Part shown: positions 1-64,000 of the stretch, in pieces
Numbering within the stretch: the stretch's first letter is position 1
Layout of the letters: every line of letters starts with the position of its first letter
DNA from: Minisyncoccota bacterium
GTDB taxonomy: Bacteria; Patescibacteriota; Minisyncoccia; Phycocordibacterales; SBAW01
Length of the DNA stretch: 64,000 nucleotides
Reading direction: 5' to 3'
NCBI GenBank assembly: GCA_035546615.1
Contig: DASZWM010000002.1
Location: 15,460 to 79,459, forward strand
The notes under the pieces: generated by a model
The model's database searches: none
What the model was told of the DNA's origin: nothing
The model's input: the letters and a program-made list of their open reading frames with translations, nothing else
Program-made: the position numbers and the translations under genes

Positions 1-111
1 CTGGCCGCCGATGGTTTCGGCGATAAAGACGGTCTTGAGCTTTTTGCGCGCCGCATAGACGCCGGCCGCCACACCGGCGGGTCCGCCGCCGACTATCGCA
101 AGGTCATACAT
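1..111 (-). CDS. trxB: thioredoxin-disulfide reductase-like flavoprotein, N-terminal fragment (gene runs off the window start)
   Basis: The reverse strand translates to MYDLAIVGGGPAGVAAGVYAARKKLKTVFIAETIGGQ, a Rossmann GxGxxG FAD motif typical of TrxB N-termini. ATG at 109-111. Confidence 0.55.
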   Translation of the reverse strand, partial: MYDLAIVGGGPAGVAAGVYAARKKLKTVFIAETIGGQ

Positions 112-154
112 ATTGTGATTTTATCACAAATCCCGCCTTTCGGCGGGATTGTTC

Positions 155-1351
155 CTACTTCATTTTCGGCCTCCGGAGGAAGCTGGGCACCGCGCCCCAG
201 TCGTCGTCTTCCTTGTCCTCCGCCTTCGGCTTGGCCTCCGCGGGCTCCTTTATGGGCATGCTTGGAGCGTTGTATATCTTGCCGATGGGCTGGGCGTCCG
301 CGTCCTTGTCCTTGGCGAAGGTAAACAGCGGCGTGCCGCGGGGATTGATGCCAACCGCCGGGAAGCCGGTCGCGATGACGGTCACGCGTATCTCGTTCTT
401 CTTGAGCTTCTCGTCGCGCGTTGCGCCGAAGATAATCTTCGCGTTCGGGTCAACCGATTCCGTGATTATCTTGGCGGCCTCATGCACCTCTACCATGCCC
501 AGGTCCTCGCCGCCGGCGATGGCGAAGAGTACGCCCTTGGCGCCGTTGATGGAAAGCTCCAGAAGGGGGGAAGAGACCGCCGCCTTTGCAGCCGCCTGGG
601 CGCGGTTCTCGCCGGAGGCGATGCCGATGCCCATGAGCGCGGAGCCGGAGTTCTCCATGACCGCGCGCACGTCGGCGAAGTCCACGTTGATGATGCCGGG
701 ATTGGTGATGAGGTCGGAAATGCCCTCGACGGCCTGCTTGAGCACGTCGTCGCACATGGCGAATGCCTGCTTGAGCGTGGTCTCTTTGGCTACGGTTGCG
801 AGCAAACGGTCGTTGGGGATTACGATAAGCGCGTCAACCTCCTTGCGCAGCTCGTCGAGGCCGGCCTCAGCCAAGCGAAGGCGCTGCTGGCCTTCGAATG
901 AGAAGGGCTTTGTAACGACGCCCACTGTGAGCGCGCCGAGTTCCTTGGCGGTCTTTGCGACCACGGGCGCCGCGCCGGTGCCGGTGCCGCCGCCCATGCC
1001 GCACGCGATGAAGACCATGTCGGAACCCTTGAGCGCCTGCTGGATCTCCTCCTTGGTCTCGTCGGCCGCGCGCTTGCCGAGCTCGGGGTTCATACCGGTG
1101 CCGAGGCCCCGGGTCAGGTTCTTGCCGATGTGTATCTTCTTCTTGGCGCCCGAGTTGTGGAGGTCCTGCGCGTCGGTGTTGACGGCGATGAAATCCACGC
1201 CGCGCACCTTGCTTTCGACCATGTGGTTGACGGCGTTCTTGCCGGAGCCCCCGACGCCGACGACGCGGATGCGGGCGAACGCTTCGATTTCCGGTTGTAT
1301 CTGGGGCATAGGTAAAAGTAGTGGATTTCTGGTAAGTCTTGCGTCCACCAC
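155..1351 (-). CDS. ftsZ: cell division GTPase FtsZ
   Basis: Tubulin signature [35 protein letters not shown] and a C-terminal conserved peptide PSFLRRP. The start may be an internal Met at about 1309. Confidence 0.95.
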
Positions 1352-1428
1352 TATACCACTTATGGAGCTATTGCAAACTTTGACTTTTTTGCCTTTCGTT
1401 TCCCGCGGCCTAAAGCGTTTCTATAGCC

Positions 1429-2607
1429 CTACGGAAGGAATTTTTTGAACCAGCGCACGAATATCCGGAAGAGGTCGCGCAGGCCCGCGCCGGCGCCCGG
1501 CTCGGCTTCTTCGCCCTGGGTAAAGCCCCAAATAGTGAGGCCATACGCCACGGCCCACGAGCCGTCCTTCAAGTGCACTTTGGAGCCGACGCCTTCCTGA
1601 AGCGACGCGACGCGCGAAGGGAGCCGGAGCACGGCCTTGGCGAGGTCGGACACGGTCTGTATGGAAGAGCCGCCGCCGGTGAGCACGACACCCGCGGGCA
1701 GGAGCTCGTTCTTGCCTATTTTCTTGAGCTGCGCCTCGACCAGCTTGAACATGTCGGAGACGCGGCGCGAAATGAGGTCGTCGATTTTGCGCTGCGGGAA
1801 GGTGGAGCCCAGCACGACGCCCTGCTTGAGCTGCTCCGCGTCCTCGGGGCTGATGCGCAGGCCGAGCGCCAGGTCGTTGGTGATGTCGGCGGCGCCGACG
1901 GGGAACACGCGCATGGAAATGGGGATGCCGTCCTCGAACACGATTATGGAAAGGGTTTCGGAACCGATATTGGCAAGCACGCAGCCCACGCGCTTCTGCA
2001 TTTTGGAAAGGGCGACGAAGCTGGCGGCAAGCGGCGAGGCTGCGACGTCCTCCACCTCGATGCCTGCTTCCTCGGTGGCGGCGACAAGATCGTTCACATG
2101 GCGCTCAAGGCAGGTAATAAAGAGAGCCTCGGCGGAGAGCCGCTGACCCTTGAGCCCGGCAGGGCTGCGGCCCATGACGCGCACGCCGTCCACCGAGTAG
2201 CGCAAGGGAATCGTATGGAGCACTTTGCGGTTAAGGAGCGCCGCGGGCGACAGCCCGCTTTCGGCCGCCGACAGCACGCGCGCGATATCGCGGCCGGTCA
2301 CTTCGGAGTCGCCGCGCTCGATGACGGTTTCGCCGCGCGCGAACGCCTCGTCCAGCCCGACGCCGCCGATGCCTAAGTACGCGCGCTTCACCTTAACCTG
2401 TGCCGCCTTGCTGGCCTGCGCTACCGCCGCGGCAATGGAGCGCGAGACTTCCGGGATGGAAATGATATAGCCCTGCTTCATGCCGCGGCTCTCGGCATAG
2501 CCCGTGCCGAGTATCTGCGGCGCTTCGCGGGAAAGTCCCTGGTGCGCGGCGATGACTACCTTAACTTGATAGGTGCCGACGTCTATTCCCGTGACTATTT
2601 TTTGCAT
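1429..2607 (-). CDS. ftsA: cell division protein FtsA (actin-like ATPase)
   Basis: N-terminus MQKIVTGIDVGTYQVKVVIA is an actin-fold phosphate-1 motif. It sits directly upstream of ftsZ on the same strand. Start set at the ATG at 2605-2607; it overlaps the ybeY 3' end by about 47 nt. Confidence 0.9.
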   Translation of the reverse strand: MQKIVTGIDVGTYQVKVVIAAHQGLSREAPQILGTGYAESRGMKQGYIISIPEVSRSIAAAVAQASKAAQVKVKRAYLGIGGVGLDEAFARGETVIERGDSEVTGRDIARVLSAAESGLSPAALLNRKVLHTIPLRYSVDGVRVMGRSPAGLKGQRLSAEALFITCLERHVNDLVAATEEAGIEVEDVAASPLAASFVALSKMQKRVGCVLANIGSETLSIIVFEDGIPISMRVFPVGAADITNDLALGLRISPEDAEQLKQGVVLGSTFPQRKIDDLISRRVSDMFKLVEAQLKKIGKNELLPAGVVLTGGGSSIQTVSDLAKAVLRLPSRVASLQEGVGSKVHLKDGSWAVAYGLTIWGFTQGEEAEPGAGAGLRDLFRIFVRWFKKFLP

Positions 2608-2959
2608 ACGGTATGAAGCGCTCGAGCATGCGGGTCTCGAATCGCTCCATTGTAGCACCATGTTTGTGGCCTTTCAGATGAAGGGCGCCGTGGATAAAGA
2701 GGTAGGGCAGGCTAAAAGGCTTCGCGGCGGCCGGGCACAGGAGTATTTCGCCGGAGTTTTTTGAAAGGGGGAATGAGAGGACGTTGGAGACGTGGTCCTT
2801 CTTTTTCGTCGCAATAGTTATGCGGCGCATCTCGGCGGCCGGGATATATGCGACCGAAAGCTCGTAGTTCTTGCCTAAAATAGCATCCTTAATAGACGAG
2901 AAAAGCGCGCGGGGCATCCGCGCGCGCGTTTTGTTTGAAAAAGATACGGTGTCCCGCAT
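2561..2959 (-). CDS. ybeY: rRNA maturation endoribonuclease YbeY
   Basis: HGALHLKGHKH matches the YbeY H3xH5xH zinc motif, and VLSFPL is conserved upstream of it. Confidence 0.8.
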   Translation of the reverse strand: MRDTVSFSNKTRARMPRALFSSIKDAILGKNYELSVAYIPAAEMRRITIATKKKDHVSNVLSFPLSKNSGEILLCPAAAKPFSLPYLFIHGALHLKGHKHGATMERFETRMLERFIPYAKNSHGNRRRHLSS

Positions 2960-2969
2960 CGAGAGGAGA

Positions 2970-3227
2970 TTAGCGGCGCGGACGGCGCTCGCCGGGCATG
3001 CGCTCCACCAGTTTGCCGAGCTTGATGAGTTCCTGTATTTCCTCGCGGCGCTTAATAGCCTTGAGCGCGTGCTTGCGGACTACCGCGGGGGACTTAACGC
3101 GGGCGCGGTAGCGGCGGGCGCGCATGCGGATGAGCACCTGCGCGCCTTGCACGCGCTTCGTAAAGCGGCGGATAAGATTTACCGCCGATTCGCCCTCGTT
3201 CTTCTGGACCTCCGCATTTACTGCCAT
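2970..3227 (-). CDS. rpsU: 30S ribosomal protein S21-like
   Basis: An 85-aa basic protein. NLIRRFTKRVQGAQVLIRMRARRYRARVKSP resembles the S21 core. Confidence 0.55.
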   Translation of the reverse strand: MAVNAEVQKNEGESAVNLIRRFTKRVQGAQVLIRMRARRYRARVKSPAVVRKHALKAIKRREEIQELIKLGKLVERMPGERRPRR

Positions 3228-3258
3228 GTGTGATGCCTAGAATAGCACGCGGGGGGCC

Positions 3259-4422
3259 CTAACGCAAGGTGCGCAGGAAGCGGGGGACTTCGTTGACGCT
3301 GATTATGTGCTGGGAGCTGTTGCGGGTGGAACGGACGATGACCGTGCCGTCAAGCGCCTCGCGCTGGCCCATGATAAGGAGGTAGGGGACGCCGAGCTCT
3401 GCCGCGGCGGAGAGCTGCATCGAGAGCCGGCTGGCATCGAAGGACTGCAGCACCGGCACGTGCGCCGCGCGCAGCATATCCACGACCGCCAGGCCCTGCA
3501 GCTTGGCGCGCAGGCCGAGCTGGGCGAAATAGATCTTCGGCTTTATAGCAGGCGCGACGGTGGCGAAGTTCTGCTTGGAAACGCCTTTCTTGCGGAAGAA
3601 GATGCTCGCGCCCACGCCGGTTGAGTCCTTGCGGTGGCTTTCGCGCTTGAGGTACTCGTCATAGCGGCCGCCGAGCGCGCCCACGATAGTGGCGTCGTCT
3701 TCTTTGAAATCGAGCGCGAAGGCGATATGGGGGCCGCGCTCGTCGCCGCCCAAGAGGTCGTCGAGCTGATAGGGGATGCCAAGCTGCTCCAGATGCTCGA
3801 GCACGGAGCGGAAATGCACGCGGCTCTTTTCAGAAAGGAAGTGCATCGGCCGCGGACCGCCCTCAAGCAATGCCGTTATCTCCGGCGAGTGCAGGCGATA
3901 GACGGAGAACGGGTCGTCCATCACGCCTTTGCGCGCGGCTTCCTCGAACTGGTCGAGGTTGCGGCGCAGGTAGCTTCCGAGCTCGCGCCCGAAGCGCTGC
4001 TGGCTGTCGCGGTCGCCGAGTGCGTTGACGCGCACGCGCTCAACCTCGCTGCCCCATTCGGTGGCCACCATCGTTATGGTCTTGAGCAGGACTATTTCGC
4101 CGACGCTCTCCGGCGTGCCGATGACCTGGAGGCCGAACTCGCCCACGTCGCGCGGCGACATCCCGCCGGGCACGTGGCTGGGGGCGGGCGTAGCATAAAA
4201 TCCCAGTATCGGGTCCTGCGGCCGCGCGGCCGCGCGCATGGCGCCGAGCAATGCCGCGCTTTGGAACGAGTACACGCCCTGTGTACGGCGGTTGCCGACC
4301 TTCGCCTCGATGTGGCGCATATGGTCGCGCTCTATCTCGCGCATGGGGCGGAAGCCGTAGAACGACGCCACTTCCGACGCGTGCTTCAGGAACGATATCG
4401 GCGATGTTCGGGAGGTACTCAT
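3259..4422 (-). CDS. histidyl-tRNA synthetase-like class II aaRS (divergent, short N-terminus)
   Basis: GGRYDEYL resembles HisRS motif 3 and DPFSVYRLHSPE the HisA region. The C-terminal anticodon-binding domain is present (PYLLIMGQREALDGTVIVRS). Motif 1/2 region is weak. Confidence 0.55.
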   Translation of the reverse strand: MSTSRTSPISFLKHASEVASFYGFRPMREIERDHMRHIEAKVGNRRTQGVYSFQSAALLGAMRAAARPQDPILGFYATPAPSHVPGGMSPRDVGEFGLQVIGTPESVGEIVLLKTITMVATEWGSEVERVRVNALGDRDSQQRFGRELGSYLRRNLDQFEEAARKGVMDDPFSVYRLHSPEITALLEGGPRPMHFLSEKSRVHFRSVLEHLEQLGIPYQLDDLLGGDERGPHIAFALDFKEDDATIVGALGGRYDEYLKRESHRKDSTGVGASIFFRKKGVSKQNFATVAPAIKPKIYFAQLGLRAKLQGLAVVDMLRAAHVPVLQSFDASRLSMQLSAAAELGVPYLLIMGQREALDGTVIVRSTRNSSQHIISVNEVPRFLRTLR

Positions 4423-4434
4423 GCGTGGCAGCTG

Positions 4435-5016
4435 CTATTGCGACGAAAGGCTTCCGGGGAAAAGGCCGAGTTCCTGGACGGGGAGAAGCCGCACGAACGC
4501 GCGGCCGACGATATCGGCGCGCGGCAGCACGCCCCAGATGCGCGAATCGGAGCTCTCGGGCCGGTTGTCGCCCATGACGAAATACTCGCCGGCCTTGAGC
4601 GTGACGCTCATGTCGCCGCCGTTGCCCTGATGCGTGACATAGGATTCGTCCGGCGTGAGGATATTGCCGTTGGTCATCACCACAGACACTACTCCGCGCT
4701 GTATGCGCACGGTCTCTCCCGGAAGCCCGATGACGCGCTTGATGAAATACTGGGTCGGGTCCTTCGGATAGCGGAAAATGACGACATCGCCGCGCGCGGG
4801 CTCCTCGAACCGGTAGGAAAGCTCGTCGACGATAAGGTACTGGCCCGTCTCAAAGGTCGGCACCATCGACGCTCCCGAGACGATGAACGGTTTCGCGATG
4901 AAAAGTCGGACCGGAACGACGATGACGATTGCGATGAGTGCGAATTTCAGGAGTTCGATGAAAAAATTTTCACGTTTCTCCTCTTGCATACCGAGTATTG
5001 TACATCCGCCGTGCAT
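4435..5016 (-). CDS. lepB: signal peptidase I
   Basis: Catalytic Ser box SGASMVPT, a K box IKRVIGLPGE, and GDNRPESSDSRIWG. Confidence 0.9.
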   Translation of the reverse strand: MHGGCTILGMQEEKRENFFIELLKFALIAIVIVVPVRLFIAKPFIVSGASMVPTFETGQYLIVDELSYRFEEPARGDVVIFRYPKDPTQYFIKRVIGLPGETVRIQRGVVSVVMTNGNILTPDESYVTHQGNGGDMSVTLKAGEYFVMGDNRPESSDSRIWGVLPRADIVGRAFVRLLPVQELGLFPGSLSSQ

Positions 5017-5213
5017 TGATGCAAGCCCCGCACTGAAAATTGGCGTTGTTCATTTTGCAAAACCGTGTCATGAGGTGGTATGCGAGCGTGCAGGCGTCAA
5101 AAAATGGCGATTATCGGGAGATGAACATGTTTTGCGACGCCAATTACTAGTGTCGGGGCAAGCGCAAATGCGTTTTCTCGTGCGTTTTTTGCCGCCGTGC
5201 TATAGTTTTCGGC

Positions 5214-5744
5214 ATGCAGTGGATAGTCGCAGGCCTTGGAAATCCCGGCGAAGAGTACGTCGGCACGCGCCACAATGCGGGCCGCGACTTTTTGCATGCG
5301 TTTGAGGACAAATTGCCGAAGAACGTGAAGGCGATAACACCCGATGTCTACATGAACAACTCCGGCGGGCCGCTCAAGAAGCTTATTCCCTCCAAAAAGG
5401 CGGCCGAGAGGCTCATTGTGCTTCATGACGAGCTCGACTTGCCGGTCGGGCGCATCAAAATCTCCTATGGCTCATCCGCCGGCGGCCACAACGGCGTCAA
5501 ATCGGTACAAGCGGCGCTCAAAACGCAGGATTTCACGCGCATCCGCATCGGCATTTCTCCTTCAACCCCTTCCGGCAAGCTGAAGCGCCCTCAAGGCGCA
5601 AAGATAGTGGACTTCGTACTCGGCAAATTCAAGCCCGCCGACCAGGAGAAACTCAAGAAGGTCCGCAAGACGGTGCTTGAGGCTATCGAACTGATAGTAA
5701 AAGACGGCGTCCAGGCCGCGATGATGGAGATACATTCGCGGTAG
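5214..5744 (+). CDS. pth: peptidyl-tRNA hydrolase
   Basis: Canonical Pth N-terminus MQWIVAGLGNPGEEYVGTRHNAG. Confidence 0.92.
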   Translation: MQWIVAGLGNPGEEYVGTRHNAGRDFLHAFEDKLPKNVKAITPDVYMNNSGGPLKKLIPSKKAAERLIVLHDELDLPVGRIKISYGSSAGGHNGVKSVQAALKTQDFTRIRIGISPSTPSGKLKRPQGAKIVDFVLGKFKPADQEKLKKVRKTVLEAIELIVKDGVQAAMMEIHSR

Positions 5745-5823
5745 ACGCGCCCGGGGCTTTTTGTATACTCGCAAAGGAATCCCGTCTGCTGTAGCCGGGA
5801 TGTAAAGCGCAAGGAGGCGGCAT

Positions 5824-6225
5824 ATGCGCCCGCGAGTGCTTATTGCAGACGAAGACGACAAGACACTAGCAGTGGCGGGAAGCCTGCTCAAGGAAGCAGG
5901 CATGGAATTCGTCCTGGCAAGAACCGGCAGGTCGGCTCTCAAGGCGGCGCAAAACGTCTTCGACCTTATCATCACCGAATGCGAGATCGAATTCGACCCT
6001 GCGAAGTCTCCAGGCGAAAAAATAAACCTGCTTGAGGCGTACAAGACAGCGTGCATCGCGACGCCCATCGTCCTGTATACGGCTCTCGAACATTCCTCCG
6101 TGATCGTCTCGGCGGCTGGCAGCCAACTCCCTCTGGTGAAGCAGATACTCCGCAAGCCGCTCGCGCTCAAGGAACCGCAGAACTTCCTGACTGCGGTCCG
6201 CGCGACGCTGATCGTGTCGTTGTAG
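5824..6225 (+). CDS. stand-alone response regulator receiver domain (CheY-like)
   Basis: Acidic pocket IADEDD, a phospho-Asp position in FDLIIT, a conserved T, and the K in LRKPL. Confidence 0.55.
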   Translation: MRPRVLIADEDDKTLAVAGSLLKEAGMEFVLARTGRSALKAAQNVFDLIITECEIEFDPAKSPGEKINLLEAYKTACIATPIVLYTALEHSSVIVSAAGSQLPLVKQILRKPLALKEPQNFLTAVRATLIVSL

Positions 6226-6288
6226 GTAAAACGAATCGCCCGCCGGAGGAACTCCGGCGGGCGATTGTTGCGTTAGTTTTTCACGGAA

Positions 6289-7410
6289 TTACTTCTTATC
6301 TCCGGCGAATGCCAGCGCCATGCGCATGTCCTTCGGCTCGAAGAGGGAAATGGTAAACGGGTAGCGCTTGCCGAGCTCGAGGCTTGCGCGGAGCTTTTCT
6401 TCGCTCCCGAACTCGCTGACGTGCACGAGGCCCGCGATGCCTTCCTCAATGGATGCGAGCGCGCCGTGCTTGTTGAACTTGATGACGACGCCCTCAACCT
6501 TATCGCCCTTGTTGTATTTGCCGGAGGCGACCTGCCACGGGTTTTCCTTGAGCTGTTTTGCGGAAAGGGATATTTTGCCGTCCTTGATGTCGATTATTTT
6601 CACCTTCACCTTGTCGCCGACCTTGTAGAAGTGGCGGGGATCGTCAACGAGGCCCCAGTCGATCTCGGAAATGTGGACCAGGCCTTCGAGGCCTTCCTCA
6701 AGCTTCACGAAGACGCCGAAGTCAACCATACCGGTCACCTCGCCCTCTACCGTGTCGCCGACCGCGTAAGACGCAATGAGCTCGCGCTTTTCCTTATCGT
6801 CAACGCCCTTCTCGGAGAATATCAGCTTGCCTTCCTTCGGGGTTGCGGAAATGATGGAAACGATAAGGCGGGTGCCCACCAGCTTGCGCAGCTCGTCGAG
6901 GATCTTGTCCTTGTCGCCGTCTACGACGCGCGGATAGTGCTCGGCTTTAAGCTGGCTGGCGGGGAGGAAGCCGGCGATGCCCTGCCACTCAAGTATGAGT
7001 CCGCCCTTGTTGGCTTCCTTAACCAGTATCTCCACCTGGCGCTTCTCCTTGACGGCAAGCTCGGCCTCGGCCCAGATGAGCGCCTGGCGCGCCTCCTTGA
7101 GGGAAAGCTCGATGTAGCCTTCTTTGCTGTCGGTCGAGATGACCTTGGCGGCGATGCGGTCGCCGACGTTCGTGCGCTTGATGACCTCGCGCGCGTTGAG
7201 GTATTCGCGGCCGAAGATGACGCCGGTGCCGAACGGAGGGAGGTCGATGTAGAGGCGCGCGCGGTCAAGAGCAATGACCGGACCCTCGACGATGTCTCCC
7301 GGCTGGGGAGGGGTAGGAGCACGCTCCATAAGCCCTGCCATGATGGTCGGGGCGGCTGCAGAATCTTCGATCTGGGACGCGTCTAAGACGGCCTCTTTTG
7401 CTTTTGCCAT
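6289..7410 (-). CDS. rpsA: 30S ribosomal protein S1 (short form, several S1 domains)
   Basis: Repeated S1 OB-fold motifs such as GDIVEGPVIALDRARLYIDL and VGDTVEGEVTGMVDFGVFVKL...GLVHISEI. Confidence 0.85.
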   Translation of the reverse strand: MAKAKEAVLDASQIEDSAAAPTIMAGLMERAPTPPQPGDIVEGPVIALDRARLYIDLPPFGTGVIFGREYLNAREVIKRTNVGDRIAAKVISTDSKEGYIELSLKEARQALIWAEAELAVKEKRQVEILVKEANKGGLILEWQGIAGFLPASQLKAEHYPRVVDGDKDKILDELRKLVGTRLIVSIISATPKEGKLIFSEKGVDDKEKRELIASYAVGDTVEGEVTGMVDFGVFVKLEEGLEGLVHISEIDWGLVDDPRHFYKVGDKVKVKIIDIKDGKISLSAKQLKENPWQVASGKYNKGDKVEGVVIKFNKHGALASIEEGIAGLVHVSEFGSEEKLRASLELGKRYPFTISLFEPKDMRMALAFAGDKK

Positions 7411-7627
7411 AGTCTAGTGAAGTAAGCGAAGTAAAAACTTGTTTTTATTTCGGAACGAACGACGACTATATAAGTCGCCGAGACTTCTATAATTATTGTG
7501 TTGTACGGTGAGGCCTCCAGGTCGGAGATTAGTCTCACTCGCGCTAATAAAGGATAGCCCTTTATTGCTTGCACTATATATCAAAACTGCGTGAGGCGCA
7601 AGGCTCTGAATTAAAGAAGAAACCCCG

Positions 7628-7665
7628 CCCCAGCAATGCGCTGGAACGGGGCCTCGGCGCCAGCG
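7628..7665 (-). terminator. rho-independent terminator downstream of the 7687-8277 gene
   Basis: Minus-strand hairpin CCCCGttCCAGCG-cattg-CTGGggCGGGG followed by a T-rich run. Confidence 0.5.
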
Positions 7666-7686
7666 TGGGCCGCTGGTAACCGGAGA

Positions 7687-8277
7687 TCAGGAAGTGAGGA
7701 AGCCGAGCGGCATGTGCCCGACGCCGACGCCGTGAACGATGGCGCCCACCGTGTTGATGTCATTCGACGCGGCGACCAGCAGCGGGGGAGCGTGGCCGTG
7801 GCCGGCGCCCTTCTGCTTGTCGATGTCGAGGCCGTAGGCGTTCGAGATCGCGACGGTCCAGGTCGGAATGAGCGAGCCGGTGGCCGGGTAGGCCGCCGAA
7901 CCGTCGTTCCAGCCGCGGGACTTCACGAAGGCGACGTCGTAGATGCCGGCATGGCCGTCGATCACGCTCGGAATACGGTCGAGAATGACCCCGCCGTCAG
8001 CGACCTGGTCGATGTGCAGCGCGCCCTCCTTGAGGCCGAAGCCGCCGGTGATGGCGTACGTGTCGTCCAGCGCCGAGGCGGCCTTCAGAAGGTTCGGATT
8101 GCCGGTGATGTGGCCGATGACGAAGGCGTCGAAGGCGACCTGGTCGATGTCGAAATGTCCGCTATAGATACCCTTGTCGATCAGCGCGTGGCCGGGCGAC
8201 GAGCCGGCGAACGCGGCGGGAGCGGCGAGCAATGCGGCGGCAAACGATGCCGCAAGAGTCAGACGCAAGCTTTTCAT
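7687..8277 (-). CDS. secreted hypothetical protein with signal peptide
   Basis: N-terminal MKSLRLTLAASFAAALLAAPAAFA signal peptide; Gly/His-rich mature part. No recognised domain. Confidence 0.6.
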   Translation of the reverse strand: MKSLRLTLAASFAAALLAAPAAFAGSSPGHALIDKGIYSGHFDIDQVAFDAFVIGHITGNPNLLKAASALDDTYAITGGFGLKEGALHIDQVADGGVILDRIPSVIDGHAGIYDVAFVKSRGWNDGSAAYPATGSLIPTWTVAISNAYGLDIDKQKGAGHGHAPPLLVAASNDINTVGAIVHGVGVGHMPLGFLTS

Positions 8278-8439
8278 GCGCAGTCCTCCTGGTTGCAGTT
8301 CACTTCCAAATTGACGAATTACAGTTCCGCACTTGTCCTGGATTCAAGGTCCTGGCGTACGGAATACCAGCAGATAGTATGAAATCTTCACGTTTGTGTC
8401 AATATATGTTCTGAACAGGGTCAAAAAATAACAGTGCCC

Positions 8440-8465
8440 CGAGGCGGATTCCTCGGGGCGGGCGA
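8440..8465 (-). terminator. rho-independent terminator
   Basis: CCCCGAGGaatccgCCTCGGGG followed by TGTTATTTTTT on the minus strand. Confidence 0.5.
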
Positions 8466-8482
8466 ACAGATGCGAAACGGGG

Positions 8483-8872
8483 CTAGAAGCCCTCAACTTT
8501 CTTGTATTCCCGGTAGGCCGGGTCGTTGGGGTCAAAAGACGGCTTCTGCGGCTCGGGCGGATCGTCGCCGAGCGCGGCGTCCCGGCCAGTCTCCCCGCGA
8601 CGGCTGCCGTCGCCGAAGCCGCTTTCCGGATTGGGTGTCATATTGAACACCGAAGCGCCTTGCTGCGCCGTTGAGCGGTCGTCAGACATCGGCAATCCGC
8701 GCTGGTTGTGGGTTCCGGACATGTCGGCGTTCCCAACCATCCGTGCAGGGCCGGGGCCGCTGCCATTGGCGATCTCGCGAAGTTCTTCCATGCTTTCCCC
8801 GATATCGCAGATGCCGGGAATTGAGGTTCGGTCAGTGCCGCCGAAAGGGCCGGCGAATTTTGTAAGTCGCAT
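8483..8872 (-). CDS. hypothetical low-complexity protein
   Basis: ORF with a terminator immediately downstream; Gly/Pro/Asp-rich. Weak support. Confidence 0.35.
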   Translation of the reverse strand: MRLTKFAGPFGGTDRTSIPGICDIGESMEELREIANGSGPGPARMVGNADMSGTHNQRGLPMSDDRSTAQQGASVFNMTPNPESGFGDGSRRGETGRDAALGDDPPEPQKPSFDPNDPAYREYKKVEGF

Positions 8873-9366
8873 CTTACCTGCTCCCTAAGATTTTGGTTTG
8901 CCCGATAGGGCGGAACATAGCCTCGTCATCAGCCTTTGCGTATACGCGCAAAAGTTGGAGGTATCCGCTTACTGTAGCGCAAGGGGCGCGCTCTTTCAAA
9001 CAGAGTAATCCCCCGCCGCGCCTAAAAGCGCGCCGGGGGATATGGCTCACACTGAGCCTTTGTCTTCGCCTCGGCGTTTGCCGTCGGGGTATTTGTGGTC
9101 GATAGCGTGCGGGCGATAGACGTCCTTTTCGGGAAGCGGTGTTCGATCCGGCCGAAGGCTCGCGTGCTCCGGCCCGGCAGGCAGACTGGCGCGTGCCCGG
9201 GCGAGCGCCTCGTCTATTTTCCGCTCCCGTTCCTCTTCTTCTGTTTCTGTTCGCACTGTTCGTACTCCTCGTAACCGACTCCGCATCATACAACAAGGCG
9301 CGAATATGCAAAGTTCTGGGGCATCTGGGGGCGTTTTAAAGAGGCAAAATGCGGCAAAATATGCTA

Positions 9367-9372
9367 TACTAA
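9367..9372 (+). promoter_or_regulatory. -10-like TATACT box 4 nt upstream of the ATG at 9377 (leaderless-type)
   Basis: GCTATACTaaacgcATG, with no Shine-Dalgarno. Confidence 0.3.
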
Positions 9373-9376
9373 ACGC

Positions 9377-9997
9377 ATGGTTATCAGCTATTTGGGGGGC
9401 CAGAATATCAAGGTCACGCAAGGGGATTTGACCCTTTCCTTCAACCCTCCGTCCAAGGACTCCGGCCTCAAGTCGGCGAAGTTCGGCTCCGACATCGTAT
9501 TCGTTTCGACCGACCACGAAGACTTCAACGGCGTTGAGAACGCGAGCTTCGGCGAACGTGAGCCGTTCGCGATAAAAGGCCCGGGCGAGTACGAGGTCCG
9601 GGGGGTCGCGGTGCGCGGCTTCGGCATGCCCACCGAATACGGCGGCAGCCCCGGCATCAATACTATATATAGCGTGGTGCTTGAAGGCATGAACCTCTGC
9701 TTCCTCGGCGCTCTCTCAAATTCAGAGCTTCCGCAGGCGGCCAAGCAGGAGCTCGACGACATCGATATCCTCTTCCTTCCCGTTGGCGGCGAAGGCATTG
9801 TCGATACGGCGGCCGGGTACAAGCTTGCGGTACAATTGGAGCCGAAAGCGGTCGTGCCCATGCCGATGGACGACGGGGCTTTGAAGAAATTCCTGAAGGA
9901 GGCGGGCGCGGAGGACACGAAGCCAACCGACAAGCTCACGCTTAAAAAGAAGGACCTCGACGGCAAACAGGGCGAAATAATGGTGCTCGCCGCATAA
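9377..9997 (+). CDS. metallo-beta-lactamase-fold protein (degenerate metal motif)
   Basis: VSTDHEDFNG lies in the HxHxDH position, and the C-terminal ILFLPVGGEGIV...AVVPMPMDD pattern is typical of MBL-fold hydrolases. Confidence 0.45.
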   Translation: MVISYLGGQNIKVTQGDLTLSFNPPSKDSGLKSAKFGSDIVFVSTDHEDFNGVENASFGEREPFAIKGPGEYEVRGVAVRGFGMPTEYGGSPGINTIYSVVLEGMNLCFLGALSNSELPQAAKQELDDIDILFLPVGGEGIVDTAAGYKLAVQLEPKAVVPMPMDDGALKKFLKEAGAEDTKPTDKLTLKKKDLDGKQGEIMVLAA

Positions 9998-10001
9998 CGA
10001 T

Positions 10002-10259
10002 ATGAAAAAGCTTATCGAAAAACTTCGCGCAGAAAGGACTCCGCATGAGCGGCGCCAAATTTCCATGCAGGTGGCCGGCGTCATGACCGCGATACTCTTT
10101 GTCGGCTGGATAGGCACGCTCGGCGTGCGCCTGGCCGGCAGCGCGCAGCCCGCAAGCGATTCGTCGCAGGCCGCGGCAACCCTGGAGGCGGTGCAGGGAA
10201 GCGCCACCTCGACATCGACGTTCCTTCCCGGGTACTCTGGATACTCAAACGGATTCTAA
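10002..10259 (+). CDS. small membrane protein, hypothetical
   Basis: One TM helix (VAGVMTAILFVGWIGTLGV); sits between the MBL-fold gene and gyrA. Confidence 0.3.
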   Translation: MKKLIEKLRAERTPHERRQISMQVAGVMTAILFVGWIGTLGVRLAGSAQPASDSSQAAATLEAVQGSATSTSTFLPGYSGYSNGF

Positions 10260-10265
10260 CCTTCC

Positions 10266-12749
10266 ATGGCTGACGACGAAACAAAGAAAGACCCCAAAGA
10301 CGGCCGCACTGACGGCGGCACCGGCATAGTCGGGCGCAACATCTCCACCGAGATGCGCGAGAGCTTCATCGACTACGCGATGTCGGTCATTACCGACCGC
10401 GCGCTTCCTGATGTGCGCGACGGATTGAAGCCCGTGCACCGCCGCATCCTCTACACCATGCATCGCCTGGGGCTCACGCCTTCGGCGCGCTTCCGCAAGT
10501 CGGCGCTCGTGGTGGGCGACGTGCTCGGCAAATACCATCCGCACGGCGACGCGTCCGTATACGACGCGATGGTAAAAATGGCGCAGGAGTTCTCCATGCG
10601 CTATCCGCTCGTGCTCGGCCAGGGCAACTTTGGTTCCGTGGACGGCGACTCGGCCGCCGCCATGCGCTACACCGAAGCGAAGATGTCCCGCATGGCGGAG
10701 CAGCTCCTCGGCGATATCGAAAAGGAAACTATCGACTGGCGCCCCAACTACGACGGCAGCCTCAAGGAGCCGGTGGTGCTTCCGGCCGCGGTGCCCAACA
10801 TTTTGCTTAACGGCACGCTCGGCATCGCTGTGGGTATGGCCACCTCTATCCCGCCGCACAACCTCACCGAGCTCTCAAACGCGCTCGTGCACCTTATTGA
10901 GAATCCCGAGGCGACGGTAGAGGACCTCATGCAGTTCGTCACCGGCCCCGACTTCCCAACAGGTGCGCTCGTATTTAATAAGAAGGACCTGCTCCACGCG
11001 TACACCACCGGCAAGGGCGGCGTGGTTACCCGCGGCGTTGCCGAAATTGTGGAGGGCAAGAAGGGCGACTATCAGATAGTCATTACCTCCATACCGTACC
11101 GCGTGAACAAGGCCGACATGATAATGCGCGTAGCCGACCTCGTGCACGAGAAGAAGCTCGAGGGCATCCGCGGCCTGCGCGACGAGTCCACCAAGGACAT
11201 CCGCATCGTAGTAGACCTGAAGCAGGGCGCGCATCCGCAGAAGGTGCTCAACTACCTCTACAAGCACACGGCGCTCGAGGACACGTTCCACTTCAACATG
11301 GTCGTGCTCGTGGACGGCGTGCCCCAGACCCTGTCGCTGAAGGGGATACTGCAGGAATTCATCAAGCACCGCCAGGACGTCGTGCGCCGCCGCACGCAGT
11401 ACGACCTTACGCAGGCGCAGGCCCGCGAGCATATATTGCTCGGCCTCAAGAAGGCGCTCGACCATATCGACGAGATAATCAAGCTCATCCGCGCATCCCG
11501 GGACGTGGCCGACGCACACGCAAACCTGATGAAGAAGTTCAAGTTCTCCGAACTGCAGGCGACCGCCATTCTTGAAATGCGCCTCCAGAAGCTCGCCAAC
11601 CTCGAGCGCAAGAAGATAGAGGACGAATTGAAAGAGGTTCAGGCCCTTATCGAAGAGCTCACGAGCCTGCTGAAGAGCGAAAAGAAGATGATGACGGTCA
11701 TCCGCGGCGAAATAGAGGACATCAACAAGAAATACGGCGACGAGCGCAACACCAAGGTGGTAAAGGGCGCGGCAGGCGTCATTAACGTCGAGGACCTCGT
11801 GCCCGACGAGGAGCAAGTGCTCGTGCTCACCCAGGGCGGCTATGTAAAGCGCACCAACCCCGACGAGTTCCGCAAGCAAAAGCGCGGCGGCGTGGGCGTC
11901 ATCGACCTCGATACCAAGGAGGAGGACTTCGTAACGAACTTCCTCACGACCTCGACGCACTCGGACCTGCTCTTTTTCACCAACGCGGGCAAGGCGTACC
12001 AGCTGAAGTTCTACGAGATCCCCGAAGGCAAGCGCTCCACCAAGGGCCGCCCTATTGTGAACTTCCTCTCCGTTACCCCCGAAGAGCGCGTTACCTCGGT
12101 GCTCCCTATGCGCAAGAACCAGAAGGAGGGCGAGAAATTCCTCTACATGATAACCAAGCAGGGCGTCGTGAAGAAATGCGACGCGACTGCCTTCCACGAT
12201 GTGCGCCGCTCCGGCCTCATCGCGCAGAAGCTCCAGAAGAACGACGAGCTCATCGCGGCACTCTTGGTGGAGAAGGGCGATGAAATATTCCTTTCGACCG
12301 CCAAGGGGCAGTCTATCCGCTTCAAGGAGTCCGACGTGCGCCCGATGGGCCGCGCGGCCGGAGGCGTGCGCGGCATGAAGCTCAGCGGCGGCGATACCAT
12401 CGTGGGTGCCGATGTGGTTAAGAAGGGAGTAAAGAACCAGGAAGTGCTCGTCATTTCACGCAACGGCTACGGCAAGACGACCGCGACCGAAGAATATAAG
12501 AACCAGAACCGCGGCGGCTCCGGCATCAAGACCATGAATATGACCCCCAAGACCGGCCCGCTTATCGCTGCGCGCATCATCACCAAGGAAGATGGCGTGG
12601 GTGAGGACGAGATCGTGGTCATATCTAAAAAAGGCCAGGTCATCCGCACCGAGCTTAAGGAGATCCCCAGCCTTTCCCGCAGCACGCAGGGCGTACGCGT
12701 TATGAAGCTCCGCGAAGGCGATGCGATAGCAAGCTTCGTTTGTCTATAG
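10266..12749 (+). CDS. gyrA: DNA gyrase subunit A
   Basis: [21 protein letters not shown] active-site region, the catalytic Tyr region [10 protein letters not shown], and C-terminal beta-pinwheel repeats. 827 aa. Confidence 0.95.
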
Positions 12750-12752
12750 GAT

Positions 12753-13346
12753 ATGGATACTACCACTCAGGCGTATCTTGAAATTCTGGAGAAAACAAAT
12801 CAGCAATTAAGTCTTTGGTATAACCCATATGGTCTAATGGTGGCAGTATTGACTGGCCTAGTAGCGGCACTTGCAATTGTTTTTGCTTTTATTTTATGGA
12901 GACAGCAGAAAGAATATAAAGATGCTTTTAAAGATTTTCTCGCTGAACGTAAAAAGTTCGCCAATAGTGAGATAGCAAAGGCAATAGTAGAAGCCGGAAA
13001 AGTGCTTGACGATAAAATTATAGAAGCGGACAAACAACTCAAAGATATAAAAGACTCAAGTAGCAAAACAAAAAAAGACATTGAGAAGGAAATTCAAGAA
13101 CTCAAAAAGTCCAGAGAATCTTTGCAGTCAGGTAGTGCGATTTTTCGTAGTGGAGGTGTGAGCGGCCCAATATATGGCACCGCTGCGAGTTCTATTTTGG
13201 GAGTAGCTTCTGGCGCGAATAGTACAACCGTTTGGGATCCAACTTCTAGTGTATTTAGTGCTGTTGGTAAAATATGTGGTTTTTGTGGAACTCAGAATTA
13301 TCCTGGCGCACAATTCTGTTTCTCTTGTGGGAACCCCCTTGGATAA
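12753..13346 (+). CDS. membrane-anchored coiled-coil protein with C-terminal zinc ribbon (AT-rich gene)
   Basis: One TM helix, a K/E-rich coiled coil, and a C-terminal CGFCGTQNYPGAQFCFSCGNPL C4 ribbon. Local GC is much lower than the flanks. Confidence 0.5.
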   Translation: MDTTTQAYLEILEKTNQQLSLWYNPYGLMVAVLTGLVAALAIVFAFILWRQQKEYKDAFKDFLAERKKFANSEIAKAIVEAGKVLDDKIIEADKQLKDIKDSSSKTKKDIEKEIQELKKSRESLQSGSAIFRSGGVSGPIYGTAASSILGVASGANSTTVWDPTSSVFSAVGKICGFCGTQNYPGAQFCFSCGNPLG

Positions 13347-13383
13347 AAAGTTCTTGTCTTCCTAGAAAGAATCTAATCACTAT

Positions 13384-14358
13384 ATGAAAATAAAGATTGA
13401 AGAATTGCGGCAATTAATGGTTAAAATTCTTGCGGGCAAGTATTACTCGCAGGAGGAGGCAGAAAAGATTGCCGAAGTTTTTCTTTATGCTGAATTGTCC
13501 GGTAAAAATACACAAGGAGTTCTTAAACTTCTTGGTTCTGAGCCGGCTCAAAATATACAGCCCAAGTATCTTCCTAAGATTATAAAAGAGACAAAAGTAT
13601 CTGCGCTTGTAGACGGAGGCGGAGCGGCCGGACCTTTGGCAGCTCAATTTGCACTAGATAAGGCGATTTCATTGGCTAAAGAGACTGGAGTAGGAATTGT
13701 GGGTTTAAACAATACTTTTTCTAGCGTAGGAGTTATGGGATTTTATGCTCGCAAGATGGCCCAAGCAAATCTGATAAGTATTGTGAGTGCAAGTTCACCC
13801 AGAGCAATTGTTCCTGCGGGAGGTATTGAGCCAGCTTTTGGCACAAACCCCATAGCATTTGGTTTCCCTACAGAAGAATATCCAATCGTTTTTGATATGG
13901 CGTCTTCGGCTATCACTTGGTATGGGCTTGTTCGTGCAAAAGCCCTTGGTCAAAAGCTACCCGAAAATGTCGCGATTGATAAAGAAGGAAACATAACAAC
14001 TGATCCTGAGGCGGCAATGGCTGGAGCTATTTTACCTTTTGATCGCTCTTACAAAGGTTCTGGGCTGGCTATGGTCGTTGAACTCTTAGCGGGAGCTTTT
14101 ACAGGTGCATCGGTTGTATTTGACGAAGGTGACTGGGGAACTTCCTTTATTGCCTTTAGTCCCGATCTTGTTATTGGCACTGAGCAATTCAAGAAAAAGT
14201 CCTCAGAGCTGGTAAAGAAAGTAAAAGCAGGCAAAACCAAAGCAGGAGAGAGCATACATATCGCCGGTTATGACAGCGAGGCAAAGCTAAAAGAGATCAA
14301 TGATTCAGGAGAGATAGAGATTGAAGATAAAATTCTCGATCAACTAAAGACTTTGTAA
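13384..14358 (+). CDS. Ldh_2 family (malate/L-lactate dehydrogenase type 2) oxidoreductase
   Basis: YKGSGLAMVVELLAGAFTG and IEPAFGTNPIAFGFP are characteristic of the Ldh_2 family. Confidence 0.65.
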   Translation: MKIKIEELRQLMVKILAGKYYSQEEAEKIAEVFLYAELSGKNTQGVLKLLGSEPAQNIQPKYLPKIIKETKVSALVDGGGAAGPLAAQFALDKAISLAKETGVGIVGLNNTFSSVGVMGFYARKMAQANLISIVSASSPRAIVPAGGIEPAFGTNPIAFGFPTEEYPIVFDMASSAITWYGLVRAKALGQKLPENVAIDKEGNITTDPEAAMAGAILPFDRSYKGSGLAMVVELLAGAFTGASVVFDEGDWGTSFIAFSPDLVIGTEQFKKKSSELVKKVKAGKTKAGESIHIAGYDSEAKLKEINDSGEIEIEDKILDQLKTL

Positions 14359-14365
14359 TAAGAAT

Positions 14366-14905
14366 ATGAAATTTGGGAACTTGAAATTTGCGCCTGCCAT
14401 TGAACACCCAGAACTTTTGGCTGCTCCTGTTGCTAGTGCACTTACGAGTTTGTCCATCGCTGATGTTGGTGTCGCAGAAATCGACCCAGCTCTCTCCGAC
14501 ACCGCAGCATTTTGCGAGAAGTACGCCGTTGTGCCTGCCCAGGCTGCTAATTGTGTAGTGCTTAAGTACAAAAAAGGCGAAGAGTCGGCCTTTGTCGCAT
14601 GCGTGATTTTGGCAACCACTCGTGCTGATGTGAACGGCCTGGTGCGCAAGGTACTCGACATCAAAAAGATTTCTTTTGCGCCCATGGAGGAAGCCGTGGC
14701 AGGAAGCTCGATGGAATTTGGAGCAATAACTCCTATCGGTTTACCAGCTAATTGGCCAATTTTAATAGACAAAGCCGTTGTCGATTCTCCTGGGGTTATA
14801 ATCGGGAGCGGAATTCGCAAATCTAAATTAGGTTTACCGGGCAGAGTTCTTGCTTCACTGCCGAACATACAAATACTTGAAGGGCTAGGTCAGGTAAAGA
14901 CATAA
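14366..14905 (+). CDS. YbaK/ProX-type aminoacyl-tRNA deacylase domain protein
   Basis: The fold pattern CVVLKYKKGEESAFVACVILATTRADVNGL...GAITPIGLP resembles Cys-tRNA(Pro) deacylases. Confidence 0.55.
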   Translation: MKFGNLKFAPAIEHPELLAAPVASALTSLSIADVGVAEIDPALSDTAAFCEKYAVVPAQAANCVVLKYKKGEESAFVACVILATTRADVNGLVRKVLDIKKISFAPMEEAVAGSSMEFGAITPIGLPANWPILIDKAVVDSPGVIIGSGIRKSKLGLPGRVLASLPNIQILEGLGQVKT

Positions 14906-14912
14906 TAAATAT

Positions 14913-15167
14913 ATGAGCAAAGGAGATACAGTACCGCCAGTTCCTTCGGACGCTCCTCAGGTAGGAGAGGTCTTTAAGCATTACAAAGGGGACCCATACC
15001 GCGTCGTAGCGCTCGCGCTCCATTCCAACGACGACGAGTGGATGGTGGTGTACGAGCCCATATACGAAAATCCGGCCGCGCCCATGTTTACCCGGCCGGT
15101 TCGGGAGTGGGGAGAGGAAGTAGAGTGGGAAGGCAAAAAAGTGAAGCGCTTTCAAAAAACAGCTTAA
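14913..15167 (+). CDS. DUF1653-like small protein
   Basis: HYKGDPYRVVALALHSNDDEWMVVYEPIY matches the DUF1653 core. Confidence 0.5.
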   Translation: MSKGDTVPPVPSDAPQVGEVFKHYKGDPYRVVALALHSNDDEWMVVYEPIYENPAAPMFTRPVREWGEEVEWEGKKVKRFQKTA

Positions 15168-15199
15168 TTCTTTATTTTAGCTTTTTGCAAAAAACTAAA

Positions 15200-15604
15200 A
15201 TGAAAAAGACCGTCATCTTCGACATGTACGGCGTGCTGGTGCGCCGGAACTTTTTCATAAACGAGGAGGAAGATACGGAGATGGTCGCGCTTGTGCGGGA
15301 GCTTAAAGAAAGGGGAACTCAGCTTCTGCTACTTTCCAATATCTATATATGGAACTCGGCGCACTTCAAAAGGAAGTACCGCTTTTTGGAGCTGTTCGAC
15401 AGGCTCTACTTCTCTTCCGACACTCACTTTTCCAAGCCCGACCCGGCGGCATTCCGAATGGTGCTTGAGGAAAATAACCTAAGCTCCGAAGACTGCGTCT
15501 TTTTTGACGACACAAAGGCCAATGTAGAAGGGGCGAAAGCCCTCGGCATAGAAGCGTATGTGTTTGAAGGCCCGGATGCGACAAGAAAAGCATTGGGTAT
15601 GTAG
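15200..15604 (+). CDS. HAD-superfamily hydrolase
   Basis: Motif I IFDMYGVL (DxD-type nucleophile), the LLLSN and K regions, and the motif IV FFDD. Confidence 0.7.
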   Translation: MKKTVIFDMYGVLVRRNFFINEEEDTEMVALVRELKERGTQLLLLSNIYIWNSAHFKRKYRFLELFDRLYFSSDTHFSKPDPAAFRMVLEENNLSSEDCVFFDDTKANVEGAKALGIEAYVFEGPDATRKALGM

Positions 15605-15646
15605 GAGAGGGACGAAAAGGGATATTTAATGCTATAACACCGGAAG

Positions 15647-16066
15647 ATGAATAGTGGAAAGGGGGCAGCGATGCCGAAAATCGAAATCGACAAGATGATG
15701 CTGGCTCGGGTGGAGGGGAGAAAGCTCCTGTTCGCCCGCACGCGCGGCCTGGATACCTTTTACAGCCTGGGCGGCAAGCGCGAGCCGGGCGAAACGGATG
15801 AGCAGGCACTGGTACGCGAAGTGCTGGAAGAGGCGAACGTCCGCATAGACCCCGCTACCATTAAGCACGTACAGACCTTTGAAGGGCCCGCCCCGGACGG
15901 CCGTTGGATGCGCATGACCTGCTACGACGCGGAATTTGAGGGCGTCATGACGCCTTCAAGCGAAATAGAGGAGTTCAAATATCTGAGCTCAACCGATAAG
16001 CAGCTGACAACCCAGATGGGCGCCATGCTCCTGGACTGGTTCAAGGAACAAGACCTCATCGACTGA
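15647..16066 (+). CDS. NUDIX hydrolase
   Basis: Nudix box GGKREPGETDEQALVREVLEEANV. Confidence 0.8.
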   Translation: MNSGKGAAMPKIEIDKMMLARVEGRKLLFARTRGLDTFYSLGGKREPGETDEQALVREVLEEANVRIDPATIKHVQTFEGPAPDGRWMRMTCYDAEFEGVMTPSSEIEEFKYLSSTDKQLTTQMGAMLLDWFKEQDLID

Positions 16067-16111
16067 CAATATTCGTTCTATACTATAGCCAGTCTGAACA
16101 GGGAGAAATAC

Positions 16112-16306
16112 ATGAGCGATCGGCGAGATTTCGACGACAGCGACTTTCCAATCCGCGGTGGGGGAAAGCAGCCGTGGAGCTTAAAGATCTCGCGCCAGGA
16201 AGTGGAAGCCGCCGTAGAGGAGGGCAACCTTCTGCGCATGCTCGACCAAGAAGTGACTGTGACGCCGGAGGTCATCCTGATGATCGAAGCAGCACGTCGC
16301 TTATAG
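16112..16306 (+). CDS. small hypothetical protein
   Basis: A 64-aa ORF followed by a strong terminator. Confidence 0.3.
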   Translation: MSDRRDFDDSDFPIRGGGKQPWSLKISRQEVEAAVEEGNLLRMLDQEVTVTPEVILMIEAARRL

Positions 16307-16328
16307 GCGACTTCGCCACTGAAAACTA

Positions 16329-16360
16329 AAAGGCCGCCCATGGGCGGCCTTTTGCTTTTG
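16329..16360. terminator. bidirectional rho-independent terminator
   Basis: AGGCCGCCCatgGGCGGCCT flanked by A and T runs, between convergent genes. Confidence 0.7.
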
Positions 16361-16385
16361 TCGTAAGGAACAGGTCGGGCCATAG

Positions 16386-17033
16386 CTAGGCCGTGCGGAA
16401 GCGCCCCGCGCCAACCCACTCGTCTTGGCCCTTGGGCTTGGGGTAGTCGTAGCGCTCGCGAGCCGACCAGACGTCGACCCGGTGACAGAACGAAGCTAGC
16501 TCGTTCATAACCCGGCGCTTGGACGAGTAGTCCGTGTACTCGCCCTCCACGTACGTCAGCGCGTTCATCTGGTAGTCGGTGAGAACGATTCCGTATTCGC
16601 GCAGCTTCTGCTCGCGGAAGCGCCGGAACGCCTCCTTGGTCTGCAAGCCTTCCGCGTTGCTGGCTTCTCCGTTCTTAACTTGGATTCGCCACGGCTTCTC
16701 CAGGTCGTGAAGGAAGAATATCAGCGTGAAATCGTCGAGCTCAAAGCGCATTGGCCTTCCGAAGGCCTTCTCGAACTCGTACAGGTGTCGCCCGTAGTTG
16801 AGGCCGTCGGTGATGTGGTCGATGTAGCCGCCTGCCCACGTTTGATGGTTGTGGGTTGAACCCTGAGCCTTCTCGAAGAGCTTGCGATTATCCTGCAGGA
16901 TGCGTTCGCAAGCGCCCCTCAGGCTGGTATCGCGGATATGAGTCAGGCATTCATCGATAGTTTCGTAGTCGAAACCGAGGTTTATGGTCCGCACGGCTGT
17001 CTCCCTGGGTTTTGAAAGGACTGTTTTTACCAT
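16386..17033 (-). CDS. HD-domain-like hypothetical protein
   Basis: An H...HD arrangement (STHNHQ ... FFLHDLEK). Confidence 0.4.
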   Translation of the reverse strand: MVKTVLSKPRETAVRTINLGFDYETIDECLTHIRDTSLRGACERILQDNRKLFEKAQGSTHNHQTWAGGYIDHITDGLNYGRHLYEFEKAFGRPMRFELDDFTLIFFLHDLEKPWRIQVKNGEASNAEGLQTKEAFRRFREQKLREYGIVLTDYQMNALTYVEGEYTDYSSKRRVMNELASFCHRVDVWSARERYDYPKPKGQDEWVGAGRFRTA

Positions 17034-17075
17034 ACCACCTTGTAAGGTTTTAATGAACGGCGCGTCAAAAGGGGT

Positions 17076-17495
17076 ATGAAATTACAATTTTTTGCGGGAT
17101 TTTTAGTAGCTATCTTGGCACTTGTGGGCGTTTGGGCGTATGCCTCTTGGGACCGCAACAAGATGCTGGACGGACAGGCGAACCAAAATATAGTTTCTAA
17201 TGACGCCTCATCTTCTCCCGCGACCGGCGGCAAAAAGTCGCCTACTTCGGAAACTTTGACCGGCACCATTGAGTGCCTCCCGCATAAGGGCGACGGCCCC
17301 CACACTATGGAATGCGCCGTCGGCATCAAGACCGACCAGGGCCAGCACTACGCCCTCACCATGTTCGACTATCCGTCCGCTGCCGACGTTGGCGACCATG
17401 TGAAGCTCGTCGGAGTTACCGTAACTACAGACGAACTTCATGCGAGCTATGACATAGTCGGTACATTCCAGGTCGCAAGCGTTGAAAAGATATGA
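17076..17495 (+). CDS. secreted or membrane-anchored hypothetical protein
   Basis: N-terminal hydrophobic segment FFAGFLVAILALVGVWAYA. Confidence 0.5.
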   Translation: MKLQFFAGFLVAILALVGVWAYASWDRNKMLDGQANQNIVSNDASSSPATGGKKSPTSETLTGTIECLPHKGDGPHTMECAVGIKTDQGQHYALTMFDYPSAADVGDHVKLVGVTVTTDELHASYDIVGTFQVASVEKI

Positions 17496-17608
17496 AAGCG
17501 CGCATCGTAAAAATGAAAAACGAATACGGAGGGGAGCTGACGGTCATCCTGATAGCGCTTGCGGCGGTATTGGCCTACGCGTTCTGGGGCTCGCTGCTCA
17601 TCAAGTAA
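17492..17608 (+). CDS. small membrane peptide (38 aa), hypothetical
   Basis: ATGA overlap with the upstream stop; one TM helix (LTVILIALAAVLAYAFWGSLLI); terminator follows. Confidence 0.3.
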   Translation: MKARIVKMKNEYGGELTVILIALAAVLAYAFWGSLLIK

Positions 17609-17615
17609 TAACAGT

Positions 17616-17640
17616 ACAAGCCCCCGCGGGGGCTTGTTTA
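17616..17640 (+). terminator. rho-independent terminator
   Basis: CAAGCCCCCGCGGGGGCTTG followed by TTT. Confidence 0.6.
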
Positions 17641-17901
17641 GAATTCGCGACCGAACCATTTCCCCTGATGCGGAGGCGCATCGTCCTCCATATCGCCCGG
17701 GGATGTGCTGACCGCCGCCTTTCGCATAAGAGCCGTCTGGATGATGGTGTTGAGGTGCTCCGCTCTCGCGCGGTAGACAAGCACCGCGCCTCTCTTCACG
17801 TCATATCGCCGGTAGGCCTTGATCCCTGCCGCCGTCAATTCGCGGCGTATCGCCAGAACCGTTCTCTTGGCGGCTCTGACTTTTAGAACAGTCTCCTTCA
17901 T
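17638..17901 (-). CDS. small basic hypothetical protein (87 aa)
   Basis: ATG preceded by GGAG. The N-terminal part of the track ORF overlaps the methyltransferase gene, so the start was placed at the internal Met. Confidence 0.4.
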   Translation of the reverse strand: MKETVLKVRAAKRTVLAIRRELTAAGIKAYRRYDVKRGAVLVYRARAEHLNTIIQTALMRKAAVSTSPGDMEDDAPPHQGKWFGREF

Positions 17902-17960
17902 TGCCGCTCCTGCCGCAGTATGCGCCTGAACCGACACGACTATACCATGCGTTCGTGGGG

Positions 17961-17966
17961 TATACT
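17961..17966 (+). promoter_or_regulatory. -10-like TATACT box 7 nt upstream of the methyltransferase ATG
   Basis: TATACTtatacgcATG. Confidence 0.3.
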
Positions 17967-17973
17967 TATACGC

Positions 17974-18531
17974 ATGGCAGAGAGTACTTTTTTGCACCCG
18001 GGTGCGGCGGTGCGAGCGGCCGGCATACATGAGGGGCTGCTCGTAGCCGACTTCGGGGCGGGGTCCGGCTTTTTTACCCGGGCGGCGGCGCGCGAGGTAG
18101 GCGATGCGGGCGCAGTGTGGGCGGTAGACCAGAATCGCGACCTGTTGCCGCGCATCAAGAACCTTTCGGCAGGCGAAGGACTCAACAATGTAGAGGTTAT
18201 GCACGGCGATATCGAGGTGGTGGGCGGCACCAACCTGCCGGAGAACCATTTCGACTTCGTTATTCTCGCCAACGTGCTTTTCATGCTCTCCGAGCGCGGC
18301 GAATGCATGGCGGAGATGCGCCGTGTGCTCAAAAAGACCGGCCGCGTTCTTGTTATCGACTGGAAGGATTCATTCGGGGGCCTTGGGCCGCATCCGGACC
18401 ATGTGATCACTCAGGAAGCGGCACAGGCGCTGTTTGAAAAGCACGGCTTCACCATGGGCCCCGCGGTGCCGGCGGGCGAGTATCATTGGGGATTTGTCGT
18501 TCGCAAAAAAGCCGCGCAGGGCGCATTATAG
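17974..18531 (+). CDS. class I SAM-dependent methyltransferase
   Basis: Motif I VADFGAGSGFFT, the motif-post-I acidic residue, and a DW motif. Confidence 0.75.
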   Translation: MAESTFLHPGAAVRAAGIHEGLLVADFGAGSGFFTRAAAREVGDAGAVWAVDQNRDLLPRIKNLSAGEGLNNVEVMHGDIEVVGGTNLPENHFDFVILANVLFMLSERGECMAEMRRVLKKTGRVLVIDWKDSFGGLGPHPDHVITQEAAQALFEKHGFTMGPAVPAGEYHWGFVVRKKAAQGAL

Positions 18532-18540
18532 ATACAGGAT

Positions 18541-37214: not shown

Positions 37215-38213
37215 ATGGCAGGGTTTTACAATAACGCTATTTTCTGGGTCGAAGTAGAGAAGATACGGCCGAATCCCTTTCAGCCGCGCAAGGAATTCGA
37301 CGAGGCGAAATTGCGCGATTTGGCAAACTCCGTGCGCCAGTACGGCGTAATCCAGCCGCTTACCGTCACGCGACACGAGGTGCAGAAGGAGGACGGCGGG
37401 CTGGCTTCCGAATACGAGCTTATCGCCGGCGAGCGCCGGCTGCGCGCGGCGAAGATGGCGGGCATCACCTCGGTGCCCGTGCTTATCCGCGACTCGTTCG
37501 ACGACGACAAGACCAAGCTGGAGCTCGCGATAATCGAGAACCTTCAGCGCGAGGACCTCAATCCCATAGACCGTGCGCTGGCCTTCGACCGGCTGGTGAA
37601 GGAATTCAGCTTCAAGCACGCCGAAGTTGCCGAAAAGATAGGCAAGAGCCGCGTGTACGTCTCCAACACCATCCGCCTGCTGGGAATGCCTCCGGAAATG
37701 CAGCAGGCGCTTTCGGAAGGCAAGATAAGCGAAGGCCACACACGGCCGCTCCTCATGCTTGCCGACCGGCCGCAGGAGCAGAGCGTGCTCTTCCGCGAAA
37801 TAATGCTGAAGCGGCTCACCGTGCGCGACACAGAAAGCATTGCGCGGCGCATCGCCTTCGACCGCGTGCGCAAGAAGGAATATCTCTATTCGCCGCAGAT
37901 ACTCGAAATGGAGCGCGAGCTGACCGAGGCGCTCGGCACCCGCGTTGCCATAGAGCCCAAGGAGAACGGCGGCAAAGTGTCCATAGATTTTATGAGCGAG
38001 GAGGACTTGCAGATACTTTTCGCGCACCTGGCGGCCAAGATCAATGCTTCAAAAGAGGTGTCGACACAGCTGATACCCGCAGCCGCCACAGCTCTTGCTG
38101 AGGAACAGCCGGCGGCTTCCGACGTGCCGCTGGCGCAAAGCCTCGACGATCGTTCGCGCGACGAAATCACGAAGGACGAAAACACCTTCGACCCGACGAA
38201 TTTCTCTATCTAG
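37215..38213 (+). CDS. parB: ParB/Spo0J-family partition protein (no parA adjacent)
   Basis: ParB box VEKIRPNPFQPRKEFDEAKLRDLANSVRQYGVIQPLTV and LIAGERRLRAAKMAG, plus an HTH region. Confidence 0.85.
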   Translation: MAGFYNNAIFWVEVEKIRPNPFQPRKEFDEAKLRDLANSVRQYGVIQPLTVTRHEVQKEDGGLASEYELIAGERRLRAAKMAGITSVPVLIRDSFDDDKTKLELAIIENLQREDLNPIDRALAFDRLVKEFSFKHAEVAEKIGKSRVYVSNTIRLLGMPPEMQQALSEGKISEGHTRPLLMLADRPQEQSVLFREIMLKRLTVRDTESIARRIAFDRVRKKEYLYSPQILEMERELTEALGTRVAIEPKENGGKVSIDFMSEEDLQILFAHLAAKINASKEVSTQLIPAAATALAEEQPAASDVPLAQSLDDRSRDEITKDENTFDPTNFSI

Positions 38214-39760
38214 CCGCTCTTCTCCGCTTCAAGCGCATTCCGGATGTGCCTTCGGGCAAGAGTGGTTTTGGCGAAGTCGAGCCATTTCTGCTTGGGCCGC
38301 GCGTTCTTCTTAGTCTGTATCTCAACGATGTCGCCGTTGTGAAGCTCGGTATCAAGCGGAACCATCTTGCCGCCCACTTTTGCGCCGAACAGGCGGTCGC
38401 CCAGGTCGGAGTGTATGGCGTATGCGAAATCCACGGGGGTTGCGGCAACCGGCAGGTCTACCACGTCGCCGTGCGGCGTAAAGACGAACACGCGGTGGGA
38501 AAATATGTCGCCGCGCACCGCGGTGTCGAAGTCAGGGTCCTCAAGCTCGTTTTCCTCAAGGCCCGAAAGCCATTCAGGCACCGGCGCGGAGCCGTAGCGC
38601 GTGCGCTCGGGGCCTTTTGGCGCGGCATCGGCCTCCGGCTTTTTCTCGGGCGCGCGGCGGAAACCCGGCAGGAGCGAGCGTATCCAATCGAAGCTGGAAC
38701 CGCGGCCGCGCGCCGGATCGCCGGCCCCGCCGCGTTCTTTATAGATAACGTGGGCGGCGATGCCGAAGAGCGCGTCGCGATGCATCTCTTTGGTGCGTAT
38801 CTGGACCTCGACGATGCCGCCGTCGCCCGCGAACACCGTGGTATGGAGCGACTGGTAGCCGTTGGGCTTCGGGAAGGCGATATAGTCCTTGATTTTGTAG
38901 GGAAGCGGCTGCCAGAGATTGTTCACGAGCCCCAGCACGCGGTAGCAGTCCGCGACGTTCTCCACCACGACGCGCAGCGCGGCAATGTCGTAGACCTTGT
39001 CGAGCTCGCCGCCTTTGCGCTTGAGCTTCTGCCACAGGCTCCAGAGGCCCTTCACGCGGAAGTCGGTCTCGAAGTTGCGGATATCGTTCTTGCCGAGCTC
39101 TTTCTTGAGCGTGCGGCTCATCTCCTCGAGCCTGTTCTGCGTTTCTTTGGACTTCTCGGTCAGGAGCTTGCGCGCCTCGGCATATTCTTCCGGGTACGCG
39201 TACTCGAACGCGAGGTCTTCCAATTCCTTGCGCACCACTCCCATGCCTAAACGGTGGGCGATAGCGGCGTATATCTCGAGCGTTTCGAGCGCGATACGCT
39301 TTCGTTTCTCGGGCGGGACATGCTTGAGCGTGCGCATGTTGTGGAGCCTGTCCATCAGCTTGATGATAAGCACGCGCACGTCCTTGCCGGTCGCCACCAG
39401 CAGCTTGCGCAAGGACTCGCGATGGCGCTCCGCGCCGCGGTACTTGAGGTGTCCGAGCTTGGTAACGCCTTCCACCAAAAACAGCACATCCTTGCCGAAC
39501 TCTTTCTCAATAGTGGCGGCTTCGACGCCCATATCCTCGATGGTGTCGTGGAGCAGTCCGGCGGCGATAGTGCGCGCGCTCATGCCTATTTCGGCGAGCG
39601 ACTCGGCCGTGGCGGCCAGGTGGGTGATGTACGGCGCGCCGGAGAAGCGCTTGTGGTCGCGGTGCGCGTGCGCCGCGAACGCGTACGCTTTTTCAACCAG
39701 CGCCCTATCCTCCGCGGTGGGGGAGCTCATCTTGCCCAGTATGTCTTTCACTTCGGGCAT
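38210..39760 (-). CDS. RelA/SpoT-family (p)ppGpp synthetase/hydrolase (short Rsh)
   Basis: HD hydrolase motif HDTIED, a synthetase domain, and a C-terminal TGS domain. 516 aa, no ACT domain. Confidence 0.85.
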   Translation of the reverse strand: MPEVKDILGKMSSPTAEDRALVEKAYAFAAHAHRDHKRFSGAPYITHLAATAESLAEIGMSARTIAAGLLHDTIEDMGVEAATIEKEFGKDVLFLVEGVTKLGHLKYRGAERHRESLRKLLVATGKDVRVLIIKLMDRLHNMRTLKHVPPEKRKRIALETLEIYAAIAHRLGMGVVRKELEDLAFEYAYPEEYAEARKLLTEKSKETQNRLEEMSRTLKKELGKNDIRNFETDFRVKGLWSLWQKLKRKGGELDKVYDIAALRVVVENVADCYRVLGLVNNLWQPLPYKIKDYIAFPKPNGYQSLHTTVFAGDGGIVEVQIRTKEMHRDALFGIAAHVIYKERGGAGDPARGRGSSFDWIRSLLPGFRRAPEKKPEADAAPKGPERTRYGSAPVPEWLSGLEENELEDPDFDTAVRGDIFSHRVFVFTPHGDVVDLPVAATPVDFAYAIHSDLGDRLFGAKVGGKMVPLDTELHNGDIVEIQTKKNARPKQKWLDFAKTTLARRHIRNALEAEKSG

Positions 39761-39789
39761 ATCCTCTAATACTACTCCTTTTGCAGTAA

Positions 39790-42009
39790 TTATTCCGCTT
39801 TTTTCTTTGCAAAGCCTCTGCGCTTCTTTTCTTCGCTCAGTATCTCAAGCGCGCGATCGAGCGTAATCGCATATACGTCATCGGTTTTGAGTGAGCGGAA
39901 GTCGGGTTTGGGCTTCGTATTGTGGGCGATATAGGGACCAAAACGGCCGATGTTTGCAGTAATGGTCTCCTCGGTATCGGGGTGTACACCGAGCACGCGT
40001 GGGAGGCTCAAATACTTAAGAGCATCTTCAAGCGTAACTTCTTCGGGCACTTTTTCTTTGGGGATGGAGCCGCGCTTGGGCTTGTTCTTGGACTTCGAGC
40101 CCTTGCCGGTCGGCGTTTCGCCCACCTGCACGTACGGGCCGAATCGTCCGGTCAGCACGTAAATGGGCTCGCCGGTCTCCGGATAATTGCCGATGGGCTT
40201 GGGCGGCTCGTTTGAAATAACTTCGCCGGTCTCCGTGCGCGCGCCGAGGCAGTCGGGGAAGCGCGAGCAGGACATGAACTTGCCCTGGCGCGAGAGCTTG
40301 AACACCATGGGGCTGCCGCAGAGGGGGCATTTGAACTCTTCCGGCGCGGGACCGAGATCGGTAATCTTACCGGCCTCCTTATCCTTCAATTTAACGTCCT
40401 TAAGGAACGGGGTGTAGAAATCGCCGAGGGTCTTGGCATATTCGCGCTTGCCCTGCGCGATGTCGTCGAGCTCGTCTTCCATCTCGGCGGTAAAGGTATC
40501 TGAAATATAGTTGGCGAAGTTATCCTCGAGGAAGCTCGATACCACGTCGCCGGTGTCGGTGGGCATAAGCGTGCGGCCTTCCTTCAATACGTAGCCGCGG
40601 TCCTGGAGCGTCTTCATGATGCTCGCGTACGTGGACGGGCGGCCGATGCCGCGCTTCTCAAGCTCCTTTATGAGGCCGGCCTCGGTATAGCGGTTGGGCG
40701 GAGTGGTAGCCTTTTCCTCGGCCGACACGTCCTTAACGTCGAGCACTTCCTTGGCCGATACTTTCGGCAGTTCCACATCCTCGCCGCGGGCCGCAGGGTC
40801 GGCCTTGAGCCAGCCGTCGAATACGACGCGCGAGCCGTTGGCCGCAAATTGGGGGATCTTGGCGTTCTTGGTCTCGGCTACGACTTTCGTCTTGAGGAGC
40901 TTTGCATCCGCCATCTGGGAGGCGATTGTGCGCGCCCAGATAAGCTCGTAGAGCTTTTTCTGGTCCGGGGTCGTGCCGACCGACTCCTTTTCTATGTGGG
41001 TGGGACGCACCGCCTCGTGGGCTTCCTGCGCGTTCTTGGACTTGGCGGCGAAGGTATGCGCCTCGACATAGTTCTTGCCGTACTTCTTTTCGGCGTGGGC
41101 AAGTATGGAGGCGCGCGCCGGAGCGCCGAGGTTGGTCGAGTCGGTGCGCATGTAGGTGATATGCCCGGCTTCATACAGCTTCTGCGCGATGCGCATAGTA
41201 TTGGAAGGGGAATACCCGAGGCGCGTCGAAGCCGCCTGCTGGAGGGTGGAAGTGGTGAACGGCGCCCGGGGTGCGCGCTTCATTTCGCTTTCGGTCACGT
41301 CCAAGACGGTAAGCCCGTCCTTTTTGACGGCCTCTAGTATCTTGTCAGCCTCGTCCTTCTTGCGCGGCTCCTCGACGCAGGTAAGCATCAGGTCATCCTT
41401 TGCCTCGGTCTTCGTCGCCGCAGTTATTACATAAAACGTTTCGGGTACGAAGGCGCGTATCTCGCGCTCGCGCTCCATGATGATGCGCAAGGCGGGGCTC
41501 TGCACGCGTCCGGCCGAAAGCCCGTAGCGCACTTTCTTCCAAATGAGGCCGGAGAGGTCGTAGCCCACGAGGCGGTCGAGCACGCGGCGGGCCTCCTGGG
41601 CGAAGCGGAGGTTCTGGTCTATCTGGCGCGGATTCGCGAGCGCCTCGGCAATGGCTTCCTTGGTAATTTCGTGGAATACGATGCGCTCGGGCTTTTTGAG
41701 CTTAAGCTCCTGGCCGATGTGCCAGGCGATAGCCTCGCCCTCGCGGTCGGGGTCGGTCGCGAGTATGACCTCGTCGGCCTTCTTGGCGAGATGCGCCAGC
41801 TCGTCGATGACCTTGGCCTTGCCGGGCACGACCTCGTAGTGGGGGACGAAGCCCGCCGGAATGTCGATGGCTTTCTTATTGGACTTCGGCAGGTCGCGCA
41901 CGTGGCCCACGGATGCCCGCACGACGAAATCGCCTTTCTTGTCTATTTCGGAAAGGTACTTCTCAATAGTTTTCGCCTTGGCGGGCGACTCGACGATGAC
42001 CAGTTTCAT
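39790..42009 (-). CDS. topA: DNA topoisomerase I
   Basis: TOPRIM start MKLVIVESPAKAKTIEKYL, the active-site Tyr region, and C-terminal zinc ribbons (CPLCGSPM...CSRFPDC). Confidence 0.95.
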   Translation of the reverse strand: MKLVIVESPAKAKTIEKYLSEIDKKGDFVVRASVGHVRDLPKSNKKAIDIPAGFVPHYEVVPGKAKVIDELAHLAKKADEVILATDPDREGEAIAWHIGQELKLKKPERIVFHEITKEAIAEALANPRQIDQNLRFAQEARRVLDRLVGYDLSGLIWKKVRYGLSAGRVQSPALRIIMEREREIRAFVPETFYVITAATKTEAKDDLMLTCVEEPRKKDEADKILEAVKKDGLTVLDVTESEMKRAPRAPFTTSTLQQAASTRLGYSPSNTMRIAQKLYEAGHITYMRTDSTNLGAPARASILAHAEKKYGKNYVEAHTFAAKSKNAQEAHEAVRPTHIEKESVGTTPDQKKLYELIWARTIASQMADAKLLKTKVVAETKNAKIPQFAANGSRVVFDGWLKADPAARGEDVELPKVSAKEVLDVKDVSAEEKATTPPNRYTEAGLIKELEKRGIGRPSTYASIMKTLQDRGYVLKEGRTLMPTDTGDVVSSFLEDNFANYISDTFTAEMEDELDDIAQGKREYAKTLGDFYTPFLKDVKLKDKEAGKITDLGPAPEEFKCPLCGSPMVFKLSRQGKFMSCSRFPDCLGARTETGEVISNEPPKPIGNYPETGEPIYVLTGRFGPYVQVGETPTGKGSKSKNKPKRGSIPKEKVPEEVTLEDALKYLSLPRVLGVHPDTEETITANIGRFGPYIAHNTKPKPDFRSLKTDDVYAITLDRALEILSEEKKRRGFAKKKAE

Positions 42010-42047
42010 TGGATGCCTTGGATACTACAGTAGCACAGTGCGGAACA

Positions 42048-45000
42048 TTACCCTTTTTCCACTTCGCTTGGCAAGCGCCCCGGCCAGCGGTACACGAGCG
42101 TCGGAATGAGAATGAGCGTCAGTATCATCGCGAAGGAAAGCCCGAAAAGAATGGCGAACGCCAGCGGCCCCCACAGGGCGGACGCGAAGGTGAGCGGTAT
42201 CATGCCGATCACCGTGGTGATGGTCGTGAGGACGATGGGGCGCAGGCGCGAGGTCGCCGCCTCGACCACGATGTCGGAGAATGTGCGGCCCGCTCCCGCG
42301 TGGAGGCGCTGGAGTATGGAGTCCATGAGGATGATGGCGTGGTTGATAATGACGCCCGCGAGCGCAATGACGCCCAGAAGCGAGGAGAACGAGAGCGTCT
42401 GGCCGGTCAGCACCAGGCCGCCGAACACGCCGATGAGAGAAAGCGGGATAATGGCGAGCAGATACGTGGTGTAGCGGAATGAGTTGAAGGCAAGCACGAG
42501 AATGACGAACATAAGCGCCATGCCCGCCAACAGCGCGATACCCATCTCGGCGAAGGACTGATTGGTCTCTTCGTTCTCGCCGCCGATAGATACCGTGACG
42601 CCCACGGGAAGCTCGACGCTCTTCATCTTCTCGTTGTACGCGGCAAGCACCGCTCCGGCGGTGTAGCCCGGCAGCGTATTGGCCGACAAGGTTACTATGC
42701 GCTCCCGGTCCTCGTGGTTGATTGTCGAGTCGTTGCGCGCCACGCTTTCCTCAAGGAGCGAGCCGAGCAGTATCGTAGTCCCGCTCTGGGTGGTGATAGG
42801 CACCTGATGAAGCGCGTCTATGGTGGCGTTTGAGGCGTCATGCGGGTCAATGTAGGACGGGTTTAGATTGAGAAGCACGTTTATGTCCACGTCGCGCTCG
42901 GCGCCCGAAATGGACGTTGCCTTCATGCCCGACACCGCGGTGCGCAGGGTAGAGGCCACTTGCGCGGCCGTCACGCCCGCCTGCGCGAGCCGCGAGCGGT
43001 CGATGCGAAGCTCGAACTGAACGGTCTCGTTCTTGTTTGAAGCGTCGACGCTGGTGGCGCCGGGTGTCGACTCGAGCACGCCGCGCGCGGCCGCCACCGC
43101 CGCATCCAGCGCGTCGCGGTCGGAGCCGAGGAACTTAATAAGTACGGGCGCGCCCACGGGCGGGCCGCCGGTCGGCTGGTCGGACGTTACCTTGGCGCTC
43201 CGGATGCCGGAAAGCTCTTTCCGGACTTGGCTCAGCACTTCGGTGCTGGTCTTCGAGCGGCCTTTCGGCAAATTGATGGTGAGGCTCGCAAATCGCGGAT
43301 CGGACTGGGGATTGCCGCTGAATTCGCTGGTGCGGCCGACGGTCGTCACGAAGGACGCGATGTCGTGGTCGTTGTACAGCACTTCCTCCACCTGGCGCGC
43401 GACCAGATCGCTCTGATTGAGCGACGAGCCCGGCGGAAGCTCAATATCGGTATATAAAAAGTCTATGTCATCCTGCGGGAAAAAGCTCACGGGAAGCAGT
43501 CCCGCGATGGGCAGGGCGAGGGCCAGAACGAACGCGAGCGCCATGCCCCACAGGAAGCGGTTCTGGTTCTTCTTGTGATGCAGGAAGCTTTTCAGCTTCG
43601 CGGAGTACCAGGTACGCGCCGCCTCGGCGTACTCTTCCTGCTTGTCCAAGAGCCAGCCGCGCGCGCCTATCTTCTGCGAGAACATCATGGTGAGCGTCGG
43701 CACCAGCCCCAGCGCCACGAAAATGGAGGCGATGAGCACGAATATGAGCGTGTACGGGATGCCGGCGATGAATTTGCCCACGATGCCCGAAATAAAGAAG
43801 AGCGGGAAGAACACCGCGACGGTCGTCATCGTGCCGCCGATGAGCGGCCAAGCGTACTCGCGGAGGGCCTCGAAGGCAGCCACTTTTTTGTCGCCGAACG
43901 TGCGTATGCGGGTGTGTATGGCTTCGACGACGACGATGCCGGAGTCCACGAGGATGCCGATGGCGAGAATGAGCGAGAAGAGGGAAATAAAGTTGAGCGT
44001 GTTGCCGGTGTAGAGGAGCCCGACGAACGCGATAAGGAACGAAAGGGGAATGGAAAGGCCCGCGACTATCGCCTCGCGCCAGCCGATGGTCGCAAAGAGC
44101 ACGAGCATCACGAGCACGACGGTCTCAAGCCCCGTGCGGGTAAGCTCGGTCAGGTCCTGCTGCACCTCGTCGCCGGCGTCCAGCGACACCACGACCTGGC
44201 TGCCGTCCAGAAGCCCTGCCTTGAGCGTATCAAGCCTTGCCTTCACCGCGCGGGTCACAGCGGTCACGTCCTGTCCGCGCACTTTGTATACCAAAAGGGT
44301 CATGGCCTGCTCGGAGGGCGCGCCCGCAACCGAGATGCGCGAGTAGGAGGTCGCCTTCTCGACGCCGTCGGACACGTCGGCGATATCGCGCACGTAGATG
44401 ACCTGCCCGCCGACGTTCAGTATCGCCACCGAGCCGATGTCCTCGGTCGTATCGAAGCTGCCGTCGAAGGCGATATTGTAGTTGATGTCATTGACCTCGA
44501 TGGAGCCCACCGGAAGCGACGAGTTCGCAGCGCCTATGGCCGCCACGACCTGGGGGAGCGAAATGCCGTAGCGCGCGAGGTCCTCCTTGCGCACGACGAC
44601 GTCTATCTCGCGGTTGCGCACACCGGAGATGTCTACGCGCTGGACTCCCTTCACGGCCTGGAGCTCGTTCTGTACCTGATCGGCCAGTTCCGCCAGCTGG
44701 GCGAAGGGCTCGTTGGCGGAAATGGAGATTATCTGTATAGGCTGGTCGACGAAGTTCACGTCAGATACCGTCGGGTCCTTCGCTTCCGCCGGGAGGTCCA
44801 CTTTCGCCTTATCGACCTCGTCCTTGAGCTTCTGGATGGACTTGTCGAGGTCGGCCGACGCGAGGAACTGCACGGTCACGACCGAGATGCCGTCGCGCGA
44901 TGTCGAGGTGAGCGTGTCGAGGTTCTCGATGTTGGCCAGATGCTCTTCAAGCTTGTTAGTGACCAGGCGCTCGACGTCCTCGGCCGATGCGCCCGGAAGC

Positions 45001-45152
45001 ACGGTCGATACGATGCCCACCGGGATGGATACTTCCGGCGCCGACTCCTTGGTGATGCGTACGGCCGCGAAGACGCCCGATATCGTGACCGCCGCGATGA
45101 CGAGCAGGGTGAACTGGCGCTTTTCTATGAAGAATTTCCAGAATGACAGCAT
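42048..45152 (-). CDS. RND-family efflux transporter permease (AcrB-like)
   Basis: 1034 aa with 12 TM helices and two large periplasmic loops. The N-terminus MLSFWKFFIEKRQFTLLVIAAV is typical of AcrB/HAE1. Confidence 0.9.
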   Translation of the reverse strand: MLSFWKFFIEKRQFTLLVIAAVTISGVFAAVRITKESAPEVSIPVGIVSTVLPGASAEDVERLVTNKLEEHLANIENLDTLTSTSRDGISVVTVQFLASADLDKSIQKLKDEVDKAKVDLPAEAKDPTVSDVNFVDQPIQIISISANEPFAQLAELADQVQNELQAVKGVQRVDISGVRNREIDVVVRKEDLARYGISLPQVVAAIGAANSSLPVGSIEVNDINYNIAFDGSFDTTEDIGSVAILNVGGQVIYVRDIADVSDGVEKATSYSRISVAGAPSEQAMTLLVYKVRGQDVTAVTRAVKARLDTLKAGLLDGSQVVVSLDAGDEVQQDLTELTRTGLETVVLVMLVLFATIGWREAIVAGLSIPLSFLIAFVGLLYTGNTLNFISLFSLILAIGILVDSGIVVVEAIHTRIRTFGDKKVAAFEALREYAWPLIGGTMTTVAVFFPLFFISGIVGKFIAGIPYTLIFVLIASIFVALGLVPTLTMMFSQKIGARGWLLDKQEEYAEAARTWYSAKLKSFLHHKKNQNRFLWGMALAFVLALALPIAGLLPVSFFPQDDIDFLYTDIELPPGSSLNQSDLVARQVEEVLYNDHDIASFVTTVGRTSEFSGNPQSDPRFASLTINLPKGRSKTSTEVLSQVRKELSGIRSAKVTSDQPTGGPPVGAPVLIKFLGSDRDALDAAVAAARGVLESTPGATSVDASNKNETVQFELRIDRSRLAQAGVTAAQVASTLRTAVSGMKATSISGAERDVDINVLLNLNPSYIDPHDASNATIDALHQVPITTQSGTTILLGSLLEESVARNDSTINHEDRERIVTLSANTLPGYTAGAVLAAYNEKMKSVELPVGVTVSIGGENEETNQSFAEMGIALLAGMALMFVILVLAFNSFRYTTYLLAIIPLSLIGVFGGLVLTGQTLSFSSLLGVIALAGVIINHAIILMDSILQRLHAGAGRTFSDIVVEAATSRLRPIVLTTITTVIGMIPLTFASALWGPLAFAILFGLSFAMILTLILIPTLVYRWPGRLPSEVEKG

Positions 45153-45169
45153 GGGATGATGCGGCGGGA

Positions 45170-46699
45170 TTACTGCGCTACTTCTACCGTTTCCCTCGCG
45201 CGCAGGCCCCGGGCGTCCGTGACTATCAGCATGTCGGGAGTGGCGCCGTCGAGTATGACCACGCGGTCGCCGAGCAGCTCGCCTATCGTTACTGTATGCG
45301 CCACGAGCATATTGTTCGCGTCCACCGTAAAGACGCTCATGCCGCCCTGGCCAATCTTAAGCGCCGCAAGGGGAATGACGAGGCGCGCGGGAGCGGCGGC
45401 CGTGGCGGCGTTTTGCGCGCGGGCAAGCTCGACCGTGACCGACTGGCCGTTGATGAGAGCGGTCGCGGAGCCGCTGATGCCGACGCGCACCTCTATTTTC
45501 TTGGTGACGGGGTCAATGGCGGGCGCGATGCGGGTTATGACGCCGTCTGCCGAGCCGCCGAGCTTCGCCTTGCCGCCTACCGCAAGCTGGCGGGCGTCGG
45601 ATTCGGTGACATAGGCTACCACTTCAAGCGCGCCGTTGTTGGCTACCGTAAGGACCGCGGAGCCGAGCTGGACGTAGTCGCCGCGCTTCAGCGACAGGGA
45701 ATTGATAGTGCCGGAAATGGGGGCGCGGATGAGCGTATGCTCAAGGTTGGCGCGCGCGGAGGCGAGGCCCGCCTGGGCCTGCTTTACCGCCGCGGCGCTG
45801 ACCGAGGCGTTTGCGCCGGTGCCCGCGATGCTCTGGCGGGCGCTGCCGAGCGCGGTTATGGAGGCGGTCACGGCCGTGCGCGCCGCGATAGTGGCAGCCT
45901 TATAGCCGTCCAGCACCGATGCGGTCACGACCTCGTCGGGCTCGCCGGCGTTAAGCGCGCGCAGGAGGGCATCGAGGAAGTTGCGCACCTGCTGGAGCTC
46001 GGCTTCGGTTTGAGCAAGCTCGCCGCTTTGGTCTGAGGCGGAAGAGATCTGCGCCGATGCGGCCTTCTGCCTGTCGAGCGCGGCATCGAGCGCGCTGCGC
46101 AGGCTTTCGGCCTCGCGTTTGGAGGCGGAATCTTCCGTCTTTACGCGCAGGTAATACGTGTGCGGCGTGGTATCCGGATTGATGAACATAGGGTCCGCCG
46201 CGTTGTGCACCGCGTTGTCTGCCGCCGCGTAGGCGGAGAGGAGCGCGCTTGCGGCGCTGGTGCCTGAAATGCCGGCGGAGGCCTGCGCCGCCTCGACGCC
46301 GGCCTGCGCCTGGAGCACCGCCGCGCGCTCGGACGCGTTCTCGACTTCCGCTACCACCGCGCCCGCGCCGACGTAGTCGCCGAGCTGGTAGTTGAGCGAG
46401 GTAATCTCGCCGGATTTCTCCGCGCGCACGGTAGCCTCGGACTTGGAGCTCACGGTGCCCGCTACCGAAAGCCCGGAGGTCTGGTTGGAAAGGTCGGCGA
46501 TGGAGCGCAGCTCAACGCTGCGGGTATTGTTCGGCGCCGCCGCTTCGGAAGCGCCGCCTGAGAACGCCGCGTGGAGGACGATAAGCAGGACGACCAGAAC
46601 GCCCGCCCCCGCGGCGAGTTTTTTCCAGCCCAGACGCTTGGCTGTACGGGTCAGATACGAAACGAAGTCCTGGAGGCGCGCGAAAATAGATTGCAACAT
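45170..46699 (-). CDS. efflux RND periplasmic adaptor (membrane fusion protein, long form)
   Basis: N-terminal TM, a long coiled-coil, then lipoyl and beta-barrel domains (IRAPISGTINSLSLKRGDYV). Immediately upstream of the RND permease. Confidence 0.8.
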   Translation of the reverse strand: MLQSIFARLQDFVSYLTRTAKRLGWKKLAAGAGVLVVLLIVLHAAFSGGASEAAAPNNTRSVELRSIADLSNQTSGLSVAGTVSSKSEATVRAEKSGEITSLNYQLGDYVGAGAVVAEVENASERAAVLQAQAGVEAAQASAGISGTSAASALLSAYAAADNAVHNAADPMFINPDTTPHTYYLRVKTEDSASKREAESLRSALDAALDRQKAASAQISSASDQSGELAQTEAELQQVRNFLDALLRALNAGEPDEVVTASVLDGYKAATIAARTAVTASITALGSARQSIAGTGANASVSAAAVKQAQAGLASARANLEHTLIRAPISGTINSLSLKRGDYVQLGSAVLTVANNGALEVVAYVTESDARQLAVGGKAKLGGSADGVITRIAPAIDPVTKKIEVRVGISGSATALINGQSVTVELARAQNAATAAAPARLVIPLAALKIGQGGMSVFTVDANNMLVAHTVTIGELLGDRVVILDGATPDMLIVTDARGLRARETVEVAQ

Positions 46700-46708
46700 A
46701 TGAAAATA

Positions 46709-46960
46709 TTATCTGTTCTTCTTAATAATACCCTGAATGACGTTGAGCCGCTTGGACAGGTGGGTGGCGAACTTCTCGACGCCCGATAGCTTCGCGAAGG
46801 TCACCATCTCGCCGCCCATGCCGAACACAAGCAGTTTCTGGCCCTTCTTGAGGCCCATCGCCTCGCGGGCGTCCGCGGGAATGACTATCTGGCCCTTTTC
46901 GCCCAAGGTCGTGATGCCGTATATCTTCTCCGCGGGGTGGTGAGCATGGTTCTTAAGCAT
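46709..46960 (-). CDS. AbrB/MazE/SpoVT-family DNA-binding protein
   Basis: GQIVIPADAREAMGLKKGQKLLV swapped-hairpin motif; first gene of the efflux operon. Confidence 0.6.
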   Translation of the reverse strand: MLKNHAHHPAEKIYGITTLGEKGQIVIPADAREAMGLKKGQKLLVFGMGGEMVTFAKLSGVEKFATHLSKRLNVIQGIIKKNR

Positions 46961-47083
46961 AGTATGAAATGTATTACTTTTCCTACACTGTACCGCAGGA
47001 AGGCCGTGCGGTCAATGAAGGCTTACGTGGCGTAAAAAATGCCCCGCGCGACTATGAGTCGCGCGGGGTGATGTTGTCTGGGC

Positions 47084-47611
47084 CTAGTAGGCCCCATACT
47101 GCGGATTGACCGGCGTTGCGGCCTGCCGTCCATAATGCGCGTGATAGAGGCAATACTGATTCCTTTTTCCTCCCGTATCCGCGCCGCAGTACAGCGCGGG
47201 GCTCGTTTCCGTCTGGTCGCGCACGATAGTGTGACACATCCCTTCCTCAACCTGCAGGAGCGTCACGTTGATGCTCTTCGGTTGCGGGATTTCCATGACG
47301 GCACGGGGCAGCGCAGCCTGCCGCGCGGCTTCCGGATGCAGCTTGGGCGGCTCGCGCCTTGCTTTTATCCGTAACCGCATGAGCGCGGCATTGTTTGTTG
47401 AGCCTGTTCGCGGTTTGCGCGGCCGGGCCTGGCTGGGTGCGGGCTTCGGCCGTCCGGAAAGGTTGAGACGGTGGATTTTTCCAATGACGGCATTCGCCGT
47501 AACTCCGCCCAGCTGGGCGGCTATCTGGCTTTTGGAAAATCCCTCGCTCCAGAGCTTTTTGAGCAATTCAATGCGCTCGTCCGTCCAGCCATGATTCTTG
47601 GTAGAACCCAT
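47084..47611 (-). CDS. gcrA: GcrA-family cell-cycle regulator-like protein
   Basis: N-terminal WTDERIELLKKLWSEGFSKSQIAAQLGGVTANAVIGKIHRLNLSGR closely matches the GcrA DNA-binding domain. Confidence 0.7.
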   Translation of the reverse strand: MGSTKNHGWTDERIELLKKLWSEGFSKSQIAAQLGGVTANAVIGKIHRLNLSGRPKPAPSQARPRKPRTGSTNNAALMRLRIKARREPPKLHPEAARQAALPRAVMEIPQPKSINVTLLQVEEGMCHTIVRDQTETSPALYCGADTGGKRNQYCLYHAHYGRQAATPVNPQYGAY

Positions 47612-47664
47612 AGGCTTTTACTCCTTGTACTGATAGTGGAACAAATGTCCTGTCCTTACTATAA

Positions 47665-48525
47665 CTATGTCCGTACTATCTTGCCAAGACGCTCTTCTAC
47701 GAGCCCGCGGATCTGCAGCGATGAAAGCGCGATGTTCGCTTCCTGAGCGGAAAGCCCCGCGCGCTCAATAAGCTCGTCTTTTTCGAGTGCTTCGGCCAAT
47801 GCCTCGAGTATTTTCGCTTCGGCAGGCGTCAGATCGGACGGGAAGGAGGCTTCCGCAGCATCTTCGACTTTCAGTCCGAGCGCTTCAAGAATATCTTCGC
47901 TGTTGCGAACGAGCGTTGCGCCTTCGCGAATCAGCCGGTTGACGCCCGCGCCGCTCTCGCGCCCCAGCTCGTGCGGCACGGCGAGCACTTCGCGGTTGTA
48001 GTCAAGCGCGAGCCGCGCGGTAATAAGCGTGCCGGACTTTTCTCCCGCTTCTATTATGAGCGTGGCAAGCGCCATGCCGGCCCCGATGCGGTTTCGCTTG
48101 GCGAAATCGAACAGCTGGGGCCGGTAGGGGCCGGGATTCTCGCTTACGAGCGCGCCGCCCTTCTCAAGTATCCGCTGCGCCAGCCCGCGGTTGCTTGCGG
48201 GATATATAGAAGAGTCATCGCATGAGGAGGGGAGCACCGCTACGGTTGCCAGCCCGGCATCGAGCGCCGCCTTGTGCGCTTCGGCGTCTATGCCTAAAGC
48301 GAGGCCCGAGACTATCGCGACCGGATACCGCGCTAGCCCCGCGATAAGCGCTTGGCACATACGCCTTCCATATATAGACGTAGCGCGCGAGCCCACGACG
48401 CACAGGAGCTTGTACTCGGGCGGGGGAAGTTCGCCGCGTAGGTACAGCATTTTCGGCTTGTCCGGAATTTCCCTCAAAAGGTCGGAAAATCCGTCAGGCG
48501 GCAGTTGTCGGATAGGGAAAGCCAT
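47665..48525 (-). CDS. dprA: DNA processing protein DprA/Smf
   Basis: Rossmann-like DprA core: LCVVGSRATSIYGRRMCQALIAGLA, VAIVSGLALGIDAEAHKAAL, and GTLITARLALDYNREVLAVP. Confidence 0.88.
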   Translation of the reverse strand: MAFPIRQLPPDGFSDLLREIPDKPKMLYLRGELPPPEYKLLCVVGSRATSIYGRRMCQALIAGLARYPVAIVSGLALGIDAEAHKAALDAGLATVAVLPSSCDDSSIYPASNRGLAQRILEKGGALVSENPGPYRPQLFDFAKRNRIGAGMALATLIIEAGEKSGTLITARLALDYNREVLAVPHELGRESGAGVNRLIREGATLVRNSEDILEALGLKVEDAAEASFPSDLTPAEAKILEALAEALEKDELIERAGLSAQEANIALSSLQIRGLVEERLGKIVRT

Positions 48526-48550
48526 TGTATTCTATGGATATTCTGAACAT

Positions 48551-49822
48551 ATGTTAGATATCACGTTCATCCGCGAGAATCTAGAGCTCGTGAAGGCCGG
48601 CGCCAAGAAGAAGCATATCGAGGTCGACCTCGACCGGCTCATGTCCGTGGACGAAAAGCGCCGCGCGCTCCTGGTGGAGATAGAGACCATGCGCGCCAAG
48701 CAGAACGAGGTGTCCGACATGGTGGTCAAGGCGAGCCCCGAGGAAAAAGAAAAGGCTATCGGCGAAATGCGGGTGCTCAAGGAGACGCTTCAGGGCAAAG
48801 AGAAGGAAATGGAGGAGGTGATGCATGAATGGCAGCTCCTTATGGTGGCGGTGCCGAACATTCCGGATTTGTCAGTGCCCGACGGCGACTCCGACGCGGA
48901 CAATAAAGAGGTGAAGGTGTGGGGCGGAAAGCCGCAGTTCGCTTTTACCCCGAAGAGCCACGTCGAATTGATGCAGGACCTCGAGATGGCGGACTTCGAG
49001 CGCGGCACCAAGGTCGCCGGATTCCGCGGCTACTTCCTCAAGGGCGACGGGGCGCTCTTATCTTTCGCTATCTGGCGCTACGCGCAGGATTTTTTCCTGA
49101 AAAAGGATTTTACGCCGATGATAGTGCCGAGTTTGGTAAAGCGCGTCGCATTTTTGGGCAGCGGGTACCTGCCCCAGGGCGAGGACGACCTGTATAAGAC
49201 GCAGGACGGCGATTTTTTGGCCGGCACCGCGGAAGTGGCGACGATGGGGTACTACATGAACGAAGTATTGCCGAAAGAAAAACTGCCGATGAAATTCCTT
49301 TCCTTCTCGCCGTGCTTCAGGCGCGAGGCGGGCGCGCACGGCAAGGACGTCAAAGGCCTTATCCGGGTACACGAATTCTTCAAATGGGAGCAGGTCATCG
49401 TGTGCGAGGGCACGCATGAGGAGTCGGTCAAATGGCACGAATGGGTGAATCGCAACACGGAAGAGTTCATCGAGTCGCTTGAGATCCCGTACCACACGGT
49501 GCTCAACTGTGGCGGTGACCTCGGGCTGGGCCAGGTAAAAAAGTATGACATCGAGCTGTGGGTGCCGGGCGAGAATACGTATCGCGAGATAAGCTCGGCC
49601 TCGTACTTCCATGACTTCCAGACCCGCCGTCTTAACATCCGCTATCGCGACGAGAACGGAAAGATGCAGTACTCGCATTCGCTTAATTCCACCGCCATTC
49701 CGACTCCGCGTATCCTCGTGTCTTTGATAGAGAATTACCAGCAGGAAGACGGCTCCATCCTCATCCCGAAAGCCCTGCAGCAGTACATGGGCAAGGAAAA
49801 AATAGAAAAAGCGAAAGCGTAA
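48551..49822 (+). CDS. serS: seryl-tRNA synthetase
   Basis: N-terminal coiled coil MLDITFIRENLELV and class II motifs (FRGYFLKGDGA; CFRREAG; GLGQVKKYDIELWVPG). Confidence 0.93.
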   Translation: MLDITFIRENLELVKAGAKKKHIEVDLDRLMSVDEKRRALLVEIETMRAKQNEVSDMVVKASPEEKEKAIGEMRVLKETLQGKEKEMEEVMHEWQLLMVAVPNIPDLSVPDGDSDADNKEVKVWGGKPQFAFTPKSHVELMQDLEMADFERGTKVAGFRGYFLKGDGALLSFAIWRYAQDFFLKKDFTPMIVPSLVKRVAFLGSGYLPQGEDDLYKTQDGDFLAGTAEVATMGYYMNEVLPKEKLPMKFLSFSPCFRREAGAHGKDVKGLIRVHEFFKWEQVIVCEGTHEESVKWHEWVNRNTEEFIESLEIPYHTVLNCGGDLGLGQVKKYDIELWVPGENTYREISSASYFHDFQTRRLNIRYRDENGKMQYSHSLNSTAIPTPRILVSLIENYQQEDGSILIPKALQQYMGKEKIEKAKA

Positions 49823-49824
49823 GT

Positions 49825-50664
49825 ATGGCACGCGTGCAACTGCCGGTCTCCAAGCTCAAGGCGCGCAAGCGCCGCAGGCGCGTGCTTGCGCTGGTGTTCG
49901 CGCTTGCGGGCGCCCTCGCGCTTGCGGCAGGCGCGATAGCGCTTACATGGGCGCCGTTCCTGCGCATCCAGAAGCTTGAGGTAGCAGGAGTGTCGTCGGT
50001 AAATAAAGAGCTGGTGGAGGAGCAGATCCGCAAAAGCCTCAGCGGCGCGTATTGGGGCGTATTTCCGCGCGACAATATCTTTTTGTATTCCAAAGCCGAG
50101 ATGCGCGCGCGGCTGCTTTCGCAGTTTCCGGTGTTCGCAAGCGCGAGCCTTTCTTCCGAGGGCTTCGACGGCCTGCGCGTAGACCTGGTCGAGCGCAAGC
50201 CGGCGGCGCTTTGGTGCGGCGAGGGGCCGGAGCTTTCAGGCTCATGCCTTACGCTCGACGAAAGCGGCGCGGCGTATACCCTCGCGGCGGATTTCTCCGG
50301 CTCGGTATATGCGCGGTACACCGGAGCGCTTCCGCAAGGGCCTTTGCCGCGGCAGTTCCTGGCGCCCGAGCAGTTCCGCGGCCTTGCAGCCTTCGTGAGC
50401 GAGCTGTCGGGCAAGCTTTCAAGCACGTCGATAAGCGTCGTCGCTGTCGGCGGGGACGGCGACGTGCAGGTGGTGTGCGAGAACGGCTTCAGGCTGGTGT
50501 TCTCGCTGGATGATAACGGCGCCGATGTGCTTGAGCGCTTCGCGCTGGCGCTGACCGCGGGGCCGTTCGCAACCCACAAGCTTTCGGACTTTGAATATCT
50601 CGACCTTCGCTTTGGCGACAAGCTGTACTACAAGCTGAAAGGGGAGGAAAAAGCGGAAGAATAA
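49825..50664 (+). CDS. FtsQ/DivIB-like cell division protein (POTRA domain)
   Basis: Basic N-terminus, one TM, then a POTRA-like LRIQKLEVAGVSSVNKELVEEQI, followed by a beta domain. Confidence 0.55.
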   Translation: MARVQLPVSKLKARKRRRRVLALVFALAGALALAAGAIALTWAPFLRIQKLEVAGVSSVNKELVEEQIRKSLSGAYWGVFPRDNIFLYSKAEMRARLLSQFPVFASASLSSEGFDGLRVDLVERKPAALWCGEGPELSGSCLTLDESGAAYTLAADFSGSVYARYTGALPQGPLPRQFLAPEQFRGLAAFVSELSGKLSSTSISVVAVGGDGDVQVVCENGFRLVFSLDDNGADVLERFALALTAGPFATHKLSDFEYLDLRFGDKLYYKLKGEEKAEE

Positions 50665-51007
50665 AAGAGGGCGCGCCGTACGGCGCGCCCCGCTTCGTTT
50701 TCATCGCCCGGTGAGATTTCCCCACCAGTCGTCTATTCGCTTCAGCAGCCGCCGGAGTTTGCCCGGCTCCTTCTGCTTTTGCTGCATGGGCTCTTCGGGA
50801 TCCTCGGGTTCAGGCTTCATGACCTCAAGGCAGCTTGCCTCCCAATCATAGTGAATGCCCTGCTTTCCGGGCGGGATTTGCTTTAAAGCCCGTTCTGCCG
50901 GGGAATCACCCGGGTTGATCGGACCCAGTCCTATTCTGGCTGTCACGTCGATTGCTCCTCGTACTGGTTCAGTTGACTATTACACCGCCGCTCGGTAGCC
51001 TTGTCAA

Positions 51008-51985
51008 ATGAAGTCAAAAGAAAGCTTCTGGAACGGCCTTCCCAAGCCCTTGTTCGTGCTCGCGCCTTTGGCGAACGTCACCGACGCGGCGTTCCGGCGC
51101 ATAATCGCCAAGTACAGCAAGCCGGCGGGGCCGCACGTGTTCTGGACTGAATTCGTCTCGGCGGACGGGCTTGTCCTCGCCAATGAGGAAGGGAAGGCAA
51201 AGCTCATGCGCGACCTTATATATACGGAAGCGGAGCGGCCCATAGTGGCGCAGTTCTTCACCTCGACTCCGGCGCATATGGAGAAAGCCGCCGCGCTTGC
51301 GGCCGAGCTTGGCTTCGACGGCATCGATATAAACATGGGATGCCCCGACAAAAGCATTGAGAAGCAGGGTGCGGGGGCGAAGCTCATTCAGACCCCTGAA
51401 GTTGCGCAAGAACTCATTGCCGCGGCAAAGCGCGGGGCGCCGAATCTGCCCGTTTCGGTCAAAACGCGGCTCGGCTACAACAAGGATATTCTTGAAGAAT
51501 GGCTGCCTAAGCTGCTTGCCGCTGAACCGGCTGCCCTGACCTTGCACGCGCGCACGCGCAAGGAGATGTCGGCCGTGCCCGCGCATTGGGACAGAGTGAA
51601 GCGCGCGGTTGAGATCCGCAACGAGCTCGGAAGCAAAACTCTCATCATCGGCAACGGCGATGCGATGGACCTCGAAGATGCTAAAAAGAAGGCGGAAGAG
51701 TCGGGAGCTGACGGTGTTATGCTCGGCCGCGCCATTTTCGGCAAGCCGTGGCTCTTCAGCGGGGCCGAGGCACCCGCGCTTACGGAGCGGCTGCGCATCG
51801 CGGTGGAGCACAGCAAGCTCTTTGAGGAGCTTTTGGGCGATATCAAGAATTTTGCCATCATGAAAAAGCACTTCAAAGCATATGCCGAAGGGTTTCCGGG
51901 CGCGAAGGAGCTTCGCATGGAGCTGATGGAGACGAAAAGCGCCGCGGAGATAGAAAAGGTGGTTGAATACTTTCTCGCATCCTGA
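51008..51985 (+). CDS. dus: tRNA-dihydrouridine synthase
   Basis: LAPLANVTDAAFR and DINMGCPDKSIEKQGAGAKL in a Dus TIM barrel. Confidence 0.9.
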   Translation: MKSKESFWNGLPKPLFVLAPLANVTDAAFRRIIAKYSKPAGPHVFWTEFVSADGLVLANEEGKAKLMRDLIYTEAERPIVAQFFTSTPAHMEKAAALAAELGFDGIDINMGCPDKSIEKQGAGAKLIQTPEVAQELIAAAKRGAPNLPVSVKTRLGYNKDILEEWLPKLLAAEPAALTLHARTRKEMSAVPAHWDRVKRAVEIRNELGSKTLIIGNGDAMDLEDAKKKAEESGADGVMLGRAIFGKPWLFSGAEAPALTERLRIAVEHSKLFEELLGDIKNFAIMKKHFKAYAEGFPGAKELRMELMETKSAAEIEKVVEYFLAS

Positions 51986-52020
51986 TATAAAAACTGTAGG
52001 CAGTAGGCAGGGAGGCTTCA

Positions 52021-52335
52021 GTGAAGCAGGGACAGAAAAAGCCAATCACTACGGGTAGTCTGCTCCGGGCTGCCCGGGAGCTAAAGGCGGAGGGCCAAAA
52101 GGTCACGTATTCGAGTTTGGGAAAAAAGACTGGCCAACACGGCCATTCGATCAAACGTTTTTTAGATCGAGTGCCGTGGATAATTGCTGAACTCGAAATA
52201 GTACGGGTAGCAAAGGGATATGCTCCCCAAGAACCTGACCGGCTCAGACGGCTTATCTTGACGTTTCCTGAGGATGGAGCGTTCGGCTGGCTCGCCCAAA
52301 GGATCGGGCCTCGTATCTTTCAGGAAAGCTTGTGA
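52021..52335 (+). CDS. hypothetical protein
   Basis: ORF with a GTG start; no recognised motif. Confidence 0.3.
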   Translation: MKQGQKKPITTGSLLRAARELKAEGQKVTYSSLGKKTGQHGHSIKRFLDRVPWIIAELEIVRVAKGYAPQEPDRLRRLILTFPEDGAFGWLAQRIGPRIFQESL

Positions 52336-52415
52336 GTCCGCCCGCAGCCACGACCGATGGTAGGAATACTATCGGTCGTTTTCGTTCCTCTTAATTAGTA
52401 GCGTATACTAAGGCC

Positions 52416-52727
52416 ATGAACGAGCTGGTGCATGCCGATATCTTCTTTTTTATAACGTCCGTTGCTGTCATAGCACTGTCGGCCGCCATGCTCGTCCTCC
52501 TCTTGTATCTTATTCCGGCCGCACGCGATCTGCGGTCGATTACGGCCAAAGTGCGGAAGGCCGGCGACGAGATGGAGAAGGATTTCGAGGACCTTCGCGC
52601 GAATCTGCGGGCGGAAGGTAGCAAGGGAAAGATGCTGGTAGATATCGTGCTCGGCTGGGCGGGCCACGTACTCAAGGCGCCCGCCGCGCGTCGGGCAAAG
52701 AAACAGCCGCCTTCATCCGAAGTTTAG
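52416..52727 (+). CDS. small membrane protein (DUF948-like: TM plus coiled coil)
   Basis: N-terminal TM FFFITSVAVIALSAAMLVLLLYLI followed by a charged helical region. Confidence 0.4.
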   Translation: MNELVHADIFFFITSVAVIALSAAMLVLLLYLIPAARDLRSITAKVRKAGDEMEKDFEDLRANLRAEGSKGKMLVDIVLGWAGHVLKAPAARRAKKQPPSSEV

Positions 52728-52784
52728 GTTAGGGCTGTATTGTGAAGAAGAGCGGAAATATTCATTAACCTAATTACTGTTACT

Positions 52785-53192
52785 ATGGCAAAGAAAAATT
52801 CTGGAATGGGCATGTCAGTGGGCGTCGGGGCGGGGCTCGCTGCGGCTGCTACGGCTGGAGCGGCGGCGTACTGGCTCTACGGCTCCAAGCACTCGGCACA
52901 GCACCGCAAATTGGCCAAGAGCTGGATGCTCAAGGCGCGCGCCGAGGTAATGGAGGCGATAGAGAAGATACAGGACATAGACAAGGAGCAGTACATGGCT
53001 GCGGTCAACGGCGTGCTCAAGAACTACGCGGGCGCAAGCTCAACCGAGATGGCGGCCATGATGCGCGATTTCAAGACCGCATGGACCCACATGCAGGCCG
53101 CGCAGAAGAGCGGCAGCAAGGGCGCAAAGAGCGCCAAGCGCACCGGCAAGAAGATGGTGAAAAGCGCTCGTAAAATGGTCCGCGGAAAGTAA
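52785..53192 (+). CDS. YtxH-like general stress protein
   Basis: Gly/Ala-rich N-terminal helix GMSVGVGAGLAAAATAGAAAYWLYGSK, then a charged coiled coil. Confidence 0.45.
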   Translation: MAKKNSGMGMSVGVGAGLAAAATAGAAAYWLYGSKHSAQHRKLAKSWMLKARAEVMEAIEKIQDIDKEQYMAAVNGVLKNYAGASSTEMAAMMRDFKTAWTHMQAAQKSGSKGAKSAKRTGKKMVKSARKMVRGK

Positions 53193-53246
53193 TACTTTAA
53201 TCAGCAAGCAAAAGGTCGTCGAGGAAGGTTCCCGGCGGCCTTTTGT

Positions 53247-53254
53247 TATATACT
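53247..53254 (+). promoter_or_regulatory. -10-like TATATACT box 6 nt upstream of the dnaX ATG
   Basis: TTATATACTggcttcATG. Confidence 0.3.
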
Positions 53255-53260
53255 GGCTTC

Positions 53261-54319
53261 ATGGCAAAGGGCTCCAAGGAAGAAATCGCTGCGCCTATGG
53301 CGCTGTATCGCAAATACCGGCCTTCCGGCTTTGCGGAAGTGCGCGGGCAGGAAGAGGTCGTTTCGGTCCTTGAGGCCGCTATAAAGAAGAACGAAATCGC
53401 GCACGCCTACCTTTTCTCCGGCGGGCGCGGCACCGGCAAGACCTCGATGGCGCGCATTTTGGCCCGCGCGGTCGGGACCAGCGAGCAGGATATCTACGAG
53501 ATGGACGCCGCATCCAACCGCGGTATCGACGAGATACGCGAGCTTCGCGAAGGTGTCTCGACGATGCCGTTCGATTCCAAATACAAGTTCTATATCATCG
53601 ACGAGGCTCACGCGCTCACCAAAGACGCCTGGGGAGCGTTTCTCAAGACCCTTGAGGAGCCGCCGGCGCACGCGATATTCGTGCTTGCGACGACCGAGCT
53701 CGACCGCGTGCCCGAAACCATCCAGTCGCGCTGCCAGGTGTTCCGTTTCAAGAAGCCCAGCCACGAAACGCTTAAGAAGCTCGTCCTCGATGTAGCCAAG
53801 AAAGAAGGCGTCGCGCTTGCGCCCGCAGGTGCGGAGCTTGTCGCTTTGGTAGGGGAAGGCTCGTTCCGCGACACACTCGGCACGCTCCAGAAGGCGCTTA
53901 CGATTTCGGAAGACAAGAAACTGACGGAAGAGGAGATAGCGAAGGTAATTGGTGCGCCATCGGCCGGGCTGGTAAATAATTTTATCTCGGCGCTTGCCCA
54001 GAAAAATATAGACGACGCGCTTGCCGCCTTCTCGGCCGCGGTAAAAAACGGCTCGGAGCCGCAGATATTCATCTTGCTCGCCGTTGCGAAAGTGCGCGGG
54101 ATATTGCTCCTGCGCTTTGCCCCCAAAATGCGCGGAGAGCTTGCCGAGCAGTTCGGCGAGGACGATATGAAGCTGCTTGAGTCGCTCGCAAAGGGCGAGG
54201 GCGCAAGCATTAACTCCCAAACCCTGGCAGAATTCCTGACCGCGCTCATTGAAACTCCGCGCGCTCCGCTTCCGACTATTCCGCTGGAGCTTGCTCTGTA
54301 CCGCCTCTTCCAACAATAG
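53261..54319 (+). CDS. dnaX: DNA polymerase III subunit gamma/tau (short)
   Basis: YRKYRP, FAEVRGQE, HAYLFSGGRGTGKTSMARILA, the DEAH box IIDEAH, and the SRC motif SRCQVF. Confidence 0.88.
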   Translation: MAKGSKEEIAAPMALYRKYRPSGFAEVRGQEEVVSVLEAAIKKNEIAHAYLFSGGRGTGKTSMARILARAVGTSEQDIYEMDAASNRGIDEIRELREGVSTMPFDSKYKFYIIDEAHALTKDAWGAFLKTLEEPPAHAIFVLATTELDRVPETIQSRCQVFRFKKPSHETLKKLVLDVAKKEGVALAPAGAELVALVGEGSFRDTLGTLQKALTISEDKKLTEEEIAKVIGAPSAGLVNNFISALAQKNIDDALAAFSAAVKNGSEPQIFILLAVAKVRGILLLRFAPKMRGELAEQFGEDDMKLLESLAKGEGASINSQTLAEFLTALIETPRAPLPTIPLELALYRLFQQ

Positions 54320-54321
54320 AT

Positions 54322-54987
54322 ATGGAATTTATACAGTCATCGAATCCGAGCGAGGGCGCCCAGGCTATGGCGCAGAAGATAGTTGAATCTTTGCGGAAGG
54401 GAAAAGTGCTGTGGCTGATATGCGGCGGCTCGAACGTGCCGCTTTCGGCGGAGGCCATGGATGCCGTACGCGCCGCAGTTTCTGCGGATGAATTGCGGAA
54501 CCTAACGGTCGGCATGACGGATGAGCGGTACGGGCCGCTTGGGCACGCCGACTCCAACTGGAAGCAGCTTGAGGATGTTGGGTTCAATATAGAAGGAGTC
54601 ACGGCTATTCCGGTACTTACGGGAAAGCCGCTTGAAGAGACTGTTTCGGAATATGCTCAGAAGCTCGAAGATGCGCTGCAAGAAGAACCGCTTGTTATCG
54701 CGCAATTCGGCATCGGCGCGGACGGGCATATCGCGGGCATGCTTCCGCACAGCCCCGCGGTCTCAAGCACGGACACTATATACGCATACGAAGCCGCGCC
54801 ATTCACGCGCATTACAATAACCCAGCCGGTATTCAAGAAAATATCCGTCGCGTATGCGATAGTATTCGGCGAGTCCAAAAAAGCCGCCATCGACCGCCTC
54901 AAGAACGAGGACCTTCCGGTTGAGGAAATGCCCTGCCAGTTGCTTAAGCAAATCCCCGAAGCGTATTTTTATACCGACCAGCTTTAA
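54322..54987 (+). CDS. pgl: 6-phosphogluconolactonase
   Basis: LICGGSN, MTDERYGP, and GIGADGHIAGMLP motifs of the Pgl/NagB family. Confidence 0.75.
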   Translation: MEFIQSSNPSEGAQAMAQKIVESLRKGKVLWLICGGSNVPLSAEAMDAVRAAVSADELRNLTVGMTDERYGPLGHADSNWKQLEDVGFNIEGVTAIPVLTGKPLEETVSEYAQKLEDALQEEPLVIAQFGIGADGHIAGMLPHSPAVSSTDTIYAYEAAPFTRITITQPVFKKISVAYAIVFGESKKAAIDRLKNEDLPVEEMPCQLLKQIPEAYFYTDQL

Positions 54988-55024
54988 GAAAAACATCCTT
55001 ACAAACTTGAGAATGTAAGGATGT
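54974..55024. terminator. bidirectional terminator hairpin containing one arm of the arsR-flanking inverted repeat
   Basis: AAAAACATCCTTACAaacttgagaaTGTAAGGATGTTTTT. Confidence 0.6.
54994..55016. repeat. 23-bp inverted repeat, arm A (flanks arsR)
   Basis: CATCCTTACAAACTTGAGAATGT is the exact reverse complement of 55338-55360. Confidence 0.85.
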
Positions 55025-55026
55025 TT

Positions 55027-55332
55027 TTAGAGATTCTGGAAGGATTTTAGGAAGCGGACGAATATCTTACCGTAGGGCGAAAGCCGGTGCTCCACGAACT
55101 TGCCGCGATACTTTTTTGCGATAAGGCCGGCCACATAGAGCCGCCTGGTGTGCTCGCCGATGGTCTTCTCGTTCGCATTAAGGGTCGCCGCAATAGTATC
55201 GAGCGTAACGCCCTCGTGCCGGGCGATAAGAAGCAGTATCTCGATGCGGTAATGATTTGCCATGCCCTTGAGATGGCGTTCCATCTGCTTTGCCGTCTTC
55301 GTATTTTTCATGCGGGAGAGTATACATGACAC
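55027..55332 (-). CDS. ArsR/SmtB-family winged-helix transcriptional regulator
   Basis: HTH NHYRIEILLLIARHEGVTLDTIAATL. Confidence 0.6.
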   Translation of the reverse strand: MSCILSRMKNTKTAKQMERHLKGMANHYRIEILLLIARHEGVTLDTIAATLNANEKTIGEHTRRLYVAGLIAKKYRGKFVEHRLSPYGKIFVRFLKSFQNL

Positions 55333-55337
55333 CCCAA

Positions 55338-55360
55338 CATTCTCAAGTTTGTAAGGATGT
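55338..55360. repeat. 23-bp inverted repeat, arm B (flanks arsR; putative operator)
   Basis: ACATTCTCAAGTTTGTAAGGATG, located 6 nt upstream of the arsR start codon. Confidence 0.85.
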
Positions 55361-55431
55361 GTGGAAAGGGAAGAGGCGGGGCTGGAAGCGTTTTGTGAAG
55401 GAGCCTTAAATTTGCTATCCTCAGATTGTAT

Positions 55432-55502
55432 TGCCCGATCGTCTAATGGTAGGACAGAGGCCTTTGAAGCCTTTAATTGGGGTTCGAATCCCTGTCGGGC
55501 AG
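55432..55502 (+). tRNA. tRNA-Gln (anticodon TTG)
   Basis: 71 nt: acceptor TGCCCGA/TCGGGCA, anticodon loop CTTTGAA, T-arm TGGGG-TTCGAAT-CCCTG. Confidence 0.8.
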
Positions 55503-55533
55503 CAAATGTAGCGAAGCGTAATTTGCGCCCGAA

Positions 55534-55656
55534 GGAAGCAATGGGATTGCTTCCGGCAGGGATTCGAAAGCCGGAGCGGGACCCGCATCAGCAGATGCGG
55601 GAGCGAGGCAGGGTCGTGCGGCTAAAGTTGCGACGGCAACTTTAGAACGCCTGACC
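55534..55656 (+). repeat. tRNA-associated structured repeat, long form (copy L3, downstream of tRNA-Gln)
   Basis: H1 GGAAGCAAT-GGG-ATTGCTTCC, GGCAGGGATTCGAAAGCCGGAGCGGG, a variable hairpin CCCGCATCagcaGATGCGGG, AGCGAGGCAGGGTCGTG, the hairpin AAAGTTGC-GACG-GCAACTTT, and AGAACGCCTGACC. This is followed by CGAATCCCT, a copy of the tRNA-Gln T-arm segment. Confidence 0.75.
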
Positions 55657-55726
55657 GAATCCCTAAGAAGTTTCTAGTTTTCTCTGTCTCTAGGCAGAAT
55701 CACTTTTTGATGGTAAATCTGTCCTG

Positions 55727-57400
55727 ATGCCGTATTCGACTGATATGTCAGTGTATTTAGATTTGGGCGGCGCTTTAGCTGCTTTTGGCCTTTTATTTAC
55801 TGTTTACCAACTTCGGCGACCAAGGTGGGAGGTAATTTTGCGAATTAGAAATAATTGGCAAAGTGATATTTTCTGGATATTAGGTTTTATAGGTTTGTTT
55901 TATGCCCTAGTTGGCGTGCTTGTATCTGAACTCCCAATTAATTCTTTCAACTTTCCGTTTAATACCCCATTACTTTACGAGGTGGCAGCGTACCTATCGT
56001 TTGTAGCTTCACCTCTGTCATTAATATATTTTGCGACCAATGACAAAAAGTTATTTAACGCAAAAACTGCAGAAACTTTCTACGAAGTAATCTTGCAAGA
56101 AATTTCTAAATCTAGTGATGTAAACCTAGATGCGGCATTGGAAATAGTCTTGAGAAACTTTAATGAAATTTGTGATGCAACTCTTCAAAATACAGATAAA
56201 GATTTGCGCTCATACGCAAGGTCAATTTTAGACGTTGTACTAAGTGACGAGTCTGTAGTAAAAGTGCTCACTACCAAGAGGCTTGATGCTTTGCAATATA
56301 TCTTTTATTTAATAAAGGAAAAGAATATCACTCGTGCTCATTCGGGGATAGGTATACCGAGAATTGTAAATAATCTTTTCTTTGACGAAAATTCCTTCCT
56401 CTATAAACAACTCGATAGAAAAGGGTTGGCACTTTCATCAAATATATACACGAGCATTTTTGAATCTCCAGTTATACTCACCAACTTTGATCTGTTTGGG
56501 TACCCGACTATCGGTTATGGAATGAGTAGAGATACTGGCAATGCTGGTATAAGAGTATTTATCAAAGCCTTATCTCTAAGCATTGAAACTTACTTTAAAA
56601 CAGGGAGCGTGCCTCCGAGGCACATTAATAATGGGTTGTCTTACTTAAGCAATATATTTGGAGGGTTGTGTGCAAAAATTGCCATCAAAGAAAATAAAGG
56701 TGTTGATACTAAATCTAGTTTAGAAGATGAGTGGTGGGGCTTACATCAAATAGCCTCCTTTTTAGGACATGATTATATTTTTCTTGCCTATGAAGAAAAA
56801 CTAAATCAGCAAGTTCTGGAAAACGAAAAAACTGCCCATGAGGCTCGATTTGGCTCAAATGCAACTATAAATGAGGGTATTGCAGCTGTTATCTATAAAG
56901 CTTTTGAGCAGCTTTCACAAATTAAAAAAACCACAGACATATATCATACAGTTCTGGAGCTCTTGCATGGAATGATGAATGAGCCTACCTACAAGGAAGG
57001 TTATAGACCGCCTTTTGAAAAGAGACTCTGGCAACAAATCGGTGCAAATGTTGCTAAACGTTATTATCCTGCCGTCGTTAGAACGTATTTAACCTTTGTT
57101 GGGTTCTGTCTTGGCGCAGATGCAAACCAACGACAAGGTTGGATTGGCGAACAAGCGGAACGTATGAGACGACTTTTGTATATTGACCTTAAGCCTTTAT
57201 TTGATAAGAATGAAAAAATGATAAATAAGGAATTTATGAAAGACGTTTTGCTCCCAGATTCCATGTCCTATAAAGATGGTAAATTTACTTATACCTCTGG
57301 ATTCGGAGAAGGTACAACCACTGAAGTAGCACCACCCCCTGAGGGTGCGACATCAGGTTTGGAAGGAATAGATTTAGAGAGTATGCCTCACTTCGTCTAG
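55727..57400 (+). CDS. large hypothetical membrane protein (3-4 N-terminal TM helices, about 440-aa soluble domain), AT-rich island
   Basis: Local GC is far below the genome average; no recognisable catalytic motif. Confidence 0.6.
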   Translation: MPYSTDMSVYLDLGGALAAFGLLFTVYQLRRPRWEVILRIRNNWQSDIFWILGFIGLFYALVGVLVSELPINSFNFPFNTPLLYEVAAYLSFVASPLSLIYFATNDKKLFNAKTAETFYEVILQEISKSSDVNLDAALEIVLRNFNEICDATLQNTDKDLRSYARSILDVVLSDESVVKVLTTKRLDALQYIFYLIKEKNITRAHSGIGIPRIVNNLFFDENSFLYKQLDRKGLALSSNIYTSIFESPVILTNFDLFGYPTIGYGMSRDTGNAGIRVFIKALSLSIETYFKTGSVPPRHINNGLSYLSNIFGGLCAKIAIKENKGVDTKSSLEDEWWGLHQIASFLGHDYIFLAYEEKLNQQVLENEKTAHEARFGSNATINEGIAAVIYKAFEQLSQIKKTTDIYHTVLELLHGMMNEPTYKEGYRPPFEKRLWQQIGANVAKRYYPAVVRTYLTFVGFCLGADANQRQGWIGEQAERMRRLLYIDLKPLFDKNEKMINKEFMKDVLLPDSMSYKDGKFTYTSGFGEGTTTEVAPPPEGATSGLEGIDLESMPHFV

Positions 57401-57402
57401 AT

Positions 57403-57960
57403 ATGAATCCAAACATTTGGTTTTACACTTTTAGTACAGCAGCCCAAGTAATGGCGGCTTTGGCCGGTTTATTTGCAGTATTTGTTGTATATAAGATTCA
57501 AGATTTTAGTCAGCTTATAAAAGACGCCCGCTCTAGTCTGTCCCGGTTGATTCCATACAATTCAGCGAATACGGGCGGAGATACAATCTCTAAGCAGGAA
57601 GTATTAGATATGACTGATAGAGAATTGGTTACTACGCTTGCCGAGTTGTTAGTACTTGAGACATCTCAGAATGGAGCGTTCTTTAGCGGACATTCAGAAA
57701 CTATAGATGGCACAACGATAGCTGTAAACTCGAATACCTACGACTATTTCGCAGCCCTTGTTGATAAAAAGGAAAGAATACTAAAACGTCTGATTTTTGT
57801 CTTGGGTTTAAGTTTAGGAACTATTTGTGTTTGTCTAGTATCATTGGTGCTAATTGACGTGTTATCAAAGTTTGAGTGGTTTATTTGGATGTGTTTGGCT
57901 TTATTTATATACACCCTTTGGACAATCGGAATGGATATTTACAAGATAACCCTAGAGTAA
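57403..57960 (+). CDS. hypothetical 3-TM membrane protein, AT-rich island
   Basis: Starts 3 nt after the previous stop; TM1 at the N-terminus and TM2-3 at the C-terminus flank a soluble loop. Confidence 0.55.
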   Translation: MNPNIWFYTFSTAAQVMAALAGLFAVFVVYKIQDFSQLIKDARSSLSRLIPYNSANTGGDTISKQEVLDMTDRELVTTLAELLVLETSQNGAFFSGHSETIDGTTIAVNSNTYDYFAALVDKKERILKRLIFVLGLSLGTICVCLVSLVLIDVLSKFEWFIWMCLALFIYTLWTIGMDIYKITLE

Positions 57961-57969
57961 TCTTTCTCT

Positions 57970-58293
57970 ATGAAAGGAATAATTATCGAAAATAGTCTCA
58001 AAGACAAAAGTATTATCACCGAAGCTGAAATTATTCGAACTTGGGAAGATGGAAGTTGGAAGTTGCGGGAGGTAAAAGTTTCAACAGAATGGGCTGAAAA
58101 ATTTGGAGGATACTTAAATGATGGACCCTGGTATGTTCACTTTTGGGAATCCGACAGCGACGATGTACTAGTAGTATTTAAAGACAAAAGCTTCTGGATC
58201 AAACATTCGGACAAGAATACTTGGCAAGATGCTATTGCTCATGGAAAGTCGTTACATATACCCGTGGAGCAATTAGACTTTCCTATTGATTGA
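57970..58293 (+). CDS. small soluble hypothetical protein, AT-rich island
   Basis: 107 aa; Trp-rich (WEDGSWKLREV, GPWYVHFWESD). Confidence 0.5.
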   Translation: MKGIIIENSLKDKSIITEAEIIRTWEDGSWKLREVKVSTEWAEKFGGYLNDGPWYVHFWESDSDDVLVVFKDKSFWIKHSDKNTWQDAIAHGKSLHIPVEQLDFPID

Positions 58294-58331
58294 GATTTCG
58301 ATTTCTCCCTTTTATATTATATAATCAAGAT

Positions 58332-58715
58332 ATGAAGTATTTGCTAATCACGGCTTTATTTTTGGTTGTCTTTGTGTTTGCTACTCCAGCAAAGGCCGCA
58401 CCATTAACCCAATCCCAAGTAAATGCAATAATTACTATTATGCAGTCTTTCGGTGTAGATAGTGCTACGATTTTAAATATCAAAACAACACTCTCTAATT
58501 CGACTTCCGCTAAGGTAGAATCCGTCGTCAAAACTACTTTTAAAGGAGTTCCTACCTACGCACAAGTGAAAAGAGAGTTAGCAAAATCACGCAATAAGGA
58601 GGTGACTTATATGGAGAATGGATGTGTATACTCAATAAACCATTTAGTGAGTGAACATATTTTCAAAACACGCGATATGAGTATTCGCGATCTTGCATCT
58701 GGAGCAAGTTGTTAG
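58332..58715 (+). CDS. small secreted hypothetical protein, AT-rich island
   Basis: Signal peptide MKYLLITALFLVVFVFATPAKA. Confidence 0.5.
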   Translation: MKYLLITALFLVVFVFATPAKAAPLTQSQVNAIITIMQSFGVDSATILNIKTTLSNSTSAKVESVVKTTFKGVPTYAQVKRELAKSRNKEVTYMENGCVYSINHLVSEHIFKTRDMSIRDLASGASC

Positions 58716-58758
58716 TGCTCCTTGGTGTATAAAGTTTAAAAATATAGTTAATCTTCTC

Positions 58759-59241
58759 TTACCCCCGTCGCGCCGCATCAATAGCGGCAACGTCGAGCTT
58801 TTTCATCGTCATCATCGCGTCAAACGCGCGTTTTGCCTCATCGCCGCCCTTGGCAAGTGCTTCGGTCAGCGTGCGCGGCGTTATTTGCCACGATACTCCC
58901 CAGCGGTCCTTGCACCAGCCGCACTCGCTCTCCTGGCCGCCGTTTCCGACGATGGCATTCCAGTAGCGGTCCGTCTCTTCCTGATCGTCCGTCGCTATCT
59001 GGAAGGAAAACGCCTCGCTTTGCTTGAAATACGAGCCGCCGTTAATGCCCATGCAAGGAATCCCGCAGACCGTGAACTCTACCGAGAGCACGTCGCCTTT
59101 CTTGCCCGACGGGAAATCGGCAGGCGCATGGAAGACGCCCGTTACCTTGCTGTCGGGGAACGTAGCGGCATAGAAATTCGCCGCCCCTTCCGCATCCTTA
59201 TCAAACCAGAGGCAAATAGTGTTTTTTGGTATCATATACAT
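58759..59241 (-). CDS. VOC-family protein (PhnB / 3-demethylubiquinone-9 3-methyltransferase-like domain)
   Basis: CLWFDKDAEGAANFYAATFPDSKV and WGVSWQI match the PhnB-like glyoxalase fold. Confidence 0.6.
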   Translation of the reverse strand: MYMIPKNTICLWFDKDAEGAANFYAATFPDSKVTGVFHAPADFPSGKKGDVLSVEFTVCGIPCMGINGGSYFKQSEAFSFQIATDDQEETDRYWNAIVGNGGQESECGWCKDRWGVSWQITPRTLTEALAKGGDEAKRAFDAMMTMKKLDVAAIDAARRG

Positions 59242-59327
59242 ATATTTTATAGCACCTCAGGATAATCTACAAAATAAGCGGAGGCTCCGGAAAAGGCCCG
59301 ACATCGTCCCAGAGGATCCATCCTTTG

Positions 59328-59333
59328 CTATAC
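59328..59333 (+). promoter_or_regulatory. -10-like TATACT box 8 nt upstream of the dgkA ATG
   Basis: GCTATACTggccactATG. Confidence 0.3.
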
Positions 59334-59341
59334 TGGCCACT

Positions 59342-59695
59342 ATGAAGGCTTTGATAAGACGCCTCTCACACCCGTTTCGCGGGCTTAAGTACGCCCTTAT
59401 GCACGATTTCGCCGTACGCTTCGAAGTATTTGTCTTCGGGGGAATCGGCCTGCCGGCTGCGTACTTCTTTTTCGGGCCGTTTTCAGCGCGCGAAATGCTG
59501 CTGCTCATATTCTGCTGGTTTTTTGTGGTAGTGGCGGAACTGCAGAATTCGGCTATCGAAGTTGCCCTCGACAAGATTCATCCCGAACGCCATGAGGCGA
59601 TTGGCCGTAGCAAAGACCTGGCTGCAGCGGCCGTGGTGTGGGCGTCGTTTTTCGGCATTATAAGTTTTATTTTTGTAGTGACCGGATTGATCTAA
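59342..59695 (+). CDS. dgkA: diacylglycerol kinase (prokaryotic DgkA family)
   Basis: ELQNSAIEVALDKIHPERHEAIGRSKDLAAAAV is the DAGK_prokar signature. Three TM helices. Confidence 0.75.
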   Translation: MKALIRRLSHPFRGLKYALMHDFAVRFEVFVFGGIGLPAAYFFFGPFSAREMLLLIFCWFFVVVAELQNSAIEVALDKIHPERHEAIGRSKDLAAAAVVWASFFGIISFIFVVTGLI

Positions 59696-59701
59696 AGGAG
59701 T

Positions 59702-59953
59702 ATGACTACCCAAAAAATCGCCGGAGGCGTGGTTCACACCATGCCGGACGACTTGCGAAAGGCGATTGCCTCGGTGCCTGCGGCGCTGGCCGTGTGGGAG
59801 GACGTCACGCCGCTGGCGCGCAACGAGTGGATCTGCTGGGTCATCTCCGGCAAAAAAACGGAGACGAGAAGCATTCGCATCAAGAAGGCGATATCGAAGA
59901 TGAAGAGCGGCATGCGCAGGCCTTGCTGCTGGGCGGGCTGTCCGCATCGGTAA
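59702..59953 (+). CDS. YdeI/OmpD-associated family small protein
   Basis: DLRKAIASVPAALAVWEDVTPLARNEWICWVISGKKTETRSIRIKKAI. Confidence 0.5.
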   Translation: MTTQKIAGGVVHTMPDDLRKAIASVPAALAVWEDVTPLARNEWICWVISGKKTETRSIRIKKAISKMKSGMRRPCCWAGCPHR

Positions 59954-60054
59954 AATCTGCGCGAGGATATACACGCTCGGAAGGTATCTATAGACATTTT
60001 ATAAATTCCATTGTAGAGTACTCCCTGGATTGAAATACAAGATGGGAGCGAAGG

Positions 60055-60804
60055 ATGTATCTACCGACACAACCGGTTTTGGCTTCTCGCGTGATTAGGG
60101 GAATGGGCGGCGTGGGCAACTACGAGCTCTACCCCAGCAACGGCTCATACCTGCGTACGCCGGAGGGGAAGATGCTCCGCAAGGCGCCTCTCAAAAAGTG
60201 GCTCGCCTATATGTTCGAGACCGACAGCGGAATATACCGCGGAGCGATAACGGATACGATCCTTGTCGAGCGCATCATGGAGTACATGGCGCGCTATCAT
60301 GGCAAGCATTTCACGAACTGCTCCGCGCTCGCGCACTTTCTGACCACCGGCGAGTTCGTCGAATGCTCGGAAGATCGAGGCCTGCTGGTTGCCGAACAGG
60401 GCATGCGCCTCTATACAGGCCAGACGGTCGGCGTAGGAGACATGCTGTGCATCTTCTATGCGAATGAGCGCCGCTTACGGTCCCGCAAGGAGCCGTGGCG
60501 CAGGCTCTACTTGAATTCGCAAAAGGGCCGGCATGAAGACGGGCGGTTCAGTCACGGATGCGTGCCGGCGCAGAAAGTCTTCACTGCGCAGGACCTGCAC
60601 AAAATCCAAAAGGACTATCGCGTCGACGACTATCACTTTCTCGTGTGCGTCGCGAAGCATAACGGCGAGCCCGTTTGGATCGCGCAGTGGGGCTATTCTC
60701 GCCCTAATGAGGCGCCCGCCTCGCTGGTGCTTACGGTGGGAGAGCATGACGGCTACCATATCCGTACGCCATTCCTAGTGTTCATCAAGAAACGCAGGAA
60801 CTGA
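60055..60804 (+). CDS. hypothetical protein
   Basis: 249-aa ORF with conserved Cys/His candidates (NCSALAH ... DDYHFLVCVAKH) but no confident family. Confidence 0.4.
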   Translation: MYLPTQPVLASRVIRGMGGVGNYELYPSNGSYLRTPEGKMLRKAPLKKWLAYMFETDSGIYRGAITDTILVERIMEYMARYHGKHFTNCSALAHFLTTGEFVECSEDRGLLVAEQGMRLYTGQTVGVGDMLCIFYANERRLRSRKEPWRRLYLNSQKGRHEDGRFSHGCVPAQKVFTAQDLHKIQKDYRVDDYHFLVCVAKHNGEPVWIAQWGYSRPNEAPASLVLTVGEHDGYHIRTPFLVFIKKRRN

Positions 60805-60858
60805 AGATCTTGAAGCGTTGGCGGCCGCGCAAGCGGCTGCCATTTCTTTTTTACGTAC

Positions 60859-61365
60859 TTACTTAGCCAGTTGTTTGTATTCCCGAAAGAGCAGTGTACA
60901 CGCCGCGGCCACGCCCGCAAAAATAGCCGCCGTGCCGGTTGCATACAGCGTGCCGGCTACTTGCGGCGTCCAGTACAAAAAGTTAGTCGTGCTCAGCAGG
61001 TAGTGCCAGTCGTGCATCACGCCATCGCCGCCCAGAAGCGGCAGCTGCATGGCAAGGGCATCGCCGGCGTATATGGAGACGTTCACCAAGCTTTGACCCG
61101 CCCACATGAGGCACACGGCCGCGGAGAGCTTTTGGCCGGTGTAGAAAAAATATCCGGCTAGGAACGCGGGGAGGGCAACCTGAAAACCGGAACCCATCAG
61201 GACATGGATGAACTGCCCGAAGAATATGAATATAGCGTGGCCGGCCTCGTGGAAGATAAGGTTGGCGCCGTCGATAAAGTGCCATTGCGCGGGCGTTGCG
61301 GCGCAGCGCAGAAAATATATGCTTGCGAGCGCGACTCCGGCCGCCCGGGCGTACCAGGAATTCAT
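60859..61365 (-). CDS. membrane protein with HEXXH motif (putative intramembrane metallopeptidase)
   Basis: HEAGHAIF sits inside a predicted TM helix. Four or five TM helices, 168 aa. Confidence 0.4.
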   Translation of the reverse strand: MNSWYARAAGVALASIYFLRCAATPAQWHFIDGANLIFHEAGHAIFIFFGQFIHVLMGSGFQVALPAFLAGYFFYTGQKLSAAVCLMWAGQSLVNVSIYAGDALAMQLPLLGGDGVMHDWHYLLSTTNFLYWTPQVAGTLYATGTAAIFAGVAAACTLLFREYKQLAK

Positions 61366-61455
61366 GCTGGTAGTATACTTCCTCTAAAAAACGTACGAAA
61401 AAGCGCCGCTTACTGAGAAGGTGAGCGGCGCTTTTTAGCAATTCAGAACAAGTGG

Positions 61456-61920
61456 TCAGGCTACTGCGATGGCGAGCGACTGAGGCATGCGGCCTCCTAT
61501 GCGCACATTCTCACCGCCGGCCGATTGCAGTTTCTCCAGGAACGGAAGGTACCAGAGCAGCCACACGACGTCTGCAGGGCTGTCGATGTATCCTTCAAAC
61601 GCGTCGGCAACCTGTGCAGGTAACGGGGCAGAAGCCGGCATCGTACGCAAGCCGTCGGTTCCGGTCCTCACAAACGCGCCGAACTGGCCGATAATAGTCA
61701 GTACGAATTCCTCGTCCGGATTCAGGCTGCCACCGGCATACCATACGCTTTTCAGCGTTCCGTCGAGGAATAGGCGAGCTATCGCGGCCCGTTTCTGCGA
61801 AGGCCAGCCGTGCTTTAGGCCAATCCTTATCAGATGCGCATGATACGGCAGCCAAATGGCCAAGAACCAGAAAGCGGCTAAGCCTCCGCAGATCAGCAGG
61901 CAAATTTTCCAAAGAGACAT
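61456..61920 (-). CDS. membrane-anchored hypothetical protein
   Basis: N-terminal TM LLICGGLAAFWFLAIWL. Confidence 0.4.
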   Translation of the reverse strand: MSLWKICLLICGGLAAFWFLAIWLPYHAHLIRIGLKHGWPSQKRAAIARLFLDGTLKSVWYAGGSLNPDEEFVLTIIGQFGAFVRTGTDGLRTMPASAPLPAQVADAFEGYIDSPADVVWLLWYLPFLEKLQSAGGENVRIGGRMPQSLAIAVA

Positions 61921-62023
61921 GTCGCGTCCTCCGTGCTATCCAGGCGCGATTAAACCATACAAATCAGCCTAACAAAAGCAATACCCTCGCTTCTTTCTTT
62001 TGCTACAATAGCCCCACTATCCA

Positions 62024-63289
62024 ATGCCCCAAAAAAATTCATACGATGTCATAGTGGTGGGCGGCGGGGCCTCGGGCCTTATGGCCGCGGGCCGGGCCGC
62101 GGAGCGGGGGTTCAAAGTGCTTTTGTTGGAGAAAAATCGCAAAGTGGGGGAGAAGCTCAGGATAACCGGCGGGGGGCGGTGCAATATCACGAATGCCGAG
62201 GAAGACGCGCAGGCGCTTTTGCGCGCGTACGGCAAGGCGGAGCAGTTTCTGTACTCGCCGTTCTCGCAATTCGGCGTGAAGGATACGTTCGCGTTTTTCG
62301 AATCGCGGGGATTGCCGCTTGTCGTGCAGGCCCGCAAACGCGCGTTCCCAAAGAGCGAGAAAGCGGCAGATGTCCTCGCGGTGCTCGAGAAATACACGAA
62401 AGATGGCGGGGTAATTTTCAAAACTGGTTCTCCGGTGACGGAAGTGCACGCGGCAGGAGAAGGAATCACGGGTATTTCCTGCGGCAAGGAAACATACGCC
62501 GCTTCCAACTATATTTTCGCGACCGGCAGCGTATCGCACCCGGAGACCGGCTCAAGCGGCGACGGGCTCAAGTGGCTCACTCAGCTTGGGCACACGGTAG
62601 AAGAGCCCACTGCGGCAATCGTGCCGCTTGCGGTGAAAGAAGACTGGAGCAAGGCGCTTGCGGGCACGACTATCTCGGGCATGAAATTGACGTTTTTCGT
62701 AGAAGGTAAAAAGGCGTTTTCTGAAACGGGCGGGCTTTTATTCACTCACTTCGGCCTTTCAGGGCCGCTTGTCCTCAATAGCGCGCATAAAGTCGCGGAC
62801 TTGCTTCATGGCGGGGTGGTGACCGCAGCCATAGACCTCTACCCGCAGACCGACTTGGGGGCGCTTGAGAAAAAGATACTCGCGGCGTTCGATGCGAACA
62901 AGAACAAGGCGCTCAAGAATGTCGTGAAGGAATTCGTACCGGAAGGAACGCACAAGGGCGTTGCGATGCTCATCGCCGCGCAAACGGATATCGAGAAAAA
63001 AGTGCATCTCGTGAGCCGCGCTGAGCGCAAGCAGATGGCGAGGCTGCTCAAAGCCCTGCCGCTCACTATCGTGGGGCTCATGGGGTTCGATAGGGCGGTC
63101 ATCGCCGACGGCGGCGTCGTGCTTGAGGAAGTGGACACGCGCACGATGCGCTCCAAAAAAGTGCCGAACTTGTACGTGACCGGCGATTTGCTGCATATCA
63201 ACCGGCCTTCAGGCGGCTACAGCCTCCAGCTGTGCTGGTCCACCGGCTTCGTGGCAGGGGACCATGTCGGGGAGAAAGAGCCTCTCTGA
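62024..63289 (+). CDS. HI0933/BaiN-family FAD-dependent oxidoreductase
   Basis: YDVIVVGGGASGLMAAGRAAERGFKVLLLEKNRKVGEKLRITGGGRCNITN. Confidence 0.8.
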   Translation: MPQKNSYDVIVVGGGASGLMAAGRAAERGFKVLLLEKNRKVGEKLRITGGGRCNITNAEEDAQALLRAYGKAEQFLYSPFSQFGVKDTFAFFESRGLPLVVQARKRAFPKSEKAADVLAVLEKYTKDGGVIFKTGSPVTEVHAAGEGITGISCGKETYAASNYIFATGSVSHPETGSSGDGLKWLTQLGHTVEEPTAAIVPLAVKEDWSKALAGTTISGMKLTFFVEGKKAFSETGGLLFTHFGLSGPLVLNSAHKVADLLHGGVVTAAIDLYPQTDLGALEKKILAAFDANKNKALKNVVKEFVPEGTHKGVAMLIAAQTDIEKKVHLVSRAERKQMARLLKALPLTIVGLMGFDRAVIADGGVVLEEVDTRTMRSKKVPNLYVTGDLLHINRPSGGYSLQLCWSTGFVAGDHVGEKEPL

Positions 63290-63301
63290 TACAATGGATA
63301 G

Positions 63302-64000
63302 GTGAAGCATCTTCTTTATATAGGAATATGCGCCGCGGCCTTCTTCGCCTTTTTTCCTCAGGCCTCTTTTGCCGCCGCAGTTACGGCTCCTTCAATACTC
63401 GTTTCTTCAAGCACTCCGCTTCAGGGCGAGCCGGTGCTCGTGACGTTTGAGGGCGTCACCGCCACATCTTCCATACAAAGCATTTCGTATAACGGCGGCA
63501 AGCCGGGCACCTTCTTATACGCGGGCAAGGTCCATGCGCTTTTGGCTGTCGACCTGCATCAGAAGCCGGGGCCGTATGCTGTCTCGGCGCTTCTGGCCAC
63601 GGGCAAGAAGCTCGAAAAGATTATTACGGTCATAGAGCGGCCGCAGGTAAAAGCCCCGCTGGGCATTCCGGAAAAGCTCGGCGGAAATACGGCGGCGAGC
63701 CAGGCGACGCTGGTATCCACGCTTGCGAGCGAGAATGCGAGCCTTGCGAACATTTGGACCGGCACGAAGGCGTTCTGGTCGCAGAACTTCCAGTGGCCGC
63801 TTAAAAGTATTACCGTGACCGACCCGTACGGCTACTCGCGGGAAACCGGCGCGTATTCGATCGCCCATAAGGGCACCGACCTTCGCGCGGCGGAAGGCAC
63901 GCCCGTTGCGGCGATAAACCGCGGGGTAGTGCGCGTTGTGCACGAGTATCGCGACTACGGAAAGACGATAGTGGTCGACCACGGGCTCGGGCTGATGTCC
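63302..64000 (+). CDS. M23-family peptidase (LytM-like), secreted; runs off the window end
   Basis: GTG start and a signal peptide. HKGTDLRAAEGTPVAAINRGVV and GKTIVVDHGLGL are M23 motifs. Confidence 0.7.
   Translation, partial: MKHLLYIGICAAAFFAFFPQASFAAAVTAPSILVSSSTPLQGEPVLVTFEGVTATSSIQSISYNGGKPGTFLYAGKVHALLAVDLHQKPGPYAVSALLATGKKLEKIITVIERPQVKAPLGIPEKLGGNTAASQATLVSTLASENASLANIWTGTKAFWSQNFQWPLKSITVTDPYGYSRETGAYSIAHKGTDLRAAEGTPVAAINRGVVRVVHEYRDYGKTIVVDHGLGLMS

Follow-up and report, generated by a model that had tools for sequence, protein, structure and literature searches.

Why should a short run of AT-rich genes begin directly behind gyrA in a genome of Candidatus Adlerbacteria, a lineage of the CPR? 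The window analysed here, a stretch of 64,000 nucleotides, contains such a run, and the original prediction had described it as a block of three genes, lower in GC than its flanks and starting 3 nt after the gyrA stop codon, which may be an older horizontal acquisition. The block itself was confirmed. The GC content falls from about 0.60 to about 0.40 between positions 12700 and 12800, and the step lies exactly at the gyrA stop codon (12747-12749). The first ATG past this stop is at 12753, and the resulting spacing of 3 nt is unremarkable because co-directional genes are 1-9 nt apart window-wide. The three genes of the block (12753-14905) are intact and co-directional on the plus strand, with gaps of 37 and 7 nt between them. 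As had been proposed, they encode a protein with a transmembrane (TM) segment and a C4 zinc ribbon (TM-ZnR), an Ldh_2-family protein, and a YbaK/ProX-type protein. The features of the region are listed in Table 1.

Table 1. Features from gyrA to the methyltransferase gene (positions in the window)
Feature	Position	Strand	Remarks
gyrA, 827 aa	10266..12749	+	Left anchor of the variable slot, conserved; orthologues with PF00521 and PF03989
TM-ZnR, 197 aa, GC3 0.29	12753..13346	+	Pfam Zn_Ribbon_1; first gene of the AT-rich layer
Ldh_2-family NAD(P)H-oxidoreductase-like, 324 aa, GC3 0.33	13384..14358	+	Pfam Ldh_2, E = 1e-81, full length
Free-standing YbaK/ProX-like aminoacyl-tRNA editing domain, 179 aa, GC3 0.43	14366..14905	+	Pfam tRNA_edit, E = 5e-18
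DUF1653, GC3 0.59	14913..15167	+	Intermediate layer; Pfam match
HAD-IA hydrolase, GC3 0.65	15200..15604	+	Family matches; homologues in the slots of 3 relatives
NUDIX hydrolase, GC3 0.74	15647..16066	+	Host-like; Pfam match
Small conserved ORF, 64 aa	16112..16306	+	Ends the co-directional array; similar small ORFs in the L001 slot
Strong bidirectional terminator hairpin, 12-bp stem	16327..16354		Earliest terminator-like signal past gyrA
215-aa protein	16386..17033	-	Convergent with the array; cargo of host-like GC; one homologue, in the L051 slot
139-aa slot cargo	17076..17495	+	Homologues in the L003, L011, L055, and L056 slots
Class I SAM-dependent methyltransferase	17920..18531	+	Right anchor of the slot; family matches; borders the slot in about 60 relatives

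The 38 other genes within the window served as the reference for the formal codon statistics. The GC3 values of the TM-ZnR, Ldh_2, and YbaK genes were 0.293, 0.332, and 0.428, respectively, compared to 0.713±0.085 for the reference genes (z = -4.9, -4.5, and -3.4). A CAI-like index was lowered in the same order (z = -3.4, -3.2, and -2.9), and the Karlin codon bias was raised (z = +6.0, +5.0, and +3.7). Codon usage is therefore not uniform. In order from gyrA, GC3 was 0.29, 0.33, and 0.43 in the block and then 0.59 for DUF1653, 0.65 for HAD, and 0.74 for NUDIX; the codon bias z of DUF1653 was 2.7. The anomaly thus fades near 15.6 kb and has no sharp end at 14910, and the AT-rich part of the slot comes to about 2.2-2.9 kb. 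The three downstream families had been named correctly, whereas the view that all of them are at normal GC did not survive the gradient. The pN of the block genes was 0.13-0.28 against a saturated pS, and the genes are under long-term purifying selection. A second AT-rich block of the window, at 55727-58715, abuts a tRNA-Gln gene; a direct repeat of this tRNA-Gln was sought at the far end of that block and none was found.

The interval between gyrA and the methyltransferase gene, 12750-17919 in the window, is as a whole a clade-wide hypervariable hotspot. It measures between 6 bp and 7 kb in about 60 relatives. The backbone around it is conserved in these loci and runs from a 373-aa gene through LactB3, a small ORF, gyrA, the slot, the methyltransferase gene, and a 433-aa gene to small genes. 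In the window, the methyltransferase gene is likewise followed by the conserved 433-aa protein, whose counterparts in L110 and L107 match SBP_bac Pfam families, and then by small pilin-like genes. The slots hold 229 ORFs in 165 families, 143 of which are singletons, and the cargo is mixed (NUDIX, ASCH, Fic, HAD, Ser_hydrolase, DUF4145, NYN, Mrr, and others), with 75% of it on the plus strand. NUDIX is the commonest resident, found in the slots of 13-16 relatives, and DUF1653 is also frequent, with homologues of 58-72% identity in 11 slots. Low GC characterises the slot of almost every relative; AT-rich genes directly follow gyrA in about 25 independent assemblies, and roughly half of the relatives have a sharp left edge at the gyrA stop codon. 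The synteny of the three-gene block is not conserved among them. Near the right end of the slot in the window, the 215-aa protein had zero matches in Pfam and NCBIfam, and the 139-aa protein has an N-terminal hydrophobic stretch that, read by eye, resembles a signal peptide or a TM segment.

The GC deficit of the slots is polar. In 29 loci, which are not phylogenetically independent, the deficit relative to the host amounted to -0.134 over the 300 bp that adjoin gyrA, shrank monotonically until it reached about -0.03 at 1.8 kb, and was -0.02 beside the methyltransferase gene (Wilcoxon p = 5e-5). By ORF rank from gyrA, the GC3 deficit was -0.23, -0.15, and -0.10, and the trend was positive in 17 of 23 loci. 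If the slot grew by accretion, shared families should be distal and singletons proximal; this arrangement was not detected (p = 0.76), and spurious antisense ORFs add noise to the comparison. The gyrA product of the window is 66-90% identical at the amino acid level to those of 80 relatives (Adlerbacteria/Paceibacterota MAGs). Its gene has a GC3 of 0.83, which stays at or above 0.77 in 100-codon windows toward the 3' end and is 0.67-0.68 in the last 30-60 codons, and L001 is its best match all along to the stop. Since gyrA is host-like in GC3 and in its identity to L001 up to the stop, no recombinant tract is visible, and no donor-type tract was seen inside the gyrA 3' end. GC3 evolves fast across the clade, and that of gyrA spans 0.43-0.92.

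The first gene of the block encodes a predicted membrane-tethered zinc-ribbon accessory protein. Its TM segment covers residues 25-51 of a long helix (25-126), and two CxxC pairs (CGFCG...CFSCG) lie in residues 175-196; the match to PF13240 Zn_Ribbon_1 is marginal (25.3 bits, cut-off 25). The AlphaFold model predicts helices at residues 4-19, 25-98, and 104-126, a disordered stretch at 130-169, and the ribbon at 170-197 with a pLDDT of 73-82. The N-terminal motif Y-x4-EKTNQQLS-x3-NPY is invariant in the family, and the ribbon is missing in some members. The best homologue with known context (L103, 50% identity) belongs to another Adlerbacterium, where it starts 3 nt past gyrA and is likewise AT-rich (GC3 0.28 vs 0.64). 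A distant homologue occupies the same position after gyrA in L003.

The Ldh_2 protein matches PF02615 with 275 bits over model positions 1-333 of 333, and its best PDB match is 2x06 (E = 6e-44). It missed the cut-offs of all NCBIfam equivalogs; sulfolactate dehydrogenase scored best (207 bits, cut-off 500), and the AllD equivalogs gave 150-163 bits against cut-offs of 356-496. His44 and His116 of AllD have been called invariant and catalytic in the Ldh_2 family, one of them being the general acid/base, and Thr156, Pro158, Asp174, and Lys224 contact NAD(P)H (PMC3527362). In alignments to 2x06, 1v9n, and 4h8a, both histidines are replaced in the window protein, by Gln44 (GKNTQG) and Ser114 (NNTFSSVG). 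The same state was found in 30 of 30 close CPR homologues aligned. The equivalents of the cofactor residues (T154, P156, D171, and K224) are invariant in the subfamily alignment. Judging from these residues, the window protein is a member of an atypical CPR subfamily. It resembles ComC (2x06), AllD, DpkA, and YiaK in its full-length fold and in the retained NAD(P)H-contact residues, and differs from them in Gln44 and Ser114, which stand in place of the two histidines, and in the missed equivalog cut-offs.

The distribution of Ldh_2 also differs from that of its neighbours. No homologue was found in the loci of 80 relatives, even at E < 0.01. The closest homologues (55-80% amino acid identity) are all on contigs of 37-43% GC, and the window gene itself has 42.7%. 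The copy of a Taylorbacteria-like genome is 77% identical to that of the window, whereas the gyrA of that genome is only about 67% identical. In 8 of 8 contexts examined, the neighbours of Ldh_2 differ. The homologues with 80% and 74% identity have large serine recombinase genes within 1-4 kb; one of these two contexts adds HTH_17 and the other a tyrosine recombinase. By this pattern of homologues, Ldh_2 is the only gene of the block that is foreign to the slot of the clade.

The YbaK-like protein has a single domain that matches PF04073 tRNA_edit with 65.7 bits (cut-off 25.5). It shares with the YbaK/ProX trans-editing domains a length of about 180 aa, this match, a conserved Lys, and a G-x-I-T-P-x-G loop. 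It departs from them in its score of 29.4 bits against a cut-off of 153 for TIGR00011 YbaK_EbsC (the Cys-tRNA(Pro) deacylase equivalog) and in the weak PDB matches of its family profile (1wdv, 3.6e-4; 1dbu, 2.5e-3), which together mark it as a distinct, uncharacterised CPR subfamily. Lys K69 and the loop G119-A-I-T-P123-x-G125 are conserved in the family; by analogy with YbaK and the INS domain, both may correspond to catalytic residues. The protein is presumably a deacylase for mischarged tRNA. Its best homologues with known context (L012, L109, the P0125 contig, and L110; 69-76% identity) are all in the slot downstream of gyrA. For most pairs, the YbaK identity was roughly in line with that of gyrA (rho = 0.48, not significant); in the pair L012 and L109, however, the gyrA C-terminus was 96.5% identical and YbaK 74%. 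The YbaK GC3 deficit was 0.40 in the window vs 0.07-0.18 in the slots of other Adlerbacteria. TM-ZnR and YbaK could be long-term residents of the slot rather than new arrivals.

Signatures of mobility were sought at several levels. No recombinase, integrase, or transposase was found in the slot of the window, and the block has no tRNA gene closer than about 9 kb, in agreement with the original prediction that neither an integrase nor a tRNA marks it. Among the 142 slot ORFs with 50 Pfam families, the 25 commonest families included no recombinase, integrase, transposase, or other mobility family, a survey that a rare one could escape. In the window, searches for a second gyrA 3' end, for direct or inverted repeats at the flanks, and for microhomology gave no meaningful result; no repeat family separates its slot genes and no attC-like repeats were detected there. 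In the slots of 35 relatives, the search for att-type signatures against shuffled controls gave a mean z of 0.23, with none above 3. A phage or defence origin of the three genes was rejected, as there were no PHROG or PADLOC matches of substance and no Ldh_2 relatives on the viral contigs searched. A search of the stretch from the end of gyrA to the hairpin at 16327-16354 revealed neither promoter-like sites nor strong terminator-like ones.

Taken together, we consider, with a probability of roughly 0.7, that the block is the youngest layer in a slot used across the clade, made of horizontally acquired DNA that has not yet ameliorated, and that its three genes are independent of each other. 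The layer is taken as the youngest, and not as an old one, because its GC3 of 0.29-0.33 compares with 0.71-0.83 in the host and because it is the AT-richest, gyrA-proximal part of the gradient; the supposed greater age of the acquisition is thereby not supported. Horizontal acquisition as such fits the foreign composition and the absence of the block from the closest relatives, but the block is not uniformly alien, as TM-ZnR and YbaK have homologues in Adlerbacteria slots. The genes would have come from lower-GC CPR donors. The pool behind Ldh_2 is probably one shared by low-GC Paceibacteria that are only distantly related, and in some cases it moves on elements with a recombinase; the pool behind TM-ZnR and YbaK may be one that Adlerbacteria trade among themselves from slot to corresponding slot. 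Integration would have involved no resident mobile element, and recombination following the uptake of DNA is its most plausible route. Incoming DNA may enter preferentially at the gyrA-proximal end, which would create the polar GC gradient, and the promoterless genes may depend for their expression on read-through from gyrA, as far as the hairpin. No donor of the block was identified, and a metagenome scan gave 16 loci. Synonymous sites are saturated relative to every database homologue of the block genes, so the age and the number of transfers (one or several) cannot be fixed.

If the block were instead what is left of a decayed site-specific integrative element, for example one with a large serine recombinase and analogous to SCC elements, which targeted the gyrA end and has since lost its recombinase, successive integrations there would pile up with the newest element beside gyrA. 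The polar gradient fits such single-site stacking, roughly half of the relatives show a sharp edge at the gyrA stop, and large serine recombinase genes accompany the Ldh_2 homologues of 80% and 74% identity. However, neither the slot of the window nor the 25 commonest slot families contain a recombinase, integrase, or transposase, a duplicate of the gyrA 3' end or flanking repeats are missing from the window and from 35 loci, and the block lacks PHROG and PADLOC matches as well as viral Ldh_2 relatives. We therefore regard this origin as rather unlikely. The composition could also be read without any recent transfer: TM-ZnR, YbaK, and perhaps all slot genes would be old vertical residents, which as weakly selected and rarely recombining genes follow the universal AT-biased mutation while the core is held at high GC. 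The GC-poor homologues of TM-ZnR and YbaK in the same slot of other Adlerbacteria, the fast evolution of GC3, and the GC-poor slots of nearly all relatives are consistent with this. Yet Ldh_2 is absent from the loci of 80 relatives and is closer to its Taylorbacteria-like counterpart than gyrA is, YbaK has a far larger GC3 deficit here than in other slots, L012 and L109 are discordant, and 143 of 165 slot families are singletons. Moreover, a monotonic polar gradient is not predicted by mutation in situ, which is an improbable account of the block.

The possibility that the three genes were acquired as one functional operon, for instance of a membrane-tethered regulator, an oxidoreductase, and a deacylase, is suggested by their common direction, short gaps, and similar composition. 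Tight spacing, however, is the rule everywhere in the genome, and the genes do not travel together: a YbaK or TM-ZnR neighbour was found in 0 of 8 distinct Ldh_2 contexts, and Ldh_2 in 0 of 7 YbaK slot contexts and 0 of 2 TM-ZnR contexts. The zinc-ribbon, Ldh_2, and YbaK families are not known to be linked biochemically. A joint acquisition is thus very improbable, a conserved three-gene module was rejected for want of co-occurrence in any context examined, and the unusual combination noted at the outset does not hold as a unit. That assembly or binning inserted a low-GC fragment from a different organism in an Adlerbacteria contig is hardly credible. The contig is metagenome-assembled and the GC change is abrupt, but the conserved Adlerbacteria backbone continues on both flanks, and the junctions coincide with gene boundaries, where the ORFs are intact and the spacers 3-7 nt long. 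AT-rich genes after gyrA recur in about 25 independent assemblies, in L103 with a homologous zinc-ribbon gene, and the nearest relatives of YbaK are Adlerbacterial slot genes.

The reading of the block as the youngest acquired layer places the slot near several known arrangements. Chromosomal hotspots of horizontal transfer, or flexible genomic islets between conserved core genes, are reportedly a concept of Oliveira, Touchon and Rocha from 2017. The slot is like them in that gyrA and the methyltransferase gene bracket an interval that differs in nearly every genome, with mostly singleton families and GC-poor cargo, often without mobility genes. It is unlike them in lying in ultra-small CPR genomes and abutting the stop of an essential topoisomerase gene, and in its cargo, which is co-oriented with gyrA, apparently promoterless, and marked by a clear polar GC gradient. 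The foreign composition of the block and its sporadic occurrence among relatives recall tRNA- or integrase-associated genomic islands, from which it differs by having no integrase, tRNA, or direct repeats and an AT-rich part of only about 2.2-2.9 kb. In staphylococci, SCC elements sit at the 3' end of rlmH (orfX). An integron has an IntI integrase, attI, and cassettes that lack promoters, share one orientation, and are separated by attC repeats. As in these arrays, the slot adjoins one conserved gene, its cargo is tandem and co-oriented, and the newest layer appears nearest to the entry site; Ldh_2 homologues elsewhere adjoin large serine recombinases, as in SCC. In contrast to both, no Ccr-like recombinase or IntI was detected in the slot of the window or among the 25 commonest Pfam families of the 142 slot ORFs, nor any attC-like or direct repeats, and the resemblance to integrons goes no further than the shared orientation of the cargo (75% plus strand) and the missing promoters.

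A bolder reading combines two proposals. In Adlerbacteria, foreign DNA may enter directionally at the gyrA stop codon with no need of a mobile element and leave a stratified, integron-like record without an integrase, and the loss of both histidines in the Ldh_2 subfamily may imply a different chemistry or a non-catalytic role. Capture beside gyrA would perhaps occur by one-sided, homology-anchored recombination after uptake, with the conserved gyrA as the anchor, and older cargo would be displaced or left toward the methyltransferase gene, ameliorating there. We put these two proposals forward jointly and tentatively, as a doubtful though possible extension.

Horizontal transfer at this locus is fairly ordinary in kind, apart from two less usual features on the side, the Ldh_2 subfamily without the histidines and the AT-rich block at tRNA-Gln, and the finding of an AT-rich, possibly transferred block is mostly confirmatory. 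No description of a hotspot downstream of gyrA in CPR was found in the literature searched. What the slot adds is one precise position, the interval after gyrA, that is reused for gene gain across a candidate phylum-level clade, with small enzymes of house-cleaning and quality control (NUDIX, HAD, ASCH, YbaK, and Fic) as its consistent cargo. Jaffe et al. 2020 (PMC7304191) describe the metabolism of acetate and lactate as patchy among CPR. The histidine-less Ldh_2 subfamily calls for caution on "lactate/malate dehydrogenase" labels in CPR metabolic reconstructions. The CPR/Patescibacteria have tiny, streamlined genomes whose routes of gene gain are poorly understood, and the polar GC gradient offers a way to test how, and at which point, they take in DNA.

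The most fitting description of the three-gene AT-rich block that directly follows gyrA is the newest layer of a hotspot of horizontal gene transfer, hypervariable and without an integrase, downstream of gyrA in Adlerbacteria. Against a window mean of approximately 58-60%, the GC content calculated in 200-nt windows dropped from 0.60 (12500-12699) to 0.41 (12700-12899), stayed at 0.34-0.48 until approximately 14400, recovered slightly within the third gene, and regained the host level at approximately 15.7 kb. The GC3 values of the zinc-ribbon, Ldh_2, and YbaK genes were 0.29, 0.33, and 0.43, respectively, compared to 0.713±0.085 for the 38 other genes of the window. Relative to the same 38 genes, the z values of the three genes were about -3 for a CAI-like index, and 6.0, 5.0, and 3.7 for the Karlin codon bias. 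The lower GC content claimed for the block was thus borne out by both the sliding-window analysis and the codon statistics, and Pfam recovered the three predicted genes, the zinc ribbon marginally. DUF1653, HAD, and NUDIX genes were indeed located 3' of the block; however, the normal GC content ascribed to them did not hold for DUF1653 and HAD, whose GC3 values (0.59 and 0.65) were intermediate. From gyrA outward, the GC3 series formed a gradient of 0.29, 0.33, 0.43, 0.59, 0.65, and 0.74. As the original prediction had stated, there was neither an integrase in the block nor a tRNA gene near it. The 3-nt spacer between gyrA and the block is typical, since co-directional genes in this genome lie 1-9 nt apart. 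All three genes were intact and under long-term purifying selection (pN of 0.13-0.28 versus saturated pS).

Features of the gyrA neighbourhood and of the second AT-rich block (window coordinates)
Feature	Position	Strand	Remark
373-aa gene	6289-7410	-	conserved backbone
Smaller variable interval	7410-9377		up to Lactamase_B_3 (9377)
gyrA	10266-12749	+	conserved backbone
Variable slot	12750-17919		gyrA stop to SAM-methyltransferase
Zinc-ribbon gene	12753-13346	+	intact ORF; Pfam C-terminal zinc ribbon, marginal score
N-terminal motif of the zinc-ribbon protein	12753-12830		residues 8-26
Ldh_2 gene	13384-14358	+	intact ORF; full-length Pfam Ldh_2, E = 1e-81
YbaK/ProX gene	14366-14905	+	intact ORF; Pfam tRNA_edit, E = 5e-18
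Hairpin	16327-16354		12-bp stem
SAM-methyltransferase	17920-18531		right flank of the slot, conserved backbone
160-aa and 118-aa ORFs	19846-20686		small proteins, tandem copies in relatives
tRNA-Gln gene	55432-55503
Second AT-rich block	55727-58715		four co-directional ORFs

No promoter-like or strong terminator-like signal was found between gyrA and the hairpin; therefore, gyrA is probably co-transcribed with the eight co-directional genes that span 12753-16306.

The window carries a second AT-rich block, which begins approximately 220 nt after the tRNA-Gln gene. Its ORFs (557, 185, 107, and 141 aa; GC3 of 0.30-0.37) had no match in Pfam, PHROGs, or PADLOC. The codon usage of this block correlated with that of the block beside gyrA (r = 0.83) and showed no correlation with that of the host (r = -0.08), and no repeat of the tRNA-Gln 3' end was found at its far end.

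The synteny in relatives was assessed by tblastn of the window genes against the loci of 80 genomes labelled Candidatus Adlerbacteria, Paceibacterota, or Patescibacteria, whose gyrA is 66-90% identical to that of the window (best match, 90%). The backbone was conserved in the order 373-aa gene, Lactamase_B_3, small ORF, gyrA, a variable gap, the SAM-methyltransferase (MTase), a 433-aa protein, and small pilin-like genes; the counterparts of the 433-aa protein in two loci (L110 and L107) matched SBP_bac Pfam families. The gap, in contrast to the backbone, varied from 6-36 bp (e.g., loci L066, L049, and L020) up to 7 kb. It was mostly shorter than 300 bp in the more distant Taylorbacteria-like outgroups, so the adjacency of gyrA and the MTase is probably ancestral. 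Crude ORF calling in the gaps yielded 229 ORFs, which fell into 165 sequence families with 143 singletons among them. A Pfam scan of 142 gap ORFs most commonly returned NUDIX (16), ASCH (6), and Fic (4), together with DUF1653, HAD, Ser_hydrolase, DUF4145, tRNA_edit, NYN, and SET, and single cases including adh_short, Ham1, adenylosuccinate lyase, VanY, and an aminoglycoside nucleotidyltransferase; the 25 most frequent families included no recombinase. About half of the Adlerbacteria loci have a different ORF that begins 0-8 nt past the gyrA stop (e.g., genes for Mrr_cat+ASCH, DUF4145, NYN, and Trypco2 proteins), and the first 300 bp past gyrA had a GC content of at most 40% in 25 of 56 loci. 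With its flanks conserved and its content variable among relatives, the window slot is one case of a clade-wide hypervariable slot.

The spacing between the 373-aa gene and Lactamase_B_3 also varies, by 0.2-2.4 kb, among relatives (L001-L056), which indicates a second, smaller variable slot just upstream of gyrA. On the other side, 3' of the MTase and 433-aa genes, relatives (L001-L080) encode homologues of the window 160-aa and 118-aa ORFs, small proteins present as 2-4 divergent copies in tandem; the copies in L110 matched the T4SS_pilin Pfam family.

The GC deficit relative to flanking core genes was determined for 29 loci whose slot measured 1.5 kb or more. The deficit was -0.134 in the first 300 bp past gyrA, and then changed monotonically (-0.107, -0.092, -0.077, -0.055, -0.046, and -0.027) to -0.02 beside the MTase. 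The first and last quartiles differed in a paired test (p = 5e-5; p = 9e-5 when the window was left out). Furthermore, the GC3 deficit by ORF rank was -0.23, -0.15, and -0.10, with a positive trend in 17 of 23 loci (p = 0.035), and the GC3 series of the window matched this clade polarity exactly. Most simply, this would mean that the gyrA-proximal end is where new DNA enters or is replaced most often, and that the distal cargo is older and partly ameliorated. Families common to several genomes were not more distal than singletons (p = 0.76).

For the YbaK gene, the best match (76%) was the first gene past gyrA in locus L012, and further matches (74, 72, and 69% in L109, the P0125 contig, and L110, respectively, plus L014, L017, and L024) all lie in the same slot, which makes YbaK a recurrent slot resident. 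Its GC3 deficit was 0.40 in the window, compared to 0.07-0.18 elsewhere. YbaK alleles were decoupled from gyrA: L012 and L109 share 96.5% identity across the 230 C-terminal GyrA residues, but only 74% in YbaK. These two loci, close relatives by gyrA, nevertheless differ in slot contents. In L017 the YbaK gene (12919-13269) is shortened to approximately 116 aa and in L024 (13236-13560) only fragments were seen, at a contig end, suggesting that cargo decays within the slot. The protein has a tRNA_edit domain with the conserved Lys and a G-x-I-T-P-x-G loop, and is distant both from the YbaK equivalog that has been characterised and from all solved structures; judged by these features, it would most likely be a free-standing deacylase that clears mischarged tRNA.

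The zinc-ribbon gene belongs to a small family (46 matches). The best homologue with known context (50%) occupies the same slot, 3 nt past the gyrA stop, in another Adlerbacterium (L103), and is also AT-rich (GC3 of 0.28 versus 0.64 for gyrA). In L003, gyrA is followed first by a distant homologue that shares this architecture (GC3 of 0.35). Other homologues (42% identity) lie on contigs of 27-29% GC crowded with small ORFs. The predicted architecture of a transmembrane segment, coiled coil, and zinc ribbon agreed with a single hydrophobic segment (residues 25-51) and with an AlphaFold model built on 21 homologues, in which helices (4-19, 25-98, and 104-126) are followed by a disordered stretch (130-169) and a small terminal ribbon. 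By the positive-inside rule, the helices and ribbon are predicted to face the cytoplasm. An N-terminal motif, Y-x4-EKTNQQLS-x3-NPY, is invariant just before the TM helix; the family is otherwise fast-evolving, with a variable helical part and a C-terminal ribbon missing in several members. The N-terminal motif is what defines the family, some members of which can do without the ribbon.

At a threshold as lenient as E < 0.01, the Ldh_2 gene had no match in any of the 80 relatives' loci. Its best database homologues were 80, 80, and 77% identical, the named ones being from Amesbacteria, Curtissbacteria, and Paceibacterota. The 55-80% homologues with DNA retrieved all lie on contigs of 37-43% GC, and the window gene has 42.7% GC. 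In the genome with the 77% homologue, FtsZ, FtsA, and YbeY are 75-87% identical to Taylorbacteria-like loci, whose gyrA is approximately 67% identical to the window gyrA. An accessory gene more similar (77%) than gyrA (~67%) points to acquisition by transfer. The Ldh_2 neighbours were different in each context examined: a homologue (80%) in L081/L082 (3001-12000) accompanies a large serine recombinase, HTH_17, and an AAA_15 ATPase, one (74%) in L106 (2800-9650) is flanked by a tyrosine recombinase on one side and a large serine recombinase on the other, and one in L108 adjoins conflict-system-like genes. The recombinase-bearing islands in L081/L082 and L106 suggest that, in other CPR genomes, Ldh_2 is carried by integrative elements.

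In alignment, the window Ldh_2 retains the cofactor-contact residues T154, P156, D171, and K224. Two histidines are reported to be invariant in the L-sulfolactate dehydrogenase-like family, with one of them as the presumed catalytic acid/base (Kim et al., PMC3527362). The window protein has Gln44 and Ser114 at these positions, as do 30 of 30 close CPR homologues aligned, with GKNTQG replacing xSHG and NNTFSSVG replacing NxxHxG; more distant homologues retain the first histidine. Therefore, the window Ldh_2 should not be taken for a lactate dehydrogenase or a malate dehydrogenase. Our best guess, held with low confidence, is that it acts as an NAD(P)H-dependent reductase in which the proton relay or the substrate has changed.

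Several explanations of the block were weighed. A three-gene operon with a joint function was rejected, since, in the contexts examined in other genomes, neither YbaK nor the zinc-ribbon gene accompanied Ldh_2, and Ldh_2 accompanied neither of those two; the combination is an accident of the hotspot. An assembly chimera is unlikely given the syntenic flanks, the junctions exact to gene boundaries, and the recurrence of the pattern in independent assemblies. Regarding entry, neither a copy of the gyrA 3' end nor flanking repeats were found in the window or in 35 slots, and no donor-like tract was visible within gyrA. It is possible, though less likely, that the block represents a site-specific element that has lost its recombinase. 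One-sided, homology-facilitated recombination occurs in naturally transformable bacteria. Such recombination with gyrA, by far the most conserved sequence of the neighbourhood, as the anchor would account for the polarity and for the passage of YbaK and the zinc-ribbon gene from one slot to another.

The proposal of an older horizontal acquisition stood in part. Horizontal origin was upheld by the foreign codon usage and by the absence of Ldh_2 from the 80 relatives' loci; however, the near-complete lack of amelioration (GC3 of 0.29-0.33 versus 0.71-0.83 for the host) argues against an older date. Since the nearest sampled relative (L001) is already distant (gyrA dS of ~0.87) and the donors of the block are absent from databases, "recent" applies only in comparison with the L001 split and with the remainder of the slot. 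As an islet within a core-gene-flanked hotspot, the block is of a kind already known. What goes beyond the ordinary is the conservation of this hotspot across a CPR clade, its polar GC structure, and the histidine-less Ldh_2 subfamily.

Follow-up and report, generated by a model that had tools for sequence, protein, structure and literature searches.

The question raised by this locus is why a single small regulator gene stands between two perfect copies of the same inverted repeat. In an earlier note on the 64,000-nt stretch of DNA analysed here (the window), the repeat upstream of the arsR-like gene was taken as a candidate operator for autoregulation and the repeat downstream as belonging to a bidirectional terminator common to the regulator gene and pgl, while a miniature mobile cassette was named as an alternative. 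We weighed these readings against the window itself and against a large set of related loci.

An exact search of the 64 kb located the 23-mer CATCCTTACAAACTTGAGAATGT at 54994-55016 on the plus strand and at 55337-55359 on the minus strand, the latter interval having previously been given one base off, as 55338-55360. The inverted repeats around the regulator gene are thus real, and by exact search and palindrome analysis the perfect repeat is in fact 24 nt long (ACATCCTTACAAACTTGAGAATGT; left-hand arm 54993-55016, plus strand; right-hand arm 55337-55360, minus strand) and lengthens to 32 nt with 91% complementarity. No further copy of the 23-mer was found in the window at up to three mismatches, and none appeared in 100 shuffles. 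The many dispersed, regulator-unrelated copies that were to be looked for according to the earlier note are hence not seen within the window. Both repeats turned out to be instances of a conserved 36-bp palindromic element. A weight matrix built from 73 upstream sites of relatives gave 56.4 bits for the copy at 54991-55026 (plus strand) and 48.8 bits for the copy at 55327-55362 (minus strand), with no other site above 12 bits in the 64 kb, and the two window copies are spaced 336 nt start to start. Taken together, the exact search, the shuffles and the matrix scan exclude a chance origin of the pair. Rfam detected only tRNAs and noise, for the whole window at gathering thresholds and for the local region at E up to 10, and neither a second family member nor related palindromes were found in the window. 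The element belongs to what appears to be a superphylum-wide family of 36-bp palindromes, which had been overlooked.

The reading frame between the repeats was called mechanically as 101 codons on the minus strand, starting from GTG 55332. As most of the listed homologs are 94-95 aa long and align from the Met encoded at 55311, ATG 55311 is almost certainly the true start, hence the arsR-like gene stands while its reported length does not; the gene covers 55027-55311 (minus strand, stop codon included) and encodes 94 aa. ORFs, profile searches, homolog alignment and a structure model all describe the product as an ArsR/SmtB-like winged-helix protein. The matches to Pfam were under the cut-offs for both MarR (21.7 bits) and HTH_5 (PF01022; 18.5 bits vs a cut-off of 22), and the NCBIfam model of an ArsR/SmtB subfamily, NF033788, gave 34 bits vs a cut-off of 55. 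Because the protein itself stays below threshold though many of its homologs carry precomputed PF01022 hits, we regard it as a divergent branch of ArsR/SmtB. Among solved structures the ArsR-family protein 3f6v came first by sequence (E = 7e-4), ahead of HlyU and ArsR. In the AlphaFold (AF2) model, which has a moderate pLDDT of 66, helices at 7-18, 22-31, 37-43, 48-60 and 79-92 and strands at 64-69 and 72-77 follow the order a1-a2-a3-aR-b1-b2-a5 of the ArsR/SmtB topology. The top PDB matches of this model in Foldseek were AntR, SqrR, SmtB and CadC (TM 0.62-0.67), and the small DNA-organising winged-helix proteins Sso10a-2 and AspA were placed beside them (TM about 0.6-0.67). The protein is presumably a dimer. 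It contains no cysteine, nor do 23 aligned homologs have a conserved Cys or an a5-type D/H/E cluster; no metal, metalloid or thiol sensory site of the a3 CXC, a3N, a5 or reactive Cys pair kind was found.

By word-indexed search 2,106 homologs were obtained; the top 120 all show 76-84% identity and carry source names from Paceibacterota, Uhrbacteria, Liptonbacteria, Sungbacteria and Minisyncoccales; Doudnabacteria and other lineages are added by the record titles of related loci. The 23 aligned homologs share 44 invariant positions, among which are those of the recognition helix (T50, G52-L58) and of the wing, and a library clustered at 50% identity held 278 representatives with E of 1e-3 or better. 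From these searches the regulator appears as a highly conserved single-copy gene of Patescibacteria. Several public MAG records with both the regulator gene and the element, among them L016, L025, L026, L055, L072 and many under 'uncultured Candidatus Saccharibacteria', bear the title 'uncultured Gammaproteobacteria bacterium' or 'Saccharibacteria', which looks like a placeholder or a wrong taxonomic label.

The upstream copy of the element (ACACATCCTTACAAACTTGAGAATGTTGGGGTGTCA, 55327-55362, minus strand) has its first base 51 nt ahead of the ATG and a degenerate right arm. With the start at ATG 55311 the distance from the repeat to the start codon is 26 nt, in place of the 6 nt reported before. 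A consensus scan detected a sigma-70-like promoter at 55319-55346 (minus strand, 10 of 12 matches), made up of the -35 hexamer TTGAGA (55346-55341), a 16-nt spacer, the -10 hexamer TATACT (55324-55319) and 7 nt to the ATG. The copy overlaps this promoter in such a way that the -35 hexamer sits within the centre of the element. As the distance from promoter to ATG leaves no space for a leader or a Shine-Dalgarno sequence, we infer that the regulator mRNA is leaderless or nearly so. Folded as RNA the upstream copy is no more stable than its shuffles (z about 0). No gene reads into it, the neighbour on that side being the divergent tRNA-Gln(ttg) at 55432-55503 (plus strand).

The DNA beyond this tRNA has features of its own. 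The 197 nt directly 3' of tRNA-Gln (55504-55700, plus strand) reach a fold energy of -85.1 kcal/mol (z = -5.1); they contain several perfect hairpins and include an inverted copy of the 3' part of the tRNA (55553-55568 vs 55483-55498). Rfam, searched at E up to 10, has nothing that matches them; they could represent a structured RNA not yet described or what is left of an integration site. From 55700 to 58500 there follows a low-GC island (GC 0.34-0.40 vs 0.55-0.60 around it) with open reading frames at 55727-57400, 57403-57960, 57970-58293 and 58290-58715. None of the four had a PHROG match, the two largest, which were the ones scanned against Pfam, had no match there, and no integration or flanking direct repeats were found around the island, which is probably horizontally acquired DNA.

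To see how the element behaves in relatives we took the 80 best loci from contigs representing one genome per species, the best match being of 82% identity, and aligned their upstream regions. JGI metagenome contigs scanned with a degenerate 30-nt pattern added 120 loci, 48 of them with the regulator gene. The 80 genome and 48 metagenome loci, from many Patescibacteria lineages, supplied 120 regulator genes with enough flank to be assessed. The consensus TAACATCCTTACAAACTTGAGAATGTAAGGATGTTG holds 45.5 bits and 14 invariant positions, is built as three 12-bp blocks (arm, centre and arm), and is conserved at about 79% across the sampled Patescibacteria. It usually begins exactly 50 nt ahead of the ATG; after it come TG, TATAAT and six further bases up to the ATG, and the centre of the palindrome is the -35 hexamer (TTGAGA, in some relatives CTGGAG). 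Both copies were present at 104 of the 120 loci (87%), the upstream copy only at ten, the downstream copy only at two and neither at four. The element starts 50-51 nt from the ATG in 74 of 114 loci, and the downstream copy starts within -2 to +3 of the last base of the stop codon in 77 of 106, with the stop TAA forming the first three bases of the element in 32 of these 77. Most often the element begins 50 nt ahead of the ATG, the downstream copy falls at -2 to +1 nt relative to the stop codon, and the two copies are 335 nt apart when measured between their starts. The bracket thus appears to be a conserved trait of the family and a new observation; a search of the full-text literature, motif strings included, found no relevant earlier description of the element.

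Since the arms are palindromic, the orientation of a copy can be read only from its 12-nt centre. By this measure the downstream copy has the orientation of the gene in 98 cases and the opposite one in 11, and we found no link between this orientation and the direction of the neighbouring gene. The window belongs to the minority of about 10% with an inverted downstream centre, and it is because of this flip that its two copies read as one long inverted repeat. Upstream and downstream copies from different genomes are identical at 25.2 of 32 positions and those from the same locus at 27.25, more than 10 sd apart. The window pair reaches 29 of 32, a value reached or exceeded by a third of same-locus pairs, and since it is so ordinary the perfect 24-mer does not seem to indicate a recent duplication.

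In the window the same evidence bears on the idea, raised in the earlier note, of a miniature mobile cassette, and likewise on that of a segment inverted by recombination between the 24-bp repeats. Perfect 24-bp inverted repeats are what either would have, the neighbours of the unit vary between genomes, and, reasoning from the sequence, a promoter whose -35 lies within the repeat would survive inversion. However, about 90% of relatives have the asymmetric centres direct and not inverted, none of the genes within about 3 kb encodes a transposase or recombinase, and the outer flanks (...TTTAAGAAAA on one side and GTGGAAAGGG... on the other) are not duplicated. A MITE or inverton would be expected to have a target-site duplication and its own transposase or invertase, and the window locus lacks both. 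At 94 aa the protein consists of a DNA-binding domain and lacks a catalytic one, and it occurs as one copy per locus. The evenly high identity of the family (about 80%) and its 44 invariant residues are what purifying selection on a core gene would produce, and partial synteny with mnmA recurs in several lineages. We therefore do not retain the cassette, and consider mobility or inversion extremely improbable. Integron attC-like sites were also rejected from general knowledge, the element being too short, its core sites mismatched and an integrase lacking.

If the element is the regulator's own operator, it should change where the protein changes. We examined eight distant homologs with 36-54% identity, and five of them are bracketed by a different palindrome of their own, in each case with one copy upstream and one at the stop codon. 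The palindromes on both sides of the gene read ATACTTGGGTATGTGAGAGTATG in L205, TTCTTACATTCTGCAGAAAG.CAGAATGTC in L210, ATTATGTCTTTATGCATAAAGACATAAT in L211 and TCTAACATTCTC.AGAATGTTAGA in L212, and in L206 the two are CTATTCTCTTATTCTTGAGAATAAGAGAATAG and CTATTCTAGTATTCTCGAGAATACTAGAATAG. L214 is a partial case of the bracket, while L209 and L215 have the upstream palindrome only. As judged from these loci, the palindrome co-evolves with the protein while the architecture is retained. Because the palindrome changes with the protein in distant lineages, we suggest that the element is the cognate operator, for which the co-evolution is strong indirect evidence. Together with the conserved position, this comparative evidence backs the upstream copy as a candidate autoregulatory operator. 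By position, conservation and co-variation it fits a palindromic operator over the regulator's own promoter, as known from ArsR/SmtB repressors, binding being predicted. A second palindrome type, CATTCCAACATTCTGCAGAATGT, was seen tens of bases past copies of the main family that are not beside a regulator gene (L097 at about 5540 and L135 at about 2975). It resembles the operator of the distant homolog P0130 from L210, and several paralogous pairs of protein and palindrome may coexist in one genome.

The downstream copy (AAACATCCTTACAAACTTGAGAATGTAAGGATGTTT, 54991-55026, plus strand) scores near the family maximum and begins directly after the regulator stop codon, with its asymmetric centre inverted relative to the gene. 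Around it lies a perfect palindrome with 15-bp arms (AAAAACATCCTTACA at 54989-55003 and TGTAAGGATGTTTTT at 55014-55028), placed between the stops of pgl (54987) and of the regulator gene (55027-55029). The convergent pgl gene (54322-54987, plus strand) encodes a 6-phosphogluconolactonase-like protein (Pfam PF01182, E = 6e-24) and its stop is 3 nt ahead of the element. In palindrome analysis and RNA folds the extended hairpin of 54989-55028 has a 15-bp stem between A5 and T5; its fold energy is -18.7 kcal/mol for each strand (z = -4.5 and -5.5), and both strands carry a T5 run behind it. This is the structure of an intrinsic bidirectional terminator, and with strong folds and T5 runs on both strands it is a reasonable reading in the window; stem, T5 runs and fold energy agree with the terminator that had been predicted, and the copy is likely the shared terminator of pgl and the regulator gene. 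Like known bidirectional intrinsic terminators it stands between convergent stop codons. Unlike them, its stem and loop consist of the conserved putative operator sequence, the loop is 10-12 nt long and the stem AT-rich, and because of the last two features a standard terminator scan made no call here.

A terminator role alone is insufficient to explain why the downstream copy is placed exactly at the stop codon. Relatives lend the terminator reading mixed support. In them a strong T-run follows only 10-30% of the copies, and canonical termination was on this ground rejected as the general role of the 3'-end copies. On the sense strand G:T mispairs outnumber A:C mispairs by 93 to 39 in downstream copies and by 94 to 70 in upstream copies, and this G:T excess hints at some selection on an RNA hairpin in the former.

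We also considered that the downstream copy might act mainly as a promoter or operator, for the next gene in relatives and for an antisense RNA of the regulator in the window. Its orientation matches that of the upstream promoter copy in about 90% of relatives, mostly with a co-directional gene following, and behind a small number of copies TATAAT and an ATG do stand at the canonical distance. Yet a -10 hexamer with at least five of six matches at the fixed place, found for 87 of 106 upstream copies, is found for only 7 of 103 downstream copies (orphan copies, those not beside a regulator gene, 10 of 118), and the genes that follow are diverse. The -10 position of the window copy is AGAGAT or TAGAGA, a promoter scan found no site there, and the neighbouring gene is convergent. 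With the -10 so rare, a promoter was rejected as the general role of this copy, and as its main role we hold it to be very improbable.

Copies of the element also occur elsewhere. In the motif-ascertained metagenome loci, 98 of 182 sites are orphans. These occupy intergenic DNA, as a rule within some tens of bases of the stop codon before them. Of the gene pairs around them 43 are co-directional, 15 convergent and one divergent, a distribution that points to a 3'-end element and not a promoter. The window has the two copies at the regulator gene only, but in relatives the orphan copies at the 3' ends of other genes indicate that the element is more than a private operator; its role in the clade seems to be broader than autoregulation. 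Within four 10-20-kb loci centred on the regulator the extra copies are few and mostly near the regulator. The genes adjoining the copies are diverse, and clustering of these neighbours gave only weak recurrences of MnmA, TspO and a DUF7670 membrane protein (4-7 loci each), hence a conserved regulon was rejected.

TspO appears in several of our side observations. It is often the next gene after the regulator gene, and in several relatives a copy of the element lies in frame within the TspO/MBR gene (L034 3079-3114, L203 5192-5227, and also L010 4089 and L035 2786), and its translation there would read ...HPNILENIRML..., placed between transmembrane helices 2 and 3. One further relative has a copy directly ahead of the C-terminal two thirds of TspO. 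Arrays of near-identical elements split by single genes were found in L068 (1933-1968, 2783-2818 and 2920-2955) and in L021 (five in 5 kb). Each copy in L068 has the same flank of about 40 nt (TATTRGTGGATGTAGATGTGAGGGGAAAA...), which suggests local duplication or gene conversion of the element.

The orphan copies just past the stop codons of unrelated genes could be taken to mean that the element is a generic REP-like palindrome or terminator hairpin, which the protein does not recognise and which brackets the gene incidentally. The ratio of convergent to divergent contexts (15 to 1) would agree with this, as would the strong hairpin of the downstream copy in the window and the arm pairing, which in Watson-Crick pairs of 10 averages 8.8 in orphan copies vs 7.9 in upstream copies (8.5 in downstream copies). 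A plain hairpin would however need no invariant bases in loop or stem, yet the pairs 5-32, 8-29 and 11-26 are essentially fixed across the copies. From 21% (orphan) to 38% (upstream) of the copies have seven or fewer of the ten arm pairs, and the half-site types CCTTAC and ACCAAC are often mixed within them. Poor arm pairing and mixed half-sites fit better with independent recognition of half-sites than with a hairpin. Moreover, the element is linked to one gene at fixed positions in 87% of relatives, its sequence shifts with the protein in distant lineages, and the window has no copies beyond the two at the regulator gene. We therefore regard the REP-like reading as improbable.

A further comparison is with REP/RAYT systems (REPtrons). 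Like these, the element is an extragenic palindrome at gene 3' ends with a partner gene flanked by two copies, and the copies are inverted in the window and homogeneous within a genome. Unlike RAYTs, the regulator is not an HUH/Y1 (IS200/IS605-like) transposase and has winged-helix matches only. Within the DNA covered the copies are few, with two in 64 kb and a sparse number in the 10-20-kb loci of relatives, and the element is conserved across phyla where REPs are species-specific, with flanking copies that are usually direct.

The reading we prefer, and consider probable, is that the two repeats are the regulator's own binding sites, one an operator at the promoter and the other a site at the stop codon that doubles as terminator hairpin. 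The anatomy of the bracket, its conserved position and sequence and its co-variation with the protein are established. Binding, repression and termination we infer from them, the cognate site having three supports, namely fixed positions linked to one gene, sequence conserved beyond what pairing demands, and co-evolution. The protein encoded between the repeats would bind both as its cognate sites. The upstream site spans about -51 to -16 from the ATG and holds the -35 TTGAGA of the putative leaderless promoter, hence the bound protein would be expected to shut off its own transcription. The second site, directly after the stop codon, would through its 15-bp-stem hairpin be the shared terminator of pgl and the regulator gene, and might in addition allow looping to the upstream site 336 bp away, a block to polymerase or the insulation of the gene. 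It should be noted that a 36-bp site is long for one winged-helix dimer.

The ArsR/SmtB repressors SmtB, CzrA, CadC, ArsR, HlyU and SqrR have imperfect 12-2-12 palindromic operators over their own promoters. The present regulator resembles them as a small winged-helix protein with the order a1-a2-a3-aR-b1-b2-a5 and with weak, consistent sequence matches, and its long palindromic site likewise overlaps the -35 of its own promoter. It differs in lacking Cys and any a3, a3N or a5 metal-site motif and in falling below the curated thresholds. Its site is 36 bp long (12-12-12), a conserved second site lies at the stop codon with further copies at the 3' ends of other genes, and protein and site are about 80% conserved across the superphylum. 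Among looping repressor systems, phage lambda has cI between OL and OR, and lac and gal have auxiliary operators. The regulator gene stands similarly between its own putative binding sites at near-constant spacing (mode 335 bp); unlike in lambda, lac and gal, the second site lies precisely at the stop codon and also forms a hairpin.

Further, we speculate that the element might be a superphylum-wide, protein-dependent punctuation, in which the copies at stop codons are bound to stop or insulate transcription by roadblock or looping, which would make the regulator gene an insulated, self-limiting cassette. We think this rather unlikely, but if true, a roadblock at the stop codon could truncate the regulator mRNA before its stop and so add a second layer of negative feedback.

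For the window alone the practical result is modest, in that the repeat would be a regulatory and terminator element and not a mobile one. What is new, as far as sequence comparison tells, is the conserved bracket, the 36-bp element conserved at about 79%, and its apparent co-evolution with an ArsR-like protein that has no recognisable sensor site. To our knowledge gene regulation in the Patescibacteria (CPR), which are uncultivated and have tiny genomes with few transcription factors, is almost uncharted. The locus ties one of the most conserved small DNA-binding proteins of the Patescibacteria to a defined 36-bp site, and as the arrangement of promoter operator and stop-codon operator recurs in most relatives and co-evolves in distant lineages, the two make up a predicted protein-DNA pair. 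The element may thereby help to predict promoters and 3'-end elements in the genomes of CPR bacteria.

Follow-up and report, generated by a model that had tools for sequence, protein, structure and literature searches.

A structured element behind tRNA and tmRNA genes of CPR/Patescibacteria, with one copy at the border of an AT-rich island

The window, that is, the whole stretch of 64,000 nucleotides of a Minisyncoccota bacterium that was analyzed, carries on its plus strand a tRNA-Gln(UUG) gene without an encoded CCA (55432-55502/3; ARAGORN; 60.7 bits with the Rfam tRNA model). Behind it, on the same strand, lies the 161-nt repeat copy L3 (55504-55664). L3 begins with a trailer or spacer that contains a small hairpin (55504..55533; sequence and predicted fold) and in which GCCCGA (55527-55532) is complementary to the acceptor 3' strand of tRNA-Gln, TCGGGC (55495-55500). 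After the spacer comes hp1 (55534..55554, +), which has 9 bp and a GGG loop (55543-55545) and to which hairpins with GGG or CTGC loops in other copies of the family are equivalent. Next comes X' (55553..55568, +), which is antisense to the T loop, the 3' strand of the T stem and the start of the acceptor of tRNA-Gln, as seen from an inverted repeat of 16 nt (55483-55498 / 55553-55568) with 94% complementarity; 41 long-form copies share this register. The tRNA segment copied by L3, designated X, extends on the plus strand from C56 (55485) to the end of the gene.

The conserved core of L3 (55565..55660, +) is a three-way junction, matched by R1, our covariance model of the 95-nt core, with 88.7 bits and E = 3.6e-18. 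The 5' strand of its closing helix P0 (55558-55565, +) is contained in X'. The junction itself consists of P1 (55570-72 with 55607-09, adjoining a GGA/GA internal loop), hp2 (55582-55601, +) and P3 with hp3 (55612-55656, +), the last capped by a GACG loop at 55632-55635; hp1, hp2 and hp3 were all taken from the minimum-free-energy fold. This fold has an energy of -85.2 kcal/mol (z = -4.06) and displays the three hairpins (GGG loop, variable and GACG loop) described by the sequence-only reading, together with the junction. L3 is closed by X'' (55656..55664, +), a truncated sense copy of tRNA-Gln that starts at C56, reads CGAATCCCT and supplies the 3' strand of P0. The earlier statement that the end of L3 duplicates the T-arm segment of tRNA-Gln was thus confirmed: these nine bases are identical to 55485-55493, and base 55665 already departs from the tRNA. 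A third, inverted copy of CGAATCCCT is present at 55558-55566, and altogether the 9-mer occurs four times in the window as compared with 0.66 expected occurrences, a number reached in 0 of 100 shuffles. P0 of L3 comprises 8-9 bp, and the copied acceptor strand has been lost. Neither hp2 nor hp3 is followed on its 3' side by the U run of an intrinsic terminator; a terminator-like hairpin with a subsequent T run, a consensus match only, is located inside the AT-rich DNA (55683..55708, +).

The AT-rich block that begins right after L3, announced by the sequence-only reading with about 3.1 kb, measures 3,091 bp (55665..58755) with a GC content of 0.374. Its flanks have GC contents of 0.555 and 0.559, and the drop takes place within about 20 nt of base 55665. 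The block holds four plus-strand ORFs (55727-57400, 57403-57960, 57970-58293 and 58290-58715), for which no Pfam or PADLOC match was obtained and among which no recombinase gene was found. A repeat search over 55380-58900 detected no repeat of the tRNA end at the far end of the island, and CGAATCCCTGTCGGGCAG, with up to three mismatches allowed, was found only in the tRNA itself. The 557-aa protein of the island is 100% identical to a protein of a Paceibacterota MAG, and homologues with 50-65% identity are widespread. The three homologue contexts that were looked at are defence or mobile islands, with type I restriction-modification genes and Fic, or GmrSD and HinfI-type genes, as neighbors; large serine recombinases adjoin the homologue in two of the three, one of which, locus L367, stands directly behind a tRNA-Arg gene. 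A second low-GC block of the window, at 12.7-15.6 kb, is associated with neither a tRNA gene nor an element. Metagenome contig L370, which is 100% identical to the window, ends inside the tRNA-Gln gene.

L3 is not the sole copy in the window. The core recognized by R1 stands behind five of the eight tRNA genes (Lys, Cys, Tyr, Trp and Gln), in each case in the orientation of the tRNA. Two of the copies are short forms on the plus strand, one behind tRNA-Lys(CUU) (tRNA at 24076-24149, copy at 24192..24282, 86.8 bits) and one behind tRNA-Trp (tRNA at 34260-34331, copy at 34373..34463, 87.7 bits). Two others are long forms on the minus strand: the copy behind tRNA-Cys (tRNA at 24469-24541, copy at 24313..24408, 84.5 bits), which adjoins the convergent Lys copy, and the copy behind tRNA-Tyr (tRNA at 32152-32235, copy at 31969..32064, 87.9 bits), in which X'' matches the tRNA-Tyr 3' end at 15 of 15 positions (TCCTCCCCGGCGCAC). 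In addition, the same flanking frame surrounds another type of core behind tRNA-Leu(CAA) (36945..37098, -), where hp1, the antisense segment GGGAGAATCGAAAG and the X''-like segment CGATTCCCCCCGCCA were recognized and where R1 gives no match to the core. The copies within the genome of the window differ from each other by compensatory changes in the stems, for example, the Gln copy from the Cys copy.

The search for relatives outside the window was based on two patterns and on R1. A loose pattern (GCGAGNCNGGGTCGYG..GACG) returned 120 loci from genome contigs, 109 of which are chance matches in GC-rich genomes, and R1 gave 12 matches in 11 genome loci. Ten of these 11 loci are labeled as Saccharibacteria, Zambryskii-, Adler-, Taylor-, Nomura- or Kaiserbacteria, and the eleventh belongs to an unclassified "uncultured bacterium." The loci picked up by the loose pattern also served as chance-match controls, and R1 had no match in either the approximately 109 non-CPR loci or the 120 loci from viral contigs. 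Altogether, at least 130 R1 matches were collected from 98 family-holding sources, among them at least 86 metagenome loci obtained with a stricter pattern scan. Among 140 cores defined by pattern, 108 have a tRNA gene of the same strand at most 450 nt upstream, representing 18 amino-acid types; five further cores stand behind tmRNA genes, and several of the remaining ones are situated at contig edges, with a partial tRNA 3' end visible in the sequence. About half of the tRNAs in element-bearing contigs have no element.

L3 is a resident copy of a family of discrete units of 130-190 bp without protein genes, which extends across the CPR/Patescibacteria and, within the sample examined, is confined to the CPR. 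The units are situated on the 3' side of tRNA and tmRNA genes and invariably share the orientation of the tRNA. In Rfam 15, the gathering score and E-values up to 10 yielded matches to tRNA, tmRNA and rRNA models only; the phage and plasmid collections contained no match to the element, and our literature search found no description of such an element. We conclude that the family is real and probably new.

Each unit contains a conserved three-way-junction fold that exists on the tRNA-sense strand only. Sixteen copies could be aligned nearly without gaps, and the RNAalifold prediction comprises 29 pairs, with compensatory changes in 19. Over 130 sequences, 94.2% of the cells are paired, as compared with 70.2% in shuffles and 30-48% in slid controls; changes on both sides were recorded in 27 of the 29 pairs (867 cells), and none of 500 shuffles came up to these figures. 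A G.U pair occupies one position in 120 of 128 sequences, and at another position GC (74) alternates with GU (46). Since wobble pairs of this kind are conserved, the fold must belong to one strand, either as RNA or as single-stranded DNA. The innermost pair of P0 covaries as well (U-A in 68 and C-G in 38 sequences). The junction is composed of P1 (GNC:GNC, covarying), a GGA/GA internal loop with tandem G.A, P2 with hp2, a two-base linker, and P3 (GGUCG:UGACC), which leads into the long AT-rich hp3 with its GACG cap. Approximately 35 core nucleotides, most of them unpaired, are invariant. Other core types share the same frame and have a GGAGC..GCGAG motif in common.

The segments on both sides of the core match the adjacent tRNA. 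Directly 5' of the core, X' is the reverse complement of the neighboring tRNA's own 3' region, and directly 3' of it, after ..UGACC, X'' is a sense copy of the same region. The distinction between long and short forms made by the sequence-only reading is real: the two forms are fused to the tRNA in different registers, with X'' beginning at C56 of the T loop in the long ones and at C72 in the short ones. L3 and the other long forms have an AAA junction, and their X' is antisense from C56 through the 3' strand of the T stem. In short forms, X' is antisense to C72-N73-C74 and the trailer, which results in a hairpin of at least 20 bp with the tRNA end, and X'' starts with CAC or CGC and goes on with sequence like that of the trailer. 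On the 5' side of X', many long forms have hp1 and, in addition, a segment complementary to the acceptor 3' strand.

X' is more faithful to the tRNA than to X''. Among 41 long forms, 31 have an X' that complements its own tRNA at nine of nine positions, whereas X'' pairs with X' at nine of nine positions in just 16; X' fits the tRNA better than it fits X'' in 23 of these forms, equally in 16 and worse in two. In intact long forms, X'' is identical to the tRNA from C56 up to precisely the discriminator and C74, beyond which it diverges; the identity amounts to 19 of 19 positions in, for example, L088, L102, L279, L289, L291, L297, L325, L356 and L358. A few X'' copies reach into the trailer (27 nt in L251). 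Overall, between 4 and 27 nt are duplicated. The acceptor part of X'' is either intact or lost, a bimodal pattern, and the first 9-10 nt, which form the P0 arm, are nearly always kept. A full acceptor copy is present in L314, L291, L102, L088 and others, several of which have the acceptor complement 5' of hp1. Long forms with hp1 and the acceptor complement look, on the whole, like a tRNA in which one hairpin takes the position of the D and anticodon arms and the core that of the T loop.

The unit has been gained or lost between close relatives. The core stands behind tRNA-Ile(UAU) in L265, and L118 has an identical tRNA with trailer hairpin and X' and without a core; behind tRNA-Lys(UUU), the core is present in L294 and L268 and absent in L341; behind tRNA-Ser(UGA), it is present in L289, and in L341 the next gene follows 17 nt after the tRNA. 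The relatives that differ in this way are 80-90% identical, and the boundaries in L265/L118, L294/L341 and L289/L341 are not cleanly resolvable. Tandem units were observed in L303, L299, L248, L305 and L328. The mean identity of copies is 0.525 within contigs and 0.557-0.574 between contigs; this low similarity within contigs, together with the compensatory differences, indicates that the element is not a recently bursting repeat. The two forms have different distributions of terminator-like signals. In short forms, a terminator-like hairpin with a U run lies between tRNA and core in 29 of 37 cases and in none after the core, and in long forms, terminator-like sites precede the core in 11 and follow it in 6 of 43 cases.

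Comparison of orthologous tRNA-Gln loci, as proposed by the sequence-only reading, showed that both the island and the element are variably present. In L122 (6PGL 68% identical), tRNA-Gln is followed by 68 nt and then by a VOC-family gene, with no element and no island. In L121 (6PGL 75% identical), a different structured spacer lies behind tRNA-Gln, and core and island are both absent. The nearest homologue is L314, whose core is 86% identical to that of L3 and whose hp1 and X' are the same. In L314, X'' is complete (CGAGTCCCTGTCGGGCAGC, identical to the tRNA-Gln of this locus at 19 of 19 positions); L314 has no such island 3' of the element, and it goes on with GTCGGGCAGC where L3 stops after 9 nt, at the start of the AT-rich DNA. 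L314 contains another AT-rich insert of 1.24 kb (hydrolase, PspC) between the 3' end of tRNA-Gln and the element, with a decayed remnant of the tRNA end at its distal junction. The 3' end of tRNA-Gln is thus a recurrent insertion site in this lineage, with inserts in L314 and in the window. No strain of the same species without the island turned up among the loci compared.

The proposal that L3 marks or constitutes the attachment site of the island is only partly supported. In its favor, the island starts within a copy of the tRNA-Gln 3' end that resembles a tRNA-type attB, relatives either have no island (L121 and L122) or carry different DNA at this point (L314), and the 557-aa family is adjacent to serine recombinases elsewhere, once directly behind a tRNA. 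The stronger version, in which L3 is the attL remnant left by integration of this 3.1-kb island, is highly improbable, even though the island begins at the base after the 9-nt tRNA repeat and relatives without the island exist. It is contradicted by the distribution of the family, because more than 100 tRNA or tmRNA genes carry the element without an island, most cores directly adjoin ordinary genes, and the copy of the tRNA end is built into the family; L314 combines the element and a complete tRNA-end copy with the absence of such an island, and the island itself has neither a recombinase gene nor a far-end repeat. The truncation of X'' in L3 is by itself no proof of integration, since X'' is equally cut to 9-11 nt in L270, L280, L281 and L361, and the other low-GC block of the window manages without an element. 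We infer that the element is older than the island and independent of it, and L3 is a plausible landing pad for the island, not the island's own att scar. An AT-rich block of the defence-island type may have been attached where the 9-nt P0 arm ends, which would have replaced the copied acceptor strand of X''. On the most economical view, X'' acted as a second copy of a tRNA-type integration target, or the position just past the P0 arm is simply free to vary. Insertion into X'' predicts an island-free allele in which GACCGAATCCCTGTCGGGCAGC is followed directly by the VOC gene region.

As for the function of the element, we tentatively favor an RNA that is transcribed from the tRNA promoter, is itself tRNA-like and is excised by tRNA-processing enzymes, a reading to which we assign somewhat less than an even chance. 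Transcription running past the tRNA would produce the folded RNA, in which pairing of X' with X'' would form helix P0 and so close the junction. The acceptor/T-stem stack would be imitated in long forms by P0, the acceptor-strand complement and the copied acceptor 3' strand with its discriminator, and the 95-nt core would occupy the place of the T loop. RNase P, RNase Z and the CCA-adding enzyme would then release the unit as a small RNA resembling a tRNA. Features of the core that speak in favor of RNA are its invariant unpaired bases, tandem G.A and invariant wobble pair, as do the preservation of the structure in old, diverged resident copies and the retention of the P0 arm even where the downstream DNA has been replaced. 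Other observations count against it. The position of the terminator in short forms, before and not after the core, implies that read-through may be weak; it is odd that X'' is less well kept than X' if P0 is a selected helix; and L3, in which the acceptor copy is missing, is unable to form the full mimic. Moreover, direct repeats, registers, tmRNA targets, tandems and presence/absence make up a textbook signature of DNA integration. In accordance with this signature, the unit could be a gene-less integrating DNA cassette, in the manner of integron attC sites or of the folded attP of CTX-phi; we regard this as the main rival and as somewhat less likely than the RNA. It accounts better than the RNA reading for the direct repeats, the two registers, the tmRNA use and tandem arrays, the agreement of X' with X while X'' decays, and the terminator before the core in short forms. 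Here a small circle or single strand composed of X, spacer, X' and core would be the mobile form. Its single-stranded X:X' arms would imitate the duplex tRNA target, a trans-acting recombinase would recognize the folded core, and recombination at the T loop or the tRNA 3' end would give the order tRNA(X)-spacer-X'-core-X'', with X'' as the displaced original tRNA end that decays afterwards. The direct repeat of X and X'' from a fixed point to the exact tRNA end fits this scheme, and so do the use of tmRNA genes, the tandem units and the filled and empty alleles of relatives that are 80-90% identical. The registers C56 and C72 match the known T-loop and asymmetric 3'-end sublocations of integrases, which are mentioned for tRNA-targeting integrases in a passage of a preprint (bioRxiv 10.1101/2020.11.02.365908, citing Williams 2002). 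X' tracks X and not the decaying X'', the X:X' arms rebuild the target duplex in the folded single strand (nine of nine in 31 of 41), the terminator of short forms lies before the core, and a strand-specific fold with G.T wobble is also typical of folded single-stranded DNA sites. A cassette is difficult to reconcile with the absence of a recombinase gene in or beside any unit looked at, the absence of near-identical copies within contigs, the lack of matches in the phage and plasmid collections and the need for one core to serve at least 18 tRNA targets plus tmRNA. Diverged copies that are still 94% paired suggest selection on resident copies rather than transposition, and the approximately 35 invariant nucleotides, the tandem G.A and the invariant wobble pair are more like an RNA tertiary motif. 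Finally, the trailer hairpin and X' are present in L118, where there is no core, which means that the "empty site" of short forms already contains X'.

It is improbable, in our estimation, that the unit is a cis-acting device of the host for tRNA 3'-end formation or tRNA supply. In such a device, X' would pair with the 3' part or the trailer of the tRNA in the precursor, either as an RNase III-type processing or terminator stem or under the control of a riboswitch-like core with X'', which would gate the attack of X' on the tRNA. This would agree with the perfect complementarity maintained between X' and the real tRNA, the hairpins of at least 20 bp made by tRNA end, trailer and X' in short forms, the three-part logic of an attenuator, the closure of the three-way junction by a P1-like helix, and a core that is conserved phylum-wide, with several core classes in one frame. 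Against it, the unit is dispensable, as it is missing behind identical or orthologous tRNAs of close relatives, and roughly every second tRNA in element-bearing contigs does without it; the tRNA is transcribed and folded before X' exists; and the exact acceptor-strand copy in X'' up to the discriminator is not explained. Returning to the tRNA-like RNA that we favor, a broader formulation covers both RNA and DNA: the element may represent an undescribed, phylum-wide class coupled to tRNA and tmRNA genes, which is either an RNA switch or mimic acting on the maturation of its own tRNA or an attC-like cassette outside integrons, free of protein genes, directed by structure and homology and specific for tRNA genes. 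We consider this formulation possible, with more doubt than confidence. In the RNA-switch version, the aptamer-like core may control the antisense arm against the T arm.

Several other candidates were tried and rejected. A group I intron, a known small ribozyme or a retron does not fit because of small size or wrong topology, no Rfam signal and no reverse transcriptase; a paper on tRNA group I introns of Patescibacteria concerns position 35/36 and is unrelated to the element (PMC13011429). X' is not a retroviral-type primer-binding site, as its complementarity takes in the genomic trailer and not the CCA, and in long forms starts at C56 and not at the tRNA 3' end. An IS110 bridge RNA or TnpB guide RNA was dismissed because the variable segments are outside the fold and paired with each other and no transposase gene is adjacent. 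The loops of hp1 belong to the GGG or CTGC tetraloop types common to trailer hairpins, which speaks against a relic anticodon arm. A MITE is incompatible with arms that differ for each tRNA, a duplication of 4 to 27 nt and an identity of 0.525 within contigs.

Much of bacterial diversity belongs to the CPR/Patescibacteria, whose genomes are very small, and still about half of the tRNA genes in the contigs looked at carry a structured appendix of 130-190 bp, which is backed by very strong covariation and matches no Rfam family. If the element is an RNA, it would constitute a new and abundant tRNA-linked class, a mimic or regulator of tRNA maturation, in a group whose RNA biology is almost unexplored. 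If it is a DNA cassette, it would exemplify site-specific integration at tRNA genes in which a folded strand provides the guidance and the element brings no integrase of its own. In either case, the duplicated tRNA ends offer extra integration targets and give rise to spurious tRNA fragments in annotation, and they may cause assembly breaks (compare the end of L370 inside tRNA-Gln).

Among known systems, the attL/attR sites of elements integrated into tRNA or tmRNA genes, including CIME-type remnants, share with the element the downstream duplication of a tRNA 3' segment, the identity from the T loop or 3' end to the end of the gene, the use of tmRNA, the tandem units and the presence/absence between relatives. 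They differ from it in that the interval of the element is just 100-190 bp, without an integrase or any other gene, and in that its core is conserved over at least 18 tRNA types and an internal antisense copy of the tRNA end is present. The attC sites of integrons and the attP of CTX-phi (IMEX) have complementary arms, a conserved structure rather than a conserved stem sequence, strand specificity and a size of about 60-140 nt, and attC-type units without genes can stand in arrays. By analogy, the complementary arms, strand-specific fold and arrays of our element may be compared with theirs; unlike them, its arms copy the neighboring tRNA instead of a fixed core site (RYYYAAC/GTTRRRY or dif), about 35 nucleotides in the middle are invariant, and no intI/attI or dif context was seen.

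MITEs and REP-type repeats are likewise short, non-coding, multi-copy and hairpin-rich, whereas the element has no family-wide terminal inverted repeats, no fixed target duplication and no near-identical copies, and is distinguished by phylum-wide conservation and a strict association and orientation with tRNA. Among RNAs, three-way-junction riboswitch aptamers resemble it in their invariant unpaired bases, a closing helix and one strand with an alternative partner, but the alternative partner would in our case be the upstream tRNA, and there is no regulated gene downstream. RNAs derived from tRNA trailers, such as the 3'ETS of leuZ in E. coli, are single loci that act as sRNA sponges; to our knowledge, they have no conserved fold and no tRNA copies. 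The element is similar to them in its location in the 3' external spacer of the tRNA transcript and different in its fold and its tRNA copies. From tRNA-like structures (the tRNA-like domain of tmRNA, viral TLS, plant mitochondrial t-elements and mascRNA), the element departs by copying the adjacent cognate tRNA base for base, by having a 95-nt junction for the T loop and one hairpin for the D and anticodon arms, and by retaining only C72-N73-C74 in short forms. What it would share with these RNAs is the imitation of the acceptor/T-stem stack plus discriminator, by which it would recruit RNase P, RNase Z or the CCA-adding enzyme.

At positions 24192-24408 of the window, the elements of the convergent genes tRNA-Lys (forward strand) and tRNA-Cys (reverse strand) meet tail to tail with 30 nt between them, and neither is followed by a downstream gene; therefore, the element is not the 5' leader of anything. 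Among the loci from other genomes and metagenomes that were compared with the window (L followed by three digits), the element is likewise preceded by tmRNA (ssrA) genes in L116, L118, L275, L288, and L334, where the tRNA-like 3' end of the tmRNA is copied. Upstream of the cores of L004, L047, L079, L256, L260, L296, and L348, no tRNA, tmRNA, or Rfam RNA gene was recognizable, and several of these upstream sequences have AAAAAGGTTCG-like motifs in common. Such cores may flag unrecognized RNA genes or tRNA genes containing introns.

The frame formed by the antisense and sense copies of the 3' end of the neighboring tRNA also encloses cores of other types. Behind tRNA-Leu(CAA) (37099-37185), a unit on the reverse strand (36945-37098) keeps the frame of L3, the copy of the element behind tRNA-Gln: it comprises the hairpin hp1, the antisense segment GGGAGAATCGAAAG, and the 3' copy CGATTCCCCCCGCCA. 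Its core, ACTTTTCGTTATCGAGTC...GATCGAAAAGT together with GGCTACGTGGTAGCC, is unlike that of L3, and the unit gave no match to the covariance model of the ~95-nt core (R1); the same core type is present at tRNA-Glu of L280. At least three more core types occur within the frame 3' of tRNA genes (L328, L345, L280, L264, L306, L304, and L336), and none of them was found in Rfam. They have a GGAGC..GCGAG motif in common, and several end with a CTGTAAG-loop hairpin. Within alignment A2, columns 113, 123, and 180 (A55610, U55617, and C55651 in L3) covary in two states, G/C/G (76-81 sequences) and A/U/C (36-37 sequences), which could reflect a base triple or simply the existence of two subfamilies.

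The motif TTTGCTATYCTCA is conserved 5' of tRNA-Gln in four loci: the window (55411-55423), L121 (~3321-3333), L122 (~4651-4663), and L314 (~37-50). Its distance to tRNA-Gln is ~8 nt for the window and L122; for L121 and L314, it is roughly 40-55 nt. The motif resembles an extended -10 promoter element (TGnTATCCT), and similar TG-n-TA..T motifs lie upstream of tRNAs in L299. The Logan contig L370, a separate assembly with 100% identity to 53704-55467 of the window, terminates within tRNA-Gln; the repeated tRNA end or the element may have made the assembly break there.

The window contains a second low-GC block (12700-15600, GC 0.41-0.46) following gyrA, encoding a zinc-ribbon protein, an Ldh_2-family dehydrogenase, a YbaK-like tRNA-editing domain protein, and a HAD hydrolase; neither a tRNA nor the element is present at its borders. 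In L268 (724-996) and L341 (6069-6209), tRNA-Lys(UUU) is located between the same flanking genes but is oriented oppositely, and only L268 has the element. The comparison of L277 with L350 also shows units of tRNA plus element that appear to have been relocated. In L367 (4280-4480), an island begins directly after tRNA-Arg(GCG) and encodes a large serine recombinase and a 599-aa homologue of the 557-aa protein from the AT-rich island that follows L3 (55665-58755); the antisense segment CCCCGATAGGAATCGAA lies ~60 nt 3' of this tRNA without a core. In L314, the nearest homologue of L3, an AT-rich insert of 1.24 kb (168-1413), encoding an alpha/beta hydrolase and a PspC-domain protein, separates tRNA-Gln from its element, and at the distal junction of this insert the 3' end of the tRNA recurs as a decayed copy, GGTTCTAGCTCAAGTCGGCCAGC. 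The insert in this closest homologous locus is a classical tRNA 3'-end integration.

Follow-up and report, generated by a model that had tools for sequence, protein, structure and literature searches.

The AT-rich segment behind the tRNA-Gln gene of this Minisyncoccota genome is a genuine foreign insert. The whole stretch of DNA analysed, 64,000 nucleotides long, is called the window here. The segment is probably a horizontally acquired islet that occupies a variable slot between tRNA-Gln and a VOC gene, and it is best described as a mosaic, made up of four accessory genes that are unrelated to each other, and not as a conserved system. The four genes are labelled A, B, C, and D, and the features of the slot and its flanks are listed below.

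55027..55332, minus strand: ArsR/MarR-like winged-helix regulator gene of the host flank, 101 aa (weak Pfam HTH match, MarR, E 2e-4, below the cut-off)
55432..55503, plus strand: host tRNA-Gln, anticodon TTG, left anchor of the variable slot (ARAGORN; Rfam tRNA, 60.7 bits)
55525..55665, plus strand: GC-rich structured repeat 3' of tRNA-Gln, marking the left border (fold z = -4.1)
55727..57400, plus strand: gene A, membrane protein of 557 aa with three N-terminal TM helices and a soluble domain (ORF)
57403..57960, plus strand: gene B, membrane protein of 185 aa with three TM segments (ORF; hydropathy)
57970..58293, plus strand: gene C, acidic Trp-rich alpha/beta protein of 107 aa (ORF; 6.5% Trp)
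58332..58715, plus strand: gene D, predicted secreted protein, 127 aa from ATG, or 141 aa from TTG at 58290
58716..58758, no strand: right border, the 43 intergenic nt between the stop codons of D (58715) and VOC, where GC returns to the host level
58759..59241, minus strand: host gene of the VOC / 3-demethylubiquinone-9 3-methyltransferase family, convergent, right anchor of the slot (Pfam PF06983, 3-dmu-9_3-mt, E 3.4e-48)

The mean GC content of positions 55665-58720 is 0.375, ranging from 0.34 to 0.425 in 400-nt windows, while it is 0.581 with a standard deviation of 0.052 in the rest of the window, which places the islet about 4 sd below. GC3 is 0.32-0.37 in genes A-D versus 0.57-0.72 in dnaX, 6PGL, VOC, and DAGK, and the GC contents of the four genes are nearly equal (0.378-0.380). 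The left GC break lies at about 55650-55665, past the structured repeat, and the cargo amounts to 3.1 kb. The preliminary description of this DNA, made from the sequence alone, had reported a sharp GC drop after the tRNA-Gln repeat with a recovery at the VOC gene, and had read the segment as foreign in composition and adjacent to tRNA-Gln; both points were confirmed by the GC and GC3 values and by ARAGORN and Rfam. A second AT-rich islet was observed at 12700-14400, and thus such islets are not unique in the window.

The sharp change of GC at both borders, in a sequence of MAG origin, is also what an artefact of assembly or binning would produce, if a low-GC fragment had been joined to a high-GC contig. 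An independent assembly, the Logan contig L001 from SRR12170516, reads through both borders with identical sequence, entering A from the tRNA and repeat on the left and passing from D to VOC on the right, which counts against a MAG chimera. The same slot is moreover variably filled in two relatives, L019 and L047. An artefact is therefore very improbable.

The structured repeat at 55525..55665 is of host type and lies outside the islet. Two further copies are found in the window, 3' of tRNA-Cys and tRNA-Tyr, and comparison of the three copies revealed compensatory change in 10 of the 42 predicted pairs. An Rfam search with the repeat and the spacer behind tRNA-Gln matched no known RNA. The winged-helix regulator gene upstream is bordered by 25-nt inverted repeats and serves as a synteny marker, as its homologue also precedes tRNA-Gln in L047. 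At the right border, a search for repeats and tRNA matches revealed no tRNA-Gln fragment, direct repeat, or att-like repeat. The tRNA matches at the islet borders are 9-12 nt long, as expected by chance, and the 12-mer is part of the host repeat. The sequence CGAATCCCT at the GC break was considered as an att remnant of the tRNA and was rejected, because it belongs to the multi-copy host repeat.

Genes A-D are all on the plus strand and tightly packed, as had been described, with gaps of 2 nt, 9 nt, and either -4 or 38 nt depending on the start of D. None of the four proteins has a significant match in Pfam, NCBIfam, PHROGs, or PADLOC, and neither do 29 members of the A family and 30 of the C family; PADLOC returned two isolated noise hits for the 29 A-family members, PHROGs matches of A-D are at the noise level, and no family of PADLOC-DB v2 matched A-D at E <= 1. 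Sequence-profile searches of A-D against PDB gave nothing below E 0.01, and the best E-value of the BFVD fold search was at least 0.14. The characterization of the cassette as rich in membrane proteins and devoid of recognisable domains or assignable motifs was thus borne out, both by the TM and signal-peptide features and by the empty family searches. IMG/VR, searched for a phage origin, contained no relatives of the four proteins, nor were relatives of A found in INPHARED and PLSDB. An integron-like cassette array is implausible, with 2-9 nt between genes and repeated sites absent.

From such a layout, the preliminary description had proposed that the four genes constitute one undescribed system for anti-phage defence, abortive infection, or toxin/immunity. 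The single strand, the gaps of 2-38 nt, and the uniform GC fit a co-functional operon, three of the four proteins are membrane or secreted proteins, and A and B have homologues in islands with R-M genes or integrases. The co-occurrence of the families elsewhere was therefore analyzed in 21 loci for A (16 genome loci with full homologues and 5 more), 81 for C (80 metagenome loci and L109), and 5 contexts for B; the loci were gathered by peptide patterns with a bias to long contigs, and the fractions quoted from them are rough. Within the fetched flanks, no second member of the quartet was found in any of these loci, apart from L001, which is the same sequence. The closest relatives, 89% identical for B, 80% for C, and 62-64% for A, have different neighbours. 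The family sizes are very unequal, with more than 167 members for A, 26 for B, more than 350 for C, and 1 for D. C mostly does not lie beside defence genes, D has no relatives apart from a common secretion leader, and PADLOC recognizes none of the four. No two of the genes show the conserved pairing expected of a toxin-antitoxin or toxin-immunity module. The lack of co-occurrence largely refutes the one-system reading, and a joint function of A-D is improbable.

The protein encoded by gene A has hydrophobic helices at residues 13-28, 43-68, and 81-104, followed by the soluble domain of ~450 residues, which is confidently modelled as an all-alpha solenoid and has no specific fold match. The family is widespread, with more than 167 cluster representatives and without a match to any curated family; a pattern scan detected it in 17 of 185,579 species genomes. 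The carriers are scattered among CPR classes, Eremiobacterota, and Chlamydiales, and their neighbourhoods of A are unrelated; this distribution does not agree with an ordinary housekeeping membrane protein, the alternative that had been raised beforehand. R-M genes are located within ~6 kb of A in 11 of the 21 loci, with Types I, II, and III all seen near the family. In about 4-5 of the 21, A is co-directional and just downstream of an R-M operon: it begins 5 nt past a Type III Res gene in L013 and 27 nt past HsdS in L108, and it also comes after R-M operons in L110 and L106. Other neighbours are NERD, DUF2726, GmrSD, and Fic genes. Integrases or their remnants accompany A in 9 of the 21 loci, among them a tyrosine integrase at tRNA-Thr in L008. 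In almost every locus, A exceeds its flanks in AT content, and in L006 and L002 it forms an islet by itself. These neighbourhoods make A a reasonable candidate for a defence-associated membrane protein. It may function in defence at the membrane, as a sensor or effector that assists or backs up R-M, and would be present here without an R-M partner. The mobile and defence context suggested for the cassette thus holds in part: homologues of A, and less strongly those of B, are found near integrases and R-M genes, while the islet itself contains no R-M gene, integrase, or known defence gene.

Gene B encodes a small protein with three TM segments. It belongs to a small CPR family of 26 homologues, and two of the five contexts contain R-M or recombinase genes. 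Residues 4-36, corresponding to the first TM helix, are nearly invariant. In this N-terminal part, codon positions 1 and 2 are 92-94% identical and position 3 is 42% identical; the third positions are free while the first two are kept, which indicates selection at the protein level. A DNA-level site such as att was considered for this invariance and was rejected on the same grounds, as was an N-terminal TM module shared by A and B, whose motifs look alike (hhalign probability 0.6%).

Gene C encodes a small soluble CPR accessory protein. Its large family, more than 350 members, occupies many unrelated neighbourhoods, with NUDIX, HAM1, and His-phosphatase genes as the most frequent neighbours.

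Gene D is predicted to encode a Sec-secreted envelope protein, with a signal peptide that ends at AKA/AP as judged from hydropathy and the cleavage site. Among 1.84 billion representatives, its only full-length match is itself. Residues ~15-75 match secreted proteins with PG_binding_1 or TIG domains and represent a common leader module, while the C-terminal half is an orphan.

The slot itself recurs. tRNA-Gln precedes homologues of A, B, or C in 12 distinct loci other than the window, and the 14 adjacency records consist of these 12, the window, and a duplicate copy of the B contig. Directly upstream and on the same strand, it was found in 9 of the 80 loci of C, in L007 and L010 for A, and in L099/L100 for B, while adjacencies to any other tRNA number only 4. 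The slot of L019 includes a tRNA-Gln 96% identical to the one in the window, then C, Peptidase_S51 and other genes, and, at the far end, a VOC homologue (75% nucleotide identity over 481 nt); the slot corresponds to that of the window but is filled differently. In L047, the order is the ArsR homologue, tRNA-Gln, C, and a glyoxalase gene. dnaX is located nearby in L007 and L066, as in the window. Duplications of tRNA-Gln fragments are seen in L043 and indicate recombination inside the tRNA. In Paceibacterota and other CPR genomes, the 3' flank of tRNA-Gln is thus a hotspot of recurrent insertion.

In relatives, the large serine recombinases that use this flank belong to a single family, and R-M modules of Type I, II, or III usually come after them. 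The family members are 54-84% identical to the L010 protein and consist of Resolvase, Recombinase, and Zn_ribbon_recom domains. The recombinase gene is convergent with the cargo gene and abuts it stop-to-stop: the partner is A in L003, L007, L010, and L011, B in L100, and C in L026. An att site would not fit between the two genes. R-M genes lie behind the recombinase in L003, L007, L010, L011, and L100. Only recombinase fragments are present in L004, L009, and L070/L072; the recombinase decays to fragments and the adjoining cargo gene survives. Between L007 and L010, the recombinase is 84% and A 56% identical, and this absence of co-divergence fits module shuffling.

The islet in the window may have originated through one or more insertions from low-GC CPR donors into the tRNA-Gln slot, and the present islet would be the recombinase-less residue of such insertions. 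Genes A-D contain no recombinase domain detectable with Pfam, and tblastn with the serine recombinases of the relatives found nothing in the window, fragments included. As the window contains neither a recombinase nor R-M genes nor an att-like repeat, the delivery route is inferred from the relatives only. The near-identical GC, the single strand, and the gaps of 2-38 nt count against a mosaic and have the look of an operon or a one-piece block. Such a block could have been built in a low-GC relative and have entered whole by homologous recombination in the slot flanks, tRNA-Gln on the left and VOC on the right, with no part played by a site-specific recombinase. L019, with a genome GC of ~0.41, does carry the same flanks with C between them, and att scars and recombinase remnants are absent from the window. 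However, the VOC gene keeps its host-like GC up to its stop, the break falls within the 43-nt intergenic stretch and not inside a conserved flank, and the host-specific repeat stands between the tRNA and A. The 75% identity of VOC to the sole relative seen is too low for homologous recombination with that donor, and recombinase-linked insertion at the tRNA-Gln site is directly seen in relatives. Entry by homologous recombination is therefore rather unlikely, with a chance perhaps of the order of one in a handful, and the acquired mosaic is the preferred reading.

The failure of the four-gene "new system" reading is worth knowing ahead of any cassette cloning. CPR/Patescibacteria mostly lack CRISPR and rely on R-M systems. 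The A family, well conserved, with a confident structure and located near Type I, II, and III R-M genes, is on the basis of its neighbourhoods a candidate for an unknown CPR layer of defence or DNA handling. That one serine-recombinase family uses the tRNA-Gln 3' flank again and again may likewise offer a handle on accessory-gene exchange in tiny genomes. It is conceivable, although speculative, that the A family represents an undescribed R-M-associated membrane protein for defence or exclusion, spread on integrase-borne islands through CPR and occasionally other phyla, and that the tRNA-Gln slot with the large serine recombinase is a modular CPR platform on which R-M modules are exchanged along with small accessory genes, A, B, and C among them.

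No literature on a tRNA-Gln hotspot or on the A-D families was found, whereas genomic islands of Patescibacteria with R-M genes have been described. One of the reported islands includes a Type I R-M system (PMC12455944). Neither tRNA genes nor recombinases are mentioned in that paper, and the link between tRNA-Gln and a serine recombinase is not described there. As in tRNA-linked genomic islands, the composition deviates beside a tRNA, the slot is filled differently in relatives (L019 and L047), and the cargo consists mostly of genes of unknown function, with R-M genes and integrases in the relatives' slot. Unlike such islands, the present copy has no integrase and no flanking direct repeats, and its cargo is only 3.1 kb long.

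PrrC, located in the EcoprrI hsd locus, and RloC are R-M-linked back-up abortive-infection genes that encode soluble ABC-ATPase anticodon nucleases. Like them, A is a single accessory gene in or behind R-M operons of several types (L013, L108, L110, and L106). A differs in being all-alpha with three TM helices, in lacking nuclease and NTPase motifs, and in resembling neither of them in sequence or fold; the analogy is limited to where the gene lies. A known class of proteins carried by mobile elements comprises the membrane-anchored single-gene Abi and superinfection-exclusion proteins. The A family resembles them in its N-terminal TM anchor with a cytoplasmic domain, its presence on mobile elements, and its lack of an enzymatic motif, and differs in having no match to PADLOC or PHROGs models and no relatives in phage and viral collections.

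Large serine recombinases drive elements such as phages with phiC31/Bxb1-type integrases, SCCmec with CcrAB, and those with TnpX, and tRNA genes are not their classical targets. In contrast to these elements, the window contains no such recombinase. The recombinase of the relatives has the defining large-serine architecture and occupies a single site across many genomes while its cargo varies, much as in SCC-type cassette chromosomes.

An AT-rich islet was recognized in the window at ~55665-58720, next to tRNA-Gln. The window, from a Candidatus Paceibacterota MAG, has a GC content of 0.58; in 400-nt windows the islet shows a mean of 0.375 and a maximum of 0.425, versus 0.581 +/- 0.052 for the remainder. 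At third codon positions, the GC content is 0.32-0.37 in the four islet genes, designated A to D, versus 0.57-0.72 in the neighbour genes. The features are as follows:

55432-55503, tRNA-Gln(TTG)
55727-57400, + strand, gene A, 557 aa
57403-57960, + strand, gene B, 185 aa
57970-58293, + strand, gene C, 107 aa
58332-58715, + strand, gene D, 127 aa from ATG, or 141 aa with the upstream TTG start
58759-59241, convergent to the islet genes, VOC/3-dmu-9_3-mt gene

The composition of the VOC gene is host-like up to its stop codon. Proteins A, B, and C match the NCBI entries VHD55_00715, VHD55_00720, and VHD55_00725 on a 125,660-nt contig. L001, a contig of the same sequence from a separate Logan assembly (SRR12170516), crosses both islet junctions with identical sequence, and thus a chimeric join is unlikely. 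The drop in GC and GC3, the position of tRNA-Gln, and the junctions in L001 confirm the islet of the preliminary description, including its four + strand ORFs; its statement that the proteins have no recognizable domain also holds, as Pfam, NCBIfam, PHROGs, and PADLOC gave no significant match for any of the four. A second AT-rich islet (12700-14400, GC 0.38-0.43), directly after gyrA, codes for two proteins: a TM/coiled-coil protein of 197 aa that ends in a zinc ribbon, and an Ldh_2-family dehydrogenase of 324 aa.

Loci of A were collected by a scan with one genome per species, which revealed 17: 16 with full-length or contig-cut A, and L018 (L-numbers denote loci or contigs from other assemblies), which has only a C-terminal fragment of 100 residues. 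Exact-protein look-ups added five contexts, and 21 A loci were analyzed with L018 left out. The hosts in the species scan are Nomura-, Kaiser-, Campbell-, and Magasanikbacteria, Saccharibacteria, other Paceibacterota, Eremiobacterota, and a Chlamydiales MAG. Homologues of B, C, or D were not detectable in any of the 21 loci; those of A, B, and D were absent from the best 80 of 353 C loci and from one more C locus, L109, and those of A, C, and D from the five distinct contexts of B. Even the nearest relatives (B 89% identical, C 80%, A 62-64%) differ in their neighbours. The four genes had been proposed as a candidate undescribed defence-type system, but no second member was found in these 21 A loci, 81 C loci, and five B contexts, and thus the A-B-C-D quartet is not a system.

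The slot between tRNA-Gln and the convergent VOC gene is variable in content, and A, B, and C occupy it repeatedly. The gene immediately downstream of tRNA-Gln, on the same strand, is C in 9 of the 80 loci, A in L007 and L010, and B in L099/L100; adjacencies with any other tRNA number only four. In L019, whose tRNA-Gln is 96% identical to that of the window, the C gene starts 5 nt past the tRNA (76.6% nucleotide identity, the homology beginning exactly at the ATG), followed by a Peptidase_S51 gene, small ORFs, and a VOC homologue (75% at the nucleotide level) that ends the slot. The host slot in L019 is that of the window, but filled differently. The order in L047 is a homologue of the ArsR-like gene upstream of tRNA-Gln in the window, tRNA-Gln, C, an AT-rich ORF, and a glyoxalase gene, and dnaX is close by in L007 and L066, as in the window. 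L043 has, besides the intact tRNA-Gln at 214-285, a 20-nt copy of tRNA nt 1-20 upstream (148-167) and a 47-nt copy of nt 26-72 (321-367, 94% identical), 36 nt downstream and just before the C homologue. These copies resemble scars left by a site-specific recombination event within the tRNA.

Several sequence elements were observed around this tRNA. L007 and L010, the two loci that combine A with the most similar recombinases (84% identical), have in common the motif AGTCAGC(G/A)CAGTATCGAGG in the first ~45 nt past tRNA-Gln; it is possibly an att half-site or a processing signal, and is not found in the window. The 101-aa ArsR/MarR-like gene of the window lies between inverted repeats of 25 nt with 88% complementarity (55000-55024 and 55329-55353). 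The same sequence, ~28 nt long, is present on both sides of the L047 homologue of this gene (1865-1892 and 2204-2231), indicating that the repeat is conserved across genomes; the pair could be operators or terminal repeats. A GC-rich structured element of ~85-140 nt has three copies in the window, each immediately 3' of a tRNA gene:

55525-55665, + strand, copy 3' of tRNA-Gln
~24315-24436, - strand, copy 3' of tRNA-Cys
~32011-32095, - strand, copy 3' of tRNA-Tyr

The core AAGCCGGAGCGGG...GGGAGCGAGGCAGGGTCGTG is invariant across the copies, and hairpin pairing is kept by compensatory changes at 10 of 42 pairs in the three copies. It has no match in Rfam and was not seen in the loci fetched from other genomes.

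A family of large serine recombinases occupies the same slot in relatives. It is ~440 aa long with Resolvase, Recombinase, and Zn_ribbon_recom domains, and shows 54-84% identity to the L010 protein used as the reference. The recombinase gene is convergent to the adjoining gene, and their stop codons abut or overlap (0 to -4 nt; +14 in L011). The adjoining gene is A in L003, L007, L010, and L011, a C-terminally extended C in L026, and B in L100, where B sits between tRNA-Gln and the recombinase. Restriction-modification (R-M) modules of differing types are found on its 5' side: Type I HsdM/HsdS in L003 and L011, HsdM at the contig end in L100, Type III Res/Mod in L007, and a D12 methyltransferase with HNH in L010. 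Between L007 and L010, the recombinases are 84% identical and the A proteins 56%; this lack of co-divergence fits module shuffling. Recombinase fragments were detected beside A in L004 and L009; in L070/L072 they lie between tRNA-Gln and C. Thus, the recombinase is directly seen to decay while the neighbouring cargo survives. The att sites of these elements were sought and not located; the junction of cargo gene and recombinase leaves no room for such a site. The gene neighbourhoods in this limited, pattern-selected sample suggest a tRNA-Gln/serine-recombinase platform.

Neither a recombinase, whole or fragmentary, nor an R-M gene or a tRNA fragment is present in the window. Most likely, the islet is what remains of one or more recombinase-linked insertions into the slot, which would have come from low-GC CPR (Patescibacteria) donors. 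The main rival, the import of a ready-made block through homologous recombination in the flanks, would agree with the uniform GC across the islet, the tight packing of the genes, and the absence of scars; it is nevertheless considered less likely, as the right-hand GC break is intergenic, a host-type repeat lies between the tRNA and A, and relatives directly show recombinase-linked insertion at the same site.

Cluster representatives of the A family number at least 167, of which the best 120 align over the full length with 48-65% identity, and those with a source name are all labelled hypothetical. The AF2 model has high confidence (pLDDT 88.3, pTM 0.85), and predicts a membrane part with helices 13-28, 32-40, 43-68, and 81-104, followed by a solenoid of ~20 more helices and a small C-terminal beta element. 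Structure and sequence searches, including a PDB sequence search and a viral fold search, revealed no specific relative and no motif or fold match pointing to a specific activity, and IMG/VR, INPHARED, and PLSDB contain no relatives.

R-M genes are found within ~6 kb of A in 11 of the 21 loci (L003, L007, L010, L011, L013, L015, L016, L106, L107, L108, and L110). In several of them, A is co-directional and shortly downstream of the R-M operon. It starts 5 nt past a Type III Res gene in L013 and 27 nt past HsdS in L108; the distance is 12 nt in L110, from a small ORF behind Mod/Res/DUF5655, and 122 nt in L106, from a methyltransferase gene preceded by HinfI and a GmrSD-like gene. Further neighbours of A are NERD, DUF2726, DUF4238, Fic, and a tyrosine integrase at tRNA-Thr. 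The Fic/DOC-domain genes lie in or beside R-M modules in four of the 21 loci (L011 734-1792, L013 521-1423, L015 1111-2013, and L108 2281-3366). Integrases or their remnants are present in nine of the 21, and in nearly all loci the flanks are less AT-rich than A. In L006 and L002, A is a single-gene islet; L006, L014, L017, and L111 showed no identifiable neighbour of a mobile or defence type. We infer that A is a mobile membrane protein associated with R-M; its gene position suggests a possible role as a sensor or effector supplementing R-M.

For B, which has three TM segments, only 26 homologues were found. The first TM helix, IWFYTFSTAAQVMAALxGLFAVFVVYKIQDF, is near-invariant in the family, and identity over the rest of the protein drops to ~30%. 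In this N-terminal stretch, identity is 92-94% at codon positions 1 and 2 and 42% at position 3; the free variation of synonymous positions indicates strong protein-level selection rather than a DNA site. B is unrelated to A. In L103, B follows AAA_13, a methyltransferase, and DpnII.

The C family includes 128 cluster representatives and 353 confirmed metagenome loci, with mixed small enzymes (NUDIX, HAM1/ITPase, histidine phosphatase, alpha/beta hydrolase, and SET) as neighbours. The model (pLDDT 95.7) is a small alpha/beta protein, and a search for structural relatives gave none convincing. Mechanical ORF calling showed some C-family ORFs to be ~95 residues longer (201-204 aa; L026 4241-4846, L024 5998-6612, and L023 1663-2277). 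The end of the L026 ORF overlaps the serine recombinase stop, and the element past it includes ParB-like and other phage- or plasmid-like genes.

The envelope protein D is Sec-secreted, and its C-terminal half is an orphan; at full length D matches only itself among 1.84 billion representatives. Residues ~15-75 comprise the signal peptide and the module LTQSQVNAIxxxxQSFGxDxxT, and recur N-terminally in many secreted PG_binding_1/TIG proteins. This leader-like module of ~35 aa, with the pattern LTxSQ(V/I)xAIxSLLQSFGADxxT in those proteins, is covered by no Pfam model. Stretches of D also recur within far larger proteins, such as P0268 (3216 aa); one giant protein has up to eight matching stretches, the best aligning to D residues 79-111.

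Genomic islands were reported from Patescibacteria, one with a Type I R-M system, in a study that mentions neither tRNA targets nor recombinases (PMC12455944). The locus is of an ordinary kind, a small tRNA-linked islet at an integration hotspot, with neither integrase nor att repeats. The remaining interest lies in the tRNA-Gln/serine-recombinase platform and in the A family, an uncharacterised gene that is often R-M-adjacent in the neighbourhoods of the limited, pattern-selected sample, and is analogous to PrrC and RloC in gene position only.
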